Virus record (IMG/VR): IMGVR_UViG_3300012964_000004
Span: 2,312-66,311 of that record
DNA: 64,000 nucleotides
DNA from: a virus
Reading direction: 5' to 3' (one strand)
Part shown: in pieces, positions 1-64,000 of the stretch
Layout of the letters: each line of letters opens with the position of its first letter
Numbering within the stretch: the first letter of the stretch is position 1
Notes under the pieces: model-generated
The model's input: only the letters and a program-made list of their open reading frames with translations
What the model was told of the DNA's origin: nothing
Database searches by the model: none
Program-made: the position numbers and the translations under genes

Positions 1-1
1 G

Positions 2-3000
2 AAGAAAGTTGTACCTACTGAAAAAGAAATTGATGACGTTCTAGCTTCCATGGGTTTGGATACAGTTGAAAAACTGGCGGCTGCGAATAGGAAGATGGTT
101 GAGAAATACGTCGAGAAGCCCTGCCAGCCGCTGGTGCGCAAGTTGCTCAAAGAAGGTCACATTCCGTATGCTTCCAACGCCTACGGCCCAGGCTGGAAGG
201 GCGTATGGTATTACAAGAAGGGCATCAAGCGTGTGCCTGATCTGGGCAACGCCGACCCCGCCATAGGCTTCGCACCTTTGGAAGATTTGTCCTATCTCAA
301 CAAGGCACTCAAAGCTAAGAAGAAACCCAAGCCTGCCAAATTCGATCCCAATCTGGCCACTGTCCCAGGCAAGGTGAAATACAGACCTCGTGGAGCCGAT
401 CTCATGCTTTATCCTGATTTTGAGATTGCCAAGCGGGATCTGGCACTGCTTCGTTTTGGTGAGGATTGGACAAAGATGCCTGACGATCTGGTGGTTCGGC
501 AACTCAAGATCCAATTCAATCTTGGCGATGACGCAGATGTGATGCTGAACAATGCCGAGGTTATCCAGAAATATGTGGAAGAACCTGCTCGCCCACTGGT
601 CGAGAAGTTATTGAAGGATGGTTATCGTGTCACTAACGCCAATGCTTATGGTATTGGTAAGAAAGGTGTGTATTGGATTGATAATGCAGGTGTGGCTCAA
701 TTCACCGAATTACCTGATCTCAATTATCTCAGAGGTAATGCACTCTTCCAAGAAGTGGGTAGGTACAACACCCTGGCGGATCTGCTGAGTGGCCCACCCA
801 ACGAAATACAGGAAGCGCTGCTGGAATTGCTGCACGTGAACAGCGAGCGTGAGATGCTCACTAAGCTGGCGGATCTGGAGCCTGTTATTGATGATCTCTC
901 ATTCAAAATTGAAAGAGCGAATTACAAGTTGCTGTTCAAGGATTTCAATTCTGCTGAGCGGGAGGCCATCCAATTTATTGTGGACAATTACATTCCAAGT
1001 TCGTACATTCTGCGGACGGGAGTTCCGACAAAGCCAGTCCAAAAATACATTCAGCATCGCCGTAATGCTGCGAATGAGGCTTTTGATTTCTTTGCAGTAG
1101 AGTCCATCGATATGGATGCAATTACCGACCCCAACCAATTCTTCGATGTTTTCAGACAAGGTGTAGAGAACGTTTGGAATTCGCTGCAGGGAGGTGCTCG
1201 TCCTGAGCCGAGGAGATTTAGTAGTTATGTTATGGAAATCTTGGAGCAGCGTGGTTTCGTTCCAGAAGAAATGTTGAAACTCATGTGGGGTGAACAAGCG
1301 GGCAAGCTCTTGGCAGGGGGACGCGAATTTCGCGTGATCATCTCACCTGATACTCCCGAGTTCAACAGTTTTATCAATGGCAGCAAAGTCATGGACTCGA
1401 CAGGTCGAATAGTTCCAATGTATCATGCCACCCCGCGTAATTTCCGCAGTTTCTTGGTCACAGAAGATGGTGGCTACCATTTTGGTGAATATCTCACCTC
1501 CATGGATAAGGCGCAATTCAATCCTGAGTGGTACGTGCATGGTTATTGGCTGGCAGTCAAAAATCCGATTGATATGCTTGATAGAGGCAGTTGGGGCATC
1601 CGTGCCCTGACCGAGGGCATGGCAGACGCTAAGGTTATTACTCGTGAAGTTGCAGACAAGCTACAGTTGGAAGCCTATCGCATCGCAGACGAATACAGCC
1701 TATTGCTTCAGTTGATGAGAAAGAATACGACTGAGCCGCTGACCCGAGAAGAGGCCATCAGGATCGTCGGAGAGATGCACGATACCTTCCCAGAGGAATT
1801 GAAGAATGGCAACTTTGGTGTTGACGAACTCATGGCCACTTGGGACTACAACTTGGCGTATCAAAATAGCAGTGGCCCAACTTGGAGGGCAGTCAATATT
1901 GGCAATCGATTTGGAACCAGCAGCATCGTGTCAAAAATGAAGAGCATGGGATACGATGGTATCCACTACATCAACAATTTTGAGAACGCAGGTTCTAATT
2001 GCTGGATGGTTTTCGATCCAACCAACATCAAACGCATTGATAATTATGGAACATACGATCAAGCTAACTCAGACATTCTATTCCAAGCTGTTGACAGACG
2101 CATCACCAACGCGGAGGACAAGATAAAAGGTAGCCGATTTATGCTGGACGTGTGGACAGACAGTGTGAATGTGCTCGTCGATAACGTCCACAATCTGTAC
2201 ATCGATCCGCGCACTGGTTTTCTCAATGCTGTCGCCATGGTTGAATTGCCAGAAACTTTGACTAAGCCCAACACTGCATATCTAATCGGTAATGGATTTG
2301 ATTACATCTCGCGCAACTTTGGCGATGAGGCTGCGAACAGTTATCTCAATGCCCTATCTGAAGCCATGCGCGACTCGGGTCTGCCAGTGGAGGATTTCTT
2401 CCACATGGGCGGCGCTCGTTTCGTAGTGCAACTGGGTGATCCCGAGGAACTCAACCCACTTTTGGAAGCATTAGATGAAGTTCCTGCTTTCAGGCTGACA
2501 GACACCAGTGGCAAAGAATGGGAAGTTACGCTGAACGTCAGTCATTCGGATGTGCTACCCAGGAGCCAAGTAGAAACTCAATTCTATCAAGCACAGAAGC
2601 TCTCCGAACAAATCCGCGCCCAGGCTTATCAAGACTGGCTATTGAAAAATGGTGAAGTCTCCCGCTTTGCCAGCACCTATGACGCGCTGGACGGCGCAGA
2701 TGAAATTGGTGCTGAGATTGCAACCCATCCATACATCAGACCAGTTGAAGAAGATCTAGAGCGCAAGAACATCCGCCCGATCGAAGCGCTCTTCCAGACA
2801 GCCGATGGAGCCAGGGTGGAAGATCAAATTGACGAGGCCTGGAGAGCCTTCACTCAAGCGCCCATCTTCACCCAAGGCAATCAGCAAGTCAGTTTGGTGG
2901 ATTTCTGGGGCGTGCTATTCGGGGATGCTGAGACTATGTGGAAAGCTGGGCCGCGTGGGTTCGGCAACATAGCTGAGCGTTGGGCAGAGGATCTGCGTGT

Positions 3001-6000
3001 CCAAGGTCTGGTTGAGCAGGCTGAAGTGTTCAACTCGATTGCAAATTTGGCACGCAACTTTGAAGAGTATGTGGCCAGCAAAACCATTACTCTTGATAAG
3101 ATCATCCCACCGCCACTAGGCATCTGGCGCTCTGATCCAGGTTTGCGTATGTGGGTCTCCAATATGTATGGTGTTGGTTCTGAATGGATGAAAGCTAGGA
3201 AATTACTCGAACGATGGAAGGACGATTTCAGCCGCGAGGTCTTGGAGTCACCTTATGCCGATCTGAAACTCAGTCAGGAAATGGACGATGTTCTGACTGA
3301 GGTTGGTCGCAGGGGCGCCAAGCTCAAACAAGATATAAAGCAGGCTGCCAATTATGGTGGAGAGATCAACGGTGTGCGCATCTCGCCCGCGCATGGTGCA
3401 GTGAATGAGACCAACTTCAACATGATCGACTACACGGACTTCAACCGTTTCGATCAACTGATGAAAGACATCGTGCCCTTCTGGATGTATCCGATCAAGT
3501 CTATTCCCTTCTGGGCTAAGACCATGCTGCAGCACCCGATCTTGGTTTCGTTCTATTACAAGTACCTGCGCTGGACGAAAATTGCTGCTCGCCAGATGGG
3601 AGCTACTACCAGCCGTGGCGAGGAATTACCATCTTTGAAAGGCTACATGCCGCTCCTGCCAGGGTTGTGGTTCAACCCGCTAGCTCCGCTATTCTATCGG
3701 TATGTATTCCCCAGGGTGACAGAGATACCTGAGTCCGACCCAGACATGGGGCCGCTGCAGCACATCGCCAAATTCTTCTTGGAAGATGCCAGTCTGTACG
3801 GTATCAATATCTCGCCAGTGGTCTCGGCGATCATGCAAGTCTTTCGCGATCCTTACTATCCAAAGACCAATCTAGCGTATGAATACATCGCCAAGCCTAT
3901 CTTCCCCATCGAATACATCCCGCCCTTCATGGAGCGCTGGATCTTATCGAAGCTGAAGCAGGTCGCACAGGGCAAGCCTTCTACTCCCAGTCGCTTCATC
4001 GAGGAAGTGGATTGGCGCGACTATATGATTGAGCGTGAAATCCTGATGAATGCGCTGGAAAAACTCAACGCAACCACTGACACAGTGGAGAAAGAGCGGA
4101 TTGGCACCGAAGCCTACAGCATTATTATCAAACCTGATCGGGAGAATGATCCGCACTGGATTGAGGCCAGGAACCATTTGGATAACAATGATTATTTCCG
4201 CAAGATGGCGGGCATCTTCACAGGGTTCTACGTCAAAGAATTCTCGTCTGGGCAGGCTGAACTTCAAGCGCTGCGCGATGAAGTCAATGGCTTGCGAGCA
4301 GCCATCAATGATGAAGTCCAGGCGGCTCTGTTCCTGCCGTACATGAACAGCACGGATATTTACAACTTGTACACCGATCGGCGCTACCAGACGCCTGATG
4401 GTTATATCTGGAATGCCTACACCATGATCAGTTACGTGACCGATGAAGAAGGCCATCCCGCCATTGGTCAGGCGCGGCGCGACATCATCGCCCAGAAAGC
4501 CGCCGAAGATGAAGATACTCAGCAGCGCTATGAAGCTCTGCGGGTAGCTGCTGATCTGCGCGATGAGCGCTTGCGTCAGGTGCCTGTTGGAGCCGATGAA
4601 TTGCTTGGCAAGATCTGGGATGAATACTTCGCAGCCGTGGACGAAATTGACCGAGACGATGAAGGCGCTCTTTATCCGCTGGCGCGGAAGGATTACATAA
4701 TCGGTTACAAACCCTGGGAGATGTTTGAAGAATATGCGACAAGCAAGTGGTGGCGGGAGATCCGCAGCACCTATCCGAACTACCAGGATGGGGAAAGTTG
4801 GGACGTTTACCAGTTGCGGTTGGAGGCCTGGTTTGACTCCCTACCCGATCTAGCTCATCATCTTGCGCCCATCTTCGAGACCTCACTGGCTTACCGTGTC
4901 TTTGACAATGAGATCAATGCGGAAGAACGCATGGATCTGGTGCCCGAATTGGTTCAAAAATTGGTCGACCAAACCAACCGCGAAGGCTATGATAAATGGG
5001 AATTGGCAAATGACACCAGCATTGATGCCATCTGGAAGGCTTATGAAGAACTCTATCTGCGGCCTTACTATGATGCTATCAACGGTAAGAAGGATCCAGA
5101 GCGCAGTCTGGCTGAACTCGAGTTCTTGCAGACACACACTTTTGAGCCGAGCATCAATGAGATCTATAGCTGGATCCAGCAGAAATACAGACTGGATCGT
5201 TTCAGCCACGAACAAATCAGCGCTGACATCCAAGGTTTGACTTTCGCCACGCCTGATGAGATCAGCAATCTAGGCAAGACTGAGATGGATAAGACAGCCG
5301 AGGAGGTCTGGAATATCTTGGCTTGGGCAGGCCCGCGTTCCAGCCAAAACTTCAAGGATCTGATAGCTGCCTATGAGTCCTTGGGTGGCTACGACTCGGA
5401 CATCGATGTGTTCTATGCTATGAAAGGTGAACCTGGGCGCTACCCAGACCCAGAGGATTACTACAACTTCTTGGATCGGATGCGTGAGGCGGCCGAACTG
5501 GTCGGCGCTCATACGCCAACTGCAGAAGAATTGCAGACTGAGATCGATGCCAGGAATTTGAATGATGCCTTTCTCAAACTGGTGGATGCTGAACTGGGTG
5601 CCAACTTCACCCGCAACGTTCTCAACCCATACTTCTCCATGAGTTCAGACGAACGCACAGCTTGGAGAAAACAAAATAAGGAGGAATATGCAAAAATTCG
5701 TCGATACTATGAGTTGAAAGATGCTTTTGCAGAGCTTCACCCTGAATGGGTGCCTTATTATTACCCAAGCTACATAGCTGCGGCGGCCGCAGCAGGTGGC
5801 GGCGGTGGAACCTACGCAGACTACGGCTTTTCCAACAGATCGATCTCTGCGGAAGAAGCTGCCTTCTGGATCCCAATGGGCAGACGTTCAACGTTGGAAG
5901 CTAGAGATTTGCTGATCAGCAAACTAGGTGCAGGTGGAGTTGTTGGGCGACCTTGGTGGCCTGACTCACTCAGAGCTTTGCTACACCCGATTGCAATTCA

Positions 6001-6136
6001 ACAAGTTGAGCAAGCTGCCAAGGGTACAATCCCGTTGCCGAAAGCAACGGTTACTTACTTGAAGAAAGTAGCGACTAAAAATCCTGAGTATGCTACGATA
6101 ATCCGTGACAATTTAGAGTTGGCGACTGGGGAGTGA
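2..6136 (+). CDS. C-terminal part of giant internal virion / polyvalent protein with ART-PolyVal-like and degenerate GGDEF domains (5' end outside window)
   Basis: Frame is open from position 2 (first Met at 50 gives 2028 aa). Contains SKVMD..G..YHAT...YHFG...KNP...GYDG...VFDPTNIK (ART-PolyVal-like) and DPRTGFLN...GGARF (GGDEF-like). Lies upstream of scaffold and capsid genes. Confidence 0.75.
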   Translation, partial: KKVVPTEKEIDDVLASMGLDTVEKLAAANRKMVEKYVEKPCQPLVRKLLKEGHIPYASNAYGPGWKGVWYYKKGIKRVPDLGNADPAIGFAPLEDLSYLNKALKAKKKPKPAKFDPNLATVPGKVKYRPRGADLMLYPDFEIAKRDLALLRFGEDWTKMPDDLVVRQLKIQFNLGDDADVMLNNAEVIQKYVEEPARPLVEKLLKDGYRVTNANAYGIGKKGVYWIDNAGVAQFTELPDLNYLRGNALFQEVGRYNTLADLLSGPPNEIQEALLELLHVNSEREMLTKLADLEPVIDDLSFKIERANYKLLFKDFNSAEREAIQFIVDNYIPSSYILRTGVPTKPVQKYIQHRRNAANEAFDFFAVESIDMDAITDPNQFFDVFRQGVENVWNSLQGGARPEPRRFSSYVMEILEQRGFVPEEMLKLMWGEQAGKLLAGGREFRVIISPDTPEFNSFINGSKVMDSTGRIVPMYHATPRNFRSFLVTEDGGYHFGEYLTSMDKAQFNPEWYVHGYWLAVKNPIDMLDRGSWGIRALTEGMADAKVITREVADKLQLEAYRIADEYSLLLQLMRKNTTEPLTREEAIRIVGEMHDTFPEELKNGNFGVDELMATWDYNLAYQNSSGPTWRAVNIGNRFGTSSIVSKMKSMGYDGIHYINNFENAGSNCWMVFDPTNIKRIDNYGTYDQANSDILFQAVDRRITNAEDKIKGSRFMLDVWTDSVNVLVDNVHNLYIDPRTGFLNAVAMVELPETLTKPNTAYLIGNGFDYISRNFGDEAANSYLNALSEAMRDSGLPVEDFFHMGGARFVVQLGDPEELNPLLEALDEVPAFRLTDTSGKEWEVTLNVSHSDVLPRSQVETQFYQAQKLSEQIRAQAYQDWLLKNGEVSRFASTYDALDGADEIGAEIATHPYIRPVEEDLERKNIRPIEALFQTADGARVEDQIDEAWRAFTQAPIFTQGNQQVSLVDFWGVLFGDAETMWKAGPRGFGNIAERWAEDLRVQGLVEQAEVFNSIANLARNFEEYVASKTITLDKIIPPPLGIWRSDPGLRMWVSNMYGVGSEWMKARKLLERWKDDFSREVLESPYADLKLSQEMDDVLTEVGRRGAKLKQDIKQAANYGGEINGVRISPAHGAVNETNFNMIDYTDFNRFDQLMKDIVPFWMYPIKSIPFWAKTMLQHPILVSFYYKYLRWTKIAARQMGATTSRGEELPSLKGYMPLLPGLWFNPLAPLFYRYVFPRVTEIPESDPDMGPLQHIAKFFLEDASLYGINISPVVSAIMQVFRDPYYPKTNLAYEYIAKPIFPIEYIPPFMERWILSKLKQVAQGKPSTPSRFIEEVDWRDYMIEREILMNALEKLNATTDTVEKERIGTEAYSIIIKPDRENDPHWIEARNHLDNNDYFRKMAGIFTGFYVKEFSSGQAELQALRDEVNGLRAAINDEVQAALFLPYMNSTDIYNLYTDRRYQTPDGYIWNAYTMISYVTDEEGHPAIGQARRDIIAQKAAEDEDTQQRYEALRVAADLRDERLRQVPVGADELLGKIWDEYFAAVDEIDRDDEGALYPLARKDYIIGYKPWEMFEEYATSKWWREIRSTYPNYQDGESWDVYQLRLEAWFDSLPDLAHHLAPIFETSLAYRVFDNEINAEERMDLVPELVQKLVDQTNREGYDKWELANDTSIDAIWKAYEELYLRPYYDAINGKKDPERSLAELEFLQTHTFEPSINEIYSWIQQKYRLDRFSHEQISADIQGLTFATPDEISNLGKTEMDKTAEEVWNILAWAGPRSSQNFKDLIAAYESLGGYDSDIDVFYAMKGEPGRYPDPEDYYNFLDRMREAAELVGAHTPTAEELQTEIDARNLNDAFLKLVDAELGANFTRNVLNPYFSMSSDERTAWRKQNKEEYAKIRRYYELKDAFAELHPEWVPYYYPSYIAAAAAAGGGGGTYADYGFSNRSISAEEAAFWIPMGRRSTLEARDLLISKLGAGGVVGRPWWPDSLRALLHPIAIQQVEQAAKGTIPLPKATVTYLKKVATKNPEYATIIRDNLELATGE

Positions 6137-6139
6137 GTA

Positions 6140-6169
6140 TTGACCCCAGATCATACAATTTCATATAAT
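6140..6169 (+). promoter_or_regulatory. sigma70-like promoter for the capsid operon
   Basis: TTGACC-18 nt-TATAAT, followed by an AAGGAG RBS and the ATG at 6190. Confidence 0.65.
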
Positions 6170-6189
6170 GGGAAAAGGAGATAGAAACA

Positions 6190-6939
6190 ATGTTCAAGCC
6201 TGTTAGATTTGACAAACCTGATACGGGATTGGCTGATGGCGGGGGTGCAGAACCTACGCCATCAGCGCCTTCCCCACAGGGATCGGTTCCAGTAGGGACG
6301 CCTTCCCAGGTTACGCCAGATGCAGGGCCAAGTCTGCAGAAGTTGCAAGAGACACTCGCTCAGCGTGAAAAAGACATCAACAATATCAAGTCCACGCTGC
6401 AACGTCAACAAGCTGAGCAAAAGCGTCTGTGGGACGAAGAGCGTAAGCAATTACAAGAGGATCTGCGCCGAGCGCAGATGGCCAGCCTTGACGACGATGA
6501 AAGGGCTGAGTTTGTAAAAAACCTTGAATTGGAGAATGCAGGTCAGTTGCGGACGCAAGTCCAAGACTATGAACAGCAGATCCAAGAAATGAAAGCCAAG
6601 GAAAGTTACACTCAATTCTTCATCGATCAAGGCGTGCCCGTCGATAAGCTGGTCAGGAATGATAGTCTGGATGCTCTGGTCAACTCTGGTTGGTCAGGAA
6701 TTCAGGCCATCATCAAAGACCAGCAGAAAGAACTTGACATGCTCAAAAATCCCGCTCCCCCTCCTGCCACTTCTCCTACTCCAACCCCTCAAGTGCGCTC
6801 TCCGATTTCCGCCGCTCCTGCACCTGCTGGCACAGGCCCGACCTGGGCAGACCTTATCCAACGATATGGTTCGCAAGAGGAGGTGTACAGGATGGTGGAG
6901 CAAGGGGATCTCCCGCCCTCTATCATTCCAATCTCATAG
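6190..6939 (+). CDS. putative capsid scaffolding protein
   Basis: Coiled-coil core with Pro-rich ends, directly upstream of the major capsid gene, good RBS. Confidence 0.6.
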   Translation: MFKPVRFDKPDTGLADGGGAEPTPSAPSPQGSVPVGTPSQVTPDAGPSLQKLQETLAQREKDINNIKSTLQRQQAEQKRLWDEERKQLQEDLRRAQMASLDDDERAEFVKNLELENAGQLRTQVQDYEQQIQEMKAKESYTQFFIDQGVPVDKLVRNDSLDALVNSGWSGIQAIIKDQQKELDMLKNPAPPPATSPTPTPQVRSPISAAPAPAGTGPTWADLIQRYGSQEEVYRMVEQGDLPPSIIPIS

Positions 6940-6980
6940 AATGATGGCGGGCACCATACTAAAACTCTGGAGAAACTGAG

Positions 6981-7988
6981 ATGGCCGTTACAATTACCAC
7001 CACCACGATGTCAGACGCAATCAAGACCCAATACGAACGGCGTCTGCTCTCTCGGGCGCTCCCACGCTACGTCCATGGACGTTGGGCTATGCGTGCCCGC
7101 CTTACCAAAAACGGCACCTATGAAGTCCGCAAATATGGCTCTCTATCTGCCGTAACCGCGCAGCTAACCGAAGGCACCACGCCTGCTGAGACGGCTGCAC
7201 CAATTCCCACCCTGATCACCATGACGCCTGCGTTCTATGGTGCCTGGATGGGTTTTTCTGATCTTGTGGATCTGGAAGCCTTCGATCCAATCTTGTCCGA
7301 AATGACCAGTATCCTGGGCGAGCAGTGTGGTCTGTCTGCCGACACGCTAGTCCGCAACGAAATAGTCACAGACTCGACCATCAGCTACTCAGGTGGTCAA
7401 TCTGGAGTTGCCACCCTGGACAGCCCTGCCCACGACTTGAGTTACACCGATCTCATCAAGGAATACGCCTATCTCGAAGCCGAAAGTGCCCTGCCTGTAG
7501 ATGGTGAGGATTTCATTCTCATCATCCACCCGCACACCTATGCCACGCTCATGCTGGATCCCACATTCGTCAACCTCCTGATCCAGGAGGCTCCAGCCAC
7601 AGCGATCCGCAACGGCTACATCGGGCGCCTCTTGCGCATGAAGATCTTCGTGTCATCCAACGTTACCGAGTGGGCGGATGTTGGCGTTGGCAGTACCACA
7701 GATGTGTATGCCGCGATCTTGATCGGTCGTGAGTCGTACTGCATCTTAGGCATGACAGGCTATCCTGAACCCGCTTCGGTTGACAACCAAGGCCCAGACG
7801 GTCGCCCGCTGACGGGCAACAAGATGCGCCCTGTGGAAGTTATTGCGAAGCCCGTTGGTTCGGCTGGCGCTGCTGATCCCCTCAATCAGCGTGGATCATT
7901 GGCTTGGAAGATGAGCCTGACCACCGAAGTTCTGAACAGTGCCTGGATCCGCTGCATCAAACACACCAACGTATTCAGCGATCTGTAA
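6981..7988 (+). CDS. major capsid protein (HK97 fold, N4-gp56-like)
   Basis: 335 aa with LTEGTTP, YGAW..FSD, IIHP, NGYIGR and DPLNQRGSLAWK motifs typical of this capsid family; follows the scaffold. Confidence 0.85.
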   Translation: MAVTITTTTMSDAIKTQYERRLLSRALPRYVHGRWAMRARLTKNGTYEVRKYGSLSAVTAQLTEGTTPAETAAPIPTLITMTPAFYGAWMGFSDLVDLEAFDPILSEMTSILGEQCGLSADTLVRNEIVTDSTISYSGGQSGVATLDSPAHDLSYTDLIKEYAYLEAESALPVDGEDFILIIHPHTYATLMLDPTFVNLLIQEAPATAIRNGYIGRLLRMKIFVSSNVTEWADVGVGSTTDVYAAILIGRESYCILGMTGYPEPASVDNQGPDGRPLTGNKMRPVEVIAKPVGSAGAADPLNQRGSLAWKMSLTTEVLNSAWIRCIKHTNVFSDL

Positions 7989-8016
7989 GCCGAGCGTCTC
8001 ATAGGAGAACAATATA

Positions 8017-8466
8017 ATGGCTACTGAACTACTCAAAACCCCACCTTACGCTCCTGGTCATCTTGTCGCTGAGTCTTTGCGTGACGCCGTGCGCGTCATG
8101 GTAACTCCAAGCGCCGCATTCAGTGCTGTGGGTGATGGCACAATCACGACCGCCCTGGTTCGTGTGCCTGCCAATACCCTCATCATCGGTGTGCTAGCTG
8201 AAGTTACCACGGCCTTCAATGGAACAGCCCCCATCTACAATTTCGGGGACAGTGATAACGCGGTTGCTCTTTGGGCAAGCTCGGATCTCACTACCCCGCT
8301 CGCCTCCACTGGTTTCAAGGGGCTGTTCAATGGTAAGGAATACACGGCTGCGCAGGATCTCATCGCCACGTTCGCAAACGCTTCGTCCGACTCTAGTGCT
8401 GGAGCCATGCGCTTCTGGCTGCTGTACAGCACCGAGATAGACAAGCGCCGTGTCAAGTCCACATAA
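8017..8466 (+). CDS. putative capsid decoration/cement protein
   Basis: Small beta-rich protein after the capsid gene (VPANTLI..V..EVTTAFNG...GDSD); paralogue of the next gene. Confidence 0.55.
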   Translation: MATELLKTPPYAPGHLVAESLRDAVRVMVTPSAAFSAVGDGTITTALVRVPANTLIIGVLAEVTTAFNGTAPIYNFGDSDNAVALWASSDLTTPLASTGFKGLFNGKEYTAAQDLIATFANASSDSSAGAMRFWLLYSTEIDKRRVKST

Positions 8467-8482
8467 CGATTGAGGTGATGCT

Positions 8483-8923
8483 ATGGCTAAAACACTTCCG
8501 TACAAGGGCGAGTTCCTCAACTCTTTCGACTATCCTGCTCCATTGCGCTGCGCCCGTCTGACCATGGGAGCTTCCAGTGACAATGATGTTGTCTTGGGTG
8601 ACGCTGCCACATACAATCTCTTCACTGTGCCTGCGGGCACTCTGGTACATGAGATTGCTTCCCGCGTTGTCACAGCCGTCACTGCTTCCGTCACTATCAC
8701 CATTGGTGACAGTGACTCAGCGGCTGGCTTCCTGGCCTCAGCCGATCTCGCTCCGCAGTCCACAGGCGTCTTGCTGGTTTCTTCCAGGGGTGCAGCCGAA
8801 GCCTATGCTGGCGGTAAGATTTACGATGCTGAGCAATCCATCCAAGCGGTCACCGCTGCAGCCACAGTTGCTGCTGGCGTAGTCGAAGTCTACATGATTT
8901 ACTCGATGGCAGGTGCTGACTAA
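8483..8923 (+). CDS. putative capsid decoration/cement protein (paralogue of 8017-8466)
   Basis: VPAGTLV..I...VVTA.....IGDSD...GGKIY..Q.I pattern shared with the previous ORF. Confidence 0.55.
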   Translation: MAKTLPYKGEFLNSFDYPAPLRCARLTMGASSDNDVVLGDAATYNLFTVPAGTLVHEIASRVVTAVTASVTITIGDSDSAAGFLASADLAPQSTGVLLVSSRGAAEAYAGGKIYDAEQSIQAVTAAATVAAGVVEVYMIYSMAGAD

Positions 8924-8934
8924 CTCGCAACCGA

Positions 8935-8958
8935 CTAGGGCGGGGCAACCCGCCCTAG
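8935..8958 (+). terminator. intercistronic GC-rich hairpin (attenuator, terminator or RNA stabiliser) after the capsid genes
   Basis: CTAGGGCGGG-GCAA-CCCGCCCTAG perfect 10-bp stem with a GNRA loop; no U-tract. Confidence 0.55.
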
Positions 8959-8977
8959 ACAATTAGAAGGAGACATC

Positions 8978-10147
8978 ATGAAAAAAGTCGCATTGGTCGG
9001 CTTCTCTACGGCGACGCGTCATCAAGCTCCGTTTGAGGATGAAAGTGTAGAGATCTGGGGCTGTAATGAAGGCTATGTGCTGCCATTTCCACGGATAGCA
9101 CGCTGGTTTCAGTTGCACAATTACCAGACTTTCAGCCGAGAGAACAATCAAAACGACCTGAACCATTACGCCTGGCTCAAAAGCGTAACCGATTTTCCGA
9201 TCTATATGCAGAGGGTCTATCCGAACATTCCCATGAGCGTTCAATATCCCATCGATGCGATTGTGGAATACTTTGGGCTGCCATATTTTTCCTCGACTTT
9301 CGCCTATATGATTGCGCTGGCTATCTATGAAGGTTACGAATGGATTGGCCACTATGGTTTTGAGATGGCCACTGACTCAGAATATTTCCATCAGCGTCCC
9401 AACGCGGAGTATCTCATCGGATGGGCGAAAGGCAAGGGCATTTATGTCCAATCACCTGTCGATGGTAATCTGCTACGGGGGCGGATGTATGCGTATGAAG
9501 ATGAGTCCATAGGTTTCAGACAGCAGTTGGAATTCCGCAAGGCACTGCTGGCTGGCCAACTGAAAAAGCAGGAAGAGAAATTCTGGCTTTTGACAGGGCA
9601 AAACAATATTTTGAATGCGCTGGCGGCTGGTCGAGATCCCATCTTGGAGAACTTGGCCGCAGGCGGTTTGGAAATCACACTGCCCTATCAAATGAAATTA
9701 CAACAAGAATTACTGGATGCTTCCGCTCTGGCTAACACGATCAACGGTGCCAGGATGGAAGTTGACTTGATGATCCAGATATTTGACAATCAGAACGGTA
9801 CAAAGGCGGTAGATTATGTCACGAAAGAGATCGAGCAAAATCGAACAAGCGCAGAAGGAACAGGAAGTCCTGTCATCCCAGGTGAGAACGGACGGGATGG
9901 GGGAAGCCCCAGTGATCCAGGACTTATTGTCGGACAAATTCGTGGAGGGGAAGAACACGGAAGCGATGAGCATAGCCCTGGCCTTGCAACAGTTAGTGCG
10001 GGGGCAGAACGCGATCCTCAGTCAGATGCAAGGACAAGGAGAACAGATCAGCCAACTCCAGCAGCGCATGGAGATCATAGACCAAGACGCCGCCCGTTGG
10101 CAGAACGACAAACAGAAATTCATGGAGGAGATCCAGGCCAAGTCTGA
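8978..10147 (+). CDS. MptE/DUF115/sialyltransferase-like Rossmann-fold protein (glycosyltransferase-like) with coiled-coil tail
   Basis: KKVALVGF...EIWGCN...RWFQLH...SSTFAYMIALAIYEGYEWI..YGFEM...EY..QR; paralogue at 44896. Confidence 0.55.
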   Translation: MKKVALVGFSTATRHQAPFEDESVEIWGCNEGYVLPFPRIARWFQLHNYQTFSRENNQNDLNHYAWLKSVTDFPIYMQRVYPNIPMSVQYPIDAIVEYFGLPYFSSTFAYMIALAIYEGYEWIGHYGFEMATDSEYFHQRPNAEYLIGWAKGKGIYVQSPVDGNLLRGRMYAYEDESIGFRQQLEFRKALLAGQLKKQEEKFWLLTGQNNILNALAAGRDPILENLAAGGLEITLPYQMKLQQELLDASALANTINGARMEVDLMIQIFDNQNGTKAVDYVTKEIEQNRTSAEGTGSPVIPGENGRDGGSPSDPGLIVGQIRGGEEHGSDEHSPGLATVSAGAERDPQSDARTRRTDQPTPAAHGDHRPRRRPLAERQTEIHGGDPGQV

Positions 10148-10607
10148 AGCGTTACTGATCAAGAACCCCGAGGAAAAAGCAAAGCTGGTCGCCAGGGCAG
10201 GCGCCCATGTACAACAGGCGATTGCTGCGGCTCGAGTGCTGAAGAGTACAGGCGATCTTGAATTTGCCGCGTGGCTGGCTCAGCAACCTGTAGTAACGAT
10301 TACTTCACCTGGAAAACCTGTCACGATCAATCGAGATGGCGTGATCCAATCTGTGCTGGAAGATGAAGTCATTCGCATCCGCAACAAGAAATGGGTGCTG
10401 CCGCCTGGAATTCCAGTGGATGTGCCCAAGCCTGTGGCAGAAGAGTTCTTTGCCAGACAGAAGATCAGACAAGAGACCTTGGAGCGCAAGAAAATTTTGA
10501 ATGCCAACGCTCCGATGGATAATACGGTTATGGCACGTAAATGGAATGAGATCAATCAGAAGTTTGGATCTCAGACTGACTTCATGCAATCTGAGGATAG
10601 AGGCTGA
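9816..10607 (+). CDS. hypothetical protein of the structural region
   Basis: 263-aa ORF with an AAAGGCGG RBS; overlaps the previous ORF by 332 bp. Confidence 0.6.
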   Translation: MSRKRSSKIEQAQKEQEVLSSQVRTDGMGEAPVIQDLLSDKFVEGKNTEAMSIALALQQLVRGQNAILSQMQGQGEQISQLQQRMEIIDQDAARWQNDKQKFMEEIQAKSEALLIKNPEEKAKLVARAGAHVQQAIAAARVLKSTGDLEFAAWLAQQPVVTITSPGKPVTINRDGVIQSVLEDEVIRIRNKKWVLPPGIPVDVPKPVAEEFFARQKIRQETLERKKILNANAPMDNTVMARKWNEINQKFGSQTDFMQSEDRG

Positions 10608-10609
10608 CC

Positions 10610-11737
10610 ATGACTCGACCTACTTCAACCCGAGCACAACTGCGTAGAGCGATTGCGATGCGCTTGATGATGCCCTTTGCTCGCAGAATTTCCTACGGTC
10701 ATGCGACTGCGACTGGTGGCTCTACTACCACATTGATCGATACCGTCAACTTGAAGCAGCCACTCAATTATTGGGTTGGACAATGGCTTTTCTTGACTAC
10801 CGCAGATGTGACGCGACGGATCATAGGTTTCAATCCCCTGGTCACCACGCTCTCGCTGGAATATGCGCTGGCGGCAGCTATAATAAATGGTACCGATTAT
10901 GAAATCCATTCAGTTTTCAATGCTCTGGAAATTCATGAAGCTATCAATCAGTCCATCAATGCCAGCTTCCCACTCTTCTTTGAAACTGTGGAAGATGACA
11001 GCCTTGTGATCTGTGAAAATACCATGGAGTATAGTTTAGCCACTATCGTCCCCAGTGTTGGAATTGTGCATGGAGTGGCACTGGAGCGCCCTATTACCCG
11101 AATATATGCAATAGTGGAAAGTTATGAAGAAGGAGAACCTGCAACAGTTACCTTCCAGGGGGATAATTCCACAGCCGATGTTGAAACTGGCTGGAGACTT
11201 TCTTTTTATGATGGCACAGGCAAGGGTCATGAATTTGCCGTCCTGTCCGCAGGGTCGAACACCGTGACGATTGCTCCCCCAAGTATAGTTCCAGTGAATG
11301 GAACTAAAGCCATGCTCTGGGATCCAAATGATCAGCAGCTAGACTGGTATCACATGAAGCATGTGCATTTTGACTCCAAAGAATGGCCTACTAACTTACG
11401 CCTGTATACTCCAATTTATGCCTATCGGGGTAGTCGGTTACGGATCAAGTACAGCACCATGCCACAGGCACTGACCATCGATGCCAGCACCACAGTTGTG
11501 CCTCAAGAATATATTGTTCCTAAGGCGGTTTCCCTCCTATGCAAGACTCGTGTGGGTGATAATCGTGTGGATCGCCAGCGTTACGCAGCCATGGCAGAAG
11601 AATATGAAAAAGAAGCTGAAAATTACAAGAAGATGAACCGCTTCCTGCTACCCGACACCGAATTATGGATGGAGGGCAGTGACTTGCCTGATCAATATGT
11701 CCAAGATCCGCAGGGTGATCCCTTGGGTTGGAGATAA
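10610..11737 (+). CDS. head-tail adaptor / tail tubular A-like protein
   Basis: TRAQLRRAI N-terminus, GTATGG-like motifs, INQSIN and C-terminal P..L......VP..Y pattern; position after the capsid genes. Confidence 0.55.
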   Translation: MTRPTSTRAQLRRAIAMRLMMPFARRISYGHATATGGSTTTLIDTVNLKQPLNYWVGQWLFLTTADVTRRIIGFNPLVTTLSLEYALAAAIINGTDYEIHSVFNALEIHEAINQSINASFPLFFETVEDDSLVICENTMEYSLATIVPSVGIVHGVALERPITRIYAIVESYEEGEPATVTFQGDNSTADVETGWRLSFYDGTGKGHEFAVLSAGSNTVTIAPPSIVPVNGTKAMLWDPNDQQLDWYHMKHVHFDSKEWPTNLRLYTPIYAYRGSRLRIKYSTMPQALTIDASTTVVPQEYIVPKAVSLLCKTRVGDNRVDRQRYAAMAEEYEKEAENYKKMNRFLLPDTELWMEGSDLPDQYVQDPQGDPLGWR

Positions 11738-11740
11738 AAC

Positions 11741-13786
11741 ATGGATACATCTGAGGACATCCAACTTGCAGGCCGTCCTTACCGCATTGACATCACTTCC
11801 TACCGCGATAAAGATCTAGCCGATTTCTCACCCCGCGCTTCTGTCCCAGGTGGATCCATTTCACAATCTGAACTCATGCTCTATCAGCCGCTGAACCTCA
11901 CGGACTGGCGGCACGGCATCGGCTTTCAATGGCACACGGACGCGATGGGCTATATGTATTCAATGGGCAACATCGACACCCGCCAGCCTGGGATCGCTAT
12001 GCTGTTCACCTCGCCAACTGCAATCCAAGATACAGGCGACACAGTGGGAACCAAGATCGGCATGTGCTTGTTCAACAGCGCGATGTATACCTGGGGTTCG
12101 ACAGGCCTGCGCAAATGGGATGGAGCTACTTGGACTTCCATATACAGTGCGGGTGCAGTGAATTGTGTTCTGCCCACAGGTGATTATCTTTTCTTCTGTC
12201 CAAATAATGGGCGCATCCAGAAGATGGATACCAATGGCAACATCACCAATGCAGGTTTGGATATTTATGCAGGCGACTACAAGTGGCTTTGCATTCACAA
12301 AGGCTACATCTATGCGGGCAAGGATGGAGAACGGCGCATCCATTACGCTTCAGAAGAAGATCTATCCGATCTGGAGGGCGGCGGGCCTAAGGATGGAGAG
12401 AACGAAGATGCTGCCCTGATCAATGTGGGTGCAGGTAAGTTTCCAACCCTGGGAGCTACCTCTTACGGACAGGAATTATTTATCTTCCGCAAGGATGGTG
12501 TATGGGTGCTTGGCTCAGACAACATCGCCCGCCGCATTCTGGATTATAGTAGCGAGTCCAGCGACGATAACTTCAAGGGCTACTGCATTTTCAATGGTTA
12601 TTTATATTTCTCGGTGCGCAACAAGATTTTCCAGTGGAACGGTTCCCGTCTGGTGGATGTCACCCCACCCAGAATTACGGATCAATTTCCTTACTCTGAA
12701 ATCAAGACGATCGGCCCGATGCTAACTGCCAACAATTTCTTGTACATGCTGGCCAACTGGGAACATCAGCCGATCACTACCGAATATGTCGGTTATTATG
12801 GCTCGGGCACATTCACTTCGCTGTTTTGCTATGATGGTGTAGGCTGGCACAAATTGGCTGATTTGGTTTACAGTGATGGCCTGCCTGGAACCAGTTGCAT
12901 GTGCTATGACGGCGACAACAACAAGTTATACTTTTCGATCGGCAACTCTGTGGCTGCCAGTCGTTATGATGGTTACTTCGCCATGGGAACGACAAACCTG
13001 CCATCTGCACCCTACCAGACGGGTGCGGGTACCAACGTCCTGCTCAGCAGCCGCCTGGACATGGGCTTCCGCAGGGTGAAGAAATTCTCGCCGAGCCTCA
13101 TGATCGAGGCCTCCAACATTTATTATGATCCTGTCAATACTAGCTCGAACCATTATCTGAAACTTTATGCCATCTTTGGCGTCGGCGAGAATGATTTGGG
13201 CGTGGATGAATTGGCTTATGTTTTCCTGGGGGACGTGATCCACAATGGCATCAACGAAATTTACCTGCCTGGGATTTCTCTTATAGGTTTCCCTATGGCT
13301 CACGTAAGAGGCGCACCTCGTTTGGGTATAATCCCAGGCGTGGAAATGCCAAGTCAACGGTATATTGATGTGATCAGACCAGCGCATAGTGTGGTCAAGC
13401 CGTTTGTCTCTACTTATAACTATGTCATCCTGCTGGTTGAATTCATTACAGAGGACAATACAGAGTCACCAATTCTGGAAGGCCTGACGATGCGCTTCCT
13501 GTTGCGTCCGAATGTGTTCTATGGTTACAACTTCAATGTGGTTGCCGCCGACAACATGGTATATGGCGACACTATAGACACTCGCACAGCCACCCAGATT
13601 GTGGCCGAACTCAAAGCAATCCGCGACTCAAAAGTGCCTGTCGATTTCGTGGACATCTATGGCAATACTGTTCAGGTGTATGTCAGTTCCGTTACCAATC
13701 AAGGTATAGAGCGCCACGAAAACCATGAGAATGAAATGCACAGCATTGAGAGCTTTGTCAATCTGAACCTTGTGGAATGTAAATAA
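11741..13786 (+). CDS. tail nozzle / tail tubular B-like beta-propeller protein
   Basis: 681 aa with repeated F/Y-x-W-D/N-G propeller blades; follows the adaptor. Confidence 0.55.
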   Translation: MDTSEDIQLAGRPYRIDITSYRDKDLADFSPRASVPGGSISQSELMLYQPLNLTDWRHGIGFQWHTDAMGYMYSMGNIDTRQPGIAMLFTSPTAIQDTGDTVGTKIGMCLFNSAMYTWGSTGLRKWDGATWTSIYSAGAVNCVLPTGDYLFFCPNNGRIQKMDTNGNITNAGLDIYAGDYKWLCIHKGYIYAGKDGERRIHYASEEDLSDLEGGGPKDGENEDAALINVGAGKFPTLGATSYGQELFIFRKDGVWVLGSDNIARRILDYSSESSDDNFKGYCIFNGYLYFSVRNKIFQWNGSRLVDVTPPRITDQFPYSEIKTIGPMLTANNFLYMLANWEHQPITTEYVGYYGSGTFTSLFCYDGVGWHKLADLVYSDGLPGTSCMCYDGDNNKLYFSIGNSVAASRYDGYFAMGTTNLPSAPYQTGAGTNVLLSSRLDMGFRRVKKFSPSLMIEASNIYYDPVNTSSNHYLKLYAIFGVGENDLGVDELAYVFLGDVIHNGINEIYLPGISLIGFPMAHVRGAPRLGIIPGVEMPSQRYIDVIRPAHSVVKPFVSTYNYVILLVEFITEDNTESPILEGLTMRFLLRPNVFYGYNFNVVAADNMVYGDTIDTRTATQIVAELKAIRDSKVPVDFVDIYGNTVQVYVSSVTNQGIERHENHENEMHSIESFVNLNLVECK

Positions 13787-14484
13787 TGCCTATCAGTCGT
13801 ATTCGCACCCCACGCTACATCAGTCCAAGCAAAGTGGGCAAGCGTAAGCGCATCCATATCCCACAGCCAGAAGAGCGCCCATTGATCTTCCGCGCCAAAG
13901 ATGTGGTGCGTTGGGGTAGCGTCAACTTAGAACCTTGGTGGTTTACGCTGCATCGTCGTGGTGCCAGACGCCCCAATGTGGGTGAAGATCCGCTGGAAGC
14001 GCGGGCTATTTCCAAAAATGCGATCCGTGGCACGCTACCTGAGCGCATCGTCTATCTTTATTTGGTAGAAAGATTACGGTTCAGGCCAAACATAGACTTT
14101 GATTTTCAAAGTTCACTTCAAGGTGGTCGCATGGAGCTTGGCGGCATTGTGGCTGACTTCCTGTTTCCGTTCTTGAAGATCATCATCCAGGTGATGGGGC
14201 CAACCCACAATGATTTTCTGCGCCAAAAGAAAGACATTGAACAGGAAGGCGATCTGACCAATATGGGCTTTCGTGTATTCGTCATCGATGACACCACCAT
14301 CTATGATGAGTATTTGTTCGAGGAATGGATGCGACGTGCCTTTGGCCTGGCCAATGGTATGGGTGGCTCGAGTGGTGCACATGGATCCTATGAAGCCGAT
14401 ACAGATATGTGGGGATTAGTGCTGCAAAAAATGCAAGTTATTACAATGTCACTCGAGCGAGCCGTGGGAGGTCAACATGGCTGA
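13786..14484 (+). CDS. DUF559/Vsr-like PD-(D/E)xK endonuclease-fold protein
   Basis: TLPERIVY..L...F.FQ......ADFL.....IIQVMGPTH......KD......L..MGFRV. Confidence 0.6.
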   Translation: MPISRIRTPRYISPSKVGKRKRIHIPQPEERPLIFRAKDVVRWGSVNLEPWWFTLHRRGARRPNVGEDPLEARAISKNAIRGTLPERIVYLYLVERLRFRPNIDFDFQSSLQGGRMELGGIVADFLFPFLKIIIQVMGPTHNDFLRQKKDIEQEGDLTNMGFRVFVIDDTTIYDEYLFEEWMRRAFGLANGMGGSSGAHGSYEADTDMWGLVLQKMQVITMSLERAVGGQHG

Positions 14485-15358
14485 CGCACAAGATGTACTG
14501 AACGCCTTGACCAACCTGCAATATTCGGTGGAGTCGCTGCCATCCAAAATTCAAATACCTGCCACCCAAATCAAAATCGTAACAGGTTTATCTGAAATCT
14601 CCGAGGATCTGGGCACTATCTTGGCGGGTGAATTTCGAGCAGGCAACAAGCTGGAACCTGGGAAGGGCTTCTCGGGTATGCGCATGGCCTATCCCGCCAT
14701 GACCTACGGTGATGATCTTTGGAATTTGGTAGGTGTGAATAATGACGCTCTGCAATTTGGCGTGAGCGCAGATGATGGTAAGTTGTATGCAGGCGGAGGT
14801 GCGGTCGTACTGGATGCAACTGGGTTGCGCATTATTGGATCAGGTCTTACTGATCAGACAAAACAACTAAAATTTATTGTTGATGAAGGTGGAACAGAAT
14901 ATAAGACAGGCACAATTCTTGGAGATTATGGATCAAGCGACAATGCTGCGATGTGGATAATCACAAGGGTAACGGCAACGACTCCCTGGAATTCCACTTA
15001 CACAATAATGATGGCGCTTGATGATGTCAATGCTACCGAGGGCCGCCTTTATCTAAGTTCCACGGGTTATGCAAGAATGTATGTATCTTCTTCTGATGTT
15101 CCCATTGTGTGTGAACTCGCACTCAATGCGTTATCAGGAGGAGGGCCTGCCACTGCTTCTCTCACTGCGCCAATAGTCGCACTAAATGGAACTTCGCTTA
15201 TAAGGATGGAAACGCCAGTGACCATCGTAGAAGTCGCTGACTCTCCTGATACACCCACAAGCGGATATGGAGTGCTTTATGTGAAAACAGATGGAAATCT
15301 GTATTTCAAAAATGATGGTGGCACTGAATATAAACTCACCCCAGTACCGAGCACATAA
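14477..15358 (+). CDS. putative tail fibre/spike protein
   Basis: Gly-rich beta repeats and a C-terminal PDTPTSGYGVLYVKTDGNLYFKND fibre-type motif. Confidence 0.55.
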   Translation: MADAQDVLNALTNLQYSVESLPSKIQIPATQIKIVTGLSEISEDLGTILAGEFRAGNKLEPGKGFSGMRMAYPAMTYGDDLWNLVGVNNDALQFGVSADDGKLYAGGGAVVLDATGLRIIGSGLTDQTKQLKFIVDEGGTEYKTGTILGDYGSSDNAAMWIITRVTATTPWNSTYTIMMALDDVNATEGRLYLSSTGYARMYVSSSDVPIVCELALNALSGGGPATASLTAPIVALNGTSLIRMETPVTIVEVADSPDTPTSGYGVLYVKTDGNLYFKNDGGTEYKLTPVPST

Positions 15359-16290
15359 TGAGTTTTCAACTGTACCTGCCTTTTATCGGAAAGGAGATCC
15401 CCATGGCTTACAATCTGGTTATTGATATATCCCGCTGGCAAGTTTATGTTGACTATGCTGCCCTCAAAACGGCAGGCATTGTCAAAGGTGCGGTCGTCAA
15501 GTGTAGCCAGGGCAAAAGCGTCGATGCCCTTTTTGATACTCACGCTCTGGGTTTCACTGAACAGAACCTGCCCATGGCCGTTTACCACTGGTATGATCCC
15601 TACGTGGATGTGAAAACACAACTCGACACTATTCGGTCACAGATTAGCAAATATCCCCAGATCAATGCCGTGGCGATCGATGTCGAACAATACGGCTGGA
15701 CAATTTCTAATCTGATACCGATCAAGGATCCACTCTGGTTGGCAATCAACATTCTCAGCTTGGTCACAGGCGTAATGACCCTGGGTGTAAACGTGATGAT
15801 CTACAGTCGCACGCTGCTGATCATGGAAAAGTTCAAATATCTAGTGATCACCGATCCAGCCAATGCTGCTAGCACCAACTGGCTATACCGCTCGGATCTG
15901 AATTTGATCAAATGGATGGCATCCTATCCATTTGGCAGCGCTGTAATTACCTGCACCTGGGAAGTGCTCATGTCTGGTTGGGCACCCAAGATCTTCTCCC
16001 CCTTCATCGCCAGCACTTGGCCGTCAAGTTACCGTTACTTCGATGCTTGGCAGTGGAGTGGCGACAAATTTGTCCTGCCCCATATCACCAACGCCAATGG
16101 CGGGGGAACGGCCATTGATCTGAATTACTTCAGCGACGAAGCTCTGGCGCGGTTTTCCAAGCCAGCCCTTCCGCCTGCTCCCGATTACAAAATATTGCTG
16201 GAGAATGTGTACAATGAATTAGTAGACTTGAAAGCTCATGATGTGAAAGAACTGGATTACGTCATGGGACTGATCAAGCCAGGAGGGTAG
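15358..16290 (+). CDS. endolysin, glycoside hydrolase family 25
   Basis: IDISRWQ, VKCSQG, YHWY, IDVE, WMASY, WQWS and DLNYF GH25 motifs; alternative start at 15403 with RBS. Confidence 0.85.
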   Translation: MSFQLYLPFIGKEIPMAYNLVIDISRWQVYVDYAALKTAGIVKGAVVKCSQGKSVDALFDTHALGFTEQNLPMAVYHWYDPYVDVKTQLDTIRSQISKYPQINAVAIDVEQYGWTISNLIPIKDPLWLAINILSLVTGVMTLGVNVMIYSRTLLIMEKFKYLVITDPANAASTNWLYRSDLNLIKWMASYPFGSAVITCTWEVLMSGWAPKIFSPFIASTWPSSYRYFDAWQWSGDKFVLPHITNANGGGTAIDLNYFSDEALARFSKPALPPAPDYKILLENVYNELVDLKAHDVKELDYVMGLIKPGG

Positions 16291-16291
16291 T

Positions 16292-16669
16292 ATGGAACCG
16301 TTGCCTTCAGGCTATGCAGTTTGGGTGGATGTTGCCCAGATAATGACCACTGTACTGGCAGCCGCGATCATTATCACAGAATTCTGGAGAACCAGGAAGC
16401 CGAACGGTGGCCACATCGCTGAGCCACTGCTGTTGATTATGTGGATGATGCACACCATCATCTACTATGCGTTTGTATTTCTGTGTAAAGCAGAAGTGAT
16501 CCATATTCAAGACAGTGCTGTGTTCTTCACTTCCTGGTCAGCCACCCTTCGCTTCCATGGCTACACCTCTCTGTTTGTCTTGTCCTTGTTGAAAATCAAC
16601 AAGACCAAGCTCATCAAGAAAGCGAAGGAGGAATTCTTGAATGGATCCAGTGGTAGTGGAACCCCTTAG
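16292..16669 (+). CDS. membrane protein of the lysis cassette
   Basis: Two to three hydrophobic segments; directly after the lysin. Confidence 0.55.
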   Translation: MEPLPSGYAVWVDVAQIMTTVLAAAIIITEFWRTRKPNGGHIAEPLLLIMWMMHTIIYYAFVFLCKAEVIHIQDSAVFFTSWSATLRFHGYTSLFVLSLLKINKTKLIKKAKEEFLNGSSGSGTP

Positions 16670-16973
16670 TATTTGGATCATCGTAGGTGCTTATGTCATT
16701 CCTAGTGCAATCGCCATCGGCACGTTCATCTTGCAAGCCAGAAAAGATAAGCGTGACATTCATCATACTACCCACCAGGACGATCTTGATCAAGGCAAAT
16801 TATCACTGGATATAGCCAAAGAGCTACGGTCTGAAAATGCGGAATTGAAACAGGAGATCAAGATATTGAGAGAGGAAAATCGGTTACTGAATAAACGTGT
16901 GCAGGAACTGGAGACTGAAGTCACGTCCCTGCGGCGATCCCTAGAAAACACTAGACCTAAGAATGGAGGCTAA
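16641..16973 (+). CDS. single-TM plus coiled-coil protein (holin/antiholin-like)
   Basis: N-terminal hydrophobic helix and heptad-rich C-terminus. Confidence 0.55.
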   Translation: MDPVVVEPLSIWIIVGAYVIPSAIAIGTFILQARKDKRDIHHTTHQDDLDQGKLSLDIAKELRSENAELKQEIKILREENRLLNKRVQELETEVTSLRRSLENTRPKNGG

Positions 16974-17304
16974 GATGTTTGACTTCAAAGTATCAGCCGA
17001 GCTTATTGCTGGAGTAGCAGGTGTAATCGTCACCTTGCTGTTCAAATATTTTCCAGGGTTGAATACCTGGTTCGCCAAGAAAACGGAGAACGTAAAACAA
17101 CTCTGGATGCTGATTATAATGGTCATCGTTTCTGCTGGTGTCTTTGGTGGCGGCTGTATTGACTTGTTCAAGATCAACATCGCCTGCTCCCTAGATGGTG
17201 GCTGGCAACTGGTTGGCATTCTAATTACAGGCATTGTGGCCAACCAGGGCGTGTTCAAGATCCTGCCCACACCCAAGAAGGTCAGAGACGCTAAGATCGA
17301 CTGA
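16963..17304 (+). CDS. putative holin
   Basis: Three TM segments and a basic C-terminus at the end of the lysis cassette. Confidence 0.65.
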   Translation: MEAKMFDFKVSAELIAGVAGVIVTLLFKYFPGLNTWFAKKTENVKQLWMLIIMVIVSAGVFGGGCIDLFKINIACSLDGGWQLVGILITGIVANQGVFKILPTPKKVRDAKID

Positions 17305-17863
17305 GACATTGTTCAGCAGCGGCGATCGCCAAGCCGAGTGAGTCGGCCGCGTTCGGGTTCAGATTGATCCAGATGTCCTTGCCAGTTTTATTGGCACTGC
17401 CAAATGCCAGTTTCCTGGCGGTGTTTGGCTGCATATACTTGGTATCGCCATAGTGCTGAACAAACCCATGAGCAAATCCGAAGCGGATTTGCTCTAATAA
17501 AGGTTGACCGACTCTCTCACTGTAAGCAGGCCCTTCCACTCGCACCACATATTTCAATCCCATCTTGAAAATTGCCTGAAGCTGCCAGTCAGCTTTGATC
17601 AGTGAAGAAGCAAGTGCAAATGCTTCGAGACCTGGGAAGTGCAGGAGTTTGGGCAGTGATCCCCACAGGACATAGACCCAGGTCTCGTGTAATATCGTAA
17701 TGCCAAAGTGAATGCCAGGATCCACACCAATGCACACCATGCCAGATAGTTCTGGGATGAGATCTGCATCCATGCGGACTAATTGAAATTGAAACGGATC
17801 TAGTTCACATTTCTGTTTCTTCTTCGGATCGAACTGGATTGTTTCCCAATACTTTTCTAGCAT
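17291..17863 (-). CDS. RuvC-like Holliday junction resolvase
   Basis: IGVDPG, VRVEGP, P.T.RK.AFG and NAADSLGLA RNase H-fold motifs. Confidence 0.7.
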   Translation of the reverse strand: MLEKYWETIQFDPKKKQKCELDPFQFQLVRMDADLIPELSGMVCIGVDPGIHFGITILHETWVYVLWGSLPKLLHFPGLEAFALASSLIKADWQLQAIFKMGLKYVVRVEGPAYSERVGQPLLEQIRFGFAHGFVQHYGDTKYMQPNTARKLAFGSANKTGKDIWINLNPNAADSLGLAIAAAEQCLSRS

Positions 17864-18833
17864 GATAGTCCTCTAATAATCCAAAGAACGGGTTGAACTT
17901 GTCATGATTTCCATCCTGAGCTTGATCGATCAGCTTGCTGATAAAACCAAAACTTTTATCACCAATTTTGACATGGGTGCTGCGCTCGGCCAAACCAAGT
18001 TCAAAACAATCGAACATAGCTGACAACTCCTGGCTGATGCCAAAGTCAGGGATCAGAATGAACTGAAAGCCGCGACCCTTGCCGCCATAGCGCAGCTTCT
18101 CCACCTTGCCTCCCACCCAGAAACCGATGATCTCATCATCGCTGTTCTTGATGGCCTGTTTCTGCCACAGCATTATGCGTGTGTGAGCAATGTATTTCAA
18201 AGTGTCACCCCCTGCAGTGATATGGCCTTGACCACCAATGGCTGAATGCACATGATTGACGATCAAGGCCACACCTGCTTGTTCTTTGGTGATCAGATAG
18301 TTGTTGATCCTGCGCACGAATTGGGCTATAGCATGGGCACGTCTACCCATAAAGGCCTCACCTATGTCGCCTTCGCTTTCAGCCGTAGGCACAAAGGCGC
18401 CGATGCTGTCCAATATAGCGGCGTTAGTAGTCGGACTGGACAGGATGTCGCCAGCCATCTCATTGACCATATCCACATGCTTCCTAGGCTTACCCTTGTC
18501 GATGTTCTCAATCACCTTCACTTTGCCGCGAAAATCTGCGTTGAGCAGCACGCTACGCAGATAGACAGGATCCAGCCCTTCCAGATCGCACAGATCGATG
18601 GTGCCTCGATGAGCTACAGTGCCTGCCAAGTAGTAGGATAAGGTGGATTTGCCGACTTGAGTGTTGCCATAGATCTCTACTACACCGCGCAGAGGTAAAC
18701 CCAGATTGCCAGCGGATGACAGCGCCACGTCCAGCGAGTACAGACCCGTGCGTTTGCGCACGATCTGACCTGCAGGTGCGTCCACATTCACGTCATCCAC
18801 ATATTCAGGTTCTGGAAGTAACTGTTTCTTCAT
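17805..18833 (-). CDS. recA: RecA/UvsX-like recombinase
   Basis: TGLYSLDVAL, VVEIYG..QVGKST, DLE, ILDSIGA, VNH and GG.TLKY motifs. Confidence 0.85.
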   Translation of the reverse strand: MKKQLLPEPEYVDDVNVDAPAGQIVRKRTGLYSLDVALSSAGNLGLPLRGVVEIYGNTQVGKSTLSYYLAGTVAHRGTIDLCDLEGLDPVYLRSVLLNADFRGKVKVIENIDKGKPRKHVDMVNEMAGDILSSPTTNAAILDSIGAFVPTAESEGDIGEAFMGRRAHAIAQFVRRINNYLITKEQAGVALIVNHVHSAIGGQGHITAGGDTLKYIAHTRIMLWQKQAIKNSDDEIIGFWVGGKVEKLRYGGKGRGFQFILIPDFGISQELSAMFDCFELGLAERSTHVKIGDKSFGFISKLIDQAQDGNHDKFNPFFGLLEDYHARKVLGNNPVRSEEETEM

Positions 18834-18834
18834 C

Positions 18835-19515
18835 TCATTTCTCCAATATGCCTGCTGAACTGACCACCCGATCGATGGCAGCTTTGATCAAGTCATTCTT
18901 GTTGTAATCCTTGACGGTCAGAGCGCCAAAATTGACCTGGGTGTCGCCCCTACGAGCAGTCAATATACCGTTGCGCACATTGATTTCCAAGACTAATGCG
19001 GAGTGGCTGGAAGTTTGCTGGCCTCTGGCCTCGCGCACAATCTCACGGATCTCATGTGGGGTAGTCGCATCCACCACCTTATCCCAATCCAGATTTTCCT
19101 CTCGAGCCGCAGCAGTTAGCAAGATCAAAGAACGGATTGGCTTATCTTCCAGAGCATCCTTGATTGAGTCTGGGATTTGTGGGTTGGCAAAGATCGAACT
19201 CCACAGCGCAACATATTTATTGGTGGTGCCCGCAGCTACACCCATCTCTGCGTAGATCACATCCACGAACTCATCATCTATGCCTGCAGCCTGAAACAAT
19301 TCCCACTTCTCCTGCAGGCGATATAGTAACTTGGCCAATGCCAGACCCGATGCTTGCATTTGCCTGCGCAGCGCACGGCCAAAAGTCATCGCTGGCGTCA
19401 AGTCCCCCTGTGCTACAGCGGCTTCAATCGCAGCATCCACCATGTTGAGCACGTCCTTATCGGACGGACGCAGGCGGACAGCAGTATCAATCCCATTACC
19501 AAGTGGTTCAGACAT
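18835..19515 (-). CDS. hypothetical protein
   Basis: 226-aa ORF tightly packed in the replication operon. Confidence 0.6.
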   Translation of the reverse strand: MSEPLGNGIDTAVRLRPSDKDVLNMVDAAIEAAVAQGDLTPAMTFGRALRRQMQASGLALAKLLYRLQEKWELFQAAGIDDEFVDVIYAEMGVAAGTTNKYVALWSSIFANPQIPDSIKDALEDKPIRSLILLTAAAREENLDWDKVVDATTPHEIREIVREARGQQTSSHSALVLEINVRNGILTARRGDTQVNFGALTVKDYNKNDLIKAAIDRVVSSAGILEK

Positions 19516-20038
19516 GGGGGTACACCTTTATTCCTTTCAGAATTCGACTGAACACATATAATCCGTGACGAATTTCGCCAACGGTGGAGTGAAACACAAT
19601 GGCTGGATTAGGTAGAAACATGCACATATAGGGAAAACCGAGCACAGGGACAGCATCGAAGATGATCCCTGAGATCGAAGTAACAGGTGGCATGTTGAAG
19701 AGCGGCGGGATTTCGCTGCCCAAAAACAGCACACCCTTGCGGGGAATTTCCAATTCTTTCATCAAAGCTGATACCCCCATGTTGAGACAATGGTTGTAAT
19801 TGTAATCTTTGTTATCCAATGGGCGATGTAACCACAAATTAGTAACACGACAACGCCCGATGATGATGCCAGCTACAGCTAATTCGTAACGTAATACATC
19901 GCCTGTCTTGCCCACGAAGGGCAAGCCCGTCATAACTTCTTCATCGCCAGGGAATTCACCCACGATGAGGACATCAGCATCGACCGCGCCGTTAGGCGAC
20001 ACCAGCAGATGGCCACAATGTGGACAGGCTTCACGCAT
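19508..20038 (-). CDS. uracil-DNA glycosylase family 4-like protein
   Basis: IVGEFPGDEE..G.PFVGKTG..L, VTN and PNPA motifs. Confidence 0.8.
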   Translation of the reverse strand: MREACPHCGHLLVSPNGAVDADVLIVGEFPGDEEVMTGLPFVGKTGDVLRYELAVAGIIIGRCRVTNLWLHRPLDNKDYNYNHCLNMGVSALMKELEIPRKGVLFLGSEIPPLFNMPPVTSISGIIFDAVPVLGFPYMCMFLPNPAIVFHSTVGEIRHGLYVFSRILKGIKVYPHV

Positions 20039-20270
20039 GAGTCACCTCCGTTGGATCATAGAACCACAGGCCTGTGTTGAAAGGCGGGGGATCTAACAAG
20101 GACTTGGGTGTTAGACAATGGCGGACAGGTCTTTGGGTCATTCGATTTAGCTCATGCCTGATTACGACATACTGCCTGCCATCCTCAATCATCACACCCT
20201 GCATTATTCCTACACCATTTGGCGTTTCAATTTCATCGTTGACTTTGAATTGCTTGATGTTAGCGTTCAT
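20031..20270 (-). CDS. hypothetical protein
   Basis: 79-aa ORF overlapping both neighbours. Confidence 0.5.
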   Translation of the reverse strand: MNANIKQFKVNDEIETPNGVGIMQGVMIEDGRQYVVIRHELNRMTQRPVRHCLTPKSLLDPPPFNTGLWFYDPTEVTHA

Positions 20271-21991
20271 TTCTTTTCTCCCCAGTTGTCGCCGACTATG
20301 TATTCAAACTCAAAGGGTACAGGTGAGCCAGGGAATACCAATTCAACTGCCTGCTTGAATGCCTCTTTCAATAGCAGGACGTAATTGTCAAGCATATCTT
20401 CGGGCACATCCAGCACCAACTCATCATGGATGACCATGCAGACGGGGAAGGGCAGGTGAACTATACGACAGGCCTCCCACAATCTGGCCATCCATGCCTT
20501 GGTCATGTCGGCTCCACCCCCTTGAACTGGATTGTTTTTACAATTATTTTCCCATCCCATAGCATGAATGTTGAGATAGGCTCGGCGTCCATAAGGCGTA
20601 GTCGTAAACTCCAACCGATGGCCGTCTTGTACAGCCCGATCCAGCATTGTCTTGACTCGCGGAAATTTATTGAAATAGGCATCGATATACGTTTGACATT
20701 TCTCCTCGTCCAATTCGCCAGGGTCATCTAGCACCTCCTTCAGGCGCCCGAGTAGGCCGATCGCAGTCAGACCATACACGATACCCAAGTTGATTTCCTT
20801 GCCAATTTTGCGGCGGGGATCATCCTTTTGAATGGTCTCATCTTCGAACAACATACGTGTGACCATCAAGTGCACGTCCTCGTGATTGGCAAAGATGTTG
20901 ATCAAATTCTTATCCATGCTGAGCAGTGCTGTGATGCGTGGCTCCTGCTGGCTGACATCTGCGATGATATATTTGCCATTACGGGGAATGAACAAACTTC
21001 TGAACACAGGCATCTTGCGGGATGGAATGTTCTGCAGATTGGGACTGTCCGAACTCATGCGTCCAGTCGCTGCACCCGTCACGTTCCAGCTACAATACAC
21101 ATCGCCATCTGGTGGGGTAGCATGTTTCTGCAGCCAGACCTCGCCATACGTGGAAACTGCCTTACGATACCCTCGACCTTCACGGATTTTCTGGATGATG
21201 GGCAGGTGCTTGTATTCAGCTAGCGTTTCATCTTCTGTATTGGCCAAGCCAATACCGTATTTGGCAGCGATCATTTCCTTGACCTTCTTGTAGGAAAAAA
21301 CATTCACCCCCAATTCTTCCTCGATGCTCTTACCCTTGGACTCGTTCTCTTTAGCCAGTGTCAGCCAGCCGTCCATATTCACACGGGCAGGCGGCATGTC
21401 TAACACCACCCAGATCATGGGTTCGTCGATGGATATGTAGACCAAGTATTCAGGTCGGCGCTGGTTCAACAGCTTCAACTGCTCTTGGCACACCCGCAGG
21501 GTCATGTAAGTATCCTTGGCTGCATAGCTGTACAATTCGGCTAATGGGATTGATCGGTCACGGATTTGTTCATACTTGTCCTTTTCCATGTATAGACCAA
21601 AGTAACGCCGAGCCATGGATGCCAGACTGAAAGTAGAATAGAACCCGCTCCACAAGATCTTCTCTAACAGCATCGGATCCAAAATGAAGTGGCGATCGAT
21701 CTGAGTAAAGCGCCGTAATTGACGAATATCATAGGTGGCGTTCTGGATGATCCACTGCAAGCTAATCAATCTCATTAGTGCGCTACCAATTATCTTATGA
21801 TCGGTGATGATATAGTTCTTGCCATTATCCAATGACAGGGCGAGGCAGGCGAATTCACCGTGCGGAATATGCAACTTGTCCTTGTCTTGCCCAAACATCT
21901 CTAGGTCGATGGCCACATTGTAGGCATTGGTCACATCGATCTGATCGGCATTTTCAACGATTGAATATTCAACATCAGGTACAGTTTTCAT
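20267..21991 (-). CDS. polA: family A DNA polymerase (3'-5' exonuclease plus polymerase)
   Basis: Exo DLE and QNATYD, TGRMSS..PNLQNIP, motif A DVSQQEPR, motif B RKIGKEINLGIVYG, motif C HDEL. Start placed at MKTV (ATGA overlap with the upstream ORF). Confidence 0.93.
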   Translation of the reverse strand: MKTVPDVEYSIVENADQIDVTNAYNVAIDLEMFGQDKDKLHIPHGEFACLALSLDNGKNYIITDHKIIGSALMRLISLQWIIQNATYDIRQLRRFTQIDRHFILDPMLLEKILWSGFYSTFSLASMARRYFGLYMEKDKYEQIRDRSIPLAELYSYAAKDTYMTLRVCQEQLKLLNQRRPEYLVYISIDEPMIWVVLDMPPARVNMDGWLTLAKENESKGKSIEEELGVNVFSYKKVKEMIAAKYGIGLANTEDETLAEYKHLPIIQKIREGRGYRKAVSTYGEVWLQKHATPPDGDVYCSWNVTGAATGRMSSDSPNLQNIPSRKMPVFRSLFIPRNGKYIIADVSQQEPRITALLSMDKNLINIFANHEDVHLMVTRMLFEDETIQKDDPRRKIGKEINLGIVYGLTAIGLLGRLKEVLDDPGELDEEKCQTYIDAYFNKFPRVKTMLDRAVQDGHRLEFTTTPYGRRAYLNIHAMGWENNCKNNPVQGGGADMTKAWMARLWEACRIVHLPFPVCMVIHDELVLDVPEDMLDNYVLLLKEAFKQAVELVFPGSPVPFEFEYIVGDNWGEKK

Positions 21992-22227
21992 TTTTTCATC
22001 ACATCTTCTCTGATCTTGCGACATGCGATTTCATAATCCAACTCCAATAGGTTGCTGTCATCCACTGGATCTCCTTCATCTGGAGTAAGGGTACCCCGCA
22101 GTAGTTCCTGAGCGCTCTCTTTGTCTAATCCACCCGCCCGATAAACACCAGTGATCATACCCAGACGCAAGCAGCGTGCCAAGATGGTAAGTTCCTGTTC
22201 GCTTAGTGTGTCACCGATTGTTTTCAT
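21988..22227 (-). CDS. hypothetical protein
   Basis: 79-aa ORF translationally coupled on both sides. Confidence 0.5.
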   Translation of the reverse strand: MKTIGDTLSEQELTILARCLRLGMITGVYRAGGLDKESAQELLRGTLTPDEGDPVDDSNLLELDYEIACRKIREDVMKK

Positions 22228-22493
22228 TTAGGTTTTCCTTTACCTTTCTTCTTGACCGTTCCATAATACAAGGTGTGGATGGCTCCACATATAGGACATT
22301 TCTTGCCAGAACCTGCCAAGCTCCAGTTATATGCCTCAACTTCATATTCACAAAAAGGGCAGATGATCCAGGTGGTGCTCCTGCCATGTTGCATAGAGCC
22401 ACGCATCTCTTTGTGTGGGCGTACCTCAAACTTATCAAGATAGTTGGGGTCTGTGTGTCTTTTCATACACTTGGGGTCTGTGTGTCTTTTCAT
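22224..22493 (-). CDS. small zinc-ribbon protein
   Basis: CPFC...CPICG; duplicated N-terminus MKRHTDP x2. Confidence 0.6.
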   Translation of the reverse strand: MKRHTDPKCMKRHTDPNYLDKFEVRPHKEMRGSMQHGRSTTWIICPFCEYEVEAYNWSLAGSGKKCPICGAIHTLYYGTVKKKGKGKPK

Positions 22494-22497
22494 ACGC
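22444..22497. repeat. 27-bp tandem duplication
   Basis: ttggggtctgtgtgtcttttcatacac / ttggggtctgtgtgtcttttcatacgc. Confidence 0.9.
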
Positions 22498-23677
22498 TTG
22501 TCAATCCTATCCAGCCTAGGCTCTCTTCACCCCAAGCTAATTTACCATCGAACGCGACACGGATCGCGCCAGGCCCACCTTCGCGGTAGCCGAAACGCGA
22601 CTTGCCGTTTATGATGTAGCCCGAATTCGGCAGCGGCGGCAGCGTCGGATCGCGCACGGTCGTCGCATAAATTTGGTTCGGGTTATATATGAGGAGGATG
22701 AGCGCAGCCGTGGCTTCAGCCATACCCGAATAGCGCAAGTGGTTGATCTTCGGCACGCCGCCCGTATAGTTGCGGTTCAACTGCGCCAATAAAAAGACGG
22801 GTGCGCCCATGGAATTTTCCTTCGCCAAAGATGCGCACCTTCTATATACATAAGCCATGGACTGTTCGTCCTCTTGGCCTTCGATCAGCATGTCGGAGAA
22901 ATCCACAAAGATGTGGTACACGCCTTCCGTGGCGCTCAAACGCATGGCGTCCGTGTAGACTTCATCCACCGATATTATTTTGTCACAGATTATGACGTTC
23001 CTGCGATGGGCAGGCTCGAGTGGCTTGAGTGCCACCTGTACAATGCGCCGAGCGATCTGACCTGTGGTCATTTCCAGCGTGTATAGCAGTGAGACCTTGT
23101 TCTCCAGCGCAGAATTGGCGATGATCTTGGCAATCAAACTGGTCTTACCCGTTCCTGGCGGCCCGCCCACCACAACCAGGCCAGCTTCGGGCACACCACT
23201 CATGCTCAGATTTTCAGGATCACCACAATGTTCATCGACGGGTGGATAGTAGGTCTTGCGCCACACAGCAGGCTGGCTGTCCACCTGATCCATGTGAATG
23301 TAGCTGCCCTCATAATGGTTAGCTTGATCTATAAGCGTTACGATTTTAGCCACATCCAGATCATCACCCTTGCGCAAGCGTTTGACTTGTTGCTCGAGCA
23401 GACCAATCTGTTTCTCTCTGCGGTAGCAGACCAACAGTTGGGATAACAATTCTTGTATATCCAAGACCTCGCCGACGCTGGCGATGGCTTGCTTGGCCGT
23501 CACCACAGGCATCAAGCCCACCTTGTCGATGATGTAAGGAATGTCCTTGCCTTCCCTTAGATGGTTACAGATTAGGTCATAAGGCGGAGCCAGATATTCG
23601 GGCAGAACATATTGGGCAGATACCCTGCCTTCCAGCAACAGTCCACCCCACAGTTCACTGATGTCTGTGTGCTTCAT
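22490..23677 (-). CDS. DnaB-like (SF4) replicative helicase
   Basis: GPPGTGKT Walker A, TLEM, FVD, LAQLNR, LRYSG..E..A and KSRFG; likely start at MKHT (ORF extends to 23791). Confidence 0.85.
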   Translation of the reverse strand: MKHTDISELWGGLLLEGRVSAQYVLPEYLAPPYDLICNHLREGKDIPYIIDKVGLMPVVTAKQAIASVGEVLDIQELLSQLLVCYRREKQIGLLEQQVKRLRKGDDLDVAKIVTLIDQANHYEGSYIHMDQVDSQPAVWRKTYYPPVDEHCGDPENLSMSGVPEAGLVVVGGPPGTGKTSLIAKIIANSALENKVSLLYTLEMTTGQIARRIVQVALKPLEPAHRRNVIICDKIISVDEVYTDAMRLSATEGVYHIFVDFSDMLIEGQEDEQSMAYVYRRCASLAKENSMGAPVFLLAQLNRNYTGGVPKINHLRYSGMAEATAALILLIYNPNQIYATTVRDPTLPPLPNSGYIINGKSRFGYREGGPGAIRVAFDGKLAWGEESLGWIGLTSV

Positions 23678-23906
23678 CAAATACCATCCAGACGGGAATG
23701 GGATGATCTTTCTTCCAACAAATAGGACACACCCATCCACCCTTCTTCTTGGAGAAGTGCCAGCCTTTGGCTCTGAAATGACTAATGGCATCTTCTTGCC
23801 GAAATGTTTCTATTTCATACCAGCGGGTGCAAGATCCGTCAATGTCCTCATAGACGCATGAGATCAGCCATTGTTTATGTAAATGTATTGACTCTGATAG
23901 TTTCAT
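23655..23906 (-). CDS. small Cys-containing hypothetical protein
   Basis: C..C and GW....GWVCPIC zinc-binding pattern. Confidence 0.5.
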   Translation of the reverse strand: MKLSESIHLHKQWLISCVYEDIDGSCTRWYEIETFRQEDAISHFRAKGWHFSKKKGGWVCPICWKKDHPIPVWMVFDEAHRHQ

Positions 23907-23992
23907 CGTTTATCCAATCTGTACAACTGAATTCCAAGAATTACACCTACGATCACCGCAAGTATTATGACAACAATTCGATCTCCACTCAT
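23903..23992 (-). CDS. 29-aa single-TM microprotein
   Basis: MSGDRIVVIILAVIVGVILGIQLYRLDKR; ATGA overlap with the downstream ORF; translated by hand. Confidence 0.5.
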   Translation of the reverse strand: MSGDRIVVIILAVIVGVILGIQLYRLDKR

Positions 23993-23995
23993 TGT

Positions 23996-24091
23996 CTACT
24001 TCCTTCTTATGATCTTGCTGAGATGCCACCCAATGGTAAAGGCAACAATCATCAGCACACATCTAAGCACCATCCAATCTAGTTGGCTCAT
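23996..24091 (-). CDS. 31-aa single-TM microprotein
   Basis: MSQLDWMVLRCVLMIVAFTIGWHLSKIIRRK; ATGA overlap with the primase stop; translated by hand. Confidence 0.5.
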   Translation of the reverse strand: MSQLDWMVLRCVLMIVAFTIGWHLSKIIRRK

Positions 24092-24927
24092 CTTGATCTC
24101 TCAATCGCGTTCATTATTTCCATGTCCTTTCCTGCTACATGCAAATCGTTCACATCTTTCATTCCATCAGGCCAATCCATCCTGACCACTCGACCGCGCC
24201 AGCCCAGGTTGCGATAGTATTCGATGGCTTTCAACTCTTCGCCTTGATCTGGGAAAACTAAGATGGGTTTGCGCACGCTGTCCAGATCACTGAGCTTTAG
24301 TCGCGTGCCCCACATGGTTGAAGCCGCAGGGATGCGCAGATCGACCAGCGTCAGTGCATCTAGAATTCCAAAAGTTACCACCACAAATTGACCAGTGCGA
24401 TATAAGTACCAATCAGGCACATACAAGCTGGCCGCCGAGCGGTTCACATAGCGGTGACCAGTAGCTTCCTGCACATGCTGGCCTGCTCTTAGTACGTAAC
24501 CGTTTAGTTGATCCTCTCGGCTGTAAACGGGTATGACATACCAGCCATTATGCCAGCCCAGATGCTGGCCCTCGATGCGCTCATTCAGCTTGCGTATGCG
24601 CAGGTACCAGCCCAGGCTTTCACAATATTTGGACAGAATTTCGTGAGCGTCTTCTACAAAGTGGATTGGATCTTCCCATTTGCCTGGGGGAGACCAATCG
24701 ACTGACTCTTTCTCATGTGCGAATGAGGGCGGTGACCACCCTGATAGGCGGCGATCCAGCATGTATAAGTCGCCACTGCGTCCGCAAGATAGACAGCGGA
24801 ACCATCCATCTTTGTACACCAGCATGGATGGATGGTGATCTGGATGGAAAACACAAAGCGCACTGTAGTAGCGTTCATATTCTTTTACTCTGTCCAAGCG
24901 TGATACAATATCAGCTAGGTTCTTCAT
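24088..24927 (-). CDS. DnaG-type primase-like protein (CHC2 zinc finger plus atypical TOPRIM)
   Basis: CVFHPDHHPSM...FRCLSCG..GD zinc finger, VIPVY, TFGILDAL and KDVND. Confidence 0.75.
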   Translation of the reverse strand: MKNLADIVSRLDRVKEYERYYSALCVFHPDHHPSMLVYKDGWFRCLSCGRSGDLYMLDRRLSGWSPPSFAHEKESVDWSPPGKWEDPIHFVEDAHEILSKYCESLGWYLRIRKLNERIEGQHLGWHNGWYVIPVYSREDQLNGYVLRAGQHVQEATGHRYVNRSAASLYVPDWYLYRTGQFVVVTFGILDALTLVDLRIPAASTMWGTRLKLSDLDSVRKPILVFPDQGEELKAIEYYRNLGWRGRVVRMDWPDGMKDVNDLHVAGKDMEIMNAIERSR

Positions 24928-24939
24928 CCTTTTGAAGAA

Positions 24940-24969
24940 AATGCCCCCGTTCCCCAAGTCGGGGGCATT
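24940..24969. terminator. intergenic stem-loop
   Basis: AATGCCCCCG-10 nt-CGGGGGCATT perfect 10-bp stem between the SSB-like gene and primase. Confidence 0.55.
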
Positions 24970-24974
24970 ATTAT

Positions 24975-25991
24975 TTATTTGCCAAGCTGTTCTTGAGCGA
25001 TCTCAAGTAACCGTTTCTTCGCTTCAGGGTTGGTGTTGGCCAATGAGGACAGCATGTTCAACGAGTCCTGATCGCCGGCCTTGGCGTTGTTAGCCAGAAT
25101 GTCAAGGATGGTTGGAGCAGAAGGTGATTTCTTGTTGGATGCTGGCTTAGTTGTAGGCTCAGGTTTCTTGGGTTCTTCCTCAGTTACAAGTTTCTTGGGT
25201 TCTTCCTTAGCTACAGGCGTTTCTAACTTCAGATCATCTTCGTGCATGATCCGAATGACATTCTGCTCACCCGATATTTCAAGTTGGGTGACAGGCTCAG
25301 GTGCATTGGCAACTGCCGCGCCAGCAGGGATGCTATCTTCTTCTTCATCATCAGGAAGCTCGGATAAATCTTTTACCCAACCCTGATCATTCAAAGAAAT
25401 AGCAAACACTTTATCGCGGCTGCCAAGCAATTTGTTCAAATAAACCAAGACGTTCTCACTCCATGGGATGGAGTCAGTGGAGAAATCCAAACCGCACAAC
25501 TGCAGGAATTTGGTGACCTTTTCGCCATACACCAGCGTGATTGTCTTGCCTCTTTCTTCATCCTCGAATTTTTCAAAGCTGTAAGGCAGGTTGTAGACGA
25601 TCTGATAGTTCTTCCATTTGCCTGCAGTGATCACGAAGATCGCAGTGAATTCCAGATGCTGCTTGATGTTGTATTTCTTGCCTTCTTTAGTGACACCTGA
25701 CTTGGCTGCCACTGTGCGGATGGTGGGTGGTTCACTTTCTTTGCCAGCGAAGCCCAGGAATTTGACTTTGTATGTGCCTAAGATGGGTCTAGCTCCAAAG
25801 ATCTCTGTGTTGCTGGAGTTGAGTGTGACTGCTTGGCGCCCATCCCGAATATAATCGGGGGCGTCGCGCAATAAGACTGTAACAGTTTGTTTATTATCCT
25901 CAAAGGTGACATCCAGCTTGTCATCGCGGGTGGAAATCATGGCGATGCCTGTTTTACCTTTTGAATATTGACGTACAGGAATGGGGGACAT
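24975..25991 (-). CDS. putative ssDNA-binding / replication protein
   Basis: Beta-rich core and acidic/Pro-Lys linker, GGAG RBS, position in the replication operon; no diagnostic motif. Confidence 0.4.
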   Translation of the reverse strand: MSPIPVRQYSKGKTGIAMISTRDDKLDVTFEDNKQTVTVLLRDAPDYIRDGRQAVTLNSSNTEIFGARPILGTYKVKFLGFAGKESEPPTIRTVAAKSGVTKEGKKYNIKQHLEFTAIFVITAGKWKNYQIVYNLPYSFEKFEDEERGKTITLVYGEKVTKFLQLCGLDFSTDSIPWSENVLVYLNKLLGSRDKVFAISLNDQGWVKDLSELPDDEEEDSIPAGAAVANAPEPVTQLEISGEQNVIRIMHEDDLKLETPVAKEEPKKLVTEEEPKKPEPTTKPASNKKSPSAPTILDILANNAKAGDQDSLNMLSSLANTNPEAKKRLLEIAQEQLGK

Positions 25992-26009
25992 GAGATTTCT
26001 CTCCTTTAT

Positions 26010-26378
26010 TTAGAATTTGCGGTCTCGGGCGCGGAATTCATCGTGCATTTTATCCAAGGCAGTAGCAAGCTGGTCAGCGATATAAGCGATGCCATCGGGT
26101 GTGAGCACAACAAATGATGCGTCGGTTGCTATATCGACTATATATTTATCTTTGAGAGGAATGGTCACTTCCACAGCCACATTATACGGAAACATGAATA
26201 ATGGGCTGTAGGGTTTATATTGAGTGCGATCGGGAGCCAGTTGTGTGGGTATCATGCGAATATGAATGATATTATCTGGATCCATAAATATATGGGACGG
26301 CTGAATTTTCTCACCGAGAGGGGAAACGTAGGTTTCCTTATCGCCGTCATCTGCTCGGGAAAATTCATTATCAGGCAT
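26010..26378 (-). CDS. hypothetical protein
   Basis: 122-aa ORF in the operon. Confidence 0.5.
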   Translation of the reverse strand: MPDNEFSRADDGDKETYVSPLGEKIQPSHIFMDPDNIIHIRMIPTQLAPDRTQYKPYSPLFMFPYNVAVEVTIPLKDKYIVDIATDASFVVLTPDGIAYIADQLATALDKMHDEFRARDRKF

Positions 26379-27924
26379 CTAATTCATCTCCTATTGTAAG
26401 TAAATCCAAGACTGGAATGTCATCCAAGGTGATCAACTGTCCAAAGATTTCCCGTTTGGTTTCGATGAGCCGATGGATACGCTCATCAATGGTATGGCGT
26501 GCGATCAGATAGATAGACTCTACGGCTGAGCGCTGCCCAATACGATGTAAACGTCCTTCGATCTGTTCCTCCCTTCCTGCATTCCACTCACGCTCGACAA
26601 AAATGAGCATATCTGCGGAATACAAATCAATACCTTCACCGCCAGCGATGCTGATGATGGCCACGCGTATTTTGGGATCGATAAGGAAACGCTGGACATT
26701 ATCATAGCGTTCCTTTTGCGATGTATCCCCAACCACTTTGATCGTGCCATATTCGGCTAGCTTTTCTTCCAAGGCAGCCACGACTGCACGATGATGAGCG
26801 AACAAGACTACTTTGTTTTTACTCTTGAGAATATCCTGCGCAAGTTCCACAGCAGGCACAACTTTCATCATGCCAATGACTTGGCGCAGATTAGCAATCT
26901 GCTGCAGGCGGGAAGCACCCTTCCCATCCAGCATAACACGTTTGCGTGTCTCTTCCAATGTCTCTTTATATTTGCGAGCATAGATCTTATCCCAATCCAC
27001 AGGCAAATGCACGCGAGTGATGGCTGGCAGATCCTGCAACACTTCCTGCTTGGTGTGGCGCAGATAATAATTTCCCAGTTCAGTTTTCAATTCACCCAGG
27101 TTGGTGGCACCATCAACATCCCAACCCCACTTGTCCATATAAGCGCCGCAATATTTGATCGCATAGCGCCAATAGGAATTCCAACGCGCAGGATTGAGGA
27201 TGTTCAACTGCGGCCACAATTCAATGGGGCGGTTCAAGAAAGGCGTGCCTGACAGCCCGATTACATAATTAGTTTGTAACGCTTTAGCTGCGCGAGTGCG
27301 CTGGCTCTTGCGATTTGCGAGGTAGTGGCATTCATCATATACGACCAGTTGATAATTATGCGCTTTGATCTCAGCGATCTTGAGCGTGAAAATGGCGTAG
27401 GACATCAAGGTAAATCGGCTACGAATTAGCGGATCCTTGCCCTTGCTGATGATGACCGACTCATCGCCCAACCAATTCTTGATCTCAGCCTGCCATTTAT
27501 ATACCACCGAAGCGGGGCAGACAATCAGCACTGAATGAAAGCCACGCTCTTGAATGAATGCCAGAGTCTCAACAGTCTTGCCCAAACCCATCTCATTGGC
27601 ATTGACGAAGCGTCCGCCTGTCTCGTGCATCCAATCCAGATCAGCCAACTGGAAGGGATATAAACGCTGCCGCACCGCATCCGCTTTGGTAAAGATCGGA
27701 TCCCGACCTAAATCAAGTACGGCTTTATCAATCATAAAGCCGTACTCTTTGCCAAACTTGACCGCTAGCTTGGCTCCGAATTCAGTCGCGGGCATCCACC
27801 ATTGACGCAGATCACCATCGTAGCGCGTATCAGGCAGCGATTTGATCTTGTTCTTCATCCCTGGGGAATAGGGGAAGGAGAACTCAATGCGGTAGTTTCT
27901 AAAATCGATCGACTTATATATCAT
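26371..27924 (-). CDS. SNF2-family (SMARCAL1/HARP-like) helicase
   Basis: LYPFQ, NEMGLGKT, VCPAS, DECH, LSGTP..NRP.EL, GEGIDL and QIEGRLHRIGQ; HARP-like N-terminus. Confidence 0.9.
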   Translation of the reverse strand: MIYKSIDFRNYRIEFSFPYSPGMKNKIKSLPDTRYDGDLRQWWMPATEFGAKLAVKFGKEYGFMIDKAVLDLGRDPIFTKADAVRQRLYPFQLADLDWMHETGGRFVNANEMGLGKTVETLAFIQERGFHSVLIVCPASVVYKWQAEIKNWLGDESVIISKGKDPLIRSRFTLMSYAIFTLKIAEIKAHNYQLVVYDECHYLANRKSQRTRAAKALQTNYVIGLSGTPFLNRPIELWPQLNILNPARWNSYWRYAIKYCGAYMDKWGWDVDGATNLGELKTELGNYYLRHTKQEVLQDLPAITRVHLPVDWDKIYARKYKETLEETRKRVMLDGKGASRLQQIANLRQVIGMMKVVPAVELAQDILKSKNKVVLFAHHRAVVAALEEKLAEYGTIKVVGDTSQKERYDNVQRFLIDPKIRVAIISIAGGEGIDLYSADMLIFVEREWNAGREEQIEGRLHRIGQRSAVESIYLIARHTIDERIHRLIETKREIFGQLITLDDIPVLDLLTIGDELDA

Positions 27925-28591
27925 AAGCTCCTATTCAGTTGTTGAAGTCACGAGTTAGTCATGTGGGGCGAATTTGAGGGGGGCAAACCCGCCCCACTAA
28001 TGAAAGGAGTGGCGCATAGCATAGGGTGGGCAGTTCGCTTATACATATACGCCAACCTCATTGTAACAGATCGGCTTGCTCAAACATTAGAGTTAGATTA
28101 GAGTTTCTTAGAAATCCTAATCGGCGACGCATTAGAGGCATTTCTGTTTGACTTGCTCAACAGATCGTGCTACTATGGCCTCAGGCGCGTTAGTTGTGGC
28201 TGACGCTGACCTGCCCAACGCTGGCATGGGTGCTCGAGCCAGCTTCATAAGGGGAAATTTCTCAGCCAGCGCAGGCACCTGCATACAAGGATGGATCTGG
28301 ACAATCTGAAAGCCAGACACCGCCCAATCGGAACAGGCAATTAGCTCAAAGCTAAAGACGGGCATCATGGGTGGGCACTTGCGTCTTTCATCTGCTTGAT
28401 GAAAAGCCTCAGTACATTCGGTGAAGGAAGAAATCCTTCTCAATTTCTACTCTCACGACCTTTGGCAAGGTCGGATTGTGTCTCTTGATGAAACAACTTC
28501 TCTGATACTAACCATGATAAATACTCCTGAACAAACCGAATAATAACCATCCAGACTTCTCTGATAATATAGAGAAGAGAAAGGCTATTGT

Positions 28592-29113
28592 ATGGAACCC
28601 AAGCGCGTCATGAAACTTGACATTCCTCTGGTGATCGAGACTTATCAGCGCATGTTGCGTGAAGCTCCCTCTGGGCATGTGTCCGCGAAGGCGCTCACGT
28701 ATGAGATTAGCAAGCAGATCATATCGGCTAAGACAGGCAAGCCCTTCACGCGGCAGGCACTCTATTTTATTTTGAACCGCTCGGTGCGTGCGCATCCTGA
28801 GACGCACGTGCGTGACCTGCCCATTGTATGTATGAATGTGAATTATGTCATGTTGAGCACATGGTTGGCAGATCACATTCAACCCGCACTTATATACGGT
28901 TTCTTCGATTGCACGCCTGAGGTTGCTCGTGGTCGCGTGGTCTATGGAATGCCAAGCATAGCTGCTATGATGGCAGCTAAGCTGGTATACTGGCCTTATC
29001 ATCAACGCGCACCTATCTTTACGGACGTTGACCCTACCCAATTTGGTGACGAATTAGTGTTCCTGCCCCTGATATGCGTATCGCCCCGATCCCGAAAGCT
29101 AGAGAAGTTTTAG
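28592..29113 (+). CDS. putative HTH plus Csx16-like domain protein
   Basis: N-terminal helical segment with KPFTRQALYFIL; C-terminal TPEVARGRVVYG.P motif reminiscent of Csx16-like proteins. Confidence 0.4.
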   Translation: MEPKRVMKLDIPLVIETYQRMLREAPSGHVSAKALTYEISKQIISAKTGKPFTRQALYFILNRSVRAHPETHVRDLPIVCMNVNYVMLSTWLADHIQPALIYGFFDCTPEVARGRVVYGMPSIAAMMAAKLVYWPYHQRAPIFTDVDPTQFGDELVFLPLICVSPRSRKLEKF

Positions 29114-29337
29114 AGCATTACCAATTTATCTGCGCTGTGTGCTTTTCGCCAGCCACGCAGGTACATGAGATCATGCCCAAAAGCAAAAGACCCGCCGATT
29201 GGTGGGCTTGGGAAAATCGTGTTCCTTTGTGCGCCAACTGTCATGATCGTGTGCATCAGGAAGGCACCGCTGCTTGGGAAGAGCGGCTAAGAGAGAGCCG
29301 AGATGTGCTAGCTATTCTCCTAGCCGATGTCCGCTAA
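29074..29337 (+). CDS. HNH endonuclease
   Basis: CAVC...ATQVHEI.PKS......NRVPLCANCHDRVH. Confidence 0.8.
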   Translation: MRIAPIPKAREVLEHYQFICAVCFSPATQVHEIMPKSKRPADWWAWENRVPLCANCHDRVHQEGTAAWEERLRESRDVLAILLADVR

Positions 29338-29344
29338 GTAACGG

Positions 29345-30337
29345 TTACTTTCTGGGCAGTCCAGAGATAATGGCGAAGGCATCCATCTTGATCTCAGCGC
29401 GTTCGCCAAACAGGGCGGAAGCATAGCGGCCGTTGCCACGACCTTTCTTCCAGTCCTCCAATTCCACAACTGATTGGAATGCACCCCACTGGGTGAGCGC
29501 CAAGCCTGGGTGCTCATCGTTGAATTTCTCGAACAAGTTCAAGGCGGCAGTCTGGTGTGCCAAGCGATCGATGCGCAGTTTCTCATAATCGACAGTGACA
29601 TCGATCACTTTTATTTCCTCTGGATTGGGTGGCAGTTTATAGATTTGGCTGACGGCTGTCTTGAAATCTTCAATGGGGAAGGTAGCGGTAGCCATGTTGA
29701 GGAAAAGCTGGTTGGTAAAGTCCAGCCGTTGCTTGAGATCCAAAGCAATCTGGGCGATCTTCTCAAGTCTGAACAAGTTGCCTCTGACGTGCGTGACATT
29801 CAATGTGAGAGTGGCTTGCTCGAGACCCATGCGCACGGTATTGGCACATTCAGTGCGGACGGGCGTGACAAAGACCTTGGTTGAACTACGCCCAGATTTC
29901 TCATCATAGATCGTGAAGTAATTGTGAACGGTATCACCTTTGATACTGACGAAGCCAGCATCCAAGCAGATGAAGATGCGCTCACCTCTGCCCAAGAGAC
30001 CCAGGGTCTCGACGGGGAACAATTCGCTCAGTCCATTGAACATCTCAAACAGATTGTCATTGGGAACTTGTTGATAGTTCTTGCCGACTATCTCCATAGG
30101 TAGCCACTCGGTTTCACTCTTGAGTGGAGGTCTACACACAGCCGCATGGTTAGGCATCTCAATCAGCTTGCCCTGAATTTCCACATAGACTTTGCCCATC
30201 TCGGTATGAAAATTCATGCCCGTCCGTTCTCCAGCCTGCAGTAGAGTGATATGCTCATCTGCGGGAAAGACTGTGCCGATCCTATGCCAGCCTGGAATAC
30301 CTCTGGCTGTGAAATAATCCATCAAAATTTCATCCAT
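29345..30337 (-). CDS. DUF932 family protein
   Basis: RGIPGWHRIG, VGKNYQ.V.N, ETLG.L..G.RIF, TPVRTECANT and WGAFQSVVE.ED; start at MDEIL with GGAGG RBS. Confidence 0.85.
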   Translation of the reverse strand: MDEILMDYFTARGIPGWHRIGTVFPADEHITLLQAGERTGMNFHTEMGKVYVEIQGKLIEMPNHAAVCRPPLKSETEWLPMEIVGKNYQQVPNDNLFEMFNGLSELFPVETLGLLGRGERIFICLDAGFVSIKGDTVHNYFTIYDEKSGRSSTKVFVTPVRTECANTVRMGLEQATLTLNVTHVRGNLFRLEKIAQIALDLKQRLDFTNQLFLNMATATFPIEDFKTAVSQIYKLPPNPEEIKVIDVTVDYEKLRIDRLAHQTAALNLFEKFNDEHPGLALTQWGAFQSVVELEDWKKGRGNGRYASALFGERAEIKMDAFAIISGLPRK

Positions 30338-30519
30338 CTTTAGCCTCCTTTTTAGGCCAGATGAGGGCAGTGGATATTCTCTCAGCGATCTCTGTTGTGA
30401 CAACCATCATAATGCTGGTCATCTCACGGTCGGATAATTGATATGCTTTCTGGAACATAGTCAGCACCACCCTTAGAACTTCTAGCATTTTGTTTGTTTC
30501 TATTATTATCTCTTCCATC

Positions 30520-30711
30520 TTAATCATCCTCCTTATATACATCCAAGAACTGTAAGAATTTATCTGCATCCCCTGGGTGCTCATGGGATCCATCAGCCTC
30601 AGCCATTCCACTTTTCACCAAGTCCTTAGCGACTTGTACAGACTCAGCTTCCACCCGATAACTAGCGTGAGTCTCCCACAATTCACAAGTCTCAATGATA
30701 TATGTTGGCAT
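30520..30711 (-). CDS. hypothetical early protein
   Basis: YRVEAES...A motif common in small phage proteins; AGGAG RBS. Confidence 0.5.
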   Translation of the reverse strand: MPTYIIETCELWETHASYRVEAESVQVAKDLVKSGMAEADGSHEHPGDADKFLQFLDVYKEDD

Positions 30712-30734
30712 ATTCCACTCCTTTCTCTAATTGG

Positions 30735-31412
30735 TTACGAATTTGCTAAAACTAATTGGTTTTTAGCATTTTGAATGCGCTTGTAGGCTATTCCACACTG
30801 ATCGGGGTCAATCTCGATCCCGATAAAATTGCGGTTCAACTGTATGCACGCCTCACCCGTTGTGCCACTACCCATGAACGGGTCTAAGACAGTCTCGCCT
30901 TCTTTGGTCATCATATTGATGATCCGTTTGGTCAGTTCCAGAGATGTCAGCCCTGGGTTTTTATAACGCTTCTCTTTGAAGTAGTAGCCCTCTCCAGGCA
31001 GGCGGATGTCATCGATCAGATCACGTGTGATTACGATCGGCCTACCTTCGATCAGAGCTACATGATACTGTTGGCGCCAGCCCTGCTTAGCCACGCCTGC
31101 TGCTCTCTTATACACAATGACAGGGTGGGCAGTTGGCATGAGTTGAAGATAAGTTGGGAGCAGTGCGCCACTCACATACATACCCACGCCACGAGTAGCC
31201 AACATTCTGGATATGGATAGGAGCAATCCCATGCGATGCAGGTATTCTTCAGGGCTGAGTTTATCTTTGTACACGCCATAATCCTTGCCCACGTTATAGG
31301 GTGGATCGGCGAACACGAAGGATACGATCTTGGGTGCTCTGGTTGGTAGGACTTCCAACCAATCTCCATGATAAATTTGAAAGTCGATAGTCATGTTAGT
31401 CATCCCAATCAT
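30735..31412 (-). CDS. DNA N4-C/N6-A methyltransferase (beta class)
   Basis: ADPPYNVG motif IV precedes VLDPFMGSGTTG motif I; GIEID. Confidence 0.9.
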   Translation of the reverse strand: MIGMTNMTIDFQIYHGDWLEVLPTRAPKIVSFVFADPPYNVGKDYGVYKDKLSPEEYLHRMGLLLSISRMLATRGVGMYVSGALLPTYLQLMPTAHPVIVYKRAAGVAKQGWRQQYHVALIEGRPIVITRDLIDDIRLPGEGYYFKEKRYKNPGLTSLELTKRIINMMTKEGETVLDPFMGSGTTGEACIQLNRNFIGIEIDPDQCGIAYKRIQNAKNQLVLANS

Positions 31413-31704
31413 CGGGCAGTCCTGGCAATTTCAAGTCCCCGCCCCAAATCTCATCATCGATCATTTCCTCTGCCATTGTGGAAGTGTGGTCATGTCCCTC
31501 ACTCATGAACCAAGCTACAAACTGAATAGGTATGCCATTTGGCAGGTGAGTGGGTTCGTCTTGTCCCTTGTCGGGTGGCATACCAGCCAGATACCATGAT
31601 CCTTGAACTTTGATGAGCCGCTCCCCCCATTTCTTTTTCAGACGGGCAAGTTCACAGCCGTTGCATCGCAAGTAGCCATAGTCTATATATTCTTCGTTGC
31701 TCAT
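31396..31704 (-). CDS. hypothetical early protein
   Basis: 102-aa ORF with AGGAG RBS. Confidence 0.5.
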   Translation of the reverse strand: MSNEEYIDYGYLRCNGCELARLKKKWGERLIKVQGSWYLAGMPPDKGQDEPTHLPNGIPIQFVAWFMSEGHDHTSTMAEEMIDDEIWGGDLKLPGLPDDWDD

Positions 31705-31747
31705 AACAACTCCTTTCTGTTAGAATAAATTTACGGAGGTAAATGAT

Positions 31748-32032
31748 ATGTTACCTAACGCTCCCGTTCCAAGACCCGTTCCAGGTGGGGGTGCGGCGGC
31801 TGCTGCAGCCCCAGGTGGTAATGCCATGCCAATGGGTGAAGCTCCGCCAGCAGCGGCTGCTGCTGAGCAGGGTGCTACGCCCGAACAAGTCCGCGCCGCA
31901 ATCATGACTGTACTTCAACGAGTGAAGTCACTGGCAGACAAGTATGGCTTAGACTTAGGTGAGATGGTAGCCTCACTGGGGTCAGCGCGTGGTGCTGCAC
32001 CGCCGCCGCCAGTGCCTACGCCACAAGCCTAG
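31748..32032 (+). CDS. Pro/Ala/Gly-rich small protein on the opposite strand to its neighbours
   Basis: GGAGGT RBS; fills the gap between two minus-strand genes; amphipathic helical core. Confidence 0.6.
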   Translation: MLPNAPVPRPVPGGGAAAAAAPGGNAMPMGEAPPAAAAAEQGATPEQVRAAIMTVLQRVKSLADKYGLDLGEMVASLGSARGAAPPPPVPTPQA

Positions 32033-32258
32033 CCAGTAAAAACAAAAGGGACAGAGCTACGCCCATTCGCAAGAGCCACTTACGGATGGCGTATTCTGTC
32101 CCTTTCGCTTTGAGTTCTCTGGGCATCATCATGGTAGATGACTGACCTGTGGCTGGATCGGTTGCTTCCAGCTTGATATGCTTACTGCCCTGCACGATGG
32201 TTATCTTGCCAGATCGTCTGGCTTTACGGATGTAGTAATCAGTCAGGTTTTGTGGCAT
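32016..32258 (-). CDS. HicA-like protein with hydrophobic C-tail
   Basis: QGSKHIKL.....MP...KGT..AIRK...MG resembles the HicA dsRBD fold; start at MPQN. Confidence 0.5.
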   Translation of the reverse strand: MPQNLTDYYIRKARRSGKITIVQGSKHIKLEATDPATGQSSTMMMPRELKAKGTEYAIRKWLLRMGVALSLLFLLARLVA

Positions 32259-32426
32259 CGGGCACTTCCTCATAATCCAGAGTAAGGACTGCCTGATCCA
32301 TTCCCCAACCTGAAAGGATTTCATGGGCGAGGGAATTGAACAGCATGGCAGGGCGGACATTCTTATCAGGATCATTCAGTTTGAATTGTTCTTCAGGTAT
32401 GGTGATGGTGATAATTACGTTACGCA

Positions 32427-32693
32427 TTAGTCGCTCCTTTCCTGCTTGCGTTTATAAATCCGACTACCAATCTGTACATCATAGCCGATGGACATGAGTT
32501 CTTCTTGCAAGTCTTTAGTCTCAGGGTGATAAGCAGGTTCAGTTACACTGATGATAAAGGGATAGTCAGCCTCACTGTGCTGTCCCATGTGCATATAGCT
32601 CATGACCCTGCCTGGATGGGCAGGCAAATTAGGGAATAGAGCAATCACTTTCCCATTGTCTTTGAATTTACGAAACACCACTCTATCCTTCAT
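32427..32693 (-). CDS. conserved-type phage hypothetical protein
   Basis: VVFRKF...VIALFP.....SYMH.GQHS.A pattern. Confidence 0.6.
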   Translation of the reverse strand: MKDRVVFRKFKDNGKVIALFPNLPAHPGRVMSYMHMGQHSEADYPFIISVTEPAYHPETKDLQEELMSIGYDVQIGSRIYKRKQERSD

Positions 32694-35075
32694 TCTTTCC
32701 CTCCTTTGTTACAGTTATGTCAGTTGCATCTCCCCACTCATAGGTGGCTGTGAATTCACAGCCACACTCAGGGCAGACGAACTCGACTTTTATTTCATTC
32801 CACACAATGGAACTGGAATTATCTGATGATATAATCTCCCTACAATTAGGGCATTCTTCTTCCCACGGTATAGTGATAGGCATCATTCACCTCTCAATCT
32901 ACTTAGCACTGATCTAAGTTGTGTCATCATGTCCGCTTGAGGCAGGTCACGCTGTAAAGCCAGATATTCCATGCCCATCTCTGAACAGCGGAGCGAGCGC
33001 TTGCGATTGCCCACAACCCAGTGACCAAACACTCCCAAGAAATCTACTGCCAACCTGTGTTGTATGCCTGGACGGTACGACACAACGGCTGGTAGATAGT
33101 ATCCATAGTTCCTGTTCTGCCTGCCGCCCACCCAATACACTTTGACATAGGGCAGTTGGATCATATCCAAGACATGCCACAGTCGGATGACTGGAGCGGG
33201 CATGGGCTGATCTGGATGGACGTAGACTTGACCTTTCATTCTGGTTGGATGTTCATGGTTTGATAGATAAAAGCTCTGGCTATCTCATCCACAGTGAACT
33301 TGACCGGCTCAATGATGATGAAGTTATCACCAGCTTCGGCATACGCTCGCTCTAAATCGTCACGATTTTTCAATCCCCTTATACCTTCTGCCTTTGCCCA
33401 CTCACTCATAATACGCTCTGCTTCTGCATCCGCTTCTTTCAAGGACAGATAAGCAGACAGGTCTGTGTTCTCAGCGTAATCATGACAGACAATATAAATG
33501 GTAAAATCCTTTGATACTTTCTTACTCATCACTGTCAATCTCCTTTCCAGAGTTTATACAACCTATGAACTCCGTGATGATGCACAAAGCTGCGTATTTT
33601 ACGCACGTATCCACCCCCCTCCATTGCCATCTCAACCGCACTGTAGTTCTGACCTCTGCGTTTGTACACCCACTTTGCGATATTCCTTTCAGTCTTCTTC
33701 CAATCAATGCGAGTAGATGACTTGAATACCAAGACTTCTCTCACGCTCAGTAGCTCAGGCATGGGTCACCTCGGGCTGGATATAGCGCCATTTCTTGACA
33801 GTGCGTGCAGGAGCACCAATTCTGCTGCCGAGATACCATGTCTCGCCATACGGGATAAATTCCGTCCAATACTCGTTGTAATCCGAGCCTATGCCCAAGT
33901 GTTCTCTAGACATGTCTGTATCTTTGAACCCACAGAAAGCACCACCTTCATTGGCACGAACGCGCCTGAACTGAACAACTTCTTGCGTCCCATCGCTGAG
34001 GATCACTTCAACTATGACACGGGCGGTCATCCCACTTACTTCTCCACCTCTTGTATCAGGTAGGGATTTCATTGGATTGTGCCATCTCTTATCCATTATC
34101 AGTCTCCTTCTCTGTGAACTGGGGTAATTGTGCCTGGGTTAGTGACATAACTACGTGCTCCTGATACCACAAGCGCACCAAGACCGCGCCCGCTTTTAAT
34201 TGGCTGATTGCCTCATCTTCCGCAGCCTGACGATCACTGAACATCTGGTAGGTCATGTATCCTTGCGGATCGACCACACTTAGCTGGTACATATCAGTCT
34301 CCTTTCTTACTTTCCTCAATCAGTTCATCCAATTCAATCTCATCCATGTCAGTAGTGATAATCTCTTCTGCATACTTATTGTAGATTGAGGACAGCGCAT
34401 TGTAACTCAGAGCATTAGGATCAGCATCTTCATCGTCTGCCCACAATTCCATGTGCTCATTAGCCCACTCACGCATGAGATCATCAACCTTATCCCACAT
34501 TTTCTGGCAGGTGGGAAAGACATAGACTACATCCTCAGTCGGCGTGTCATGGCAGAGCGTATAGATTTTTACTCTCATGCTGCCCTCGCTTGTAAGACCG
34601 TATCCAAGAAATAATTCAGGTCGTAGCCGGTCTGGTCATGCAGGGTCACCCAAGAGTAGTTGTTGACCAGCTTGATACATACTCGGTCATAGACTATCCT
34701 GAGTTGTAGCTCCCATCGATACTCAGTTGCACCCTCCCGTTCTGCCAGTTCATTTTCTTCGGCGCCGATCACAACCAGACGATCATTCTTTGCCTCATTC
34801 TGGATCTCTTCATACAGACTTTCATCCCCCTTGTCCTCGTCAAACTCGAATGCGTAGCCGTTCACTGGCATACAGGCATAGCCTAGATGATGTTTCTTCA
34901 ACATCTCAGGCACGCCTTTTAGATCATCAATCCATTTGTCAGTCACATCCACGAATACAAGGTGGTCTGGGATGTACTCGTCATGTTCAGCGATGAACAC
35001 AACATAATTCTTCTTAGCCATTGTTACCTCCTTTCTTGAACCTGCCTCGTTCGTCTCGCTTGGCAGACTGAGCAC
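32683..35075 (-). other. cluster of about 8 small, overlapping early ORFs (32683-32886, 32883-33239, 33236-33538, 33535-33762, 33755-34096, 34089-34319, 34294-34578, 34575-35075)
   Basis: Head-to-tail ORFs with ATGA overlaps and GGAG RBSs, many acidic; no recognisable family. Confidence 0.6.
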
Positions 35076-35143
35076 GAGCTATTCCGCCCAGTCTGCCATA
35101 TTCCCAGGCTTGCATACCCATGTGGATAAATACTTGGAGGTCA

Positions 35144-35851
35144 TCAGGATTGAGCAGGCGTATCCAATTTCTGCCTGACAACTGATACCTCTGCTTGAAA
35201 GTGTTCCTCAGTTCCTGGTAGATAGGTTTGAATTCCATTCTTCAATTCCTCTCTGACCATAGCATCAATGTTGCTCTTAGCCTCAATGATAGCCTGATCC
35301 TCGCCGCTATTAAAGTGATCGCGGAGCATTCTCTCACTGTCATCGTAGTCGTAATAACCGTAGCAACTATCGACTATCTCGCCACCAGCATCTTCAATGA
35401 TGAAGCCATACACTGAGCCAGACAAATAGGAACTATACGTACTGACTTCTCCGCGCAACTGATTGACTATATATTGAATGCGCTTGGCTGTAAGGCGCTT
35501 CCATCTATGATCTTCCCTTGCTCTCTGCTTGGTCACATAGATATATCCGACCATGCCACTGTCCCACTCGGCATGAACGGCTCTACCCACGAACGACTGG
35601 GTACTCATACACTGTATGCTATGGTCGTACAGATAGAGAGGCAGTGAGATAACATCAGGCTGGCGGACAAATGCGAGCAAATCCTCTGTGCTATCAAATT
35701 CATGTACATCCCCCAAGTTATAGCGTCTGTGTTTACAGTACATTGTGCCCAGATTAGACCAGCCCCGTGGATCTTCGGGACAATAATCTGGGACGATCTT
35801 GATAGTGTAGCCCTTGTACTCCAACTGTTCGATTACATTCTCCTCATTCAT
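35144..35851 (-). CDS. conserved-type phage early protein
   Basis: D..PEDPR.W.NLGTM...HRRY.LGD, LPLYLYDHS, WDSGMVGYIY and DSCYGYY pattern. Confidence 0.65.
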   Translation of the reverse strand: MNEENVIEQLEYKGYTIKIVPDYCPEDPRGWSNLGTMYCKHRRYNLGDVHEFDSTEDLLAFVRQPDVISLPLYLYDHSIQCMSTQSFVGRAVHAEWDSGMVGYIYVTKQRAREDHRWKRLTAKRIQYIVNQLRGEVSTYSSYLSGSVYGFIIEDAGGEIVDSCYGYYDYDDSERMLRDHFNSGEDQAIIEAKSNIDAMVREELKNGIQTYLPGTEEHFQAEVSVVRQKLDTPAQS

Positions 35852-36279
35852 GATAGTTCCCCCAAGAACTCTTCAGTCAAAGTGTGATCGACCTTATAGC
35901 GTCGATGAGCATCGTTCTCATCCACCAAGACAACCACATTCTGAGGGACACGATCGACGGTTACTACACCCCCGTTTACACTGAGGATCACTGTCAAATC
36001 CTCATCTTGAGTGTGGCGCTTGAGTGCCGCCTGTAATTTCAAGATGAATTGATTACGCGGAATACGAGCCTCATGGTCTAACAAAATCCAGTTCAAGTGC
36101 TTGCCAGTAGTCGCCCCCCAGATATTCTCACTGACAACCAGACCATCTTCTCGTGTGCTGAAAGCCACAATGGTACGGTAGGAAAACCAGAGCGAGATAG
36201 AACCAAGCTCTAATTTCACAGCATTCATGCCGTAACTGCCAGTGTATTTCCCGTAACAATAAAAGCGTGGAATATTCAT
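35848..36279 (-). CDS. phage early protein
   Basis: FSYRTIVAF...W..TTGKHLN motif. Confidence 0.6.
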   Translation of the reverse strand: MNIPRFYCYGKYTGSYGMNAVKLELGSISLWFSYRTIVAFSTREDGLVVSENIWGATTGKHLNWILLDHEARIPRNQFILKLQAALKRHTQDEDLTVILSVNGGVVTVDRVPQNVVVLVDENDAHRRYKVDHTLTEEFLGELS

Positions 36280-36549
36280 AGTAACTTCTCCTTTCTAATC
36301 TAATTTGTCAAGTCTCCATATCTTGTCTTTGAAAACCAGTTCCCATTCTCAGTCTGCTCTACCTTTTCTTCACTGAAAGGTTGAGTGGTATTGATATGTA
36401 AGGCATGGATTTCAAACCTAGGATGCCCTTTGCCAAGCCAGACAGTGGGTTCGACCAACATGCCGTGTCTGAACGCACCATCATGGGCGGAGAATACTCC
36501 GCCCAGGATTAGTTCACTGCCAGTATTCAGAACCAGCACCCAGACTATC

Positions 36550-37557
36550 TCACCCATTGTCAACATCTTTGTCCCAGTCCCCCTCGATAAATTGTTTATG
36601 CGTGATTGTGCGTGTCTTTACATGGAGGTGATCAGAGTGCTCACCCCACATGACTTTGGGAAATTCCTCTGCAATATCCCATCCCTGACCTGGATTGAAC
36701 CCAGACAGAAGAGACTGTGCTCTATCATGCTGCTCTCCCGAGACCAGTGGATAGAAGGTAGTATCAAATTGACCATTAGAATACTCGAACCAGACAGACA
36801 CCATCTTCTGATGCAGTCTCTCGATAATGCGCTCTGGGTCATCGGTCTGTCCTCCATACCAGCCATTCTGGTACTCAAAGTGTTCTTCCACGTCCTCTCT
36901 GCGCCACTGATCTTTGGGTTTCATCACTCTGGTCAGCTTGCCTGACTTGTGAATGAGCCAATCAGGGATGGGCTTGCCTTCGTTGATAGCCAGGTAATCC
37001 TCAATGTCACTGTCCTCAAGGCAGTCCTTGTGGATGATGCCCTCCTCTATGATGATGAAATCAGGCTGCCACTCATAGCAGTCATGAGTAGTGCGGACAA
37101 CCTCATAGCAGCATGAGCACTCACTGTACTCATCCGAGAACACGAACTCGCCGAGCCAGCGGTCAATCTCATCGCTCATCTCATCCACTACATCAGGCAG
37201 ACTGTAAGGATACTCATCCCGATTAGGAAAGTAACCGTTTCTTCCCAGTCTCAGGTCAGTGACAATCTCATATTGATTGCCTTGCCACTGAACCTTGCCC
37301 ATGTCATCATATCCCTGCTTATTCTGGATGGCTTTCTTATACAGGTGATAGAGACCGCCCTCCAGTAAGCAGAGAGTGTACAGATTGTAAATACCACGCC
37401 ACTCATACCAGACTGTAACTTTGTCGTTCGTGCCGTGGAAATTGACGGCATGAGTTAGCAAGTGCTGGTCTACCTGATGATCTTCCACCACCCTTGATAG
37501 AATTGTATGCCACTCTGATATTACGTTCATCGCCAATCTCCTCTCATTGTCAAACAA
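36550..37557 (-). CDS. hypothetical early protein
   Basis: 335-aa acidic ORF with FSDEYSECSCC and NGWYGGQTDDP. Confidence 0.6.
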   Translation of the reverse strand: MFDNERRLAMNVISEWHTILSRVVEDHQVDQHLLTHAVNFHGTNDKVTVWYEWRGIYNLYTLCLLEGGLYHLYKKAIQNKQGYDDMGKVQWQGNQYEIVTDLRLGRNGYFPNRDEYPYSLPDVVDEMSDEIDRWLGEFVFSDEYSECSCCYEVVRTTHDCYEWQPDFIIIEEGIIHKDCLEDSDIEDYLAINEGKPIPDWLIHKSGKLTRVMKPKDQWRREDVEEHFEYQNGWYGGQTDDPERIIERLHQKMVSVWFEYSNGQFDTTFYPLVSGEQHDRAQSLLSGFNPGQGWDIAEEFPKVMWGEHSDHLHVKTRTITHKQFIEGDWDKDVDNG

Positions 37558-37560
37558 AAC

Positions 37561-37590
37561 TACCCTCGCTCCCAGGTGGGAGCAAGGGTA
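37561..37590. terminator. intergenic stem-loop
   Basis: TACCCT.GCTCCC-AGGT-GGGAGC.AGGGTA. Confidence 0.5.
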
Positions 37591-37596
37591 GGATAT

Positions 37597-38085
37597 TCAG
37601 CCTGTGTAAGGGGCTGTGCGGATGGGGCAATCCAAAGCAGAACACTTAGAACAATCCTCGCCGAGTTCTTCAGAGACCTTGAGATCCTTCAGTGCATCAA
37701 TGAGGGAAATGTGGCTAGGGTCATTCATGAGTTCTTTCAGCATTTGAGTGAGGGATGACAGACCACTATCGACTTTGATATTATCAATGTCAGACTTGAT
37801 GAGTTGATAGTCCTCGGCTGTTTCCTGATTGCCAAACAGATAACCGAGTTCAAAGGCAGACACAGAGAAGGCAGCTATCACATCACCATACTTATCATGA
37901 GCTTCATTGGCTCGCATACTTTTCTCGCCCAGACTATTCAGTGTTCCATTCGACATGCTAGTAGTTGCCAGAGCTTTGAGCAATCTGACAGAGAAGTTGC
38001 TCTGGATATAATCCTGCCCTATTTGAGCGAGCAGAGGGAACACACGATCTTGAATAATGCTCATTATTTTATCGAACGTATCCAT
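37597..38085 (-). CDS. hypothetical early protein
   Basis: 162 aa with GGAGG RBS and C-terminal CxxC..DCP. Confidence 0.55.
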   Translation of the reverse strand: MDTFDKIMSIIQDRVFPLLAQIGQDYIQSNFSVRLLKALATTSMSNGTLNSLGEKSMRANEAHDKYGDVIAAFSVSAFELGYLFGNQETAEDYQLIKSDIDNIKVDSGLSSLTQMLKELMNDPSHISLIDALKDLKVSEELGEDCSKCSALDCPIRTAPYTG

Positions 38086-38135
38086 TTGAGCCTCCAGTTC
38101 ATTTGTAACAGATTAGTAAAGCGGAAACATTAGAA

Positions 38136-38166
38136 TGGCATGAGTGCTCTGTCAGCACTCATGCCA
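38136..38166. terminator. perfect 13-bp intergenic inverted repeat
   Basis: TGGCATGAGTGCT-ctgtc-AGCACTCATGCCA. Confidence 0.65.
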
Positions 38167-38172
38167 ACTAGA

Positions 38173-38661
38173 CTACTCTTCGTCATCCTTATCGATCATG
38201 GATGACAGAATATCCATCATGCTAGGGTGTGTGTTGGGAAGAGCAATATTGAGGATGTCCTCTTCCTTCTCCCGCTTGGCAATCTCGGCATCAGTCAGTG
38301 TGTCTGGATAAAGCTCTTCGAGGGCGTGACTGCGTGCTGAAACCTCAGCACTGAATTGTTTGAAAGCCTCGGCAGTGGCAGGGTGAGCAGCCAGATAGCC
38401 AGTGATAAAGCTATAGTAGCCAATCACTGATGTGTTACTTTCCCGATATATTTTCTCAGTATCAGTGATTGTGCCTGTCAGATTATCCATCTTCCAGCGA
38501 TTGTTACCGAGTGCCATGATAGTCATCAATGTATGATTGCCGTGAATTTCATCAATGACTGGCTCGCCGCCAACTTTCTGGAGCATGTCGATCAAGACAC
38601 TGCCAAAGTCTTTGATCAAGCTCTCCATATACATCTTGAACCGCCTACGTGAGCAACGCAT
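38173..38661 (-). CDS. hypothetical early protein
   Basis: 162-aa acidic ORF. Confidence 0.55.
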   Translation of the reverse strand: MRCSRRRFKMYMESLIKDFGSVLIDMLQKVGGEPVIDEIHGNHTLMTIMALGNNRWKMDNLTGTITDTEKIYRESNTSVIGYYSFITGYLAAHPATAEAFKQFSAEVSARSHALEELYPDTLTDAEIAKREKEEDILNIALPNTHPSMMDILSSMIDKDDEE

Positions 38662-38687
38662 TGTATATCTCCTTTCAAACTGTCTGA

Positions 38688-38903
38688 TTATGAATTGAAG
38701 TCCCCGTCAAAGTAGCCCTCATCTTCGAGTGCATCATTGACTGCTTCTTTGACTGTAGTACCATCATCATACCAATCTCTGTAATTCTTATCTCCCAGGT
38801 CAGAGGTGGATAGACCAACACGAGCGGACATAACTTTATCAACGAGCTTCATCCATGTTACAAAGTCAACTGTGTCACTGTCAATGTTAGCTGGATCAAT
38901 CAT
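38688..38903 (-). CDS. small acidic phage protein
   Basis: W...VD......GL...DL.D..YRDWYDDG pattern. Confidence 0.6.
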   Translation of the reverse strand: MIDPANIDSDTVDFVTWMKLVDKVMSARVGLSTSDLGDKNYRDWYDDGTTVKEAVNDALEDEGYFDGDFNS

Positions 38904-38912
38904 TGTGTCGCC

Positions 38913-39296
38913 TCAATTCTCGAAACCAAACATATCCTGATCCCAGAAGCCAAACAGAGAATTGTTACCTGGGTGGGCAGAGAAAACTGACTTCTCTGGA
39001 GCAATCAAGTTGAGTTGTTCCCAGAGAGTTTCCCAAAGCAGGATGTCAATCTCCTCAGCCATGTCCCGTGCAACTTTCCTCGTCTTGCCCTGATGGATTG
39101 ACTTTGAATACAGACTGGATGAGTATCCAAAGTCACCATATCTCCTCAATATTCTGCGTGCCTCTGCTACTGACCAGTGGTCTGGCTTGACAAGTGCCAG
39201 ACAATCACTGAATGCCCTGAGCAAGTCACTGTCCCTCAGGGTATCTTTAGATACCTCATAGCCTATGTGAATTGTCTGTACTGGTTGACCAGTCAT
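38913..39296 (-). CDS. hypothetical early protein
   Basis: TLR..DLL.AF...L.APE...F.AHPG....GFW; RBS present. Confidence 0.6.
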   Translation of the reverse strand: MTGQPVQTIHIGYEVSKDTLRDSDLLRAFSDCLALVKPDHWSVAEARRILRRYGDFGYSSSLYSKSIHQGKTRKVARDMAEEIDILLWETLWEQLNLIAPEKSVFSAHPGNNSLFGFWDQDMFGFEN

Positions 39297-39400
39297 GTTG
39301 TCCTCACTTGACTGCTATACGCAGTCGATAGGATTTTACTGTCTGTCACTCTCTCGATCTACCACACAGTCCCCCACAATGCGCGTAGGGATCGAGAGAG

Positions 39401-39437
39401 AAAAAAAATAAAACTGGGGGGTCAGAGACCCCCCAGT
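39401..39437 (-). terminator. Rho-independent terminator
   Basis: GC-rich hairpin (CTGGGGG...CCCCCAG) followed on the minus strand by a long T-tract, just after the 39450 stop. Confidence 0.75.
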
Positions 39438-39449
39438 GTCGAGGGGAAA

Positions 39450-39776
39450 TTATTCCTCGTCCTCCTCCTCAGGCACGAAGTCAGGGTTGCGCAGACCAAA
39501 GGTCATAGTACCCTCAATCGTGCCAATGCCAGTAGTAGCCCAGGGAAAGACAGTGATGTTGATCATCTTGCCCTTTTTGCTTTGCTCCAGCTTGACTTTA
39601 GCAGGGTCAAGCTCGACCTCGATATGCAGCCTAGTTCCAACCAAGGCAAAGGTATGATTTGTCTTGGGGATCAGTCTGCCGTCTGGTTTGGTATCTTTAC
39701 CAATACCATATTTGGACAGATCGACTGTCTTGACAGCAACTGTCTTGCCATTTGTGGTCATGATAACTCCTTTCAT
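39450..39776 (-). CDS. first early-strand gene, hypothetical (acidic C-tail)
   Basis: AAAGGAG RBS before the internal Met (MTTNG); terminator downstream. Confidence 0.55.
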   Translation of the reverse strand: MKGVIMTTNGKTVAVKTVDLSKYGIGKDTKPDGRLIPKTNHTFALVGTRLHIEVELDPAKVKLEQSKKGKMINITVFPWATTGIGTIEGTMTFGLRNPDFVPEEEDEE

Positions 39777-39779
39777 GAG

Positions 39780-40440
39780 TAGTTATTTCCAGTCATGGAC
39801 TGACCTATCCATGTCTGGGCTGTTGTGATCGCAACAGCACGACCAACATACAAAAACTATCCAAAAAAGTCAAGTCGCATAGCCAAATCGGATCGGGTTC
39901 GCGTAGCCGAACAGCACCTGCAGCCCGCGCGCGTACATATAATGCGCGTGAAGATGAGAACGACTACGCGCAATTTGAGTTTGATATTTAGGATCAGGAT
40001 AGTACGAATACAGCCTCAAATATGGAAAGACGCATTTATAATCGGCGCGTGTTTTTGTGACAATTCGCTTACATCGTTACCGATTAGAACGATCAAGGAC
40101 TATAGGCGCTCAATCAGCCCTATTTGTGGGGGATGGATAGCAAGCGACCGCTAGATATAGTGGTTTTTGGTTTCGATAACTACACTTATCGAAAGCATAG
40201 GCGCTCTGGTGCACAAAGTAAACTTATAACAGCGGGGTTTGCTATGTATCGTTTGGTTGGGTAGGGTTCGTTTTGGTTATCAGTTCCTTGTTTTGTATCC
40301 TGGCTCATCCGCACGACTATACAAATGCTTTGCACATGACCACACAAGTGCTTTGCAAGAGTATAAAGGTTATTTTCTAATCTAATTCTCATGCACAGCC
40401 GCGCGGATCCTGTTAGCATAGACTGGAAGGAAAGGAGGTA
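39780..40440. other. gene-poor strand-switch region; candidate genome termini or origin
   Basis: About 660 bp with no credible CDS between divergent gene blocks. Confidence 0.45.
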
Positions 40441-40445
40441 AATAT

Positions 40446-40655
40446 ATGGAATGGTGGCAACTGCTTGGGATTTATCTATTAGGTCTACTGATCGGATCGC
40501 TGGTGGTTGGTTTGCTGGATTTCGGGGATGATCCAGGCTGGTATCTTTTCGCCATTTTATGGCCTCTGGCTCTGCCTGTTTTGATCCTTTATGTTCTGGC
40601 TACTCTGTCTAACGATCTGGGTTACGTTATACGCAAATTGGTGCGGGGCAAATGA
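40446..40655 (+). CDS. small 2-TM membrane protein
   Basis: AAGGAGGT RBS; two hydrophobic helices with a WP motif. Confidence 0.6.
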   Translation: MEWWQLLGIYLLGLLIGSLVVGLLDFGDDPGWYLFAILWPLALPVLILYVLATLSNDLGYVIRKLVRGK

Positions 40656-40937
40656 TGAAGCCCTGGGCGAAATGACTGTAGAGGATATTGTTCTAAAGTC
40701 GGACTTGCCAGGGCTTTTGATGAATGTGTCGCGCCTAATATCGATGGGAATGATGCCCAAAAAAATCTGGATTGGCAAGCAGTTCTATATGCCGATTATA
40801 TACATGGAATTTTCGATGAACTCGCCAAGTTTTTCTATTGGTGAAACTGGACGGTTGGTAGACATACCGTTTGAGGTCATAAACACCGATATGCGCTATG
40901 CGTTTGAATTTGAGGATGCCCTGAAAGGCGGTAAGAT

Positions 40938-41177
40938 ATGAAGTTATTCAAACGACCTATTTACAAGATCGGGGAGCACATCAAAGTCCACGATCGCAAG
41001 GCAATCAAGTTGTCGCGGCGCGTCGAAGGCCTGCGCTATTTGGCCGATCGTCTGGGCGCAGCCAGAACTAAATTCTGGCACAGGATCCGCCGCCTCTATC
41101 CAGAATTGGATGGGTTCGAGATGAACTACGATTTCACCACGGATGAACTTATTTTGATAAAAAAGAAGGAGATCTAA
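40938..41177 (+). CDS. hypothetical protein
   Basis: 79-aa ORF coupled to the next gene. Confidence 0.5.
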   Translation: MKLFKRPIYKIGEHIKVHDRKAIKLSRRVEGLRYLADRLGAARTKFWHRIRRLYPELDGFEMNYDFTTDELILIKKKEI

Positions 41178-41728
41178 TGACAGAAAAATTGATGATTGCC
41201 CAGGCCATGAATGAGGTCAAGCTGGCCGAGAAGAAAATTCAGTCCTCGCTCGAATTCATTCTGCGCAACCTCTTGCGCGAGGAAGATCGGCGCGATCCGT
41301 TCGCCAAGGATGGCACTACCCAGGAAGCCATGGTCAAGTCAGCCCTGCAGTCCATCCAGGATAATGAGAAACGCATCGTGAGCCTCAAGCTGGCTATCAA
41401 CAAGATCAACTTGGAGACCAGTTTGACTGTGGAAAGCATGAGTGCTACCATCGCGGAGTGGCTGATCTGGCGCCGCGACATCCTGCCTCCACAGAAACAG
41501 CGCCTGCAGGCGTTGGTGCAGCGCATGACTGCCGCCCTGGGCGAGCCTTCCATCGCTGCGCGGCGAACGGCTGCTGCCGCAGGCGTGCAGTTTGAGAAGG
41601 TGCAGATCATCGTCAACTTGTCCGAAAAGGATTTGATGGCAGCTATCCAGAAGCTGGATACCATCGAAGAGCGGCTGGACGCTATGCTCAGCATGGCCAA
41701 CGCCACTACTCCGATCGAAGTATTATAA
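41177..41728 (+). CDS. DIP1984-like long coiled-coil protein
   Basis: IAQA....K..I....E....P....I...K.AI.K.N..T.....TIAEW...RRD...D..L...NA.T.I pattern recalled for this family; AAGGAG RBS. Confidence 0.65.
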   Translation: MTEKLMIAQAMNEVKLAEKKIQSSLEFILRNLLREEDRRDPFAKDGTTQEAMVKSALQSIQDNEKRIVSLKLAINKINLETSLTVESMSATIAEWLIWRRDILPPQKQRLQALVQRMTAALGEPSIAARRTAAAAGVQFEKVQIIVNLSEKDLMAAIQKLDTIEERLDAMLSMANATTPIEVL

Positions 41729-41733
41729 TGAAA

Positions 41734-42016
41734 TTGGCTTTCGGTTGCGAAATCGTGAGAATGTGCTTGGAACTCAAGGGTTCGACTCCCTTACCACGCT
41801 CTGGTATGAGCACAGGCTTGAAACCTGATCGCCCCCAGTGGGCGCACCTCAACGTTCAGCGCTTATGACTCAACGATTTTCTTCTCACAGTTCAACGGGT
41901 AAAGCGCAACGGTTTTTCAAAAACCACTATTGGTCTGGTTCGGCGCAGAAATGCGCCAAATGCTCCACCACCAAGCAGGAGCACTCACAGGACGGTGGCT
42001 GCAATCTGGAAGCCAA
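41734..42016 (+). ncRNA. putative structured non-coding RNA (~283 nt) of unknown family
   Basis: 5' TTGGCTTTCGGTTGC pairs with 3' GCAATC(T)GGAAGCCAA; nested GTGAG/CTCAC and TGTGCT/AGCACA stems; T-arm hairpin, GNRA hairpin and 7-nt repeats. Confidence 0.7.
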
Positions 42017-42043
42017 AGTAATCCTTACTTAGAAGGAGGATTT

Positions 42044-43699
42044 ATGCGTAAATATGTCAAGTACCATTATGCCAGCCTTATGACTCCCTTCCCAGAAATG
42101 GAAGAGTTGGAAGTTGACAAGGTAAAGAAAAAGAACTGGCGCATCCGCCTGTCCAATCAGCACTTCGCTCTGCGCATCCATGGGGGCAACCGCATCAAGA
42201 ACCCCGCTAGGAGAAATCAGTGAGTAAACCTGTAAGTTCACCTTCGATTTCAATAGATTGGATCGAGATCACAATCAAGGATACGACTGTTTGTCTGACA
42301 GTGGATGAGGTCAGGCAATTGGCCGCACTCTTGGACGATCTGTTGGGAAAAGCGTTTTCAGGATCTTGGACGATTACCAGTGCACCTTCTGGTAACGTAA
42401 CCCAGACAGGATAAACCATGCTAGGCTTTTGGAAAGGCCGCCCAGTCTATAATATTTGCAGTTCAGACTATTTTGACCCCACGGTGTGTACTTCCACTGG
42501 GGTGGATAGTCGTTTCATGCCACCCAATGTCATGTATCCGAACTGGGAGCCAGCCCATTCTGGTAAGCTGCGCTGTGACTATTGTGGACGAAAAAATCAT
42601 GCGGATGACGAGATCTGTGAAAGCTGCGGTGCCCCCTTATGAGTAGACTGAAACTGGAGGACGTAATCAATTTTGATGAACTGCCCACCGATCGAAGGAT
42701 GGGACTCCTTTTCGTTCCCATTTCGGTTGGCAAGAACATTGAACAGTTCTGGAGTAAAGATGCGCAGGCCGATATACTCTGGCACCGCTATTATTCTGCC
42801 CTCGGCGCGACTGCAATTTTGATCCACCATCCAGTTCTTCCACCTGTAGAGGATCTTCCACAGATGGATCTGCCTGTCTATGACTGTGAGATGGTCTTTT
42901 ATAAGAACGGAACGATTGAATATATCTATAGGAGGATAGCTTGATAAATGAGGATGCCACTAAATTGCTGGAAGCTATGCGCAAGGCCAACGCCATTGTG
43001 GACGATTACTTGTATGCGCCCTTTCCTGACAGCCAGGAAGAGATTGAGGTGGAAATTACGGAGGTGATGGAAGAGCTTCATGAAATTCTCAACCCTATTG
43101 TTGAAGAATATGACAATATTGGGACGGTCTAATCGCCATGGCTCGCACAAAAGGCGCCAAGGGCAAGTACCAACCCCGCGCTAAAGGCTACATTGTCAGC
43201 TATCCAAGCCTGGGTATTCACTATTTTGTCCATGCTTTCGATGACAGTCGGGCAAAATGGCTTGTAGTCAAGCGCCTGAAGCGTGCGCGGGGCTTCACTG
43301 AGGCTATCGCACTGCGCTTTCGGGCACTTGATAACACCGTAATCACTCTAAAAATGCTGGAAGATCTTGGTTATTCACTCTTTGAGAGCCAAAAGGGGCG
43401 GAATTATTGGTTGACACATCCGCTTTGTACCTGTGAATTCTGTATGGAGCAGCTTTATGCCACACAAATTTCGTAATCCTACCCTTGAAGTGGTGGTCGT
43501 TATGTCTCCCGCTCAACTTTTGGCGATTACTGAGAAATCTCTGAAGGAATTTTCATTCGCACGCGGGCTGATACAGTGGAATTTGGCGGGTAGGAAGCCA
43601 ACTCACCTGCGTGCACGCAGGTTGGAGCTAGATAAACAGGGTTTGAAGGTCTTTCCAGAGGACGAAGCCATCCCCGCCTTCATAATTTCGGCGAAATAA
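42044..43699 (+). other. cluster of small hypothetical ORFs (42044-42223, 42220-42414, 42418-42642 zinc ribbon, 42639-42944, 42941-43132, 43138-43476, ~43457-43699)
   Basis: Head-to-tail coupled ORFs with RBSs; CDYCG..CESCGAP in 42418-42642. Confidence 0.55.
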
Positions 43700-44017
43700 T
43701 TGCTTGATCTTCGTGCTACAATCGTTATAGAATGAAAATGCCGCTGAAAATGGTTCGGCAGCCGTATATTTATGCTCAGGGAGGGTTCCCACGCCCTCCC
43801 AAGCCTTTTTATTGGCTTATTCGCCATGTTTTGATGCGCAAAATTCGTCGTTCAGGTCGAAAGTAACCGTTACTTCGCTTACATTCTTGATTTTCTTGTG
43901 CTATAATGCCATAATGAAGCTGACACACCGCTAAAGCGGTGCCAGTCTCCTTCTCAAGCGGGTCGATAGAGCACCCTATCGACCTGCTTGTATTTCTGAA
44001 CCTCTGTTCTGTATAAT
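43700..44017 (+). promoter_or_regulatory. late-gene control region with tandem promoter-like motifs, a palindromic site and hairpins
   Basis: TTGATC-18-TAGAAT (43704-43733), TGCTATAAT (~43899), TTGTAT-18-TATAAT (43988-44017), palindrome at 43861-43875, and a ~15-bp hairpin CAAGCGGGTCGATAG/CTATCGACCTGCTTG. Confidence 0.55.
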
Positions 44018-44045
44018 TATTTTGTATCCAATTAGGAGGTGCTCA

Positions 44046-44353
44046 TGATGAGATTGTATCAGCGCCCATCTGATGAATTGGTTGTGCCCAGTTCGGACTT
44101 CACTGGCATAATCACCGTTGCCACGGCAGGAACGGAAGTCCAGGGGCCAGATATTTCCGCCCCGAACGGTTTCTATATCTGTGGCCATCCGAGCAACACC
44201 CAAAACGTCTGGATTATGCCTCATGGAGAGGCTAAGACTTCGGGTTATTGCCTGGATGCCATGCAATCCATCCTGGTGCGGGTTGCTTGCCTGTATTCGC
44301 TCGACTTCGATGCCGATGTGAACGGCGAGAAACTCTGCTATATCAAAGCATAA
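44046..44353 (+). CDS. small beta-rich structural-region protein
   Basis: AGGAGG RBS; ITVATAGTEVQ...N...VWI pattern. Confidence 0.55.
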
Positions 44354-44500
44354 GGAGCTTGAGATGCGAAGGAGATTATGGAGATGGCGCGTCATTATCG
44401 CCGATAGGATCCGCATGTGGAAAAATCGGAACAAGCCGTCTGTGTCGCTGGACATCAAGGACAGTAAGCATCTTTACAAAATTACACTAAGGAGATAAAG

Positions 44501-44896
44501 ATGGCTCGATACCAAAATGATTTGATGTTGGATGCGGCGTTCGATTGGCTCCGTGCCCGTATTACGATGGAGACGGCTTCTGACAATACGGCCATGCCGA
44601 CCACCTATTCCCAGGCAACTACCATCGGCACCTACCGTCTGGCCAAGGCCTCCCTGACTTCCACGCAGATGACCCTCTCGGACTACACAGGTTCGGGTTT
44701 GGGGCGCAAGGTGACGATCGCAGCCCGCTCAGGCATCACCATTGATACCAGTGGCGTGGCCAAATACGTGAACCTGGCTGGATCAACGGGGTCGGTGCTC
44801 ATGTACATTACGGAGTGCACCACCCAACAGTTGACCACGGGCAACACCGTCAACTTCCCTGCCTGGAACATCATACTCAACGACGCCTCATCCTAA
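44501..44896 (+). CDS. virion fibre-associated structural protein
   Basis: Thr/Ser-rich with GRKVTIAA...SG.A..V.L and LTTGNTVNFPAW; precedes the fibre genes. Confidence 0.55.
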   Translation: MARYQNDLMLDAAFDWLRARITMETASDNTAMPTTYSQATTIGTYRLAKASLTSTQMTLSDYTGSGLGRKVTIAARSGITIDTSGVAKYVNLAGSTGSVLMYITECTTQQLTTGNTVNFPAWNIILNDASS

Positions 44897-45789
44897 TGAA
44901 AACAGTCGCCCTGGTTGGTTTCGCTGAAACCACACGGGACGCTGTAAATCAGTCGAAAGCTGATGAGATATGGACGGTCAACTGGGCGTACCACTATCCT
45001 TTCATCCCCAGGATTGACCGTCTATTCGAGATGCACCCCGTCTGGGTTTATCAATCCACTACCAAACCCGAGTATGTCAAGATGAAGGAACACTGGGAGT
45101 GGCTGCATCAGCCGCGCGACTATCCAGTGTACATGCTGGCTGATTTTCCAGATATACCCCGCTGTATCTCCTACCCCCTGAAAGAAGTTTCCAGATTTAT
45201 CTTTGGCAAAAGACTTCTGAAAGGAGGTGATCCGCGCTCTCCATTCCTGTCCTCTGTGGATTACATGATGGGATTGGCAATTTACGAAGGGTTCGAGCGC
45301 ATCGAACTGTATGGCGTTGAAATGGGGTCGGATACAGAATATCGCTACCAGCGGGAGGGCATAAAATTTTTCGTTGGAAATGCCGTCGCCCGTGGCATTG
45401 AAGTTTATGCGCCCGAGAATGCCACTCTGTTCTCGGGCAAAAAGTATGGCTATGAAGGAGGCCAAATGATCTTCCGCCAAGATTTGGAGCGCCTGAAGGA
45501 ACAGGTGCAAATGCGCAGGGACAAAGTGGTGGCCAGGATGCAGTTCGTGCAGGGACAGATCACAGAGGCCAATAAGGTCAAGCCAGATACCCGCAAGTTG
45601 CAGCGAGAACACAGCAAGGCTAAAAAGGTGCTGGTGATGGAATATACCAAAGCCAGGGAGGATGTGCTGTTGGTGTCGGCTTTCGAGCAGGTGCTGGAAT
45701 ATCTAATCAAAGAGCTTGATTTGGAAGAACATCTGACCCTCGAGATCCAAAATCCGCTGCTTGAGTTGGATTGGGAGGACACCTTGTAA
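44896..45789 (+). CDS. MptE/DUF115/sialyltransferase-like protein (paralogue of 8978)
   Basis: MKTVALVGF...EIWTVN...RLFEMH...SSVDYMMGLAIYEGFERIELYGVEM..DTEYRYQR; TAATG coupling defines the start. Confidence 0.6.
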   Translation: MKTVALVGFAETTRDAVNQSKADEIWTVNWAYHYPFIPRIDRLFEMHPVWVYQSTTKPEYVKMKEHWEWLHQPRDYPVYMLADFPDIPRCISYPLKEVSRFIFGKRLLKGGDPRSPFLSSVDYMMGLAIYEGFERIELYGVEMGSDTEYRYQREGIKFFVGNAVARGIEVYAPENATLFSGKKYGYEGGQMIFRQDLERLKEQVQMRRDKVVARMQFVQGQITEANKVKPDTRKLQREHSKAKKVLVMEYTKAREDVLLVSAFEQVLEYLIKELDLEEHLTLEIQNPLLELDWEDTL

Positions 45790-46073
45790 TGGCCACCCAG
45801 ACGTACATCCACACATCCATTGGGGATGGAGTAGTGGTTGAGTTTGATGTCAACACCGCCAACTGGCGCATGTCTCAGGTGCGGTGTATCAATCAATCCG
45901 CTTGGTCAGTCCATGCTGCTATCTATGAAGGAGGCGTATTGCGCTTTGAGGCTACAGCACCTGGATTTCAGACAACCAGTTGGAATACGACTGGAGTTCA
46001 GTTAGGTTGGGATCCAGTGGATGGGGGTTTGATGATGGGTAATTACACCATGCACGTAAGATTTCCAGCATAA
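45789..46073 (+). CDS. hypothetical protein
   Basis: TAATG-coupled ORF starting MATQTY. Confidence 0.5.
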   Translation: MATQTYIHTSIGDGVVVEFDVNTANWRMSQVRCINQSAWSVHAAIYEGGVLRFEATAPGFQTTSWNTTGVQLGWDPVDGGLMMGNYTMHVRFPA

Positions 46074-46076
46074 ATT

Positions 46077-49000
46077 ATGGCCATTTCTGTCACATCTTTG
46101 GGAACAGCAAAAGATAAGGCGACATCGAAATACTTATCTGTCATATCCGCATCTGTTTCTGCAGGGGAATGGCTCATTATTTGTGGTGCGGCTGACGCCT
46201 ACAACACGCTCGATGTATCTGAGAACAACACTGTAGATCCCGATTTTTCCAACTTTTTACCTATACAGTGGCGTACTTATGTTACCAATGTTGGAAACGT
46301 TCTTTCTCTTATACGACTGGCATATTGTTATGTAGATACAACTTCGGGTTCAATTTATTTGATTGGGTCAGCCGATTATGCTAAGGTAGGAACAGTTTAC
46401 AAAGTTACTGGCATAGATTATGAATTGCCTTATCCAACAGTTACTCCAATATCGGCCATTAGCACCACGCCTGCTTCAACCACTAAAAAATATGGGCAAC
46501 TATGTATCTTTGCACCTTGCACACTCAATTCAGTAAAATTTCGACTCTCCAGAGACGCAACTATCACAGGGGGAACTGCGTACATAAGACTTCGTAGCTA
46601 TCCCGATTACACACTTCTTCACACCTTCGGTTCAAAAGATATAGTTACAGAACTAACTACAACTCCAACTGATTACACTTTTAGTTCAAGTGGATATACT
46701 TTCACGAGTGACACGCCCGCATTAGTGACAGTTGAATTTGATGACCTCGCTGGCACAGGAGATTTCAACATTGGCTATGCCGTAAGTAGCATTTATTTTT
46801 TGGCACGAGGCTCTTACGTATCAGGCACATGGTCAGATACAGCATGGACAACATCTTCTACTCTGCTTTTACAAACAAATGATGGAGCAAAGATTGTTAG
46901 TCCAATAGATCAAATTGCTTCGGCCACTGGCTCGAGTTCAGCTTTCAGTGTCGGGCCGACTGGCACATTAGCACAATCTGCCGAACTTGGTGTTGCAATA
47001 GCTGGATTTGAAGATAAGCCCAGTGACCAAACTGGAACTTATACCACTGGATCAACTTATATATCTGGGAATGAACAAACTAATGGTACGACTGGCTCAG
47101 GAGATGCTTCCAACATTGTAGCTCGTTCTGCTGCTGAAGTTTTGTCTGCTACGACTGCCCAGTATGCAGCGATAACTATGCCCAATTCTGCGGATTGGGC
47201 GGGTGTTATTGTTACCTTTCGAGAGGAAGTTATTACAGGCACTAATCTCACCATTGAGAATAGTTCCCATGTTCATAAATCTGGAGATGCGGTTGTCACC
47301 ACCCAAATTCCATTAGTGGTCGAGGGTAGTTTCCACATCCACAAGTCGGTGGATTTGGTGCTCACCAAGTCGGACACGCTGGTGATCGGCGACAGTTTCC
47401 ATGCTCATGTGGTAGCGGACATGGTGCTGACCCAAGTGCAGGTGCTGGCAATCGAGCAAGCCATCCACATTCATACTGCGGAGGAACTCGCGCTCACCCA
47501 GGCGCAGGTGCTGGCGATCGAGCATGGCATTCATGTCCACAAAGCTGGAGAGCTTACTCTTGGCCAACTCCACAATCTTCAGGTCGAGTTTGCGTATCAC
47601 GCACACCGATCTGAAGATTGTGTTTTGGGCTTGATCCATAATTTGCAAATTGAAAATGGTTTCCACGGGCACACATCTGGGGAACTGGTACTCTCTACGC
47701 CGATAGCTCTCAATATTGAAAATAGTTCTCACAGTAATCTATCTGAGAATGTGGTATTGCAGACCAATGTAGGAACACTCTTCAACCTTGACCATGAAGA
47801 GGGTGATTTGTCCGAGTACAACGCCAGCCAAACGGGAGGCGGCGACTTGGCAGTTGAAGCTGGTGCCGCTTTGGGTGCTTCCAATTTTGGTATGCGTGTT
47901 CTGATAAATGACTATGGCATTCTCTGGGCCAGGAAGGATATTTCCCCGCCGAACGCGATGGGAAATCTCAGGCTACGCTTATACTTTGATCCGAATTCGA
48001 TAACCTTAGCAGATGGCACTATCCTACAGATATTGCAGGCGACCAACACGGGCGGCCAACCTATCGCACAGGTTGACGCCTTTTACAGTGTAGCAACTGG
48101 GTATCAAGTCAGGATGAAATATTGGGATAATTATGCAGCTTCCCATGTGACATCGTATGGCAGTATTACAGATGCTCCACATTGGATTGAATTCTGGCTT
48201 ATTCGTGATACTCTCGCTGGAACTATTACGCTTTGGATTGATGATGTTGAAATTTCATCAGCCGAGGAATATCCCAATAATACCCGCTTCGCTAATTTTG
48301 AAAGCCTTTGGGTTGGTGCTTTAGATATTCCAGGTGGAACTTCTGGGACAATTTATATTGATGAGATCAGGGCCAATGACACGGGTGCATACATCGGCCC
48401 GATCCACATCCAGACCAGTGATAGTTTCCATGTCCATAAAGCTGATGGTTGTAATGTCACCACTCAGCAGTCCCTGGTCATCGAGAATAGTTCTCATGCT
48501 CACAAAGCTGACGATCTGACGCTCACTATTGCTTTTCAACTCACAATCGAAAATGGATACCACGTTCATCCTGCCGACGCTGTAGGTTTGACTCAGGTGC
48601 ACGTCTTGGATATACAGGGTAGCCTGCATAGTCATTCCGCAGAGGACGTGCACCTGAGTCAGATCCACAATCTGCAAATAGAGAACAGTTTCCATGCGCA
48701 TACTGCAGATGATTGCAATCTGACCACAGCAGGTGCCCTGGCGATTGAAAGCAGCTTCCATGCTCATGTGGCAGACGAGACTAATCTCACTCAACTGCAC
48801 AATCTCATTGTTGAGAGCAGCCAGCATGTGCTTCAATCTGGTGATGTGCTTCTGACCAAATCTGACACGCTGGTTATTGAGGCAAGCAAACATGGCCACA
48901 CAGCTTCGGACGCAAATCTCACTCTGGTACATAATTTGGTGGTCGAAGAGAGCCACCATGCTCATCGAGCAGATGATCTCCTCATCACCAAGTCAGACAC

Positions 49001-49781
49001 ACTGGCGATTGAAAGTTCTAAACACAGCCACGCGGTTGGCGATCTGGTTCTTGGGCAAATACATAATCTGCAGATAGGCAGCAGCCAACACGCGCACACC
49101 TGCGCGGATCTCACGCTTGGACAAACTCACAACCTGCAAATTGGTAACGGATTACACGTTCATAAAGCCAATGATCTCACACTCGAACAAACTCATGTTC
49201 TCCAAATTGGTAACGGATTACATGCGCACCAGGCCAGTGATTTGGTCTTGGGGCAGATCCACGTTCTAGTCATCGAGAATTCCAGCCACAGCCATGTGGC
49301 TACAAATTGCGAAGTTTCTGCATTGTTATTGCTAGCGATCGAGGACAGCCGCCACAGCCACACCGCTGAAGAAGTCATCGCTTTGGATGTCTACCTGCCC
49401 GCCAGCGATACTTCCCTGGGATCCTGGACAGATCAAGATGGTGGTGCGACCGACATCTACTTGGCGATCAATGAAATCATCCCTGACAATGACAATTATG
49501 TTCAATCTCCTACGCTGCCCGCTGCCAACACATATAAGTTCAAATTCCAATCTGCGAGTGACCCATCCGATCATACACATCATTACATCGCCCTGCGAGT
49601 CAAGGTGACCGCAGGCACACGCTCCCTGGCCATTCGTTTGAAAGAAGGCATCACAACTCGAGCATCTTGGTCTGTCGATCCTACCCCCGATTGGATGGAT
49701 GTCGTCAAAGAAATAACCCAGGCTGAAGCTGCCAGCATCACGGATTACTCCAATCTGTTTCTGGAACTGGAGGCGTCCTGA
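46077..49781 (+). CDS. virion fibre protein with ~22-aa His-x-His repeats and a lectin/LamG-like domain
   Basis: About 23 copies of L.IE.S.H.H.A.D..LTQ; inserted DHEEGDLSEY...YFDPNS...GTIYIDEI domain. Confidence 0.7.
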   Translation: MAISVTSLGTAKDKATSKYLSVISASVSAGEWLIICGAADAYNTLDVSENNTVDPDFSNFLPIQWRTYVTNVGNVLSLIRLAYCYVDTTSGSIYLIGSADYAKVGTVYKVTGIDYELPYPTVTPISAISTTPASTTKKYGQLCIFAPCTLNSVKFRLSRDATITGGTAYIRLRSYPDYTLLHTFGSKDIVTELTTTPTDYTFSSSGYTFTSDTPALVTVEFDDLAGTGDFNIGYAVSSIYFLARGSYVSGTWSDTAWTTSSTLLLQTNDGAKIVSPIDQIASATGSSSAFSVGPTGTLAQSAELGVAIAGFEDKPSDQTGTYTTGSTYISGNEQTNGTTGSGDASNIVARSAAEVLSATTAQYAAITMPNSADWAGVIVTFREEVITGTNLTIENSSHVHKSGDAVVTTQIPLVVEGSFHIHKSVDLVLTKSDTLVIGDSFHAHVVADMVLTQVQVLAIEQAIHIHTAEELALTQAQVLAIEHGIHVHKAGELTLGQLHNLQVEFAYHAHRSEDCVLGLIHNLQIENGFHGHTSGELVLSTPIALNIENSSHSNLSENVVLQTNVGTLFNLDHEEGDLSEYNASQTGGGDLAVEAGAALGASNFGMRVLINDYGILWARKDISPPNAMGNLRLRLYFDPNSITLADGTILQILQATNTGGQPIAQVDAFYSVATGYQVRMKYWDNYAASHVTSYGSITDAPHWIEFWLIRDTLAGTITLWIDDVEISSAEEYPNNTRFANFESLWVGALDIPGGTSGTIYIDEIRANDTGAYIGPIHIQTSDSFHVHKADGCNVTTQQSLVIENSSHAHKADDLTLTIAFQLTIENGYHVHPADAVGLTQVHVLDIQGSLHSHSAEDVHLSQIHNLQIENSFHAHTADDCNLTTAGALAIESSFHAHVADETNLTQLHNLIVESSQHVLQSGDVLLTKSDTLVIEASKHGHTASDANLTLVHNLVVEESHHAHRADDLLITKSDTLAIESSKHSHAVGDLVLGQIHNLQIGSSQHAHTCADLTLGQTHNLQIGNGLHVHKANDLTLEQTHVLQIGNGLHAHQASDLVLGQIHVLVIENSSHSHVATNCEVSALLLLAIEDSRHSHTAEEVIALDVYLPASDTSLGSWTDQDGGATDIYLAINEIIPDNDNYVQSPTLPAANTYKFKFQSASDPSDHTHHYIALRVKVTAGTRSLAIRLKEGITTRASWSVDPTPDWMDVVKEITQAEAASITDYSNLFLELEAS

Positions 49782-52546
49782 TGGCTCAATTTGCTCGTCC
49801 CAGTTCCGATGTTGTAACTGATAGCTGGGCCACTGCCCCGTTATATAGCAAGATCAATGAGACTTCTTACGAGACCTCGACGTTCATCAATGGCCCAAAC
49901 AAAGCTGATGGGACTTGTGAGATTGGACTGAGCAGCATTACCGATCCATCTAGCAGCAGCACACACGTCATGCGTGTGGGCGCCTATGCGATCGGAACGT
50001 ATGGATCAGGCATCAATTTGTATGTGGAGTTGTACTGTGGCGCTACTCTGATCAAAAGCTGGAACCCAACTCTAACTACTGCCTTTGCTCAATACTCCTA
50101 TACATTGACCTCTGGCGAGGCAGATGCAATCACTGACTACACCGATTTGAGAGTGAAATTCAATCAGGATTACATAACAGGTGCACAAGGGCGTTGCTAT
50201 GTGTCTTGGTTTGAATTTGAAGTTCCTGCTGCTTCAACTCCTACCAATCTGACGATTGAAAACAGCACTCACATTCATAAATCCACAGATGCAGTTGTAA
50301 CCACTCAGATCCCGCTGGTTATTGAGAACAGTTATCACATCCACAAATCAGACGATGCAAACATCACAAAATCTGATACGTTGGTGATTGGGAGTTCTGC
50401 TCATGCCCACCAAGCTGGAGATGCTGTTTTATCTCAGGCGCAGAGCTTGGCGGTTGAGAGCAGCCTTCACATTCACAAGTCAGGGGATGTCAATCTCACT
50501 CAACTGCATAATTTGGTAATTGGAGATAGTCGGCATAGCCATGTGGCCGAAAATGACAATGTAATGGTTACTTCCAGTCTAACAATCGGGGACAGTTTCC
50601 ACACTCATGCGGCTGGCGATCTCATCTTGCAACCCAACCTGATTATTGAGAATTCCAGCCACGCTCATACGGTGGCCGATCTCACTCTCACTGTCTCAGG
50701 CGGAGAACGTGTGCAGGTCTCTTGGGTGGCATTGTTGCTGCCCAAACATGGTATAGCTCTTGTCATCGAAGATAGTCAACATACGCATACCGCTGATGAT
50801 GCCAATCTGACGCAGACTTCAATGCTGACCATTGAGGATAGCAAGCACATTCTGCTCAGCAGTGATGCTAATCTGCAACCGAATTTACTGATCCAGGACA
50901 GCTTCCATGCGCACACAGCGCAGGATGCCAGTCTGACAATCAATTTCAACCTGACGATTGAGAACAGTTTCCACATACTGATCTCCACTGAGCCTAATCT
51001 GCAACCGAATTTGCAGATTGAAAACAGCCAGCATGTCCATACTTCTGGTGATCTCCAGCTAACGCAACTGCATATCCTGCAGATCGAGAACAGTCAACAC
51101 AGCCTTACATCCGATGAGATCAGCCTGACAGGTATGGGTTGGATCAGCATTGAGAATAGCCATCACACTCTTACTTCCAGCACCATAGTCCTGGGCGAGT
51201 CTCCCACACTTGTCATTGAGGACAGTAAACACATCCTCACTGATACGGGCTATCCCTGTGTCATGCCCATGGGGATTTTGGCTGACATTGATCATGAAGA
51301 TGGAACACCATCAGAGTACAGTTTGGTTTGGAACGATCCTGGTGGGCATCCAAGTGTTAGCGTGTCCACAGATGCTGGTCTCGTCAACACCGAATATGGA
51401 TTGGCAGTCAATCTGGATGGTGTGTATGGTGAAGATCCAGAACAAGCCTACGCTGAGATTGATTTCCTCACAAATTACAGCGGAGCTTACACACTGCGGT
51501 TTTATTTCGATCCCAACACGCTGTCAATCCCGCTGAACTGGGCTGGCTATTTAGTCATCGCTCGGTTCTACACAGATGCAGGCGTCAAGGTTGGTGAGAT
51601 CCGCGTTACCCAACATACCACTTCGCCTTATTGGTATTTCCAGTTTGTCTATTGGAGCAACGGTGGGGTGTACCAGTCCACATCCGCGACGGGTAATGCA
51701 GGCCCGCCCTTCTTCATCCAGGCCCGCCTTTATCAGCAAACAGTTGGCTACATAGCTAGGATTTATGTAGATGGCACAGCCTTGGGTTCGGCTGAAGGTA
51801 GCAGTACCAACCATCCTAATGAAATTTATTTCTCCGATCTCAGCTACGTGCGCATTGGTGTGCTGGAGACAGGTGGCGGTGGTTTGACATTCAGTGGTAC
51901 CTACTACATTGATGAGATCAAACTCAGTGACACTGGATTGTATCTGGACAGGATCTACGCCCCGATAGTTGAACACAGCTACCATTCACTCACATCGGAC
52001 GAAGTAGTCCTCACCACACCTGCAACGCTGAACATTGGGGACAGCCGACACATTCATATTTCGGATGGACTGGGTGCGATCAAGGCCCATGAACTGGTCA
52101 TTGAAGATAGCTACCACACACATAGAAGTGAAAAGCTCTATTTTGTTACAATTATCATAAAGCTGACCTTAGAGTCGAGATCCTCCGCTCTGAGTTTGGG
52201 TCTGAGAGAGACGACTTTCACACTTTTCGACCGATATGCTTCGCTCTCTTTGCATCGCAGAAGCCCAGAACTCACACTGGAAAATCGATCTCAGTCACTG
52301 ACTTTGCCACACATAAAGAAGCTCGCCAAACGCTCTATTGGTGGAGAGGCCCTGACCATAGCAGACAGTCGGCACCTTCATATTGCAGACGGTTGTGATG
52401 CGTGGCCATCCAATCAATTATACATTTGGAGCGGCCAGCATTCCCACGAAGCGGATGGTTTATTGGTTACAATGAGCGCAGGCTTCAATTTGACGATCGA
52501 AAATTGCTATCATGTCCAAGTCGCAGATGAAGTGGTACTCACGTAG
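49781..52546 (+). CDS. second His-x-His repeat fibre protein (paralogue)
   Basis: About 21 repeats; DHEDGTPSEY...YFDPNT...GTYYIDEI domain; N-domain similar to the C-domain of the upstream gene. Confidence 0.7.
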   Translation: MAQFARPSSDVVTDSWATAPLYSKINETSYETSTFINGPNKADGTCEIGLSSITDPSSSSTHVMRVGAYAIGTYGSGINLYVELYCGATLIKSWNPTLTTAFAQYSYTLTSGEADAITDYTDLRVKFNQDYITGAQGRCYVSWFEFEVPAASTPTNLTIENSTHIHKSTDAVVTTQIPLVIENSYHIHKSDDANITKSDTLVIGSSAHAHQAGDAVLSQAQSLAVESSLHIHKSGDVNLTQLHNLVIGDSRHSHVAENDNVMVTSSLTIGDSFHTHAAGDLILQPNLIIENSSHAHTVADLTLTVSGGERVQVSWVALLLPKHGIALVIEDSQHTHTADDANLTQTSMLTIEDSKHILLSSDANLQPNLLIQDSFHAHTAQDASLTINFNLTIENSFHILISTEPNLQPNLQIENSQHVHTSGDLQLTQLHILQIENSQHSLTSDEISLTGMGWISIENSHHTLTSSTIVLGESPTLVIEDSKHILTDTGYPCVMPMGILADIDHEDGTPSEYSLVWNDPGGHPSVSVSTDAGLVNTEYGLAVNLDGVYGEDPEQAYAEIDFLTNYSGAYTLRFYFDPNTLSIPLNWAGYLVIARFYTDAGVKVGEIRVTQHTTSPYWYFQFVYWSNGGVYQSTSATGNAGPPFFIQARLYQQTVGYIARIYVDGTALGSAEGSSTNHPNEIYFSDLSYVRIGVLETGGGGLTFSGTYYIDEIKLSDTGLYLDRIYAPIVEHSYHSLTSDEVVLTTPATLNIGDSRHIHISDGLGAIKAHELVIEDSYHTHRSEKLYFVTIIIKLTLESRSSALSLGLRETTFTLFDRYASLSLHRRSPELTLENRSQSLTLPHIKKLAKRSIGGEALTIADSRHLHIADGCDAWPSNQLYIWSGQHSHEADGLLVTMSAGFNLTIENCYHVQVADEVVLT

Positions 52547-52554
52547 GAGGTAAC

Positions 52555-52869
52555 ATGACGAGCCGAGAAGTAGTAGAAGGTCAACAGCCGCAGGGTGCGG
52601 ATGAAGAGGTCACATATACATTGACCACTACGCCTTGGGGATCCAGCCCAAGCAACGTGGTCGTTACAGTTTACGATATTACTCTTGAGTCTGTGCGCGA
52701 AAATGTGACCAGTACAGTGACCAGCGGATCCCCGTCTGTGAATGGAGATGTGATCACTTTACCTGTTATTCTGGATTTGGTCGAGAACCACAATTATCGG
52801 GTGGAGGTCAAATTCACCACAGGCGGTCAAGTATATGAACCCTATTTTTATATCGTTGGAGAAATGTAG
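52555..52869 (+). CDS. small Ig-like fibre/adaptor-type protein
   Basis: Beta-rich 104-aa ORF with GGAGGT RBS, after the fibre genes. Confidence 0.5.
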   Translation: MTSREVVEGQQPQGADEEVTYTLTTTPWGSSPSNVVVTVYDITLESVRENVTSTVTSGSPSVNGDVITLPVILDLVENHNYRVEVKFTTGGQVYEPYFYIVGEM

Positions 52870-52878
52870 GAGGTGCAC

Positions 52879-53025
52879 ATGCCACTGAGAAAAGGTAAAA
52901 GCAGGAAGTCCGTTTCGGCTAACATAGCGCAGTTGATGAGGGAAGGTTATCCTCAAAAGCAGGCGATTGCGATCGCCATGTCCAAGGCGGGTCTGTCTTG
53001 GAAGAAAAGAAAGAGGAGAAAATAA
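52879..53025 (+). CDS. small basic protein MPLRKGKSRKSVSANIAQLMREGYPQKQAIAIAMSKAG (DUF6496-like)
   Basis: Translated by hand (48 aa); GGAGGT RBS; motif common near phage terminases. Confidence 0.7.
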   Translation: MPLRKGKSRKSVSANIAQLMREGYPQKQAIAIAMSKAGLSWKKRKRRK

Positions 53026-53258
53026 TGGCAAAGAAAAAATGGGCATCGAAGGCCTGGGAGAAGGTCAAGGAAGGTTCGCTCACCAAGATGGGTTGGCCAG
53101 ATCGCAACAAGCTGCTGGCGGCTGCCCGCCGCGATCGAGCAGGCGTCATGCGCAAGTTGAATTTCTTAGCGAATGCCAGTAAGGACGATGCTACCAAAGC
53201 CAAAGCTCGAGCCATCGCCAATTTCATCAAGAACACGCTCGACAAAGGCGAAGATTGA
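53025..53258 (+). CDS. small basic hypothetical protein
   Basis: TAATG-coupled; starts MAKKKW...KEGSLT. Confidence 0.55.
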   Translation: MAKKKWASKAWEKVKEGSLTKMGWPDRNKLLAAARRDRAGVMRKLNFLANASKDDATKAKARAIANFIKNTLDKGED

Positions 53259-54850
53259 TGTTTCCCAGGATTTTCCCTAGGGATAAGATCAAGTTGCCCG
53301 ATGTGGACAACGATGTGAAACCCTTTTCCATTGGCTTTACAAAGTGGGTGGAGAAGCATGGTTTCTTAGTGCGCGAGACTTGGGATGCGGATACATACAA
53401 GTGGGCGGGTGCGGGTTGGTTGCAGCTTCTTCCACATCAGCGAGAAATCCTAGATCTTGCGTTACAAATGCAGGACGGTGTTTTCAAATACAGTACTGTG
53501 CTGTTTTCAACCATCAAAAAATCTGGCAAGACAATGTTGGGTGCTGCAGTAGGTAGCTGGTATGCAGAGGTGGCGCCGCCAGGAACGGAGATCTATGTTA
53601 TCGCCAATGACCTGGAGTCAGCCGAAGGGCGTGTGATGCGAGACATCAAATACCATGCTGCTCATCGCGGTTACGCTTACACAAAATATGAAGTCACCTT
53701 GCCGAACGGTACATCCATCAAAGCTCTGGCGCAAAACTACCGCTCCGTCGCTGGCACCCGTCATGCTTTGACTATTTGGGACGAGTTGTGGGGTATCACT
53801 TCTGAATTGACTCGCCGCACCTATGAAGAGATGACACCCATCCCAACCATTCCTTGGTCGTTGCGCTTCATCGCTACTTACGCTGGCTTCATCAATGAGT
53901 CGGATCTGCTATGGGAATTGTATATCAATGGAGTCGGTCGAGATGAACATGAGGATGGGCATGGTAAGCTCTTCTTCGACCAGATCGACAAACCCATTTG
54001 GGAAAACGGCCGCCAATTCACCTATTGGAACCACGAACCGAACATGCCTTGGCAATCACCTGACTATTATGAAGAGCAGCGCGACTCGCTGCGCCCTGCA
54101 GCTTATTTGCGCTTGCATGAAAATCGTTGGGTAACCACCCATGAAGAATTTATACCCATCGAATGGTGGAGTGCTGCCGAAGTGCACTTCCCTGACTCGG
54201 CTGAACTGTGGAAGGATCATCCCTACGCCAAGTTCCCAGTCTACATGGGCGTAGATGCTGCACCCAAGCGCGACTCCACTTCAGTGGTGGGCGTTACTTA
54301 TGATCCGAGCAAAGGTGTAGTCATTGAATTATTCCATCGGATCTGGACGCCAATCAATGTCCAGCTTGATCTGGACGAGACCATGAAACAATTCATCATC
54401 GACATGACCAAACGCTTCTTGGTAATCAAGATTGGCTATGATCCCTCGCACTTATATCAGCTTATGCTGAACTTGTACAAGGATGGTTTTCCTGTTTCTG
54501 AGTTCACCCAGACAGTGAGCAATATGACTAGAGCGTCACAAAACTTGTATGACCTCTTGAAATTTAGGCGCTTTTACACGTATAAAGATGATGAGGCTAG
54601 AACACATATTCAAAACACAGTTGCTCAAGCTGAAAGCGGCGGTATGCGCATTGTCAAAATTCAAGGCAGCCCAGGCAGGAAAAAGCCAGTGGATTATTCC
54701 ATAGCCCTGGCCATCGCCGCATATTTGGCTGTCCAGGGCGGCGGCATCGATGTCTCCCAACCCTTGACGTTGGAAGCGCCCTTCTCAGATTTGACAGCCT
54801 GGAAAAATCCAAGCGATCGAATTATTGTACCCTGGCAATTCAGGACTTAG
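53255..54850 (+). CDS. terL: terminase large subunit
   Basis: PHQ, KKSGKT Walker A, IWDELWG Walker B, YLRLHENRW, MGVDAA..RD RNase H motif and YDP. Confidence 0.9.
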   Translation: MMFPRIFPRDKIKLPDVDNDVKPFSIGFTKWVEKHGFLVRETWDADTYKWAGAGWLQLLPHQREILDLALQMQDGVFKYSTVLFSTIKKSGKTMLGAAVGSWYAEVAPPGTEIYVIANDLESAEGRVMRDIKYHAAHRGYAYTKYEVTLPNGTSIKALAQNYRSVAGTRHALTIWDELWGITSELTRRTYEEMTPIPTIPWSLRFIATYAGFINESDLLWELYINGVGRDEHEDGHGKLFFDQIDKPIWENGRQFTYWNHEPNMPWQSPDYYEEQRDSLRPAAYLRLHENRWVTTHEEFIPIEWWSAAEVHFPDSAELWKDHPYAKFPVYMGVDAAPKRDSTSVVGVTYDPSKGVVIELFHRIWTPINVQLDLDETMKQFIIDMTKRFLVIKIGYDPSHLYQLMLNLYKDGFPVSEFTQTVSNMTRASQNLYDLLKFRRFYTYKDDEARTHIQNTVAQAESGGMRIVKIQGSPGRKKPVDYSIALAIAAYLAVQGGGIDVSQPLTLEAPFSDLTAWKNPSDRIIVPWQFRT

Positions 54851-54859
54851 GAGTGAGAC

Positions 54860-56695
54860 ATGGCTCAAGAAAATACTACCCTTATGGATGTCCAATTCAA
54901 TATTGGCCAGGCCATGACATTCTCGGAAGGCTGGCACAAGAACATCAATTTATGGCGCAGGCTGTATGATTTCAATCACTATGACATCGCGCCTCTAGCT
55001 GGTGAGACCCAGTTCAATGATCCTACTTTTACCAACACTGTGGATCTGGCGGTGGCTATCGTCTTGGCCAATCCGCTCACTTGGAAGGCTACACCTTGGA
55101 AACCTACGTCACTGGCAGGCAAGATGTCAGATGCGGCTGAGAAATTCTTGATTGGCACTGAACAGACTAACACTGACCGCAACGAATACGATCTCGCCTA
55201 CGAGATCCTGATGCACTTCGTCCGAGATGGAGGTGCGGTGGTCTATACGTGGTGGGATGAGGACATCGCAGCTTATTCCCGTGGCACTGAGGAAGTGTTG
55301 AACCTCAACGGTGAAGTCGTGAGTGGTATCACCTACGAAGAGTGTCCGCTGCGTATGCAAGTCATTGATCCGCTTTCCATTATGCTGCTTCCTGGTGGGC
55401 GCGGACGTTGGATGGCTATCGTGCGCACTGAAGAGCAGACCCTTTATGATATTCAAAGACGCTTTGGCTCGCTGCCCGCTTCAGTCGCCCATCTGTCCGA
55501 TTACCAAACAATGTTGGCTAACAAGGGCACGCTATACGATTACTGGGATATTATTCTCAAACCAGAGGCCAATAGTGACAGGAAAATTCCTGTTGTGCGT
55601 AATGCAGTTTTGTTTGGAACTACTACTGCCACTGAATTCATCCCTGGGTGGGAATTGAAAGAGATGCCCAAATACAATTCCCTGCCCTATACGGTTGGAT
55701 TTTATAAGCCGACCGATCGCCTGAACTCCAAGAAATGGGATGGGATTATCACACCGCTGGTCGGTTCGGTGAGGCAACTGGAAGTCAGCATCAATCGCCG
55801 CCAGCGTCAAATCGATATTTTCTCATCCATGCCTTTTGTCTCCAAGACGGCCACAGGTCGGGCAGTCAATGTGGATCCTGGTCTGGGCAAGGTTGTGGCG
55901 CTTTCGACTGAGGAAGATTTTGGCTTCCCTGTCTGGCAGGGCAATCCACCCGATGTGGAGCGCCAGATTGATTTCTTGCGCTCCCGCGTGCAACAGTCAG
56001 GTTTTTCAGATGTGTTCTATGGTGCGGGCGCCAGTCAGGTATCTGGTTACGCTTTATCTCAACTGGGCGATCAGAACCGCATTCGTCTCGAGCAGCCCGT
56101 CACCCATCTTGAACGTTTTTACTCATGGTTGGGCAAGAAGATCATTGACATCACCGAGGCCAATGCAGGTCAGAACGCTTTCATACGTGTGTATGGGCGC
56201 GTGCGTGGGGCACCTTTTGCTGGTGCAGTCGAGATCGACGCTCTAAAAGGGTTGCAGATTAGTTGCAAGATCGTGCCTGAGTTCCCGAATGAGCGCGTGC
56301 GCAACCATGCTATGGCTACCCAGGTGCGTGGCATTCTGTCAGATCATCGCATCATGGAAGATTATTTGGGTGTGCAACAGCCTGATGATGAGTTCGATGT
56401 GCGCATGACTGAGGATGCTCAGAAACATCCTATAGTCACTGGCTATAACTTGATGCGCAAATTGAGCGAGATGGCAGAAGCTGGTGATAAAGTAGCGGCT
56501 ATGACCCTTGTGGCTTTGCAGCAGAGTGGTATGCCAGGGATGCCAGGCCGCCCCAGTGAGCCGCCCAATCCGCAGCAACCCCAGGGAGTTCCTCAAGCAG
56601 GTCGCCCAATGGGTGGCACTATTGGCGGAACTGAAGAGGCATTAGCCAGCGCTGCTCCCACCATGGAGGGAGGCGTATATGGCACAGAAGTTTAG
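54860..56695 (+). CDS. portal protein
   Basis: 611 aa directly after terL, with IDPL, SGYALSQL and a Pro/Gly/Gln-rich C-tail typical of podovirus portals. Confidence 0.8.
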   Translation: MAQENTTLMDVQFNIGQAMTFSEGWHKNINLWRRLYDFNHYDIAPLAGETQFNDPTFTNTVDLAVAIVLANPLTWKATPWKPTSLAGKMSDAAEKFLIGTEQTNTDRNEYDLAYEILMHFVRDGGAVVYTWWDEDIAAYSRGTEEVLNLNGEVVSGITYEECPLRMQVIDPLSIMLLPGGRGRWMAIVRTEEQTLYDIQRRFGSLPASVAHLSDYQTMLANKGTLYDYWDIILKPEANSDRKIPVVRNAVLFGTTTATEFIPGWELKEMPKYNSLPYTVGFYKPTDRLNSKKWDGIITPLVGSVRQLEVSINRRQRQIDIFSSMPFVSKTATGRAVNVDPGLGKVVALSTEEDFGFPVWQGNPPDVERQIDFLRSRVQQSGFSDVFYGAGASQVSGYALSQLGDQNRIRLEQPVTHLERFYSWLGKKIIDITEANAGQNAFIRVYGRVRGAPFAGAVEIDALKGLQISCKIVPEFPNERVRNHAMATQVRGILSDHRIMEDYLGVQQPDDEFDVRMTEDAQKHPIVTGYNLMRKLSEMAEAGDKVAAMTLVALQQSGMPGMPGRPSEPPNPQQPQGVPQAGRPMGGTIGGTEEALASAAPTMEGGVYGTEV

Positions 56696-56906
56696 CATGG
56701 ATGATACTTTCAAACGTTCCTATAAATCTATCGATTTGGCTTTCAAGATTTCTGCCAAGCGTATGGGTTTGGAGCAAGATGAAGATTTGAATTTATATGC
56801 CACTTTGCAGCCTAACGATTTTGCGGAGCTTACCAAATTGTACGGTGAGAATGAAGTGCTGAATTACATCAAGACCATGGAGAAGCAACGTTTGCTTGGA
56901 AAATAG
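56679..56906 (+). CDS. hypothetical protein
   Basis: 75-aa ORF with GGAGG RBS. Confidence 0.55.
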   Translation: MAQKFSMDDTFKRSYKSIDLAFKISAKRMGLEQDEDLNLYATLQPNDFAELTKLYGENEVLNYIKTMEKQRLLGK

Positions 56907-56915
56907 GAGGATGTC

Positions 56916-57785
56916 ATGGCTCAACCTGTTGGATCTGGGTTGAAGAAACCCAAACCTAAGACGCCAGTTTACACTGTCAAACCTTATCCCATTCATGGGC
57001 AAGGCCCTTATATGCCCAGGGTGGAGACAGTGCCTTATAATCCCTATCCGACTTACAACCAAGGCCCTTACATGCCCAGGGTCGAGATGGGAGGTAGCCC
57101 TTACGCCAATCCCTACTTGACTGCAGTCTACGGTGGCGGTGGAGGTGGAGGTGCTGCAGGCGGAGGCCCTGTCACTTGGTCGCAGGCTTATAACTTGGAA
57201 GGTGCACCTTCTTGGTGGAAAGGTATGCTGCCCAGTCAATGGACACCTGAGACCGAGTTCGCTGCTATGGTGAATGCGCTGATGCCTTATTTGACTATTG
57301 AGGATCAGCGTGCGATGGGATCCAGTTTGTCACGCCTCTTCCCAGATGCGTTCGGCAGCTATTCGCCTGAGAAAACTGCTTATCCAACACCACCTTCCAG
57401 CATCAAGGCGGAACGCGAGTATTATTTCCAATCCCAACAGCGTGCTACAGATCTATTGGGTGCTCTAGACAAAATGAAGGCGGCTTCGGGTCAAGATGAA
57501 AAGAAGTTTGGCCCTGGTTATCAGTATTTGCGCCAGTTGGCTACAACTGTCAAAGAATTTGGCGCTAAGGTTGGCCAAAGCCAGATGTCCCGCAGACAAT
57601 ATATCAATATGTACTCTGCTTTGGATCCATTGTTAGCTGAGACCAAAGGTGAAGCACTGTCCGCGTATGGCGAGATCGCCCGTGCGCTGACTCAACCCTT
57701 CATGGGGGCGGGCAAGCTGATCAACGTCTATAAGGATCAATCAGGGAATTGGATCTTTGGAAAGCCAAACACTGGCTGGTTCTGA
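56916..57785 (+). CDS. putative internal virion (ejection) protein
   Basis: Lies between the portal and the giant ORF; Pro/Gly-rich N-terminus with a QGPYMPRVE repeat. Confidence 0.5.
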   Translation: MAQPVGSGLKKPKPKTPVYTVKPYPIHGQGPYMPRVETVPYNPYPTYNQGPYMPRVEMGGSPYANPYLTAVYGGGGGGGAAGGGPVTWSQAYNLEGAPSWWKGMLPSQWTPETEFAAMVNALMPYLTIEDQRAMGSSLSRLFPDAFGSYSPEKTAYPTPPSSIKAEREYYFQSQQRATDLLGALDKMKAASGQDEKKFGPGYQYLRQLATTVKEFGAKVGQSQMSRRQYINMYSALDPLLAETKGEALSAYGEIARALTQPFMGAGKLINVYKDQSGNWIFGKPNTGWF

Positions 57786-57795
57786 GAGGTAATTG

Positions 57796-60700
57796 ATGGA
57801 AACCGATAAGGCACCTTTCTGGAAAGACCCCAAATTCAAACGGACGGTCAAACAACTCCAGGCGCTATATTCAGCGCGTCTGGCAGCTAGACAAGCGGCT
57901 CGCAAGTTGTGGCAGCGCTCGAGCAACTATGCTGCGGCCAATCGAATTCCTAATGTGGTCTCATCTGCCCAGTCGCAGGTACAAGCTCAGCGCAAACCCA
58001 TCATGGGTATGCCCGATCGGGAGATGGAAATCATCCAGCGCATCCCTACTATCCAGCAGACAGTCACGCAGCCTACTACCAAGACGCCCCAGGGAGCACC
58101 GCCCGTCAGCGTGGATCCGAGCATTATTCAAGGCGCACCCGCTTACTATGATCCACAAACCAATCAAATTACTAACAAACTAACCAATACCAAACTATTC
58201 AATTTGAATGGTGAGGTGATCCCGACCAATCAAGCAGATGATGGTTCCTGGCTGGTGCCTGATGAAATGCAGAGATTAGGCGTCACGCTAAACCAAATGA
58301 CCGAGGCGATTTACACGCCCGATATGTTGGAACAATTCAACTATGTGCCCAGTGCGGATGAAATCATTCCACCCCTGGGTTTCGATGTTGCTTCCATAGA
58401 GGGTGAGAATTTATATTATGATCCGCTCACCCATCGCATCACGACCACGCCGACCCAAGTCCAATATTTCTGGACGCCCGATGGTAATGAGATTACTCAG
58501 CAGCGCTTTGCGGTGGAGCATGGCCGCCTTATTCCCAATCAAGAAGTCAAGCTGGATGCAAATACCCGAGCACTCATCGATGCGATCCTGACAACGCAAA
58601 AAAGCCAAGCTGATGCCACGGCGCTCTTGGTGGAAAGAGGATCGCCTGTTTCTCCAGGTCAGGTAATTCAAGGCAGCAATCAAATCAGCCAGACAGATTA
58701 TCAGAATATGTTCAAGCCCTGGGTGAAAGCCACTCAAGAGGCTGAGGTTCTGCGGGTGGGCGAGCAATATAGTGAGACGGGTGAATTGCTGAAGGAAGGC
58801 ACAGTCATCTTCACCACACCTGCTACACCTGGGTTGCAATTACCTGCAGGCCTTTCCAATATGTTGGAAACTACACCTTTTGGAAGGCTGGTCATGTATG
58901 TCCCACCTTGGAACCCACTATCTTGGAACCCCAAGACCAAAGCGATTGCACAAGAAGCTTACCGCAAAGTTTTGGATCGGGTGGCTGGTGGCTTGATCTA
59001 TTTGTTTTCGGAGTCCAACTGGTGGCTCAAGCAGAAGTTCTTTTCTAACGCTCGTGATATGAAGCGTCAATCTGGCTTTGGGGATTGGTTGCCATCTGCG
59101 GCTGCCACTACTCTGACCGTGGCAGTCGGACTGCCTTGGGCGGCCGTTCACCTCCTCGGCGCCCCCTTTGTTTCCATTTGGGACAAAGAAAAGGGTGCAG
59201 AGTGGCGGACTTTCGGAGAGAAGGTCAAGCGAGAGTGGCAGAACAAGATGTCAGTCATGACCGATCAATTCTTGGAAACCACTCTGTTCTATCAGGGTTC
59301 GCCTTCCTCTGGTCTATCCTTGTCTCCTACTCAATATGATCTCCTCATGGAAAATTATTGGACTGGAATTGAGACAGGAGCGAATCAAACTTGGGGCGAC
59401 TATCTTGGGGAAAGTGGTGTCACGGCTGTAAAGATCAGACAGCACGCCGATCGAATGAATGGCAAGATGACCATCGGTTGGGATTATGTCCAGCGGGCGC
59501 AGCTAGCCTGGAATGAAGGCCGCCAAGAGGAAGCTGTCACGCTCATGACCGAAGGTCTGTCTGACATTCTGGTGTACGGTCTGGACTATGCAGCTTTTGG
59601 AAACTATGCACGGCACGAGTTTGATCCCAAATGGAAGCCCAACCAAGTGGGCGCTGACGCCTTCTTAGATAAGACCATCCCTGTTTCATCCGAAGAATTG
59701 GACTGGGTTTACAAATTGGTGGCACTGAACAATGCCGAGAAATTCATGAGCTTGTTTGCTAAATGGGGAACGCCTGAAGAGCAACTCACCCTAGCCAAGA
59801 ATTTGGGGTCAGGCACGAACTATTTGTTCATTCGCCAGCTAGCCATGAATGCGCTTGAGTCTGGCCGAATGCCTACCATTCATGAGATTTACAATGAGGC
59901 CTTTCCTTGGTTGAAGGGCTATGCAGCCAATCCAATGAGCACCAAGCAGATCCGCGAGTTCATTCAGAAGGACTCGATTGCTTTTCATGATCGTGCTCGA
60001 GAATTGGCACTCATCTCGACTGCCTATGAAAAGCAGGCCAATGCCTGGGGTGATGAAAATGTAGCTGAGAAGGAACGGTTACTTGGATTGGCACGCAAAT
60101 TTATGAACGAAGCCAAGAACTTGCTGGATGCAGCTTATGAATTGGATCGCAAAGCTGGTGGATTGGATCCGTTCGCCATGTATTCTTGGGATGCCTATCC
60201 AGAGAAGTACAAGGAGTTCAAGCAGCGGTTGGCCGAAGCTGAGATCCAACTAGGCCGTCCGCCCACGCGCAACGAAATTATCGATGTTGGCTACCAGTAT
60301 GCCGATTTTGTTTATGAGGCTTCGGGCGAAGCCATTATTGATGTTTTCAACTTATTGGAGTCTCTCAAAATTGGGAAGATAGCGGGCGAAGTATCTAAGA
60401 ATGCGCTCACCGTCGCGCTATCAAAATCCAAAGTTGGCCGCAATCTCACTTCAGCCTGGATGCAGACAGTAGATGACATGATTGAGTCCCGACGCATTCG
60501 CCACATGAAAAATCGCGCTTTCGTCTCCCAAGGTTTCAAACAGCAACAGTGGACGACCAACCTGATAAAGGACATCGCAGATACCAAACCGACCAGCAAA
60601 GATGAACTTCTGTGGCAGGTGCAGCGAGCAGCCAATCAAATCAATGCAATTTCTTTGGCTAAAAATCCAGAAGAATATCAGCAATTAGTGCGATCGGCCA

Positions 60701-63700
60701 GAAACGTTTTACCTGTTACAGTTTCTGAGCGTTCGTTAGCGGATGCTCGCTACGTACTGGGCACGCTGGATGCAGACAAATGGAAAGATCTAGTGGATGA
60801 TGTCTGGGAAGATGCTTCCAATACATTTCTTGATCGCTCGGCCAAGGAAATAAAGCGCGAACTCAAGAAAAATCCCATCCCAACAGGCATGGATGTTGAA
60901 GAAGTTATGCGCAATCGCATTCAGGCCAAACTGAACAATTACTTGTACAGTCAGCACGGTCTATATAAGATTGCTCAAGAAACGGGTGAACGCATCAAGC
61001 GGTTATTCCTGCGAGAACACGAGGCCTGGGCGGGTTCGATTTTCCAAAAAGATACCTGGATGGCCAAACTGGGTCTTGCCAATTTACCTCCAGAAAAGGT
61101 TGGCCCTGGGCTGGTAAAGTTCCGTAAGGGTATCAATATCACCTACCAGATTAGCCGCTGGTTTATGAACGCTTGGGTGTGGGCAACGCTGGCTCGCCGC
61201 CCCGCCTGGATGCTATTCAACTTCTATGACAACACCTTCCGCTTCCTGGTCAGCGGTTCGGCTGACAGTTTGCACGATGTCATCTACTTGATGAAACGTT
61301 ATGTCGGCATAGATGTGGAAAAAGAGATAGGACTCAGAGCCGAGGTGACTACATCCATGCAGGCGGCAGCCTTCAATGTAATGATTGAGCAGACAGGTCT
61401 GGGAGAGAAGATTACCCATCTGCAAAGCATCCTGGATTTCGCAGACAATCCTTTTGGCTTTCTATCTCATTACAAATCGAACTACAAAGTTCTGACCGAT
61501 GGAAAGAATGTGGCTGCACATGCTTACGCGGTCTGGCGGGCGTTCCCGCTGTCAGTCAAAACCTTGGCGTCTGCGATCGAGGTTGGTTCCCGCGTGCGCA
61601 TGTACTACAAGCTCTTCATGAAGAATGTGGCCAAAGTCAACACACCCAGATTGTTGGCGCTGGTTACTGAAGGTCTGGTTGAGCGATTGATCAAAGCAGG
61701 CATGTCTCAATCAGATGCAGCCAAGTGGGTGGCCTATGTGCGAGACTTATGGAATTATTCAGGTATGCACGTAGAGCAATTTGAGAATATGCTCAGCCAT
61801 CTATCTCAGACCAGCAAGCAAGCAGATGTGATTTATCTGCCGAAAACACTGAAAGAAATAGAGTGGGTAGATGAGGCCTCCGTGCGCCCATTGATCATGT
61901 CAGTGAGTGACCAGTTGCAGGAATTTATCAGCGATTTGGTCAAGGGTGAGAATGTCCGCAAGTTAGATAAACGCCATTCCGATATGTTCTTTGACCGCGT
62001 GATCAATACGCTGGATAAGGAAGTCAGGGCGCGGCTGGATAATGTTTTCAACAAGCAACGTGCGATTATCGAGGCAGTGGATCTCAATGAAGCTCGGCGC
62101 GGTTACACTGCAGGCAAATACACGCCTGAGCGTGAAGTTGAAGAAACGGTTACTTCGACGGGCGAAGAAGCTATGAAGGACATTCCCAAGAGCGCCAAAG
62201 AACTCACTCCCAAGCAACGCAAGAAAGCTGTCAAGGCGCTCAAGGATAACAAGATCGCTACTTCTGGGGATGACACCAGCTTGCTGAGCGGCATGGATCA
62301 GTTGCGTCAGAAGTCTGACAAATTGGAACGCAAGAAAATAAAACCAGCTTCGCCTGAGAAGATGAAAGACATCGAAGAGAACATCGAACTCGGCACCAAG
62401 TCAGGTCGGCCACTCACGGATGCTGAGATCAACAAGATGGATGAAGCTATCGATGCCGCCTTTCCTGGTGGACGCCGCATCCCTGCAGGGCAAAGTGAAG
62501 CTACCAGTGCTCGAGCCGTGCGCGATTATTTTGGTCGAGCCGACTGGGTGAACAATCCTGCCTTTGCAATTTTGGATGAAGGTGAAAAAGCACAACTATC
62601 GGCTCACATCATCAATCTGGTGGATGAGACCCGCAACTATTCAGCGCGGATGCGCTCATTCTGGATCCTGGTCTTTCCAGGCCCACGCCAATTTGACAGC
62701 GCAGGCAAGCTCATCTTCACCGCATCCACGAAACGCGGTTGGGAAATGTACGACTCGCTGGCTGCGCGAGGTTGGTACAACCAGAGCGATCTGTTCGATA
62801 TGCTGCTGGATGATGTCAAAGCAGGTCGCATATCTTTGGAGAACACACTCACTGCCCGCCAAATGTTAGAGATGTATGGTTTCGATGTTGAATTCGATGC
62901 CAACGGTCTATTGTCAGGCGTGCGCGTTCATGATCCTATCAGCAACGAATGGCGCTTCTCTTCATCGCCTGTATATCTGAACCAATTCAAACAATTCACA
63001 GGTGTGGGATCGCTGAAGAGTTATGAGACCAGCATTCAATCCTCCACCTTTGGCGTGGTTGCAGCTTCACCACGAGGCATGGCAATCAATGCCAAGATTA
63101 TTCCGCAACCATTTGAAGATTTTGACAGCATGGTCAGGAACAATCCACGCTTGTCTGCCTACATTCAGCAGAACAGGGTCAAGGATGCCAATATCCTGAT
63201 TGCCAGCCAATTCCAATATCCGATGTTCTTTACTCGTGGTGGGCGCAACATTCCATCCGATTTACGCTTGATGAACAAGATATGGAGCGATCTGGGAGAT
63301 GAGGCTAAGGCCGCTTACAAGGTGTTGGATGATGTACCGCCCAGTGTAGTGCATGAGGTGCTGAGCCGTTGGGCACAGACTTCCTTTGGTTATCGTCTGG
63401 ATCATGTCATCAGGAACTTACGCGATGATTTGATCCAAGTGGCCAGAAAGCAATACGGCTGGACAGAAGCCACTGCTCGAGAATGGTTTGAACTTTGGAA
63501 CCGCAACTTCTCCAATTTTGCCGATCTCATTAGCGAGATAAGTGATAGGAAATACACAGCGGATGAATTGTGGGCTGCGGTCATTCAAGGTTTTTACTCT
63601 CAGGGTGTACCTGTTTCGGCCACCACCTTTGTTGGCAGGGATGGGCGCAGATTGCTGGCACATTCCTACCTGATGGATTTTGTCGATCGACGCATGGGTG

Positions 63701-64000
63701 CGGTGGCAACTGGCTCTGAAATTCTAGCTGGCTTGAAGAAAGTCGGCATGAATGAAGCTGAGTTGAAATGGAATGGATTGTTTGATTGGCTGATGCAGCG
63801 CAAAGATGATGTGCTAGCCAAGGCCGATTTCGCTACTTTTATCAATCAACAAGAGCGCAAACTTTACGTCCATTTCTCCCGTGGAGGCGGATGGGAAATT
63901 ACTATCGAGAGCATGGATGAGGCCATATCCGCCAAGGTGAGTGCCGTGCTCAGCATGGATGCGGACAATCGCTTCATCCTGACGGTCAGCAAAACTGAGG
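57796..64000 (+). CDS. N-terminal part of giant internal virion protein (>2068 aa, runs off window)
   Basis: ATG at 57796 with GAGGT RBS; frame reads open to 64000 and is absent from the ORF track, consistent with no stop; LKKVGMNEAELKWNGL motif near the end. Confidence 0.75.
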   Translation, partial: METDKAPFWKDPKFKRTVKQLQALYSARLAARQAARKLWQRSSNYAAANRIPNVVSSAQSQVQAQRKPIMGMPDREMEIIQRIPTIQQTVTQPTTKTPQGAPPVSVDPSIIQGAPAYYDPQTNQITNKLTNTKLFNLNGEVIPTNQADDGSWLVPDEMQRLGVTLNQMTEAIYTPDMLEQFNYVPSADEIIPPLGFDVASIEGENLYYDPLTHRITTTPTQVQYFWTPDGNEITQQRFAVEHGRLIPNQEVKLDANTRALIDAILTTQKSQADATALLVERGSPVSPGQVIQGSNQISQTDYQNMFKPWVKATQEAEVLRVGEQYSETGELLKEGTVIFTTPATPGLQLPAGLSNMLETTPFGRLVMYVPPWNPLSWNPKTKAIAQEAYRKVLDRVAGGLIYLFSESNWWLKQKFFSNARDMKRQSGFGDWLPSAAATTLTVAVGLPWAAVHLLGAPFVSIWDKEKGAEWRTFGEKVKREWQNKMSVMTDQFLETTLFYQGSPSSGLSLSPTQYDLLMENYWTGIETGANQTWGDYLGESGVTAVKIRQHADRMNGKMTIGWDYVQRAQLAWNEGRQEEAVTLMTEGLSDILVYGLDYAAFGNYARHEFDPKWKPNQVGADAFLDKTIPVSSEELDWVYKLVALNNAEKFMSLFAKWGTPEEQLTLAKNLGSGTNYLFIRQLAMNALESGRMPTIHEIYNEAFPWLKGYAANPMSTKQIREFIQKDSIAFHDRARELALISTAYEKQANAWGDENVAEKERLLGLARKFMNEAKNLLDAAYELDRKAGGLDPFAMYSWDAYPEKYKEFKQRLAEAEIQLGRPPTRNEIIDVGYQYADFVYEASGEAIIDVFNLLESLKIGKIAGEVSKNALTVALSKSKVGRNLTSAWMQTVDDMIESRRIRHMKNRAFVSQGFKQQQWTTNLIKDIADTKPTSKDELLWQVQRAANQINAISLAKNPEEYQQLVRSARNVLPVTVSERSLADARYVLGTLDADKWKDLVDDVWEDASNTFLDRSAKEIKRELKKNPIPTGMDVEEVMRNRIQAKLNNYLYSQHGLYKIAQETGERIKRLFLREHEAWAGSIFQKDTWMAKLGLANLPPEKVGPGLVKFRKGINITYQISRWFMNAWVWATLARRPAWMLFNFYDNTFRFLVSGSADSLHDVIYLMKRYVGIDVEKEIGLRAEVTTSMQAAAFNVMIEQTGLGEKITHLQSILDFADNPFGFLSHYKSNYKVLTDGKNVAAHAYAVWRAFPLSVKTLASAIEVGSRVRMYYKLFMKNVAKVNTPRLLALVTEGLVERLIKAGMSQSDAAKWVAYVRDLWNYSGMHVEQFENMLSHLSQTSKQADVIYLPKTLKEIEWVDEASVRPLIMSVSDQLQEFISDLVKGENVRKLDKRHSDMFFDRVINTLDKEVRARLDNVFNKQRAIIEAVDLNEARRGYTAGKYTPEREVEETVTSTGEEAMKDIPKSAKELTPKQRKKAVKALKDNKIATSGDDTSLLSGMDQLRQKSDKLERKKIKPASPEKMKDIEENIELGTKSGRPLTDAEINKMDEAIDAAFPGGRRIPAGQSEATSARAVRDYFGRADWVNNPAFAILDEGEKAQLSAHIINLVDETRNYSARMRSFWILVFPGPRQFDSAGKLIFTASTKRGWEMYDSLAARGWYNQSDLFDMLLDDVKAGRISLENTLTARQMLEMYGFDVEFDANGLLSGVRVHDPISNEWRFSSSPVYLNQFKQFTGVGSLKSYETSIQSSTFGVVAASPRGMAINAKIIPQPFEDFDSMVRNNPRLSAYIQQNRVKDANILIASQFQYPMFFTRGGRNIPSDLRLMNKIWSDLGDEAKAAYKVLDDVPPSVVHEVLSRWAQTSFGYRLDHVIRNLRDDLIQVARKQYGWTEATAREWFELWNRNFSNFADLISEISDRKYTADELWAAVIQGFYSQGVPVSATTFVGRDGRRLLAHSYLMDFVDRRMGAVATGSEILAGLKKVGMNEAELKWNGLFDWLMQRKDDVLAKADFATFINQQERKLYVHFSRGGGWEITIESMDEAISAKVSAVLSMDADNRFILTVSKTE

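What the first reader, a model, noticed from the sequence alone, without database searches (positions are those of the whole stretch)
41177..42016. Coiled-coil protein gene plus a large structured ncRNA: candidate ribonucleoprotein system
Seen in sequence: an RNA-like element begins 5 nt after the stop of the 183-aa coiled-coil gene. Its ends pair (41734-41748 with 42001-42016, about 15 bp with one bulge and two G-U pairs). Nested inside are GTGAG(41755)/CTCAC(41984), TGTGCT(41762)/AGCACA(41809), a tRNA-like T-arm AAGGG-TTCGACT-CCCTT (41776-41792), TACCA/TGGTA, CAGG-CTTGAAA-CCTG, CGCCC/GGGCG, GGTTTTT/AAAAACC, GGCGCA-GAAA-TGCGCC (GNRA) and TGCTCC/GGAGCA. The next RBS starts right after the closing stem. 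From recall: the protein resembles the uncharacterised DIP1984-like family, and T-arm mimicry is a feature of bacterial Y RNAs. Inference: the gene and RNA form a co-transcribed module (RNP, decoy/anti-defence RNA, or type III toxin-antitoxin-like pair). I cannot assign it to a named RNA family.
Basis: partly seen in the sequence, partly recalled or inferred. Interest (0 to 1): 0.9.

Follow-up and report, generated by a model that had tools for sequence, protein, structure and literature searches.

The report
New phage RNA with partner protein
A roughly 280-base folded RNA, built around a pseudoknot, a tRNA-derived arm and a run of seven-base repeats, always travels with one small helical protein gene in many phages, probably including T5-like phages, and matches no described RNA family.

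Summary
Window 41734-42016 is a structured RNA that starts 5 nt after the stop of the 183-aa gene.

- **RNA family:** 47 distinct relatives share five helices, one a pseudoknot. 89.5% of cells pair against 64.3% in shuffles (0 of 500 reach it), and 32 of 37 pairs show compensatory changes.
- **Layout:** terminal stem, GCGAA joint, P2, a variable insert, a 7-nt-periodic AAAG array, then a pseudoknotted 3' core with a GNRA hairpin. The insert is a real tRNA in 22 of 51 loci and a T-arm remnant in the window.
- **Known families:** Rfam 15 and ARAGORN find nothing.
- **Gene link:** the RNA accompanies the phrog_1491 / DIP1984-fold gene in 70 of 85 protein-first loci. Most misses are cut contigs or divergent copies. 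It also accompanies it in 12 of 13 RNA-first loci. No other neighbour is conserved.
- **Expression:** RNA-library contigs from two studies cover only 41773-41993.
- **Cultured phages:** by eye the module is also present in T5-like, rV5-like, Acinetobacter T4-like and other phages, unannotated. My covariance model does not reach them.
- **Function:** unknown. My best guess is a ribonucleoprotein.
the scan had flagged the heptamers in this same window before.

The parts
41177..41728 (+). 183-aa helical protein gene: phrog_1491, DIP1984-like fold, distant from Pfam DUF6847
   Evidence: ORF. phrog_1491 E 4.3e-16. DUF6847 scores 18.8 bits against a cut-off of 27. AF2 model pLDDT 93.8. 3kdq Z 11.3. 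Predicted homodimer ipSAE 0.76 against a best control of 0.00.
41734..42016 (+). Whole structured RNA, from the P1 5' end to the P1 3' end
   Evidence: Alignment A2 of 47 relatives and pair counts. No Rfam or ARAGORN match.
41734..41748 (+). P1 5' strand
   Evidence: Pairs with 42001-42016. 10 of 14 family pairs show changes on both sides.
41749..41754 (+). Joint after P1: GAA of the near-invariant GCGAA, plus ATC
   Evidence: G13, C14 and G15 are invariant and A16, A17 are at least 90% conserved in A2.
41755..41759 (+). P2 5' strand (GTGAG)
   Evidence: Pairs with 41984-41988. P2 covaries at 5 of 5 pairs. The closest relative, L211, has CGAGG/CCTC(A)G at the same place.
41760..41846 (+). Variable insert holding a tRNA-derived T-arm (41776-41792) and local hairpins
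   Evidence: ARAGORN calls a tRNA at the same site in 22 of 51 related loci. The consensus GGTTCGAnTCC sits in the A2 insert columns. ARAGORN finds no tRNA in the window.
41848..41918 (+). Array of 7-nt-periodic units (YTCAACG here, AAAGYTN in most relatives)
   Evidence: Base identity at lag 7 is 0.43, at lag 14 0.37, at lags 21-22 0.34-0.35, against 0.18-0.33 at lags 2-6 and 8-12. The commonest unit spacing is 7, seen 89 times.
41919..41928 (+). A-rich joint (AAAAA) and pseudoknot 5' strand (CCACT, 41924-41928)
   Evidence: Pairs with 41994-41998. 99.1% of cells pair and 4 of 5 pairs covary.
41942..41957 (+). H1 hairpin capped by a GNRA tetraloop (GAAA)
   Evidence: 8 of 8 pairs covary. Loops are GAGA, GAAA, GCAA or GUAA in most relatives.
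41961..41983 (+). H2 hairpin (TGCTCC / GGAGCA)
   Evidence: 5 of 5 pairs covary.
41984..41988 (+). P2 3' strand (CTCAC)
   Evidence: seen directly in the sequence.
41994..41998 (+). Pseudoknot 3' strand (GGTGG), followed by the conserved CTGC
   Evidence: G264, C265 and G267 are invariant in A2.
42001..42016 (+). P1 3' strand with one bulged T (42007)
41773..41993 (.). Stretch covered by contigs from two metatranscriptome runs
   Evidence: X6 covers 41773-41990 and X7 covers 41797-41993, both with 0 differences. Neither covers the flanking coding sequences. Contigs show neither strand nor true ends.

Best explanation
Shown:
- 41734-42016 encodes a member of a previously unnamed family of phage structured RNAs, about 220-350 nt long.
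- A compact core is made from both ends of the RNA: P1, a conserved GCGAA/GGCUGC joint, P2, a pseudoknot that crosses P2, a GNRA-capped hairpin and a second hairpin.
- The core holds out a variable arm and a run of about 4-9 units with a 7-nt period. The arm is a real tRNA in many phages and a T-arm remnant here.
- The RNA is inherited as a unit with the gene just upstream, which encodes a DIP1984-fold, phrog_1491 protein.

Inferred:
- The gene and RNA are co-transcribed, and the RNA is cut out as a stable species. Where a tRNA is embedded, host tRNA-processing enzymes would release it. That would leave two RNA pieces held together by P1 and P2.
- Dimers of the neighbouring protein load side by side on the heptamer array, while the folded core sets the register. 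This resembles how TRAP or HutP read evenly spaced triplets.
- The resulting particle acts on tRNA or translation during infection. The evidence for this is the setting: the module sits in or beside phage tRNA islands.
For: - **Structure:** 89.5% of cells pair against 64.3% in shuffles (0 of 500 reach it). The covariation score is 0.695 against 0.219. Slid controls pair at 38-48%.
- **Link, starting from the protein:** an nhmmer profile of the 3' domain hits 70 of 85 protein-first loci. Of the 15 misses, 7 are cut by a contig end. Four more are hit by covariance model R1 at E 2e-13 to 2e-4 (L158, a duplicate of L157, was not given to it). L130 is hit weakly at E 0.006.
- **Link, starting from the RNA:** in an RNA-first pattern scan, 12 of the 13 loci that hold the RNA hold the gene. 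The 13th locus is cut at its start.
- **Neighbours:** no other gene is conserved among 77 distinct loci; the next cluster is found in 6.
- **Embedded tRNA:** a tRNA of varied identity lies at one fixed site in 22 of 51 loci.
- **Repeats:** 7-nt periodicity.
- **Protein:** the model supports a homodimer, ipSAE 0.76 against a best control of 0.00. That mark was reached by 20 of 30 proteins solved as pairs and 1 of 23 solved as single chains. Runs agree in at least 98% of contacts and partner pLDDT is at least 89. Eleven alignment columns are at least 80% K/R.
- **Expression:** RNA-library contigs from two studies cover only the RNA.
- **Transcription signals:** no promoter-like site lies just before the RNA on the + strand and no terminator-like site just after it.
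Against: - No test of RNA binding was possible.
- The protein is near neutral (median pI 7.8; the window's copy 6.4) and has no known RNA-binding fold.
- Chromosomal DUF6847 genes lack the RNA. None of 19 loci gave an nhmmer 3'-domain hit at E <= 1, so the fold does not need this RNA.
- The dimer pass may reflect memory of the solved relative 3kdq.
- Thermodynamic folding rates the array only slightly more open (0.43 unpaired) than the insert (0.40), and more open than the core (0.31).
- The RNA contigs miss P1 and the 5' 40-60 nt, give no strand, and could in principle come from DNA carried over in the library.
- Model R1 gives only E 0.04-0.6 in cultured phages.
Confidence: 0.5

Rival explanations
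1. The RNA works alone, as proposed for GOLLD and ROOL. It would be a self-assembling scaffold or a ribozyme tied to tRNA islands. The upstream protein would be a helper or merely a co-regulated neighbour.
For: - The core is complex, with a pseudoknot, a GNRA loop and near-invariant joint bases.
- tRNAs lie inside the RNA, as they sometimes do in the GOLLD linker region (passages of 10.1101/2024.12.08.627333).
- The strand order of P1, P2 and the pseudoknot is the same as P1, P2 and P4 of RNase P (that comparison is from recall).
Against: - The tight gene-RNA adjacency across very diverse phages is not a feature described for GOLLD or ROOL.
- At 220-350 nt it is far smaller.
- No GOLLD, ROOL or RNase P model matches at E <= 10.
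Confidence: 0.2
2. The RNA is a decoy or sponge. The heptamer array and the tRNA-like arm would soak up a conserved host RNA-binding factor, or a tRNA-targeting defence nuclease. The phage protein would act as a chaperone or co-factor.
For: - Repeat arrays are typical of sponge RNAs such as CsrB (recall).
- The module lies among small early-type genes in the window and in tRNA islands of cultured phages.
- Phage tRNAs are known to counter tRNA-cutting defences (PMC11464382, abstract and passages).
Against: - The unit (AAAG plus three bases) matches no binding motif I could name.
- The hosts implied by the genome bins span many phyla, so the target would have to be universal.
Confidence: 0.15
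3. It is a cis-acting processing or stability element of the operon transcript. It could be a 3' UTR controlling the upstream gene, or a maturation platform for tRNAs, rather than a trans-acting RNA.
For: - It starts about 20-30 nt after the stop codon in most loci.
- No own promoter or terminator was detected.
- tRNAs lie within or next to it.
Against: - In L159 and L174 the RNA lies upstream of the gene.
- This much conserved tertiary-type structure and a repeat array are excessive for a UTR.
- The RNA contigs do not extend into the coding sequence.
Confidence: 0.08
4. The repeats act at the DNA level, as iterons of an origin, operator or centromere-like site bound by the neighbouring protein.
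For: - Arrays of 7-bp heptads are known protein-binding sites on DNA, for example the omega repressor of pSM19035 (recall).
- The protein is predicted to dimerise.
Against: - Compensatory changes in five helices flanking the array, including a pseudoknot, show selection on a single-stranded fold.
- The embedded tRNAs show that the region is transcribed.
- RNA-library contigs cover the region.
Confidence: 0.04
5. It is a type III toxin-antitoxin-like pair: a protein toxin neutralised by a repeat RNA.
For: A protein gene next to an RNA that carries repeats.
Against: - The repeats are 7 nt, not about 36 nt (the ToxI figure is from recall).
- The RNA lies downstream of the gene and is a single folded unit.
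- The module is carried by lytic phages in tRNA islands.
Confidence: 0.03

Closest known systems
GOLLD and ROOL RNAs (large ornate phage/prophage RNAs)
   Same: They are encoded by phages, often near tRNA islands. tRNAs are sometimes present inside the GOLLD linker region. They have complex pseudoknotted folds and unknown function (passages read in 10.1101/2024.12.08.627333, and PMC5737381).
   Different: No match to either Rfam model at E <= 10. This RNA is 220-350 nt, against about 580 to over 800 nt. It has a heptamer array and an always-adjacent protein gene, which the passages I read do not describe for GOLLD or ROOL.
Bacterial Y RNA / YrlA with Ro (Rsr)
   Same: A tRNA-like module is enclosed by a stem formed from the 5' and 3' ends (recall of the YrlA architecture).
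   Different: No TROVE/Ro gene in the complete genome and no Y RNA model match. Many members carry a genuine tRNA with an anticodon rather than a mimic.
tmRNA
   Same: It combines a tRNA-type module, pseudoknots and an open single-stranded stretch (recall).
   Different: ARAGORN finds no tmRNA. The heptamer period is not a reading frame, and UAA is frequent inside the units.
RNA targets of TRAP and HutP (evenly spaced triplets read by ring oligomers)
   Same: A short A/G-rich core recurs at a fixed spacing. HutP sites are NAG plus a 4-nt spacer, which is also a 7-nt period (recall).
   Different: The neighbouring protein is an all-helical bundle with no detectable similarity to TRAP or HutP. 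Binding was not tested.
RNase P RNA catalytic core
   Same: The same order of strands: P1, P2, an A-rich joint before a pseudoknot strand, a GNRA hairpin, then the P2 3', pseudoknot 3' and P1 3' strands (recall of the RNase P layout, compared).
   Different: No RNase P model matches at E <= 10. The joints are much shorter and the signature sequences are absent.
DIP1984 / DUF6847 proteins (PDB 3kdq)
   Same: The same fold over the full length. The sequence profile of the phage family shades into PF20935 at its distant end.
   Different: The window protein scores below the Pfam cut-off. The chromosomal DUF6847 loci examined have no such RNA.

Membership tests
Any Rfam 15 family | Covariance model match at the gathering score, or at least E <= 10 | tested here: not met
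   The whole window gave 0 matches at gathering score. 41500-42250 at E <= 10 gave only two chance-level hits outside or antisense to the element. Cultured-phage loci gave only tRNAs at E <= 1.
Y RNA / YrlA-Ro system | Ro (TROVE-domain) protein encoded with the RNA | tested here: not met
   PF05731 was not found in the complete 66,311-bp genome. The control search hit D. radiodurans and B. thetaiotaomicron.
Y RNA / YrlA-Ro system | tRNA-like module closed by a terminal stem | tested here: met
   P1 encloses an insert that holds a T-arm or a full tRNA.
GOLLD / ROOL | Match to RF01998 / RF03087 (accession numbers from recall) | tested here: not met
   No match at E <= 10.
GOLLD / ROOL | Phage-borne, near or containing tRNAs | tested here: met
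   Literature passages.
tmRNA | tRNA-like domain plus a tag reading frame, as detected by ARAGORN | tested here: not met
   0 genes in the window. No tmRNA in 51 related loci.
RNase P RNA | Match to the bacterial or archaeal RNase P models | tested here: not met
   Only the strand order resembles it.
Type III toxin-antitoxin (ToxIN-like) | Tandem ~36-nt RNA repeats upstream of an endoribonuclease toxin gene (recall) | tested here: not met
   The units have a 7-nt period. The RNA is downstream of the gene in all but two loci. No nuclease family was detected.
Pfam DUF6847 (PF20935) | Score at or above the gathering cut-off of 27 bits | tested here: not met
   18.8 bits, E 0.0016. The genome holding L194 gave no PF20935 match at E <= 0.001.
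DIP1984-like fold | Full-length structural match to 3kdq | tested here: met
   VIA Z 11.3, rmsd 6.0, 152 of 152 residues aligned; the next hit has Z 8.4 over 72 residues. Foldseek probability 1.0, TM 0.55-0.64, E 2e-3.
PHROG phrog_1491 | Profile match | tested here: met
   E 4.3e-16 over residues 1-120. The Acinetobacter phage homologue scores E 1.7e-35 over its full length.
The RNA family defined here, cultured-phage branch | Significant hit of the 3'-domain covariance model R1 | tested here: inconclusive
   In 12 cultured-phage loci there were only weak hits (E 0.036-0.6). Eight loci have their hit in the gap on the gene's strand. The architecture is seen by eye. Covariation among 4 Acinetobacter phages: 99% of cells paired and 8 pairs with compensatory changes.

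The most novel reading that the evidence does not exclude
This would be a widespread, so far unrecognised phage ribonucleoprotein. A pseudoknotted RNA clamp carries a tRNA, or its remnant, and a heptamer track. Dimers of a DIP1984-fold protein line up on that track. The particle would be made by hundreds of cultured phages, including T5-like, rV5-like and Acinetobacter T4-like phages, and would act on host tRNA or translation, or on defences aimed at them.
Probability: 0.35. Interest if true: 0.9.

Novelty: categorically new. Interest (0 to 1): 0.82.

Why it matters
- Few new classes of bacterial or phage structured RNA have this much covariation support, and fewer come with a dedicated protein gene.
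- If the by-eye reading of cultured phages holds, a conserved and unannotated RNA sits in T5-like phages. In 440 records the region is at least 80% identical to the AKFV33 copy. Of the 60 rows listed, 52 show no annotated feature and none shows an RNA feature. It would also explain hundreds of genes now labelled 'tail fiber protein'.
- That makes the question directly testable in E. coli K-12.
- It gives a second, smaller example beside GOLLD of a phage RNA that carries tRNAs inside its fold. That could help explain why such RNAs cluster with tRNA islands.
- It offers a first functional lead for the DIP1984/DUF6847 fold.

Tried and rejected
- **GenBank phages by DNA:** blastn with the window region found nothing.
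- **GenBank phages by protein:** tblastn with one consensus-like protein found nothing. The window protein gave only E 0.06 hits. Those became meaningful only after profile checks.
- **PDB sequence search** with the first protein alignment: nothing.
- **NCBIfam:** only a chance-level hit.
- **Architecture-finding script on cultured loci:**
  - Clear for L254 (20-bp P1, 0 of 40 shuffles reach it) and L257 (18 bp, 0 of 40).
  - Weak for L252 (3 of 40), L259 (6 of 40) and L255 (5 of 40).
  - It failed or picked other sites in L248-L251, L253, L256 and L258, because it required CTG/CTA directly after the pseudoknot.
- **Lag-7 window score:** it did not separate RNAs from control loci, so I dropped it.
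- **nhmmer profiles:** they do not reach cultured phages, apart from one 5' hit in L257 at E 0.023.
- **Unpaired-probability analysis:** only marginal.
- **Parts of the 8-kb stretch without RNA contigs:** these prove nothing. The DNA run X3 gave one partial piece only.
- **Literature searches that found no description of this RNA or protein:** 'DUF6847' (0 papers); 'DIP1984' (1 unrelated paper); 'T5.085'; heptamer repeats + noncoding RNA + phage; structured RNA + phage + tRNA + covariation; T5 + noncoding RNA / RNA-seq / small RNA.
- **Possible prior listing:** PMC10690425 lists 8,495 candidate structured RNAs from IMG/VR. I read only passages of it. Its supplementary tables were not opened, so an unnamed entry overlapping this RNA cannot be excluded.
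Full report
**Setting.** The window is bases 2312-66311 of a complete 66,311-bp virus record with direct terminal repeats. The 183-aa ORF at 41177-41728 lies fourth in a rightward block of small genes that begins after a strand switch near 40.2-40.4 kb.

**Is the structure real?** On its own the sequence folds only modestly better than shuffles: z = -1.97 on the + strand and -0.96 on the - strand. Rfam 15 finds nothing at gathering score in the whole window. At E <= 10 in 41500-42250 it finds only two chance-level hits. ARAGORN finds no tRNA or tmRNA. The decisive evidence is comparative.
- Relatives of the protein (27-40% identical) were collected from viral contigs (6 loci; 56 loci), species-representative genomes (12 loci, all metagenome bins) and metagenome contigs (17 loci).
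- Reading the DNA after each gene showed the same layout again and again.
- I aligned 47 distinct full-length copies (A2). L150 and the loci that nhmmer missed were left out. I then counted pairs for a structure written by eye.
- Across 37 pairs, 89.5% of cells pair, against 64.3% after shuffling (0 of 500 shuffles reach it). 32 pairs show changes on both sides. The covariation score is 0.695 against 0.219. Sliding the partners by 1-3 columns drops pairing to 38-48%.
- Each helix is supported: P1 (10 of 14 pairs compensatory), P2 (5 of 5), the pseudoknot (4 of 5, 99.1% paired), H1 (8 of 8) and H2 (5 of 5).
- Caveat: I derived the structure from these same sequences, and related sequences can beat shuffles without structure. 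The slid controls and the number of pair types argue against that here.

**Anatomy, 5' to 3'.**
- P1 5' strand.
- A near-invariant GCGAA joint.
- P2 5' strand.
- A variable insert.
- A run of units with a 7-nt period.
- An A-rich joint, followed by five bases that pair with the five bases just before a conserved CUGC.
- H1, which is capped by a GNRA loop in most members.
- H2.
- P2 3' strand, pseudoknot 3' strand, then P1 3' strand.

P2 and the pseudoknot cross each other. Window coordinates are listed under parts. His four hairpins in the insert lie in non-alignable sequence.

**The insert is a tRNA site.** ARAGORN calls a tRNA inside the RNA, at the same place, in 22 of 51 related loci. Identities include Ile, Leu, Arg, Thr, Glu, Val, Tyr, His, Lys, Ser and Gln, and some have odd anticodon loops. 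The rest keep a T-arm-like hairpin or other hairpins; the window keeps a T-arm at 41776-41792. Further tRNAs often flank the module. So the 'T-arm mimicry' is a decayed or replaced embedded tRNA.

**The repeats.** In the array columns of A2, base identity peaks at lag 7 (0.43), lag 14 (0.37) and lags 21-22 (0.34-0.35), against 0.18-0.33 at lags 2-6 and 8-12. The commonest spacing between units is 7 (89 cases), then 8 (27) and 14 (25). There are 4-9 units per RNA with a median of 6. The usual unit is AAAG plus Y-U-N; in the window it is CAACG-like. The closest protein relative, L211, uses AAAG, so the difference is not tied to the protein subfamily. Thermodynamic folding rates the array only slightly more open than the rest.

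**The link to the gene.**
- nhmmer profiles of the 3' domain hit 70 of the 85 protein-first loci. Some loci are the same contig held in two collections; 77 are distinct.
- Of the 15 misses, 7 end less than 340 nt after the gene.
- L146, L157, L224 and L227 are hit by covariance model R1 at E 2.4e-13 to 1.6e-4. L158, a duplicate of L157, was not given to it.
- L130 is weak (E 0.006), L182 weaker (E 0.29), and L180 is not hit at E <= 1. By eye, L130, L180 and L182 carry divergent versions.
- In L159 and L174 the RNA lies upstream of the gene.
- Starting from the RNA instead, a 22-base pattern of the 5' motif found 16 loci. 13 of them have the 3' domain, and 12 of those have the gene. The 13th, L201, begins 140 nt before the RNA and comes from a contig where the gene is adjacent (L168). 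The other 3 are one chance match inside a coding sequence. Eleven of the 13 contigs were already known from the protein scan, so this is a small and partly redundant sample.
- All-against-all comparison of flanking ORFs in 77 loci found no other conserved neighbour; the next cluster occurs in 6 loci.

**The protein.**
- It matches phrog_1491. That family's 'tail fiber' label is unsupported by anything seen here.
- It scores below the cut-off for DUF6847.
- The AlphaFold model is confident (pLDDT 93.8): a helical bundle with a small sheet at one end.
- The only full-length structural match is 3kdq, an uncharacterised C. diphtheriae protein.
- All 126 sequence relatives found are unnamed environmental proteins. 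The distant end of the list carries PF20935.
- Canonical DUF6847 genes occur in 19 of 301 genomes of one phylum; this count includes the unpublished G150. The 19 loci examined, with G150's left out, have no 3'-domain hit at E <= 1. Four of them were also clean with R1.
- A homodimer is supported by the complex test: 0.76 against a best control of 0.00. That mark was reached by 20 of 30 proteins solved as pairs and 1 of 23 solved as single chains. Runs agree in at least 98% of contacts and partner pLDDT is at least 89. This may reflect likeness to 3kdq.
- The family is near neutral in charge, with 11 conserved basic columns.

**Expression.** Five DNA runs, which may be the source of the contig, hold the stretch. 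Two wetland metatranscriptome runs from two studies hold 12-13% of its words. Laid on 38000-46000, their contigs cover 41773-41990 and 41797-41993 without a difference. They cover nothing of the flanking genes. The only other pieces are at 44456-44679 and at 43532-43858. Contigs give no strand, level or true ends, and DNA carry-over cannot be excluded. This is supportive, not proof.

**Cultured phages.**
- Weak tblastn hits led to Acinetobacter T4-like phages. Their 'tail fiber protein' gene is phrog_1491 (E 1.7e-35) and matches my alignment by hhalign (probability 94.8%, E 5e-8 over 76 columns).
- That gene sits inside the tRNA island and is followed by an unannotated gap of 310-400 nt.
- Homologues occur in 70 records with this query and 771 records with the Salmonella phage 7-11 query. 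They include T5-like phages (the T5.085 homologue), rV5-like, Pseudomonas, Bacillus, Vibrio, Klebsiella, Erwinia jumbo and other phages.
- All 12 loci I opened have an unannotated gap of 310-555 nt after the gene. By eye, most have a terminal stem, a heptamer array and an 'AAAnCC' strand whose next 5-6 bases pair just before CUG or UGG. The terminal stem is unclear in L255, L256 and L258.
- Among 4 Acinetobacter phages, 99% of cells pair, 8 of 25 pairs have compensatory changes, and slid controls pair at 18-45%. That is only 4 sequences, and I wrote the structure from them.
- The T5-like RNA region is at least 80% identical in 440 records. Of the 60 rows listed, 52 show no annotated feature, 7 show a hypothetical protein or a promoter, 1 record has no annotation, and none shows an RNA feature.
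- Against this: model R1 gives only E 0.036-0.6 in these loci, nhmmer does not reach them, and Rfam shows only tRNAs.
- I rate membership of the cultured-phage RNAs in the same family at about 0.7.

**Comparison with known systems.** GOLLD and ROOL are the nearest kind: phage RNAs near tRNA islands, with tRNAs sometimes in the GOLLD linker (ROOL description). This RNA shares no detectable sequence or model similarity with them, is much smaller, and has a repeat array and a dedicated gene. Y RNA, tmRNA, RNase P and type III antitoxins each fail a defining test (see Membership tests). I found no description of it in eight literature searches. The large 2023 catalogue of viral candidate RNAs (PMC10690425) may list a piece of it in supplements that I could not open.

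**Verdict.** The RNA family and its linkage to the gene are shown. Expression is weakly supported. The ribonucleoprotein mechanism and any role in tRNA biology or translation are inference.

Noticed in passing
window 43532-43858 and 44456-44679: These are the only other pieces of the 8-kb stretch covered by the two RNA-library runs. The first lies in and after the 88-aa ORF, next to terminator-like hairpins at 43779-43800 and 43955-43990. The second is at the start of the 131-aa gene. They may be further abundant RNAs.
   Followed up: no
GenBank phage records, e.g. L248:2351-2917, L252:1480-2121, L254:1498-2136: Hundreds of phrog_1491 genes are annotated 'tail fiber protein'. Nothing in fold, context or family supports that label.
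   Followed up: partly
L248:3234-3304 (Acinetobacter phage Apostate): Rfam finds a tRNA (53 bits) that the record does not annotate. It lies between the RNA and tRNA-Arg.
   Followed up: no
L248:2038-2274 and L251:891-1127: In Acinetobacter T4-like phages, a small RF-1-domain (peptidyl-tRNA hydrolase-like) gene sits directly upstream of the phrog_1491 gene. This adds to the translation-related setting.
   Followed up: no
L180, L182, L217, L255: A sub-branch has TAGCGTAAA instead of YAGCGAAG at the 5' joint. In L180 and L182 the units are CAAGG/GAAGG-type rather than AAAG.
   Followed up: partly
L159:1529-1812 and L174:2185-2453: In two related loci the RNA lies upstream of the protein gene instead of downstream.
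   Followed up: no
L204, L205, L209: The 22-base 5' motif occurs by chance inside a lysine/arginine-rich coding sequence of one phage group. It has no 3' domain and no partner gene.
   Followed up: yes
window 42418-42642: A 74-aa ORF two genes after the RNA carries a C-terminal zinc-ribbon signature, below the Pfam cut-offs.
   Followed up: no
A2 columns about 301-340: Many arrays are split into two blocks by a short conserved spacer (TTCAGGATTT-like). In some members it can form a small hairpin.
   Followed up: no

Follow-up and report, generated by a model that had tools for sequence, protein, structure and literature searches.

What kind of molecule carries a run of eight heptamers in a viral genome, and what might read it? 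The run lies in the 64-kb window, the whole stretch of viral DNA analyzed here (64,000 nt of an IMG/VR record). The letters and coordinates that the initial annotation gave for its two four-heptamer blocks proved exact on re-reading. Block 1 consists of CTCAACG (41848-41854), TTCAGCG (41855-41861), CTTATGA (41862-41868), and CTCAACG (41869-41875). After the spacer ATTTTCTT, block 2 follows with CTCACAG (41884-41890), TTCAACG (41891-41897), GGTAAAG (41898-41904), and CGCAACG (41905-41911). In the 66 nt ending at 41911, identity at lag 7 is 0.424 vs 0.245 in 2000 dinucleotide shuffles (p = 0.0035), and lag 14 also exceeds the shuffles (p = 0.002). There are 59 copies of CAACG on the + strand of the 64 kb and 36 on the minus strand, and the tract is the sole place in the window, on the + strand, with at least four copies within 64 nt. 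The tract lies in an intergenic gap that separates the replication module from the late module.

The 7-base periodicity is genuine and beyond chance, and here the comparative data are decisive. The initial annotation had named periodicity in homologous loci as a check, and it is found there. Across 47 distinct tracts from such loci, identity at lag 7 is 0.477 vs 0.277 (z = 22), with further signals at lag 14 (z = 14) and lag 21 (z = 9). The top lag between 2 and 12 is 7 in 39 tracts, 8 in six, 9 in one, and 10 in one. At lags 5 and 6, identity does not exceed the shuffle level. The register is held over four units: in right-anchored columns, the first position of AAMG holds an A in 39, 42, 44, and 40 of the 47 tracts. 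The layout of the window tract, four units, a spacer, and four units, recurs in relatives. The spacer measures 8 to 10 nt in 37 of the 47; the remaining ten measure 11 nt (three), 12 nt (one), 17 to 19 nt (four), or 1 to 2 nt (two). About one-quarter of relatives have an AGGA-like spacer.

The family consensus of the unit is Y-U-N-A-A-(A/C)-G. Position 3 is free and positions 1, 2, and 6 are variable, with C at position 6 in 20% of units; this C occurs in the window too. The consensus first put forward for the window, YTCAACG, describes most of the eight units, but CTTATGA and GGTAAAG fit it poorly; GGTAAAG does fit the family consensus. Units are of the AAAG type in the main phage clade and of the CAAGG type in the most diverged phage branch (L061/L063), the latter as judged by eye.

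Features of the heptad-repeat RNA locus, in coordinates of the 64-kb window
Feature	Position	Strand	Basis and remarks
Gene for the 183-aa partner protein, distant DIP1984/DUF6847 relative	41177..41728	+	Profile and fold matches, linkage
Whole structured ncRNA, ~280 nt, P1 5' to P1 3' strand	41736..42014	+	Alignment, consensus fold, pair counts, RNA contigs
P1 5' strand	41736..41748	+	Pairs with 42001-42014; 13 pairs, 88.3% of cells paired, 9 compensatory
Pseudoknot 5' strand GUGAG, conserved junction	41755..41759	+	Pairs with CUCAC, 41984-41988
Variable domain	41765..41847	+	Sequence
Heptad block 1, 4 units	41848..41875	+	Sequence, periodicity, family layout
U-rich spacer, 8 nt	41876..41883	+	Spacer length in relatives
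Heptad block 2, 4 units	41884..41911	+	G of the last unit invariant across the family
Linker ending in A-run, just 5' of P2	41912..41923	+	AAA invariant in 47/47 relatives
P2a 5' strand	41924-41928	+	Pairs with 41994-41998
P2b 5' strand	41933-41936	+	Pairs with 41990-41993
P3 hairpin, conserved purine-rich hexaloop AGAAAU	41942..41957	+	8/8 pairs covary
P4 hairpin	41961..41983	+	6/6 pairs covary
Pseudoknot, P2b, P2a, and P1 3' strands with near-invariant GGCUGC	41984..42014	+	Alignment, pair counts

The tract had been placed inside a noncoding RNA, and we find that this RNA is genuinely structured. In an alignment of 46 RNAs of 249 to 352 nt (A3), 91.0% of cells are paired, vs 64.9% after shuffling (none of 500 shuffles was as high) and 38 to 45% in a slid-alignment control. 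Changes on both sides of the pair are seen in 36 of the 41 pairs. All five pairs of the pseudoknot covary (92.2% paired); for the window itself, this pairing was taken from the sequence because the window row is shifted by 2 to 3 columns in A3. Helices P2a and P2b are 99.1% and 94.5% paired, with compensatory changes in eight of their nine pairs. G-U wobbles in P1 assign the RNA to the + strand. The linker AAA may form a triple helix with the pseudoknot.

The RNA is also present in RNA libraries. Two metatranscriptomes from two studies each hold one contig that lies wholly inside the RNA and is 100% identical to it (41773-41990, depth 11.5, and 41797-41993, depth 5); these contigs attest to presence only, and not to ends, strand, or level. 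The same runs have no cover on 41100-41772 or 41994-42300, including the flanking open reading frames. DNA carry-over is unlikely because the flanks are uncovered, and solely on that ground. DNA run X1 gave no contig and provides no DNA control. A simple + strand scan of the flanks found no sigma-70-type promoter or intrinsic terminator; phage-specific signals fall outside such a scan.

These data bear on whether the repeats act as double-stranded DNA, in the form of iterons, a packaging site, or a promoter array, as direct repeats in an intergenic gap between two modules might suggest. We consider such a role barely credible. RNA helices with strong compensatory changes and G-U pairs that specify the strand enclose the tract, it was recovered from RNA libraries without its flanks, and a 7-bp pitch would be out of phase with the DNA helix.

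At the family level, the tract is the unpaired core that it had appeared to be from the window. The RNAalifold consensus places no helix in it save one trivial 2-bp pair. Folded alone, the window sequence pairs GCGCUU with AAGCGC inside the tract, a pairing that is not conserved in the family. A hairpin between the two blocks was rejected, as block 1 pairs with block 2 at 42 to 45% vs 40 to 43% for mismatched partners. Mini-hairpins of adjacent units were likewise rejected, their pairings matching the expectation from composition. Mimicry of an anticodon loop, to which Y-U-N-A-A-A-N bears a resemblance as a 7-nt loop, was set aside given stemless units and the frequency of C at position 6.

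We show that one gene travels with this RNA. The gene immediately upstream in the window is present in all 45 loci compared, and every other real gene cluster is present in at most 5 of the 45. By nhmmer, 47 of 56 viral loci have the RNA 3' domain next to this gene and in the same orientation. Two of the nine misses are cut by a contig end, and of the other seven, each of the six that were read carries a diverged heptad RNA, as judged by eye. Among loci from MAGs, the RNA is found in 10 of 12, and the remaining two are cut, giving 10 of 10 usable loci. Searching from the RNA side gives the same partner, which lies beside all seven RNAs found through a 15-nt RNA motif alone. Hits of that motif scan are mostly chance, with 89 of 96 loci having neither the RNA domain nor the protein (both scans pooled); a stricter first RNA pattern scan gave four loci, with the RNA truly in one (L065). 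To this extent, the choice of the adjacent protein in the initial annotation is supported, its gene being the sole one that accompanies the RNA. The RNA lies downstream of the gene in all but two of the 47 viral loci, and comes first in L040 and L055. This swapped order shows that it is the linkage that is kept, and not a particular untranslated-region position.

Phages carrying the RNA were binned with Chloroflexota, Gemmatimonadota, Armatimonadota, Acidobacteriota, Pseudomonadota, and Bacillota. In the 50,697 records of a GenBank phage collection, tblastn found no match to the window protein or to a typical relative, and blastn with the RNA found none in that collection.

The gene content also bears on a template or processing array, which had been suggested as an alternative to binding sites. 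This suggestion is unsupported: the neighborhood has no conserved gene for a polymerase, a reverse transcriptase, or a nuclease. More broadly, the repeats might serve as a template copied by a polymerase or as a guide that base-pairs with a repeated target. A single strand enclosed by a long-range helix, with a pseudoknot beside it, does recall templating RNAs. Nevertheless, we regard this as very improbable: the surroundings have no conserved polymerase or reverse transcriptase gene, degenerate units suit a protein site better than a template, and the other strand shows no enrichment for the complement of the motif in the window, as the strand counts of CAACG given above indicate.

What, then, is the partner protein? 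It matches phrog_1491 (E 4e-16). Its match to DUF6847 (PF20935) has an E of 0.0016 and 18.8 bits, below the 27-bit cut-off, and NCBIfam NF038048 (curated cut-off 70 bits) gives no match to it at E<=0.01. Of 43 relatives, NF038048 matches 14 (best E 4e-6) and PF20935 matches 7. On these profile scores, the protein is a distant relative of DIP1984, and is not a member by the curated rule. The DIP1984 family still carries the legacy name “septicolysin” in papers.

The AF2 model (pLDDT 92.5) predicts a four-helix bundle with a small beta-sheet tip. Foldseek matches this model to a solved DIP1984 member, 3kdq (E 3.3e-3, TM 0.56/0.65). In VIA-align, 3kdq is the sole full-length row (Z 10.9, 152 of 152 residues, rmsd 5.6); the match is supportive and not decisive, because its Z is under the ~13 advised for helical bundles. 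Residues conserved in the family (T6, I7, T8, E9, N78, W95, R100, and N175) map to one tip of the predicted model. The window protein has the N-terminus MIAQAM, where the family motif is TITEAL.

The partner protein is also predicted to self-associate. In complex prediction its self-association score is 0.64, and the best of three controls scores 0.02. In calibration, 20 of 30 proteins solved as one-chain pairs reached the mark used, as did 1 of 23 solved as single chains, with the proviso that the calibration used two copies, and the partner protein was run as four copies with an alignment of our own. At least 79% of contacts are shared between the complex runs, and the partner pLDDT is at least 83. 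Contacts 75-75 and 97-68/71 point to a two-fold dimer, which, from the secondary-structure map, may be parallel, its two tips lying together at one end. The initial annotation had envisaged a coiled-coil oligomer or filament. Self-association is supported by the predictions; the predicted form, however, is a four-helix bundle in a two-fold dimer, with no filament or tetramer.

We find that the same design accompanies bona fide DIP1984 genes of bacteria and plasmids. Downstream of these genes lies an unannotated RNA whose tract has a 7-nt period; across 14 such RNAs, lag-7 identity is 0.373 vs 0.265 (z = 6.7). Their units are of the GUAC/GUAA type, unlike the phage motif. A different motif beside true DIP1984 genes is as expected of protein-specific sites. 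Motif type varies with protein branch; shared descent confounds this pattern, part of which was assessed by eye. The DIP1984 family occurs in 15 of 301 sampled Bacillota genomes (~5%) and in 371 PLSDB plasmid records, of which 342 are from Acinetobacter. A control search also located a DIP1984 gene in the non-pathogenic Deinococcus radiodurans. At gathering thresholds, Rfam has nothing overlapping the bacterial element in 12 loci; noise matches in L183:1-1600 lie elsewhere.

We propose that this tract is the functional, conserved segment of a structured phage RNA, which we name heptad-repeat RNA. Its 13-bp closing helix and pseudoknotted 3' domain would keep ~64 nt single-stranded in a closed loop. 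This loop would display eight copies of Y-U-N-A-A-A/C-G (CAACG-type here) at a strict 7-nt pitch, four before and four after a U-rich turn. The likeliest ligand would be the DIP1984/DUF6847-like four-helix bundle encoded upstream. That the tract comprises eight single-stranded sites for dimers of this co-encoded protein, a candidate named from linkage alone, has in our estimate somewhat less than an even chance of being correct. Each protein tip would read one heptad. A two-fold dimer could then bridge a heptad of block 1 and a heptad of block 2, antiparallel after the turn at the spacer, and four dimers side by side on one RNA would form a defined ribonucleoprotein. The RNA might store or neutralize the protein, in the manner of sponge RNAs and RNA antitoxins, or the particle itself might be the active unit.

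The reader could instead be a host factor. The RNA would then be a sponge or decoy for a conserved host RNA-binding protein or RNase, with the neighboring protein a helper or unrelated. The motif is kept in phages of many phyla, and a universal host factor could equally read it; the RNA appears more abundant than its flanks in the RNA contigs; and the AGGA-like spacers would also be in keeping with this explanation. We nonetheless judge it unlikely, as it leaves unexplained the constant adjacency of one particular protein gene, the shared design beside chromosomal bacterial DIP1984 genes, and the repeat motif that differs between protein branches.

Alternatively, no protein may be involved, and periodic adenines may make tertiary or intermolecular contacts in an architecture of RNA only, similar to the large, ornate RNAs of phages that self-assemble. 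In keeping with this are the A richness of the units, the invariant AAA that precedes P2, and the presence of tRNAs in a phage setting, which is also described for GOLLD and ROOL (PMC5737381). The bacterial RNAs, however, share the 7-nt pitch and not the A-rich motif, which makes the pitch, and not the adenines, the common feature. In addition, ~41 bp of helices are too few to receive eight evenly spaced docking units, and no covariation ties the units to the rest of the RNA. We therefore hold an RNA-only architecture to be quite improbable.

Binding of the co-encoded protein to the heptads, the reading that we prefer, has partial parallels among known systems. The sponge RNAs CsrB and RsmZ carry GGA motifs, mostly in hairpin loops and irregularly spaced, and control how much free CsrA/RsmE is available, a small beta-sandwich protein encoded elsewhere whose two-fold dimer binds two motifs at once. 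Heptad-repeat RNA is similar in being a stable RNA with many short single-stranded motifs, and its ~8 sites would suit ~4 dimers. It differs in that its units are AAMG-type, 7 nt apart, unpaired, and closed off by a pseudoknot, and its candidate protein is a helical bundle encoded next door. With no GGA in the unit consensus and no match to the Rfam Csr/Rsm models, it falls outside the CsrB/RsmZ group.

TRAP is an 11-mer beta ring that reads 9 to 11 (G/U)AG triplets, 2 to 3 nt apart, in a nascent mRNA leader and acts by attenuation. The initial annotation had invoked it. The principle of even short repeats on a single strand, read one unit per subunit by an oligomer in the Bacillus trp leader, does carry over. 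The pitch of 7 nt instead of 5 to 6 nt (lags at which the family has no signal), the eight units in two blocks, and the folded stable ncRNA do not, which leaves TRAP as an analogy only.

In type III toxin-antitoxin systems such as ToxIN, tandem ToxI-type repeats of 34 to 40 nt lie upstream of the toxin and are cut by it, the toxin being a ToxN/AbiQ-like endoribonuclease. The likeness lies in a pair of protein and repeat RNA with no other fixed neighbor, scattered patchily over phages, plasmids, and chromosomes. Heptad-repeat RNA, unlike ToxI, has 7-nt units within one folded RNA that is usually downstream, and its partner is predicted to share the fold of 3kdq, which differs from that of the toxin. 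PADLOC assigned no significant family to 43 members of the partner family, with weak matches in one or two, and we know of no toxicity or nuclease motif in this family. The operator of T4 gene 32 combines a pseudoknot with A-rich unstructured repeats that bind a cooperative protein with a site size of ~7 nt, and forms the 5' leader of its own mRNA, covering the ribosome-binding site. Here, too, a phage RNA has a pseudoknot beside an unstructured repeat tract; heptad-repeat RNA, in contrast, is closed, accumulates separately, and is mostly 3' of the gene.

Other ornate phage RNAs are less similar. GOLLD and ROOL are structured phage RNAs of unknown function, often beside or containing tRNAs (PMC5737381, in part), and RNAs of this type are also treated in bioRxiv 10.1101/2024.12.08.627333. 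They are much larger and are covered by dedicated Rfam models, none of which matches here, and the portion of PMC5737381 consulted describes no heptad tract or fixed protein partner for them. UG27 ncRNA arrays have units of 135 to 167 nt beside a reverse transcriptase (bioRxiv 10.64898/2026.09.22.753630, in part). Unlike UG27, retron, and DRT systems, heptad-repeat RNA is without a reverse transcriptase gene, its sole conserved neighbor being the DIP1984-like gene. TAACTGA heptamer repeats have been described in Beggiatoaceae (PMC4679880, in part), with a motif that differs from that of the heptad RNA.

Heptad-repeat RNA is apparently an undescribed class of structured RNA. Rfam 15 gives no match at gathering thresholds in the whole window and none at E<=10 in 41500-42300. 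The literature searched makes no mention of DUF6847, and DIP1984 is not mentioned among the matches listed. The main text of PMC5737381 contains neither septicolysin, nor DIP1984, nor heptamer. The RNA is likewise not described among the matches listed; supplementary motif lists of RNA-discovery papers could contain it.

A wider proposal, which we put forward as possible and on balance doubtful, is that DIP1984/DUF6847 proteins and heptad RNAs form a widespread, unrecognized two-gene ribonucleoprotein module of bacterial chromosomes, plasmids, and many uncultivated phages, in which a pseudoknot-locked single strand of eight sites at a 7-nt pitch assembles protein dimers into a defined stack. 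If so, this might be a new RNA-controlled protein switch, for example RNA-antitoxin-like or one timing infection, unrelated to Csr, TRAP, and ToxIN. It would offer a first clue to the function of a domain-of-unknown-function family with a solved structure, 3kdq, and would add an unusual class of structured RNA in which a pseudoknot closes off an unpaired tract of strict periodicity. Compact, with an RNA of ~280 nt and a protein of 183 aa, the phage version is directly testable in vitro.

The variable domain of the RNA has a character of its own. In the window, a T-arm-like hairpin (41776-41792) is followed by ACCA and then by hairpins at 41814-41826 and 41830-41844. ARAGORN finds no tRNA or tmRNA gene in the window, leaving the T-arm-like hairpin as the one such element. 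In 18 of 45 relatives, the same program finds a full tRNA embedded at this site. An insertion site that takes whole tRNAs in these relatives represents a natural case of a tRNA used as, or tolerated in, an RNA scaffold.

The heptad tract identifies an apparently new class of RNA, one associated with an uncharacterised protein family. Its eight heptads are present in the window sequence exactly where the initial annotation had placed them. The window's + strand contains 59 copies of CAACG, and at least four copies within 64 nt are found at the tract only. Across the 66 nt ending at 41911, identity at a lag of 7 nt is 0.424, compared with 0.245 in 2000 dinucleotide-preserving shuffles (p = 0.0035), with a further signal at lag 14 (p = 0.002). 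Homologous loci, which the annotation had suggested as a check, share this period: the lag-7 value in 47 distinct tracts is 0.477 vs 0.277 (z = 22), and multiples of the period also stand out (z = 14 at lag 14, z = 9 at lag 21). Seven is the top lag in 39 of the 47 tracts; the remainder peak at 8 (six tracts), 9 (one), or 10 (one).

Features of the window at and around the heptad-repeat RNA, in window coordinates
Feature	Position	Strand	Remark
Giant ORF	2-6136		>2000 aa; runs past window end; single weak PHROG match of unknown function
Major head protein	6981-7988		PHROG match
Endolysin-like protein	15358-16290		PHROG match
DNA polymerase	20267-22024		leftward replication block; PHROG match
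Helicase	22490-23791		leftward replication block; PHROG match
Helicase	26371-27924		leftward replication block; PHROG match
183-aa ORF (partner protein)	41177-41728	+	upstream of gap
Gap holding the heptad locus	41729-42043		315 nt
Heptad-repeat RNA	41736-42014	+	
RNA contig, run 1	41773-41990		depth 11.5
T-arm-like hairpin	41776-41797		core GGGUUCGACUCCC, then ACCA; hairpin itself 41776-41792
RNA contig, run 2	41797-41993		depth 5
Heptad block 1	41848-41875	+	four units
Spacer	41876-41883	+	
Heptad block 2	41884-41911	+	four units
Small hairpin directly 3' of the RNA	42016-42046		single-sequence fold; AUCCUU with AAGGAGGAU
59-aa ORF	42044-42223	+	downstream of gap, close to start of rightward gene block
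74-aa ORF	42418-42642		second gene past the RNA
ORF, 1234 aa	46077-49781		no PHROG match
ORF, 921 aa	49781-52546		no PHROG match
Large terminase	53255-54850		PHROG match
Giant ORF	57793-63999		>2000 aa; runs past window end

The tracts parse simply into four units, a spacer, and four units. Aligned by the last unit's invariant G, the 47 tracts keep register through all four units of block 2, giving a profile per unit of Y(0.71) U(0.54) N A(0.86) A(0.75) A/C(0.61/0.20) G(0.72). The spacer is U-rich or UYAGGWUU and measures 8-10 nt in 37 of the 47 tracts. Other lengths are 11 nt (three tracts), 12 nt (one), 17-19 nt (four, with a hairpin inserted in several), and 1-2 nt (two, which are probably mis-parsed). 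Because the same layout of units and spacer recurs across the relatives, the 4 + 8 + 4 arrangement originally read from the window is the architecture of the whole family.

We aligned 46 distinct full-length copies of the RNA (249-352 nt). RNAalifold predicts a closing helix P1 of 13 bp, P2 in two parts (5 + 4 bp), and two hairpins, P3 of 8 bp and P4 of 6 bp. From the alignment we added a pseudoknot between 5 nt of the conserved 5' junction and the 5 nt directly 5' of the P2 3' strand. Standard pairs fill 91.0% of 1885 cells, compared with 64.9% after shuffling (none of 500 shuffles reached the real value) and 38-45% with partners displaced by 1-3 columns; both sides have changed in 36 of the 41 pairs. 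The pseudoknot pairs in 92.2% of cases and covaries in five of five pairs. P1 contains conserved U-G and G-U pairs, which would be A-C mismatches on the opposite strand; the RNA is therefore read from the + strand.

Given this structure, the tract is a long single strand that runs from the first strand of the pseudoknot to P2 and is looped by P1. RNAalifold found no real helix in it among the 46 RNAs. A helix between the two blocks would be expected to show about 90% standard pairs; aligned antiparallel and in register, blocks 1 and 2 show 42-45%, and blocks taken from different RNAs show 40-43%. Mini-hairpins between adjacent units were likewise rejected, their pairings being at the composition expectation (z from -2.4 to +1.3). 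The window's own sequence allows a 6-bp helix within the tract, which is not conserved across the family. Thus, at the family level, the heptads are motifs rather than helices, in agreement with the unpaired core described initially.

The RNA is closely linked to the gene for the 183-aa protein. We fetched related viral loci with this protein, six at first and then 56 by profile. By eye, the first six share an order after the gene: a common 5' motif, a tRNA or hairpins, short A-rich repeats, and a common 3' part. Profiles were built for the 5' and 3' RNA parts, and the 3' domain was found on the gene's strand in 47 of the 56 loci. Two of the nine others (L019 and L058) end 36-232 nt from the gene, and of the remaining seven, the six inspected by eye (all except L039) carry diverged copies of the RNA that contain runs of heptads. 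In two phages the RNA precedes the protein gene on the same strand (L040:528-810 and L055:1184-1451). A scan of one genome per species added 12 loci, every one from a metagenome-assembled genome; their labels include Chloroflexota, Gemmatimonadota, Armatimonadota, Desulfobulbia, Emcibacteraceae, Vicinamibacterales, and Clostridium, and the RNA is present in all 10 that have enough downstream DNA.

When all ORFs up to ~3 kb from the RNA were compared across 45 loci, the 180-aa protein was present in every one (45 of 45). A second ORF cluster, in 41 loci, is the antisense shadow of the partner protein, and no other cluster is common to more than five loci. The association also holds in reverse. 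A search of the viral collection with a 15-nt RNA motif, together with loci from an earlier, stricter pattern, gave 96 loci; seven contain the RNA 3' domain, all seven with the protein, and the remaining 89 have neither and are chance matches. The protein branch that has diverged furthest among phages (23-25% identical to the window protein in the protein alignment) is accompanied by heptads reading UUCAAGG or UUGAAGG instead of AAAG-type (L061:2008-2400 and L063:759-1100), a candidate case of the motif changing together with the protein.

The modelled partner protein (pLDDT 92.5) is built of four long helices plus a small sheet whose four strands come from the N-terminus, a hairpin, and the C-terminus; invariant and near-invariant family residues map to the sheet end. 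The sole full-length structural match is 3kdq, an uncharacterised protein of Corynebacterium diphtheriae (Foldseek E 3e-3; VIA-align Z 10.9 over 152 of 152 residues). Sequence models weakly concur with a DIP1984 relation: NF038048 (the DIP1984 family) matches 14 of 43 relatives and DUF6847 seven of 43, and the window protein is under every family cut-off. It also matches phrog_1491 (E 4e-16), whose label, "tail fiber protein", is without other support. No relatives were found by tblastn in 50,697 GenBank phage records.

Because the partner protein is a DIP1984 relative, Bacillota were searched with NF038048, which exceeded its cut-off in 15 of 301 genomes. The 260 nt 3' of bacterial DIP1984 genes are unannotated and clearly conserved. 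Structured elements occupy the ~200-260 nt past DIP1984 genes in Bacillota, on a cyanobacterial plasmid, and on an Acinetobacter plasmid (L172-L184, L191, and L192). In them a common 5' motif is followed by hairpins, some of them T-arm-like, then by the periodic stretch and a CUACC...CUGAC segment that is nearly invariant; most copies also have a G-rich motif on the 3' side. In 13 bacterial elements, long-range helices surround the periodic stretch, with compensatory changes in nine of 11 predicted pairs. Over the 56 nt before the CUACC segment in 14 RNAs, two of them plasmid copies (one cyanobacterial, one from Acinetobacter), lag-7 identity is 0.373 vs 0.265 (z = 6.7), with z = 3.4 at lag 14. 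The repeat motif is GUAC/GUAA-like, not AAAG-like.

Gene neighbours of bacterial DIP1984 genes vary. The family occurs in 371 PLSDB plasmid records, 342 of them Acinetobacter. The Picosynechococcus plasmid copy has all element landmarks; in the Acinetobacter copy, the 5' motif, periodic part, and CUACC...CUGAC are present and no G-rich 3' motif was seen. Two Bacillota genomes carry two DIP1984 genes ~2 kb apart (G108:C4, L175/L188; G018:C35, L174/L189), and the second-copy element L188 keeps CUACC...CUGAC and has lost the G-rich 3' motif. Since bacterial and plasmid DIP1984 genes carry an RNA of like design, a 7-nt periodic tract in a closed RNA seems to go with the protein superfamily as a whole, its motif shifting with the protein branch.

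The reading with the best support takes the eight units as sites that an oligomer of the neighbouring protein would bind. Strict periodicity, a lack of pairing, and conserved sequence are what a repeated reader would need. Adenine-specific RNA-RNA contacts are an alternative, against which the pitch is kept while the motif changes by protein branch, as a co-evolving reader would predict. The partner protein is the only co-inherited gene, which argues for it as that reader. A template role, also raised in the initial annotation, is without support.

Folded as four copies, the partner protein scored 0.64 (best of three controls, 0.02), with contact agreement of at least 79% and partner pLDDT of at least 83. 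Among proteins solved as same-chain pairs, 20 of 30 reached the self-association mark, as did one of 23 solved as single chains; these counts are only a rough guide because the calibration used two copies and other alignments. Predicted contacts 75-75, 97-68, and 97-71 suggest a two-fold dimer along helices 2 and 3, and from the secondary-structure map we infer that it would be parallel, with the conserved tips at one end. A two-fold dimer reads opposite-running strands, which two equal blocks and a short turn supply. We therefore propose that four dimers could bind each RNA, each linking unit i in block 1 to unit 9-i in block 2, while P1 and the pseudoknot would act as a clamp and as exonuclease protection. 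The self-contained protein and RNA pair is scattered patchily over phages, plasmids, and chromosomes, a pattern typical of modules that are selfish or involved in conflict, RNA-antitoxin systems among them. Neither toxicity nor a nuclease motif nor a match to a defence family was found.

Neither the phage RNA nor its bacterial counterpart matches a family in Rfam 15. In the literature searched, we found no mention of DUF6847, nor of DIP1984 among the septicolysin papers listed; as far as their accessible text shows, those papers use "septicolysin" purely to label genes, chiefly on Acinetobacter plasmids. PMC5737381 mentions neither septicolysin, DIP1984, nor heptamers in its main text. Among the matches listed by wider searches, nothing fits the heptad-repeat RNA; the UG27 ncRNA arrays (bioRxiv 10.64898/2026.09.22.753630), in the accessible part of that preprint, are a different system of 135-167 nt units beside a reverse transcriptase. 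A description of the RNA was not found in the open main texts searched, and it may have been listed earlier as an unnamed candidate motif in a supplementary list or a subscription journal.

The stretch is present in five DNA runs, possibly its source, and a small share of it in two metatranscriptome runs from two different studies. Over 41100-42300, each RNA run gave one contig, 100% identical and wholly within the RNA, although uninformative on its ends, strand, and level; the protein gene and downstream ORFs gave none in either run. A DNA control run gave no contig over the same interval. Because DNA carry-over is unlikely to select the same ~200 nt twice, we read this as accumulation of the RNA well above its neighbours.

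In 18 of 45 relatives, ARAGORN detects a complete tRNA within the RNA, always directly past the 5' strand of the pseudoknot (for example, L002:961-1037, L009:2099-2171, and L048:2092-2168). Their anticodons vary: Ile (five); Leu, Arg, and Ser (two each); Thr, His, Glu, Lys, and Tyr (one each); and three unassigned. In L035, L055, and L056 the tRNA adjoins the RNA instead. Excision of an embedded tRNA would leave the RNA as two pieces joined by P1 and the pseudoknot. At this site ARAGORN finds no complete tRNA in the window, only the T-arm-like hairpin. The run 2 contig begins at the first base past its ACCA, which could reflect a processing site or chance.

The IMG/VR virus record is 66,311 bp long, has direct terminal repeats, and is rated complete; the window covers its bases 2312-66311, and its layout was assigned by PHROG matches. 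The 74-aa ORF has a C-terminal zinc-ribbon signature, under Pfam cut-offs, and is not conserved beside the RNA in the other loci compared. In the small hairpin directly 3' of the RNA, AAGGAGGAU is the ribosome-binding site of the 59-aa ORF, making translational coupling of this ORF to the state of the RNA possible.
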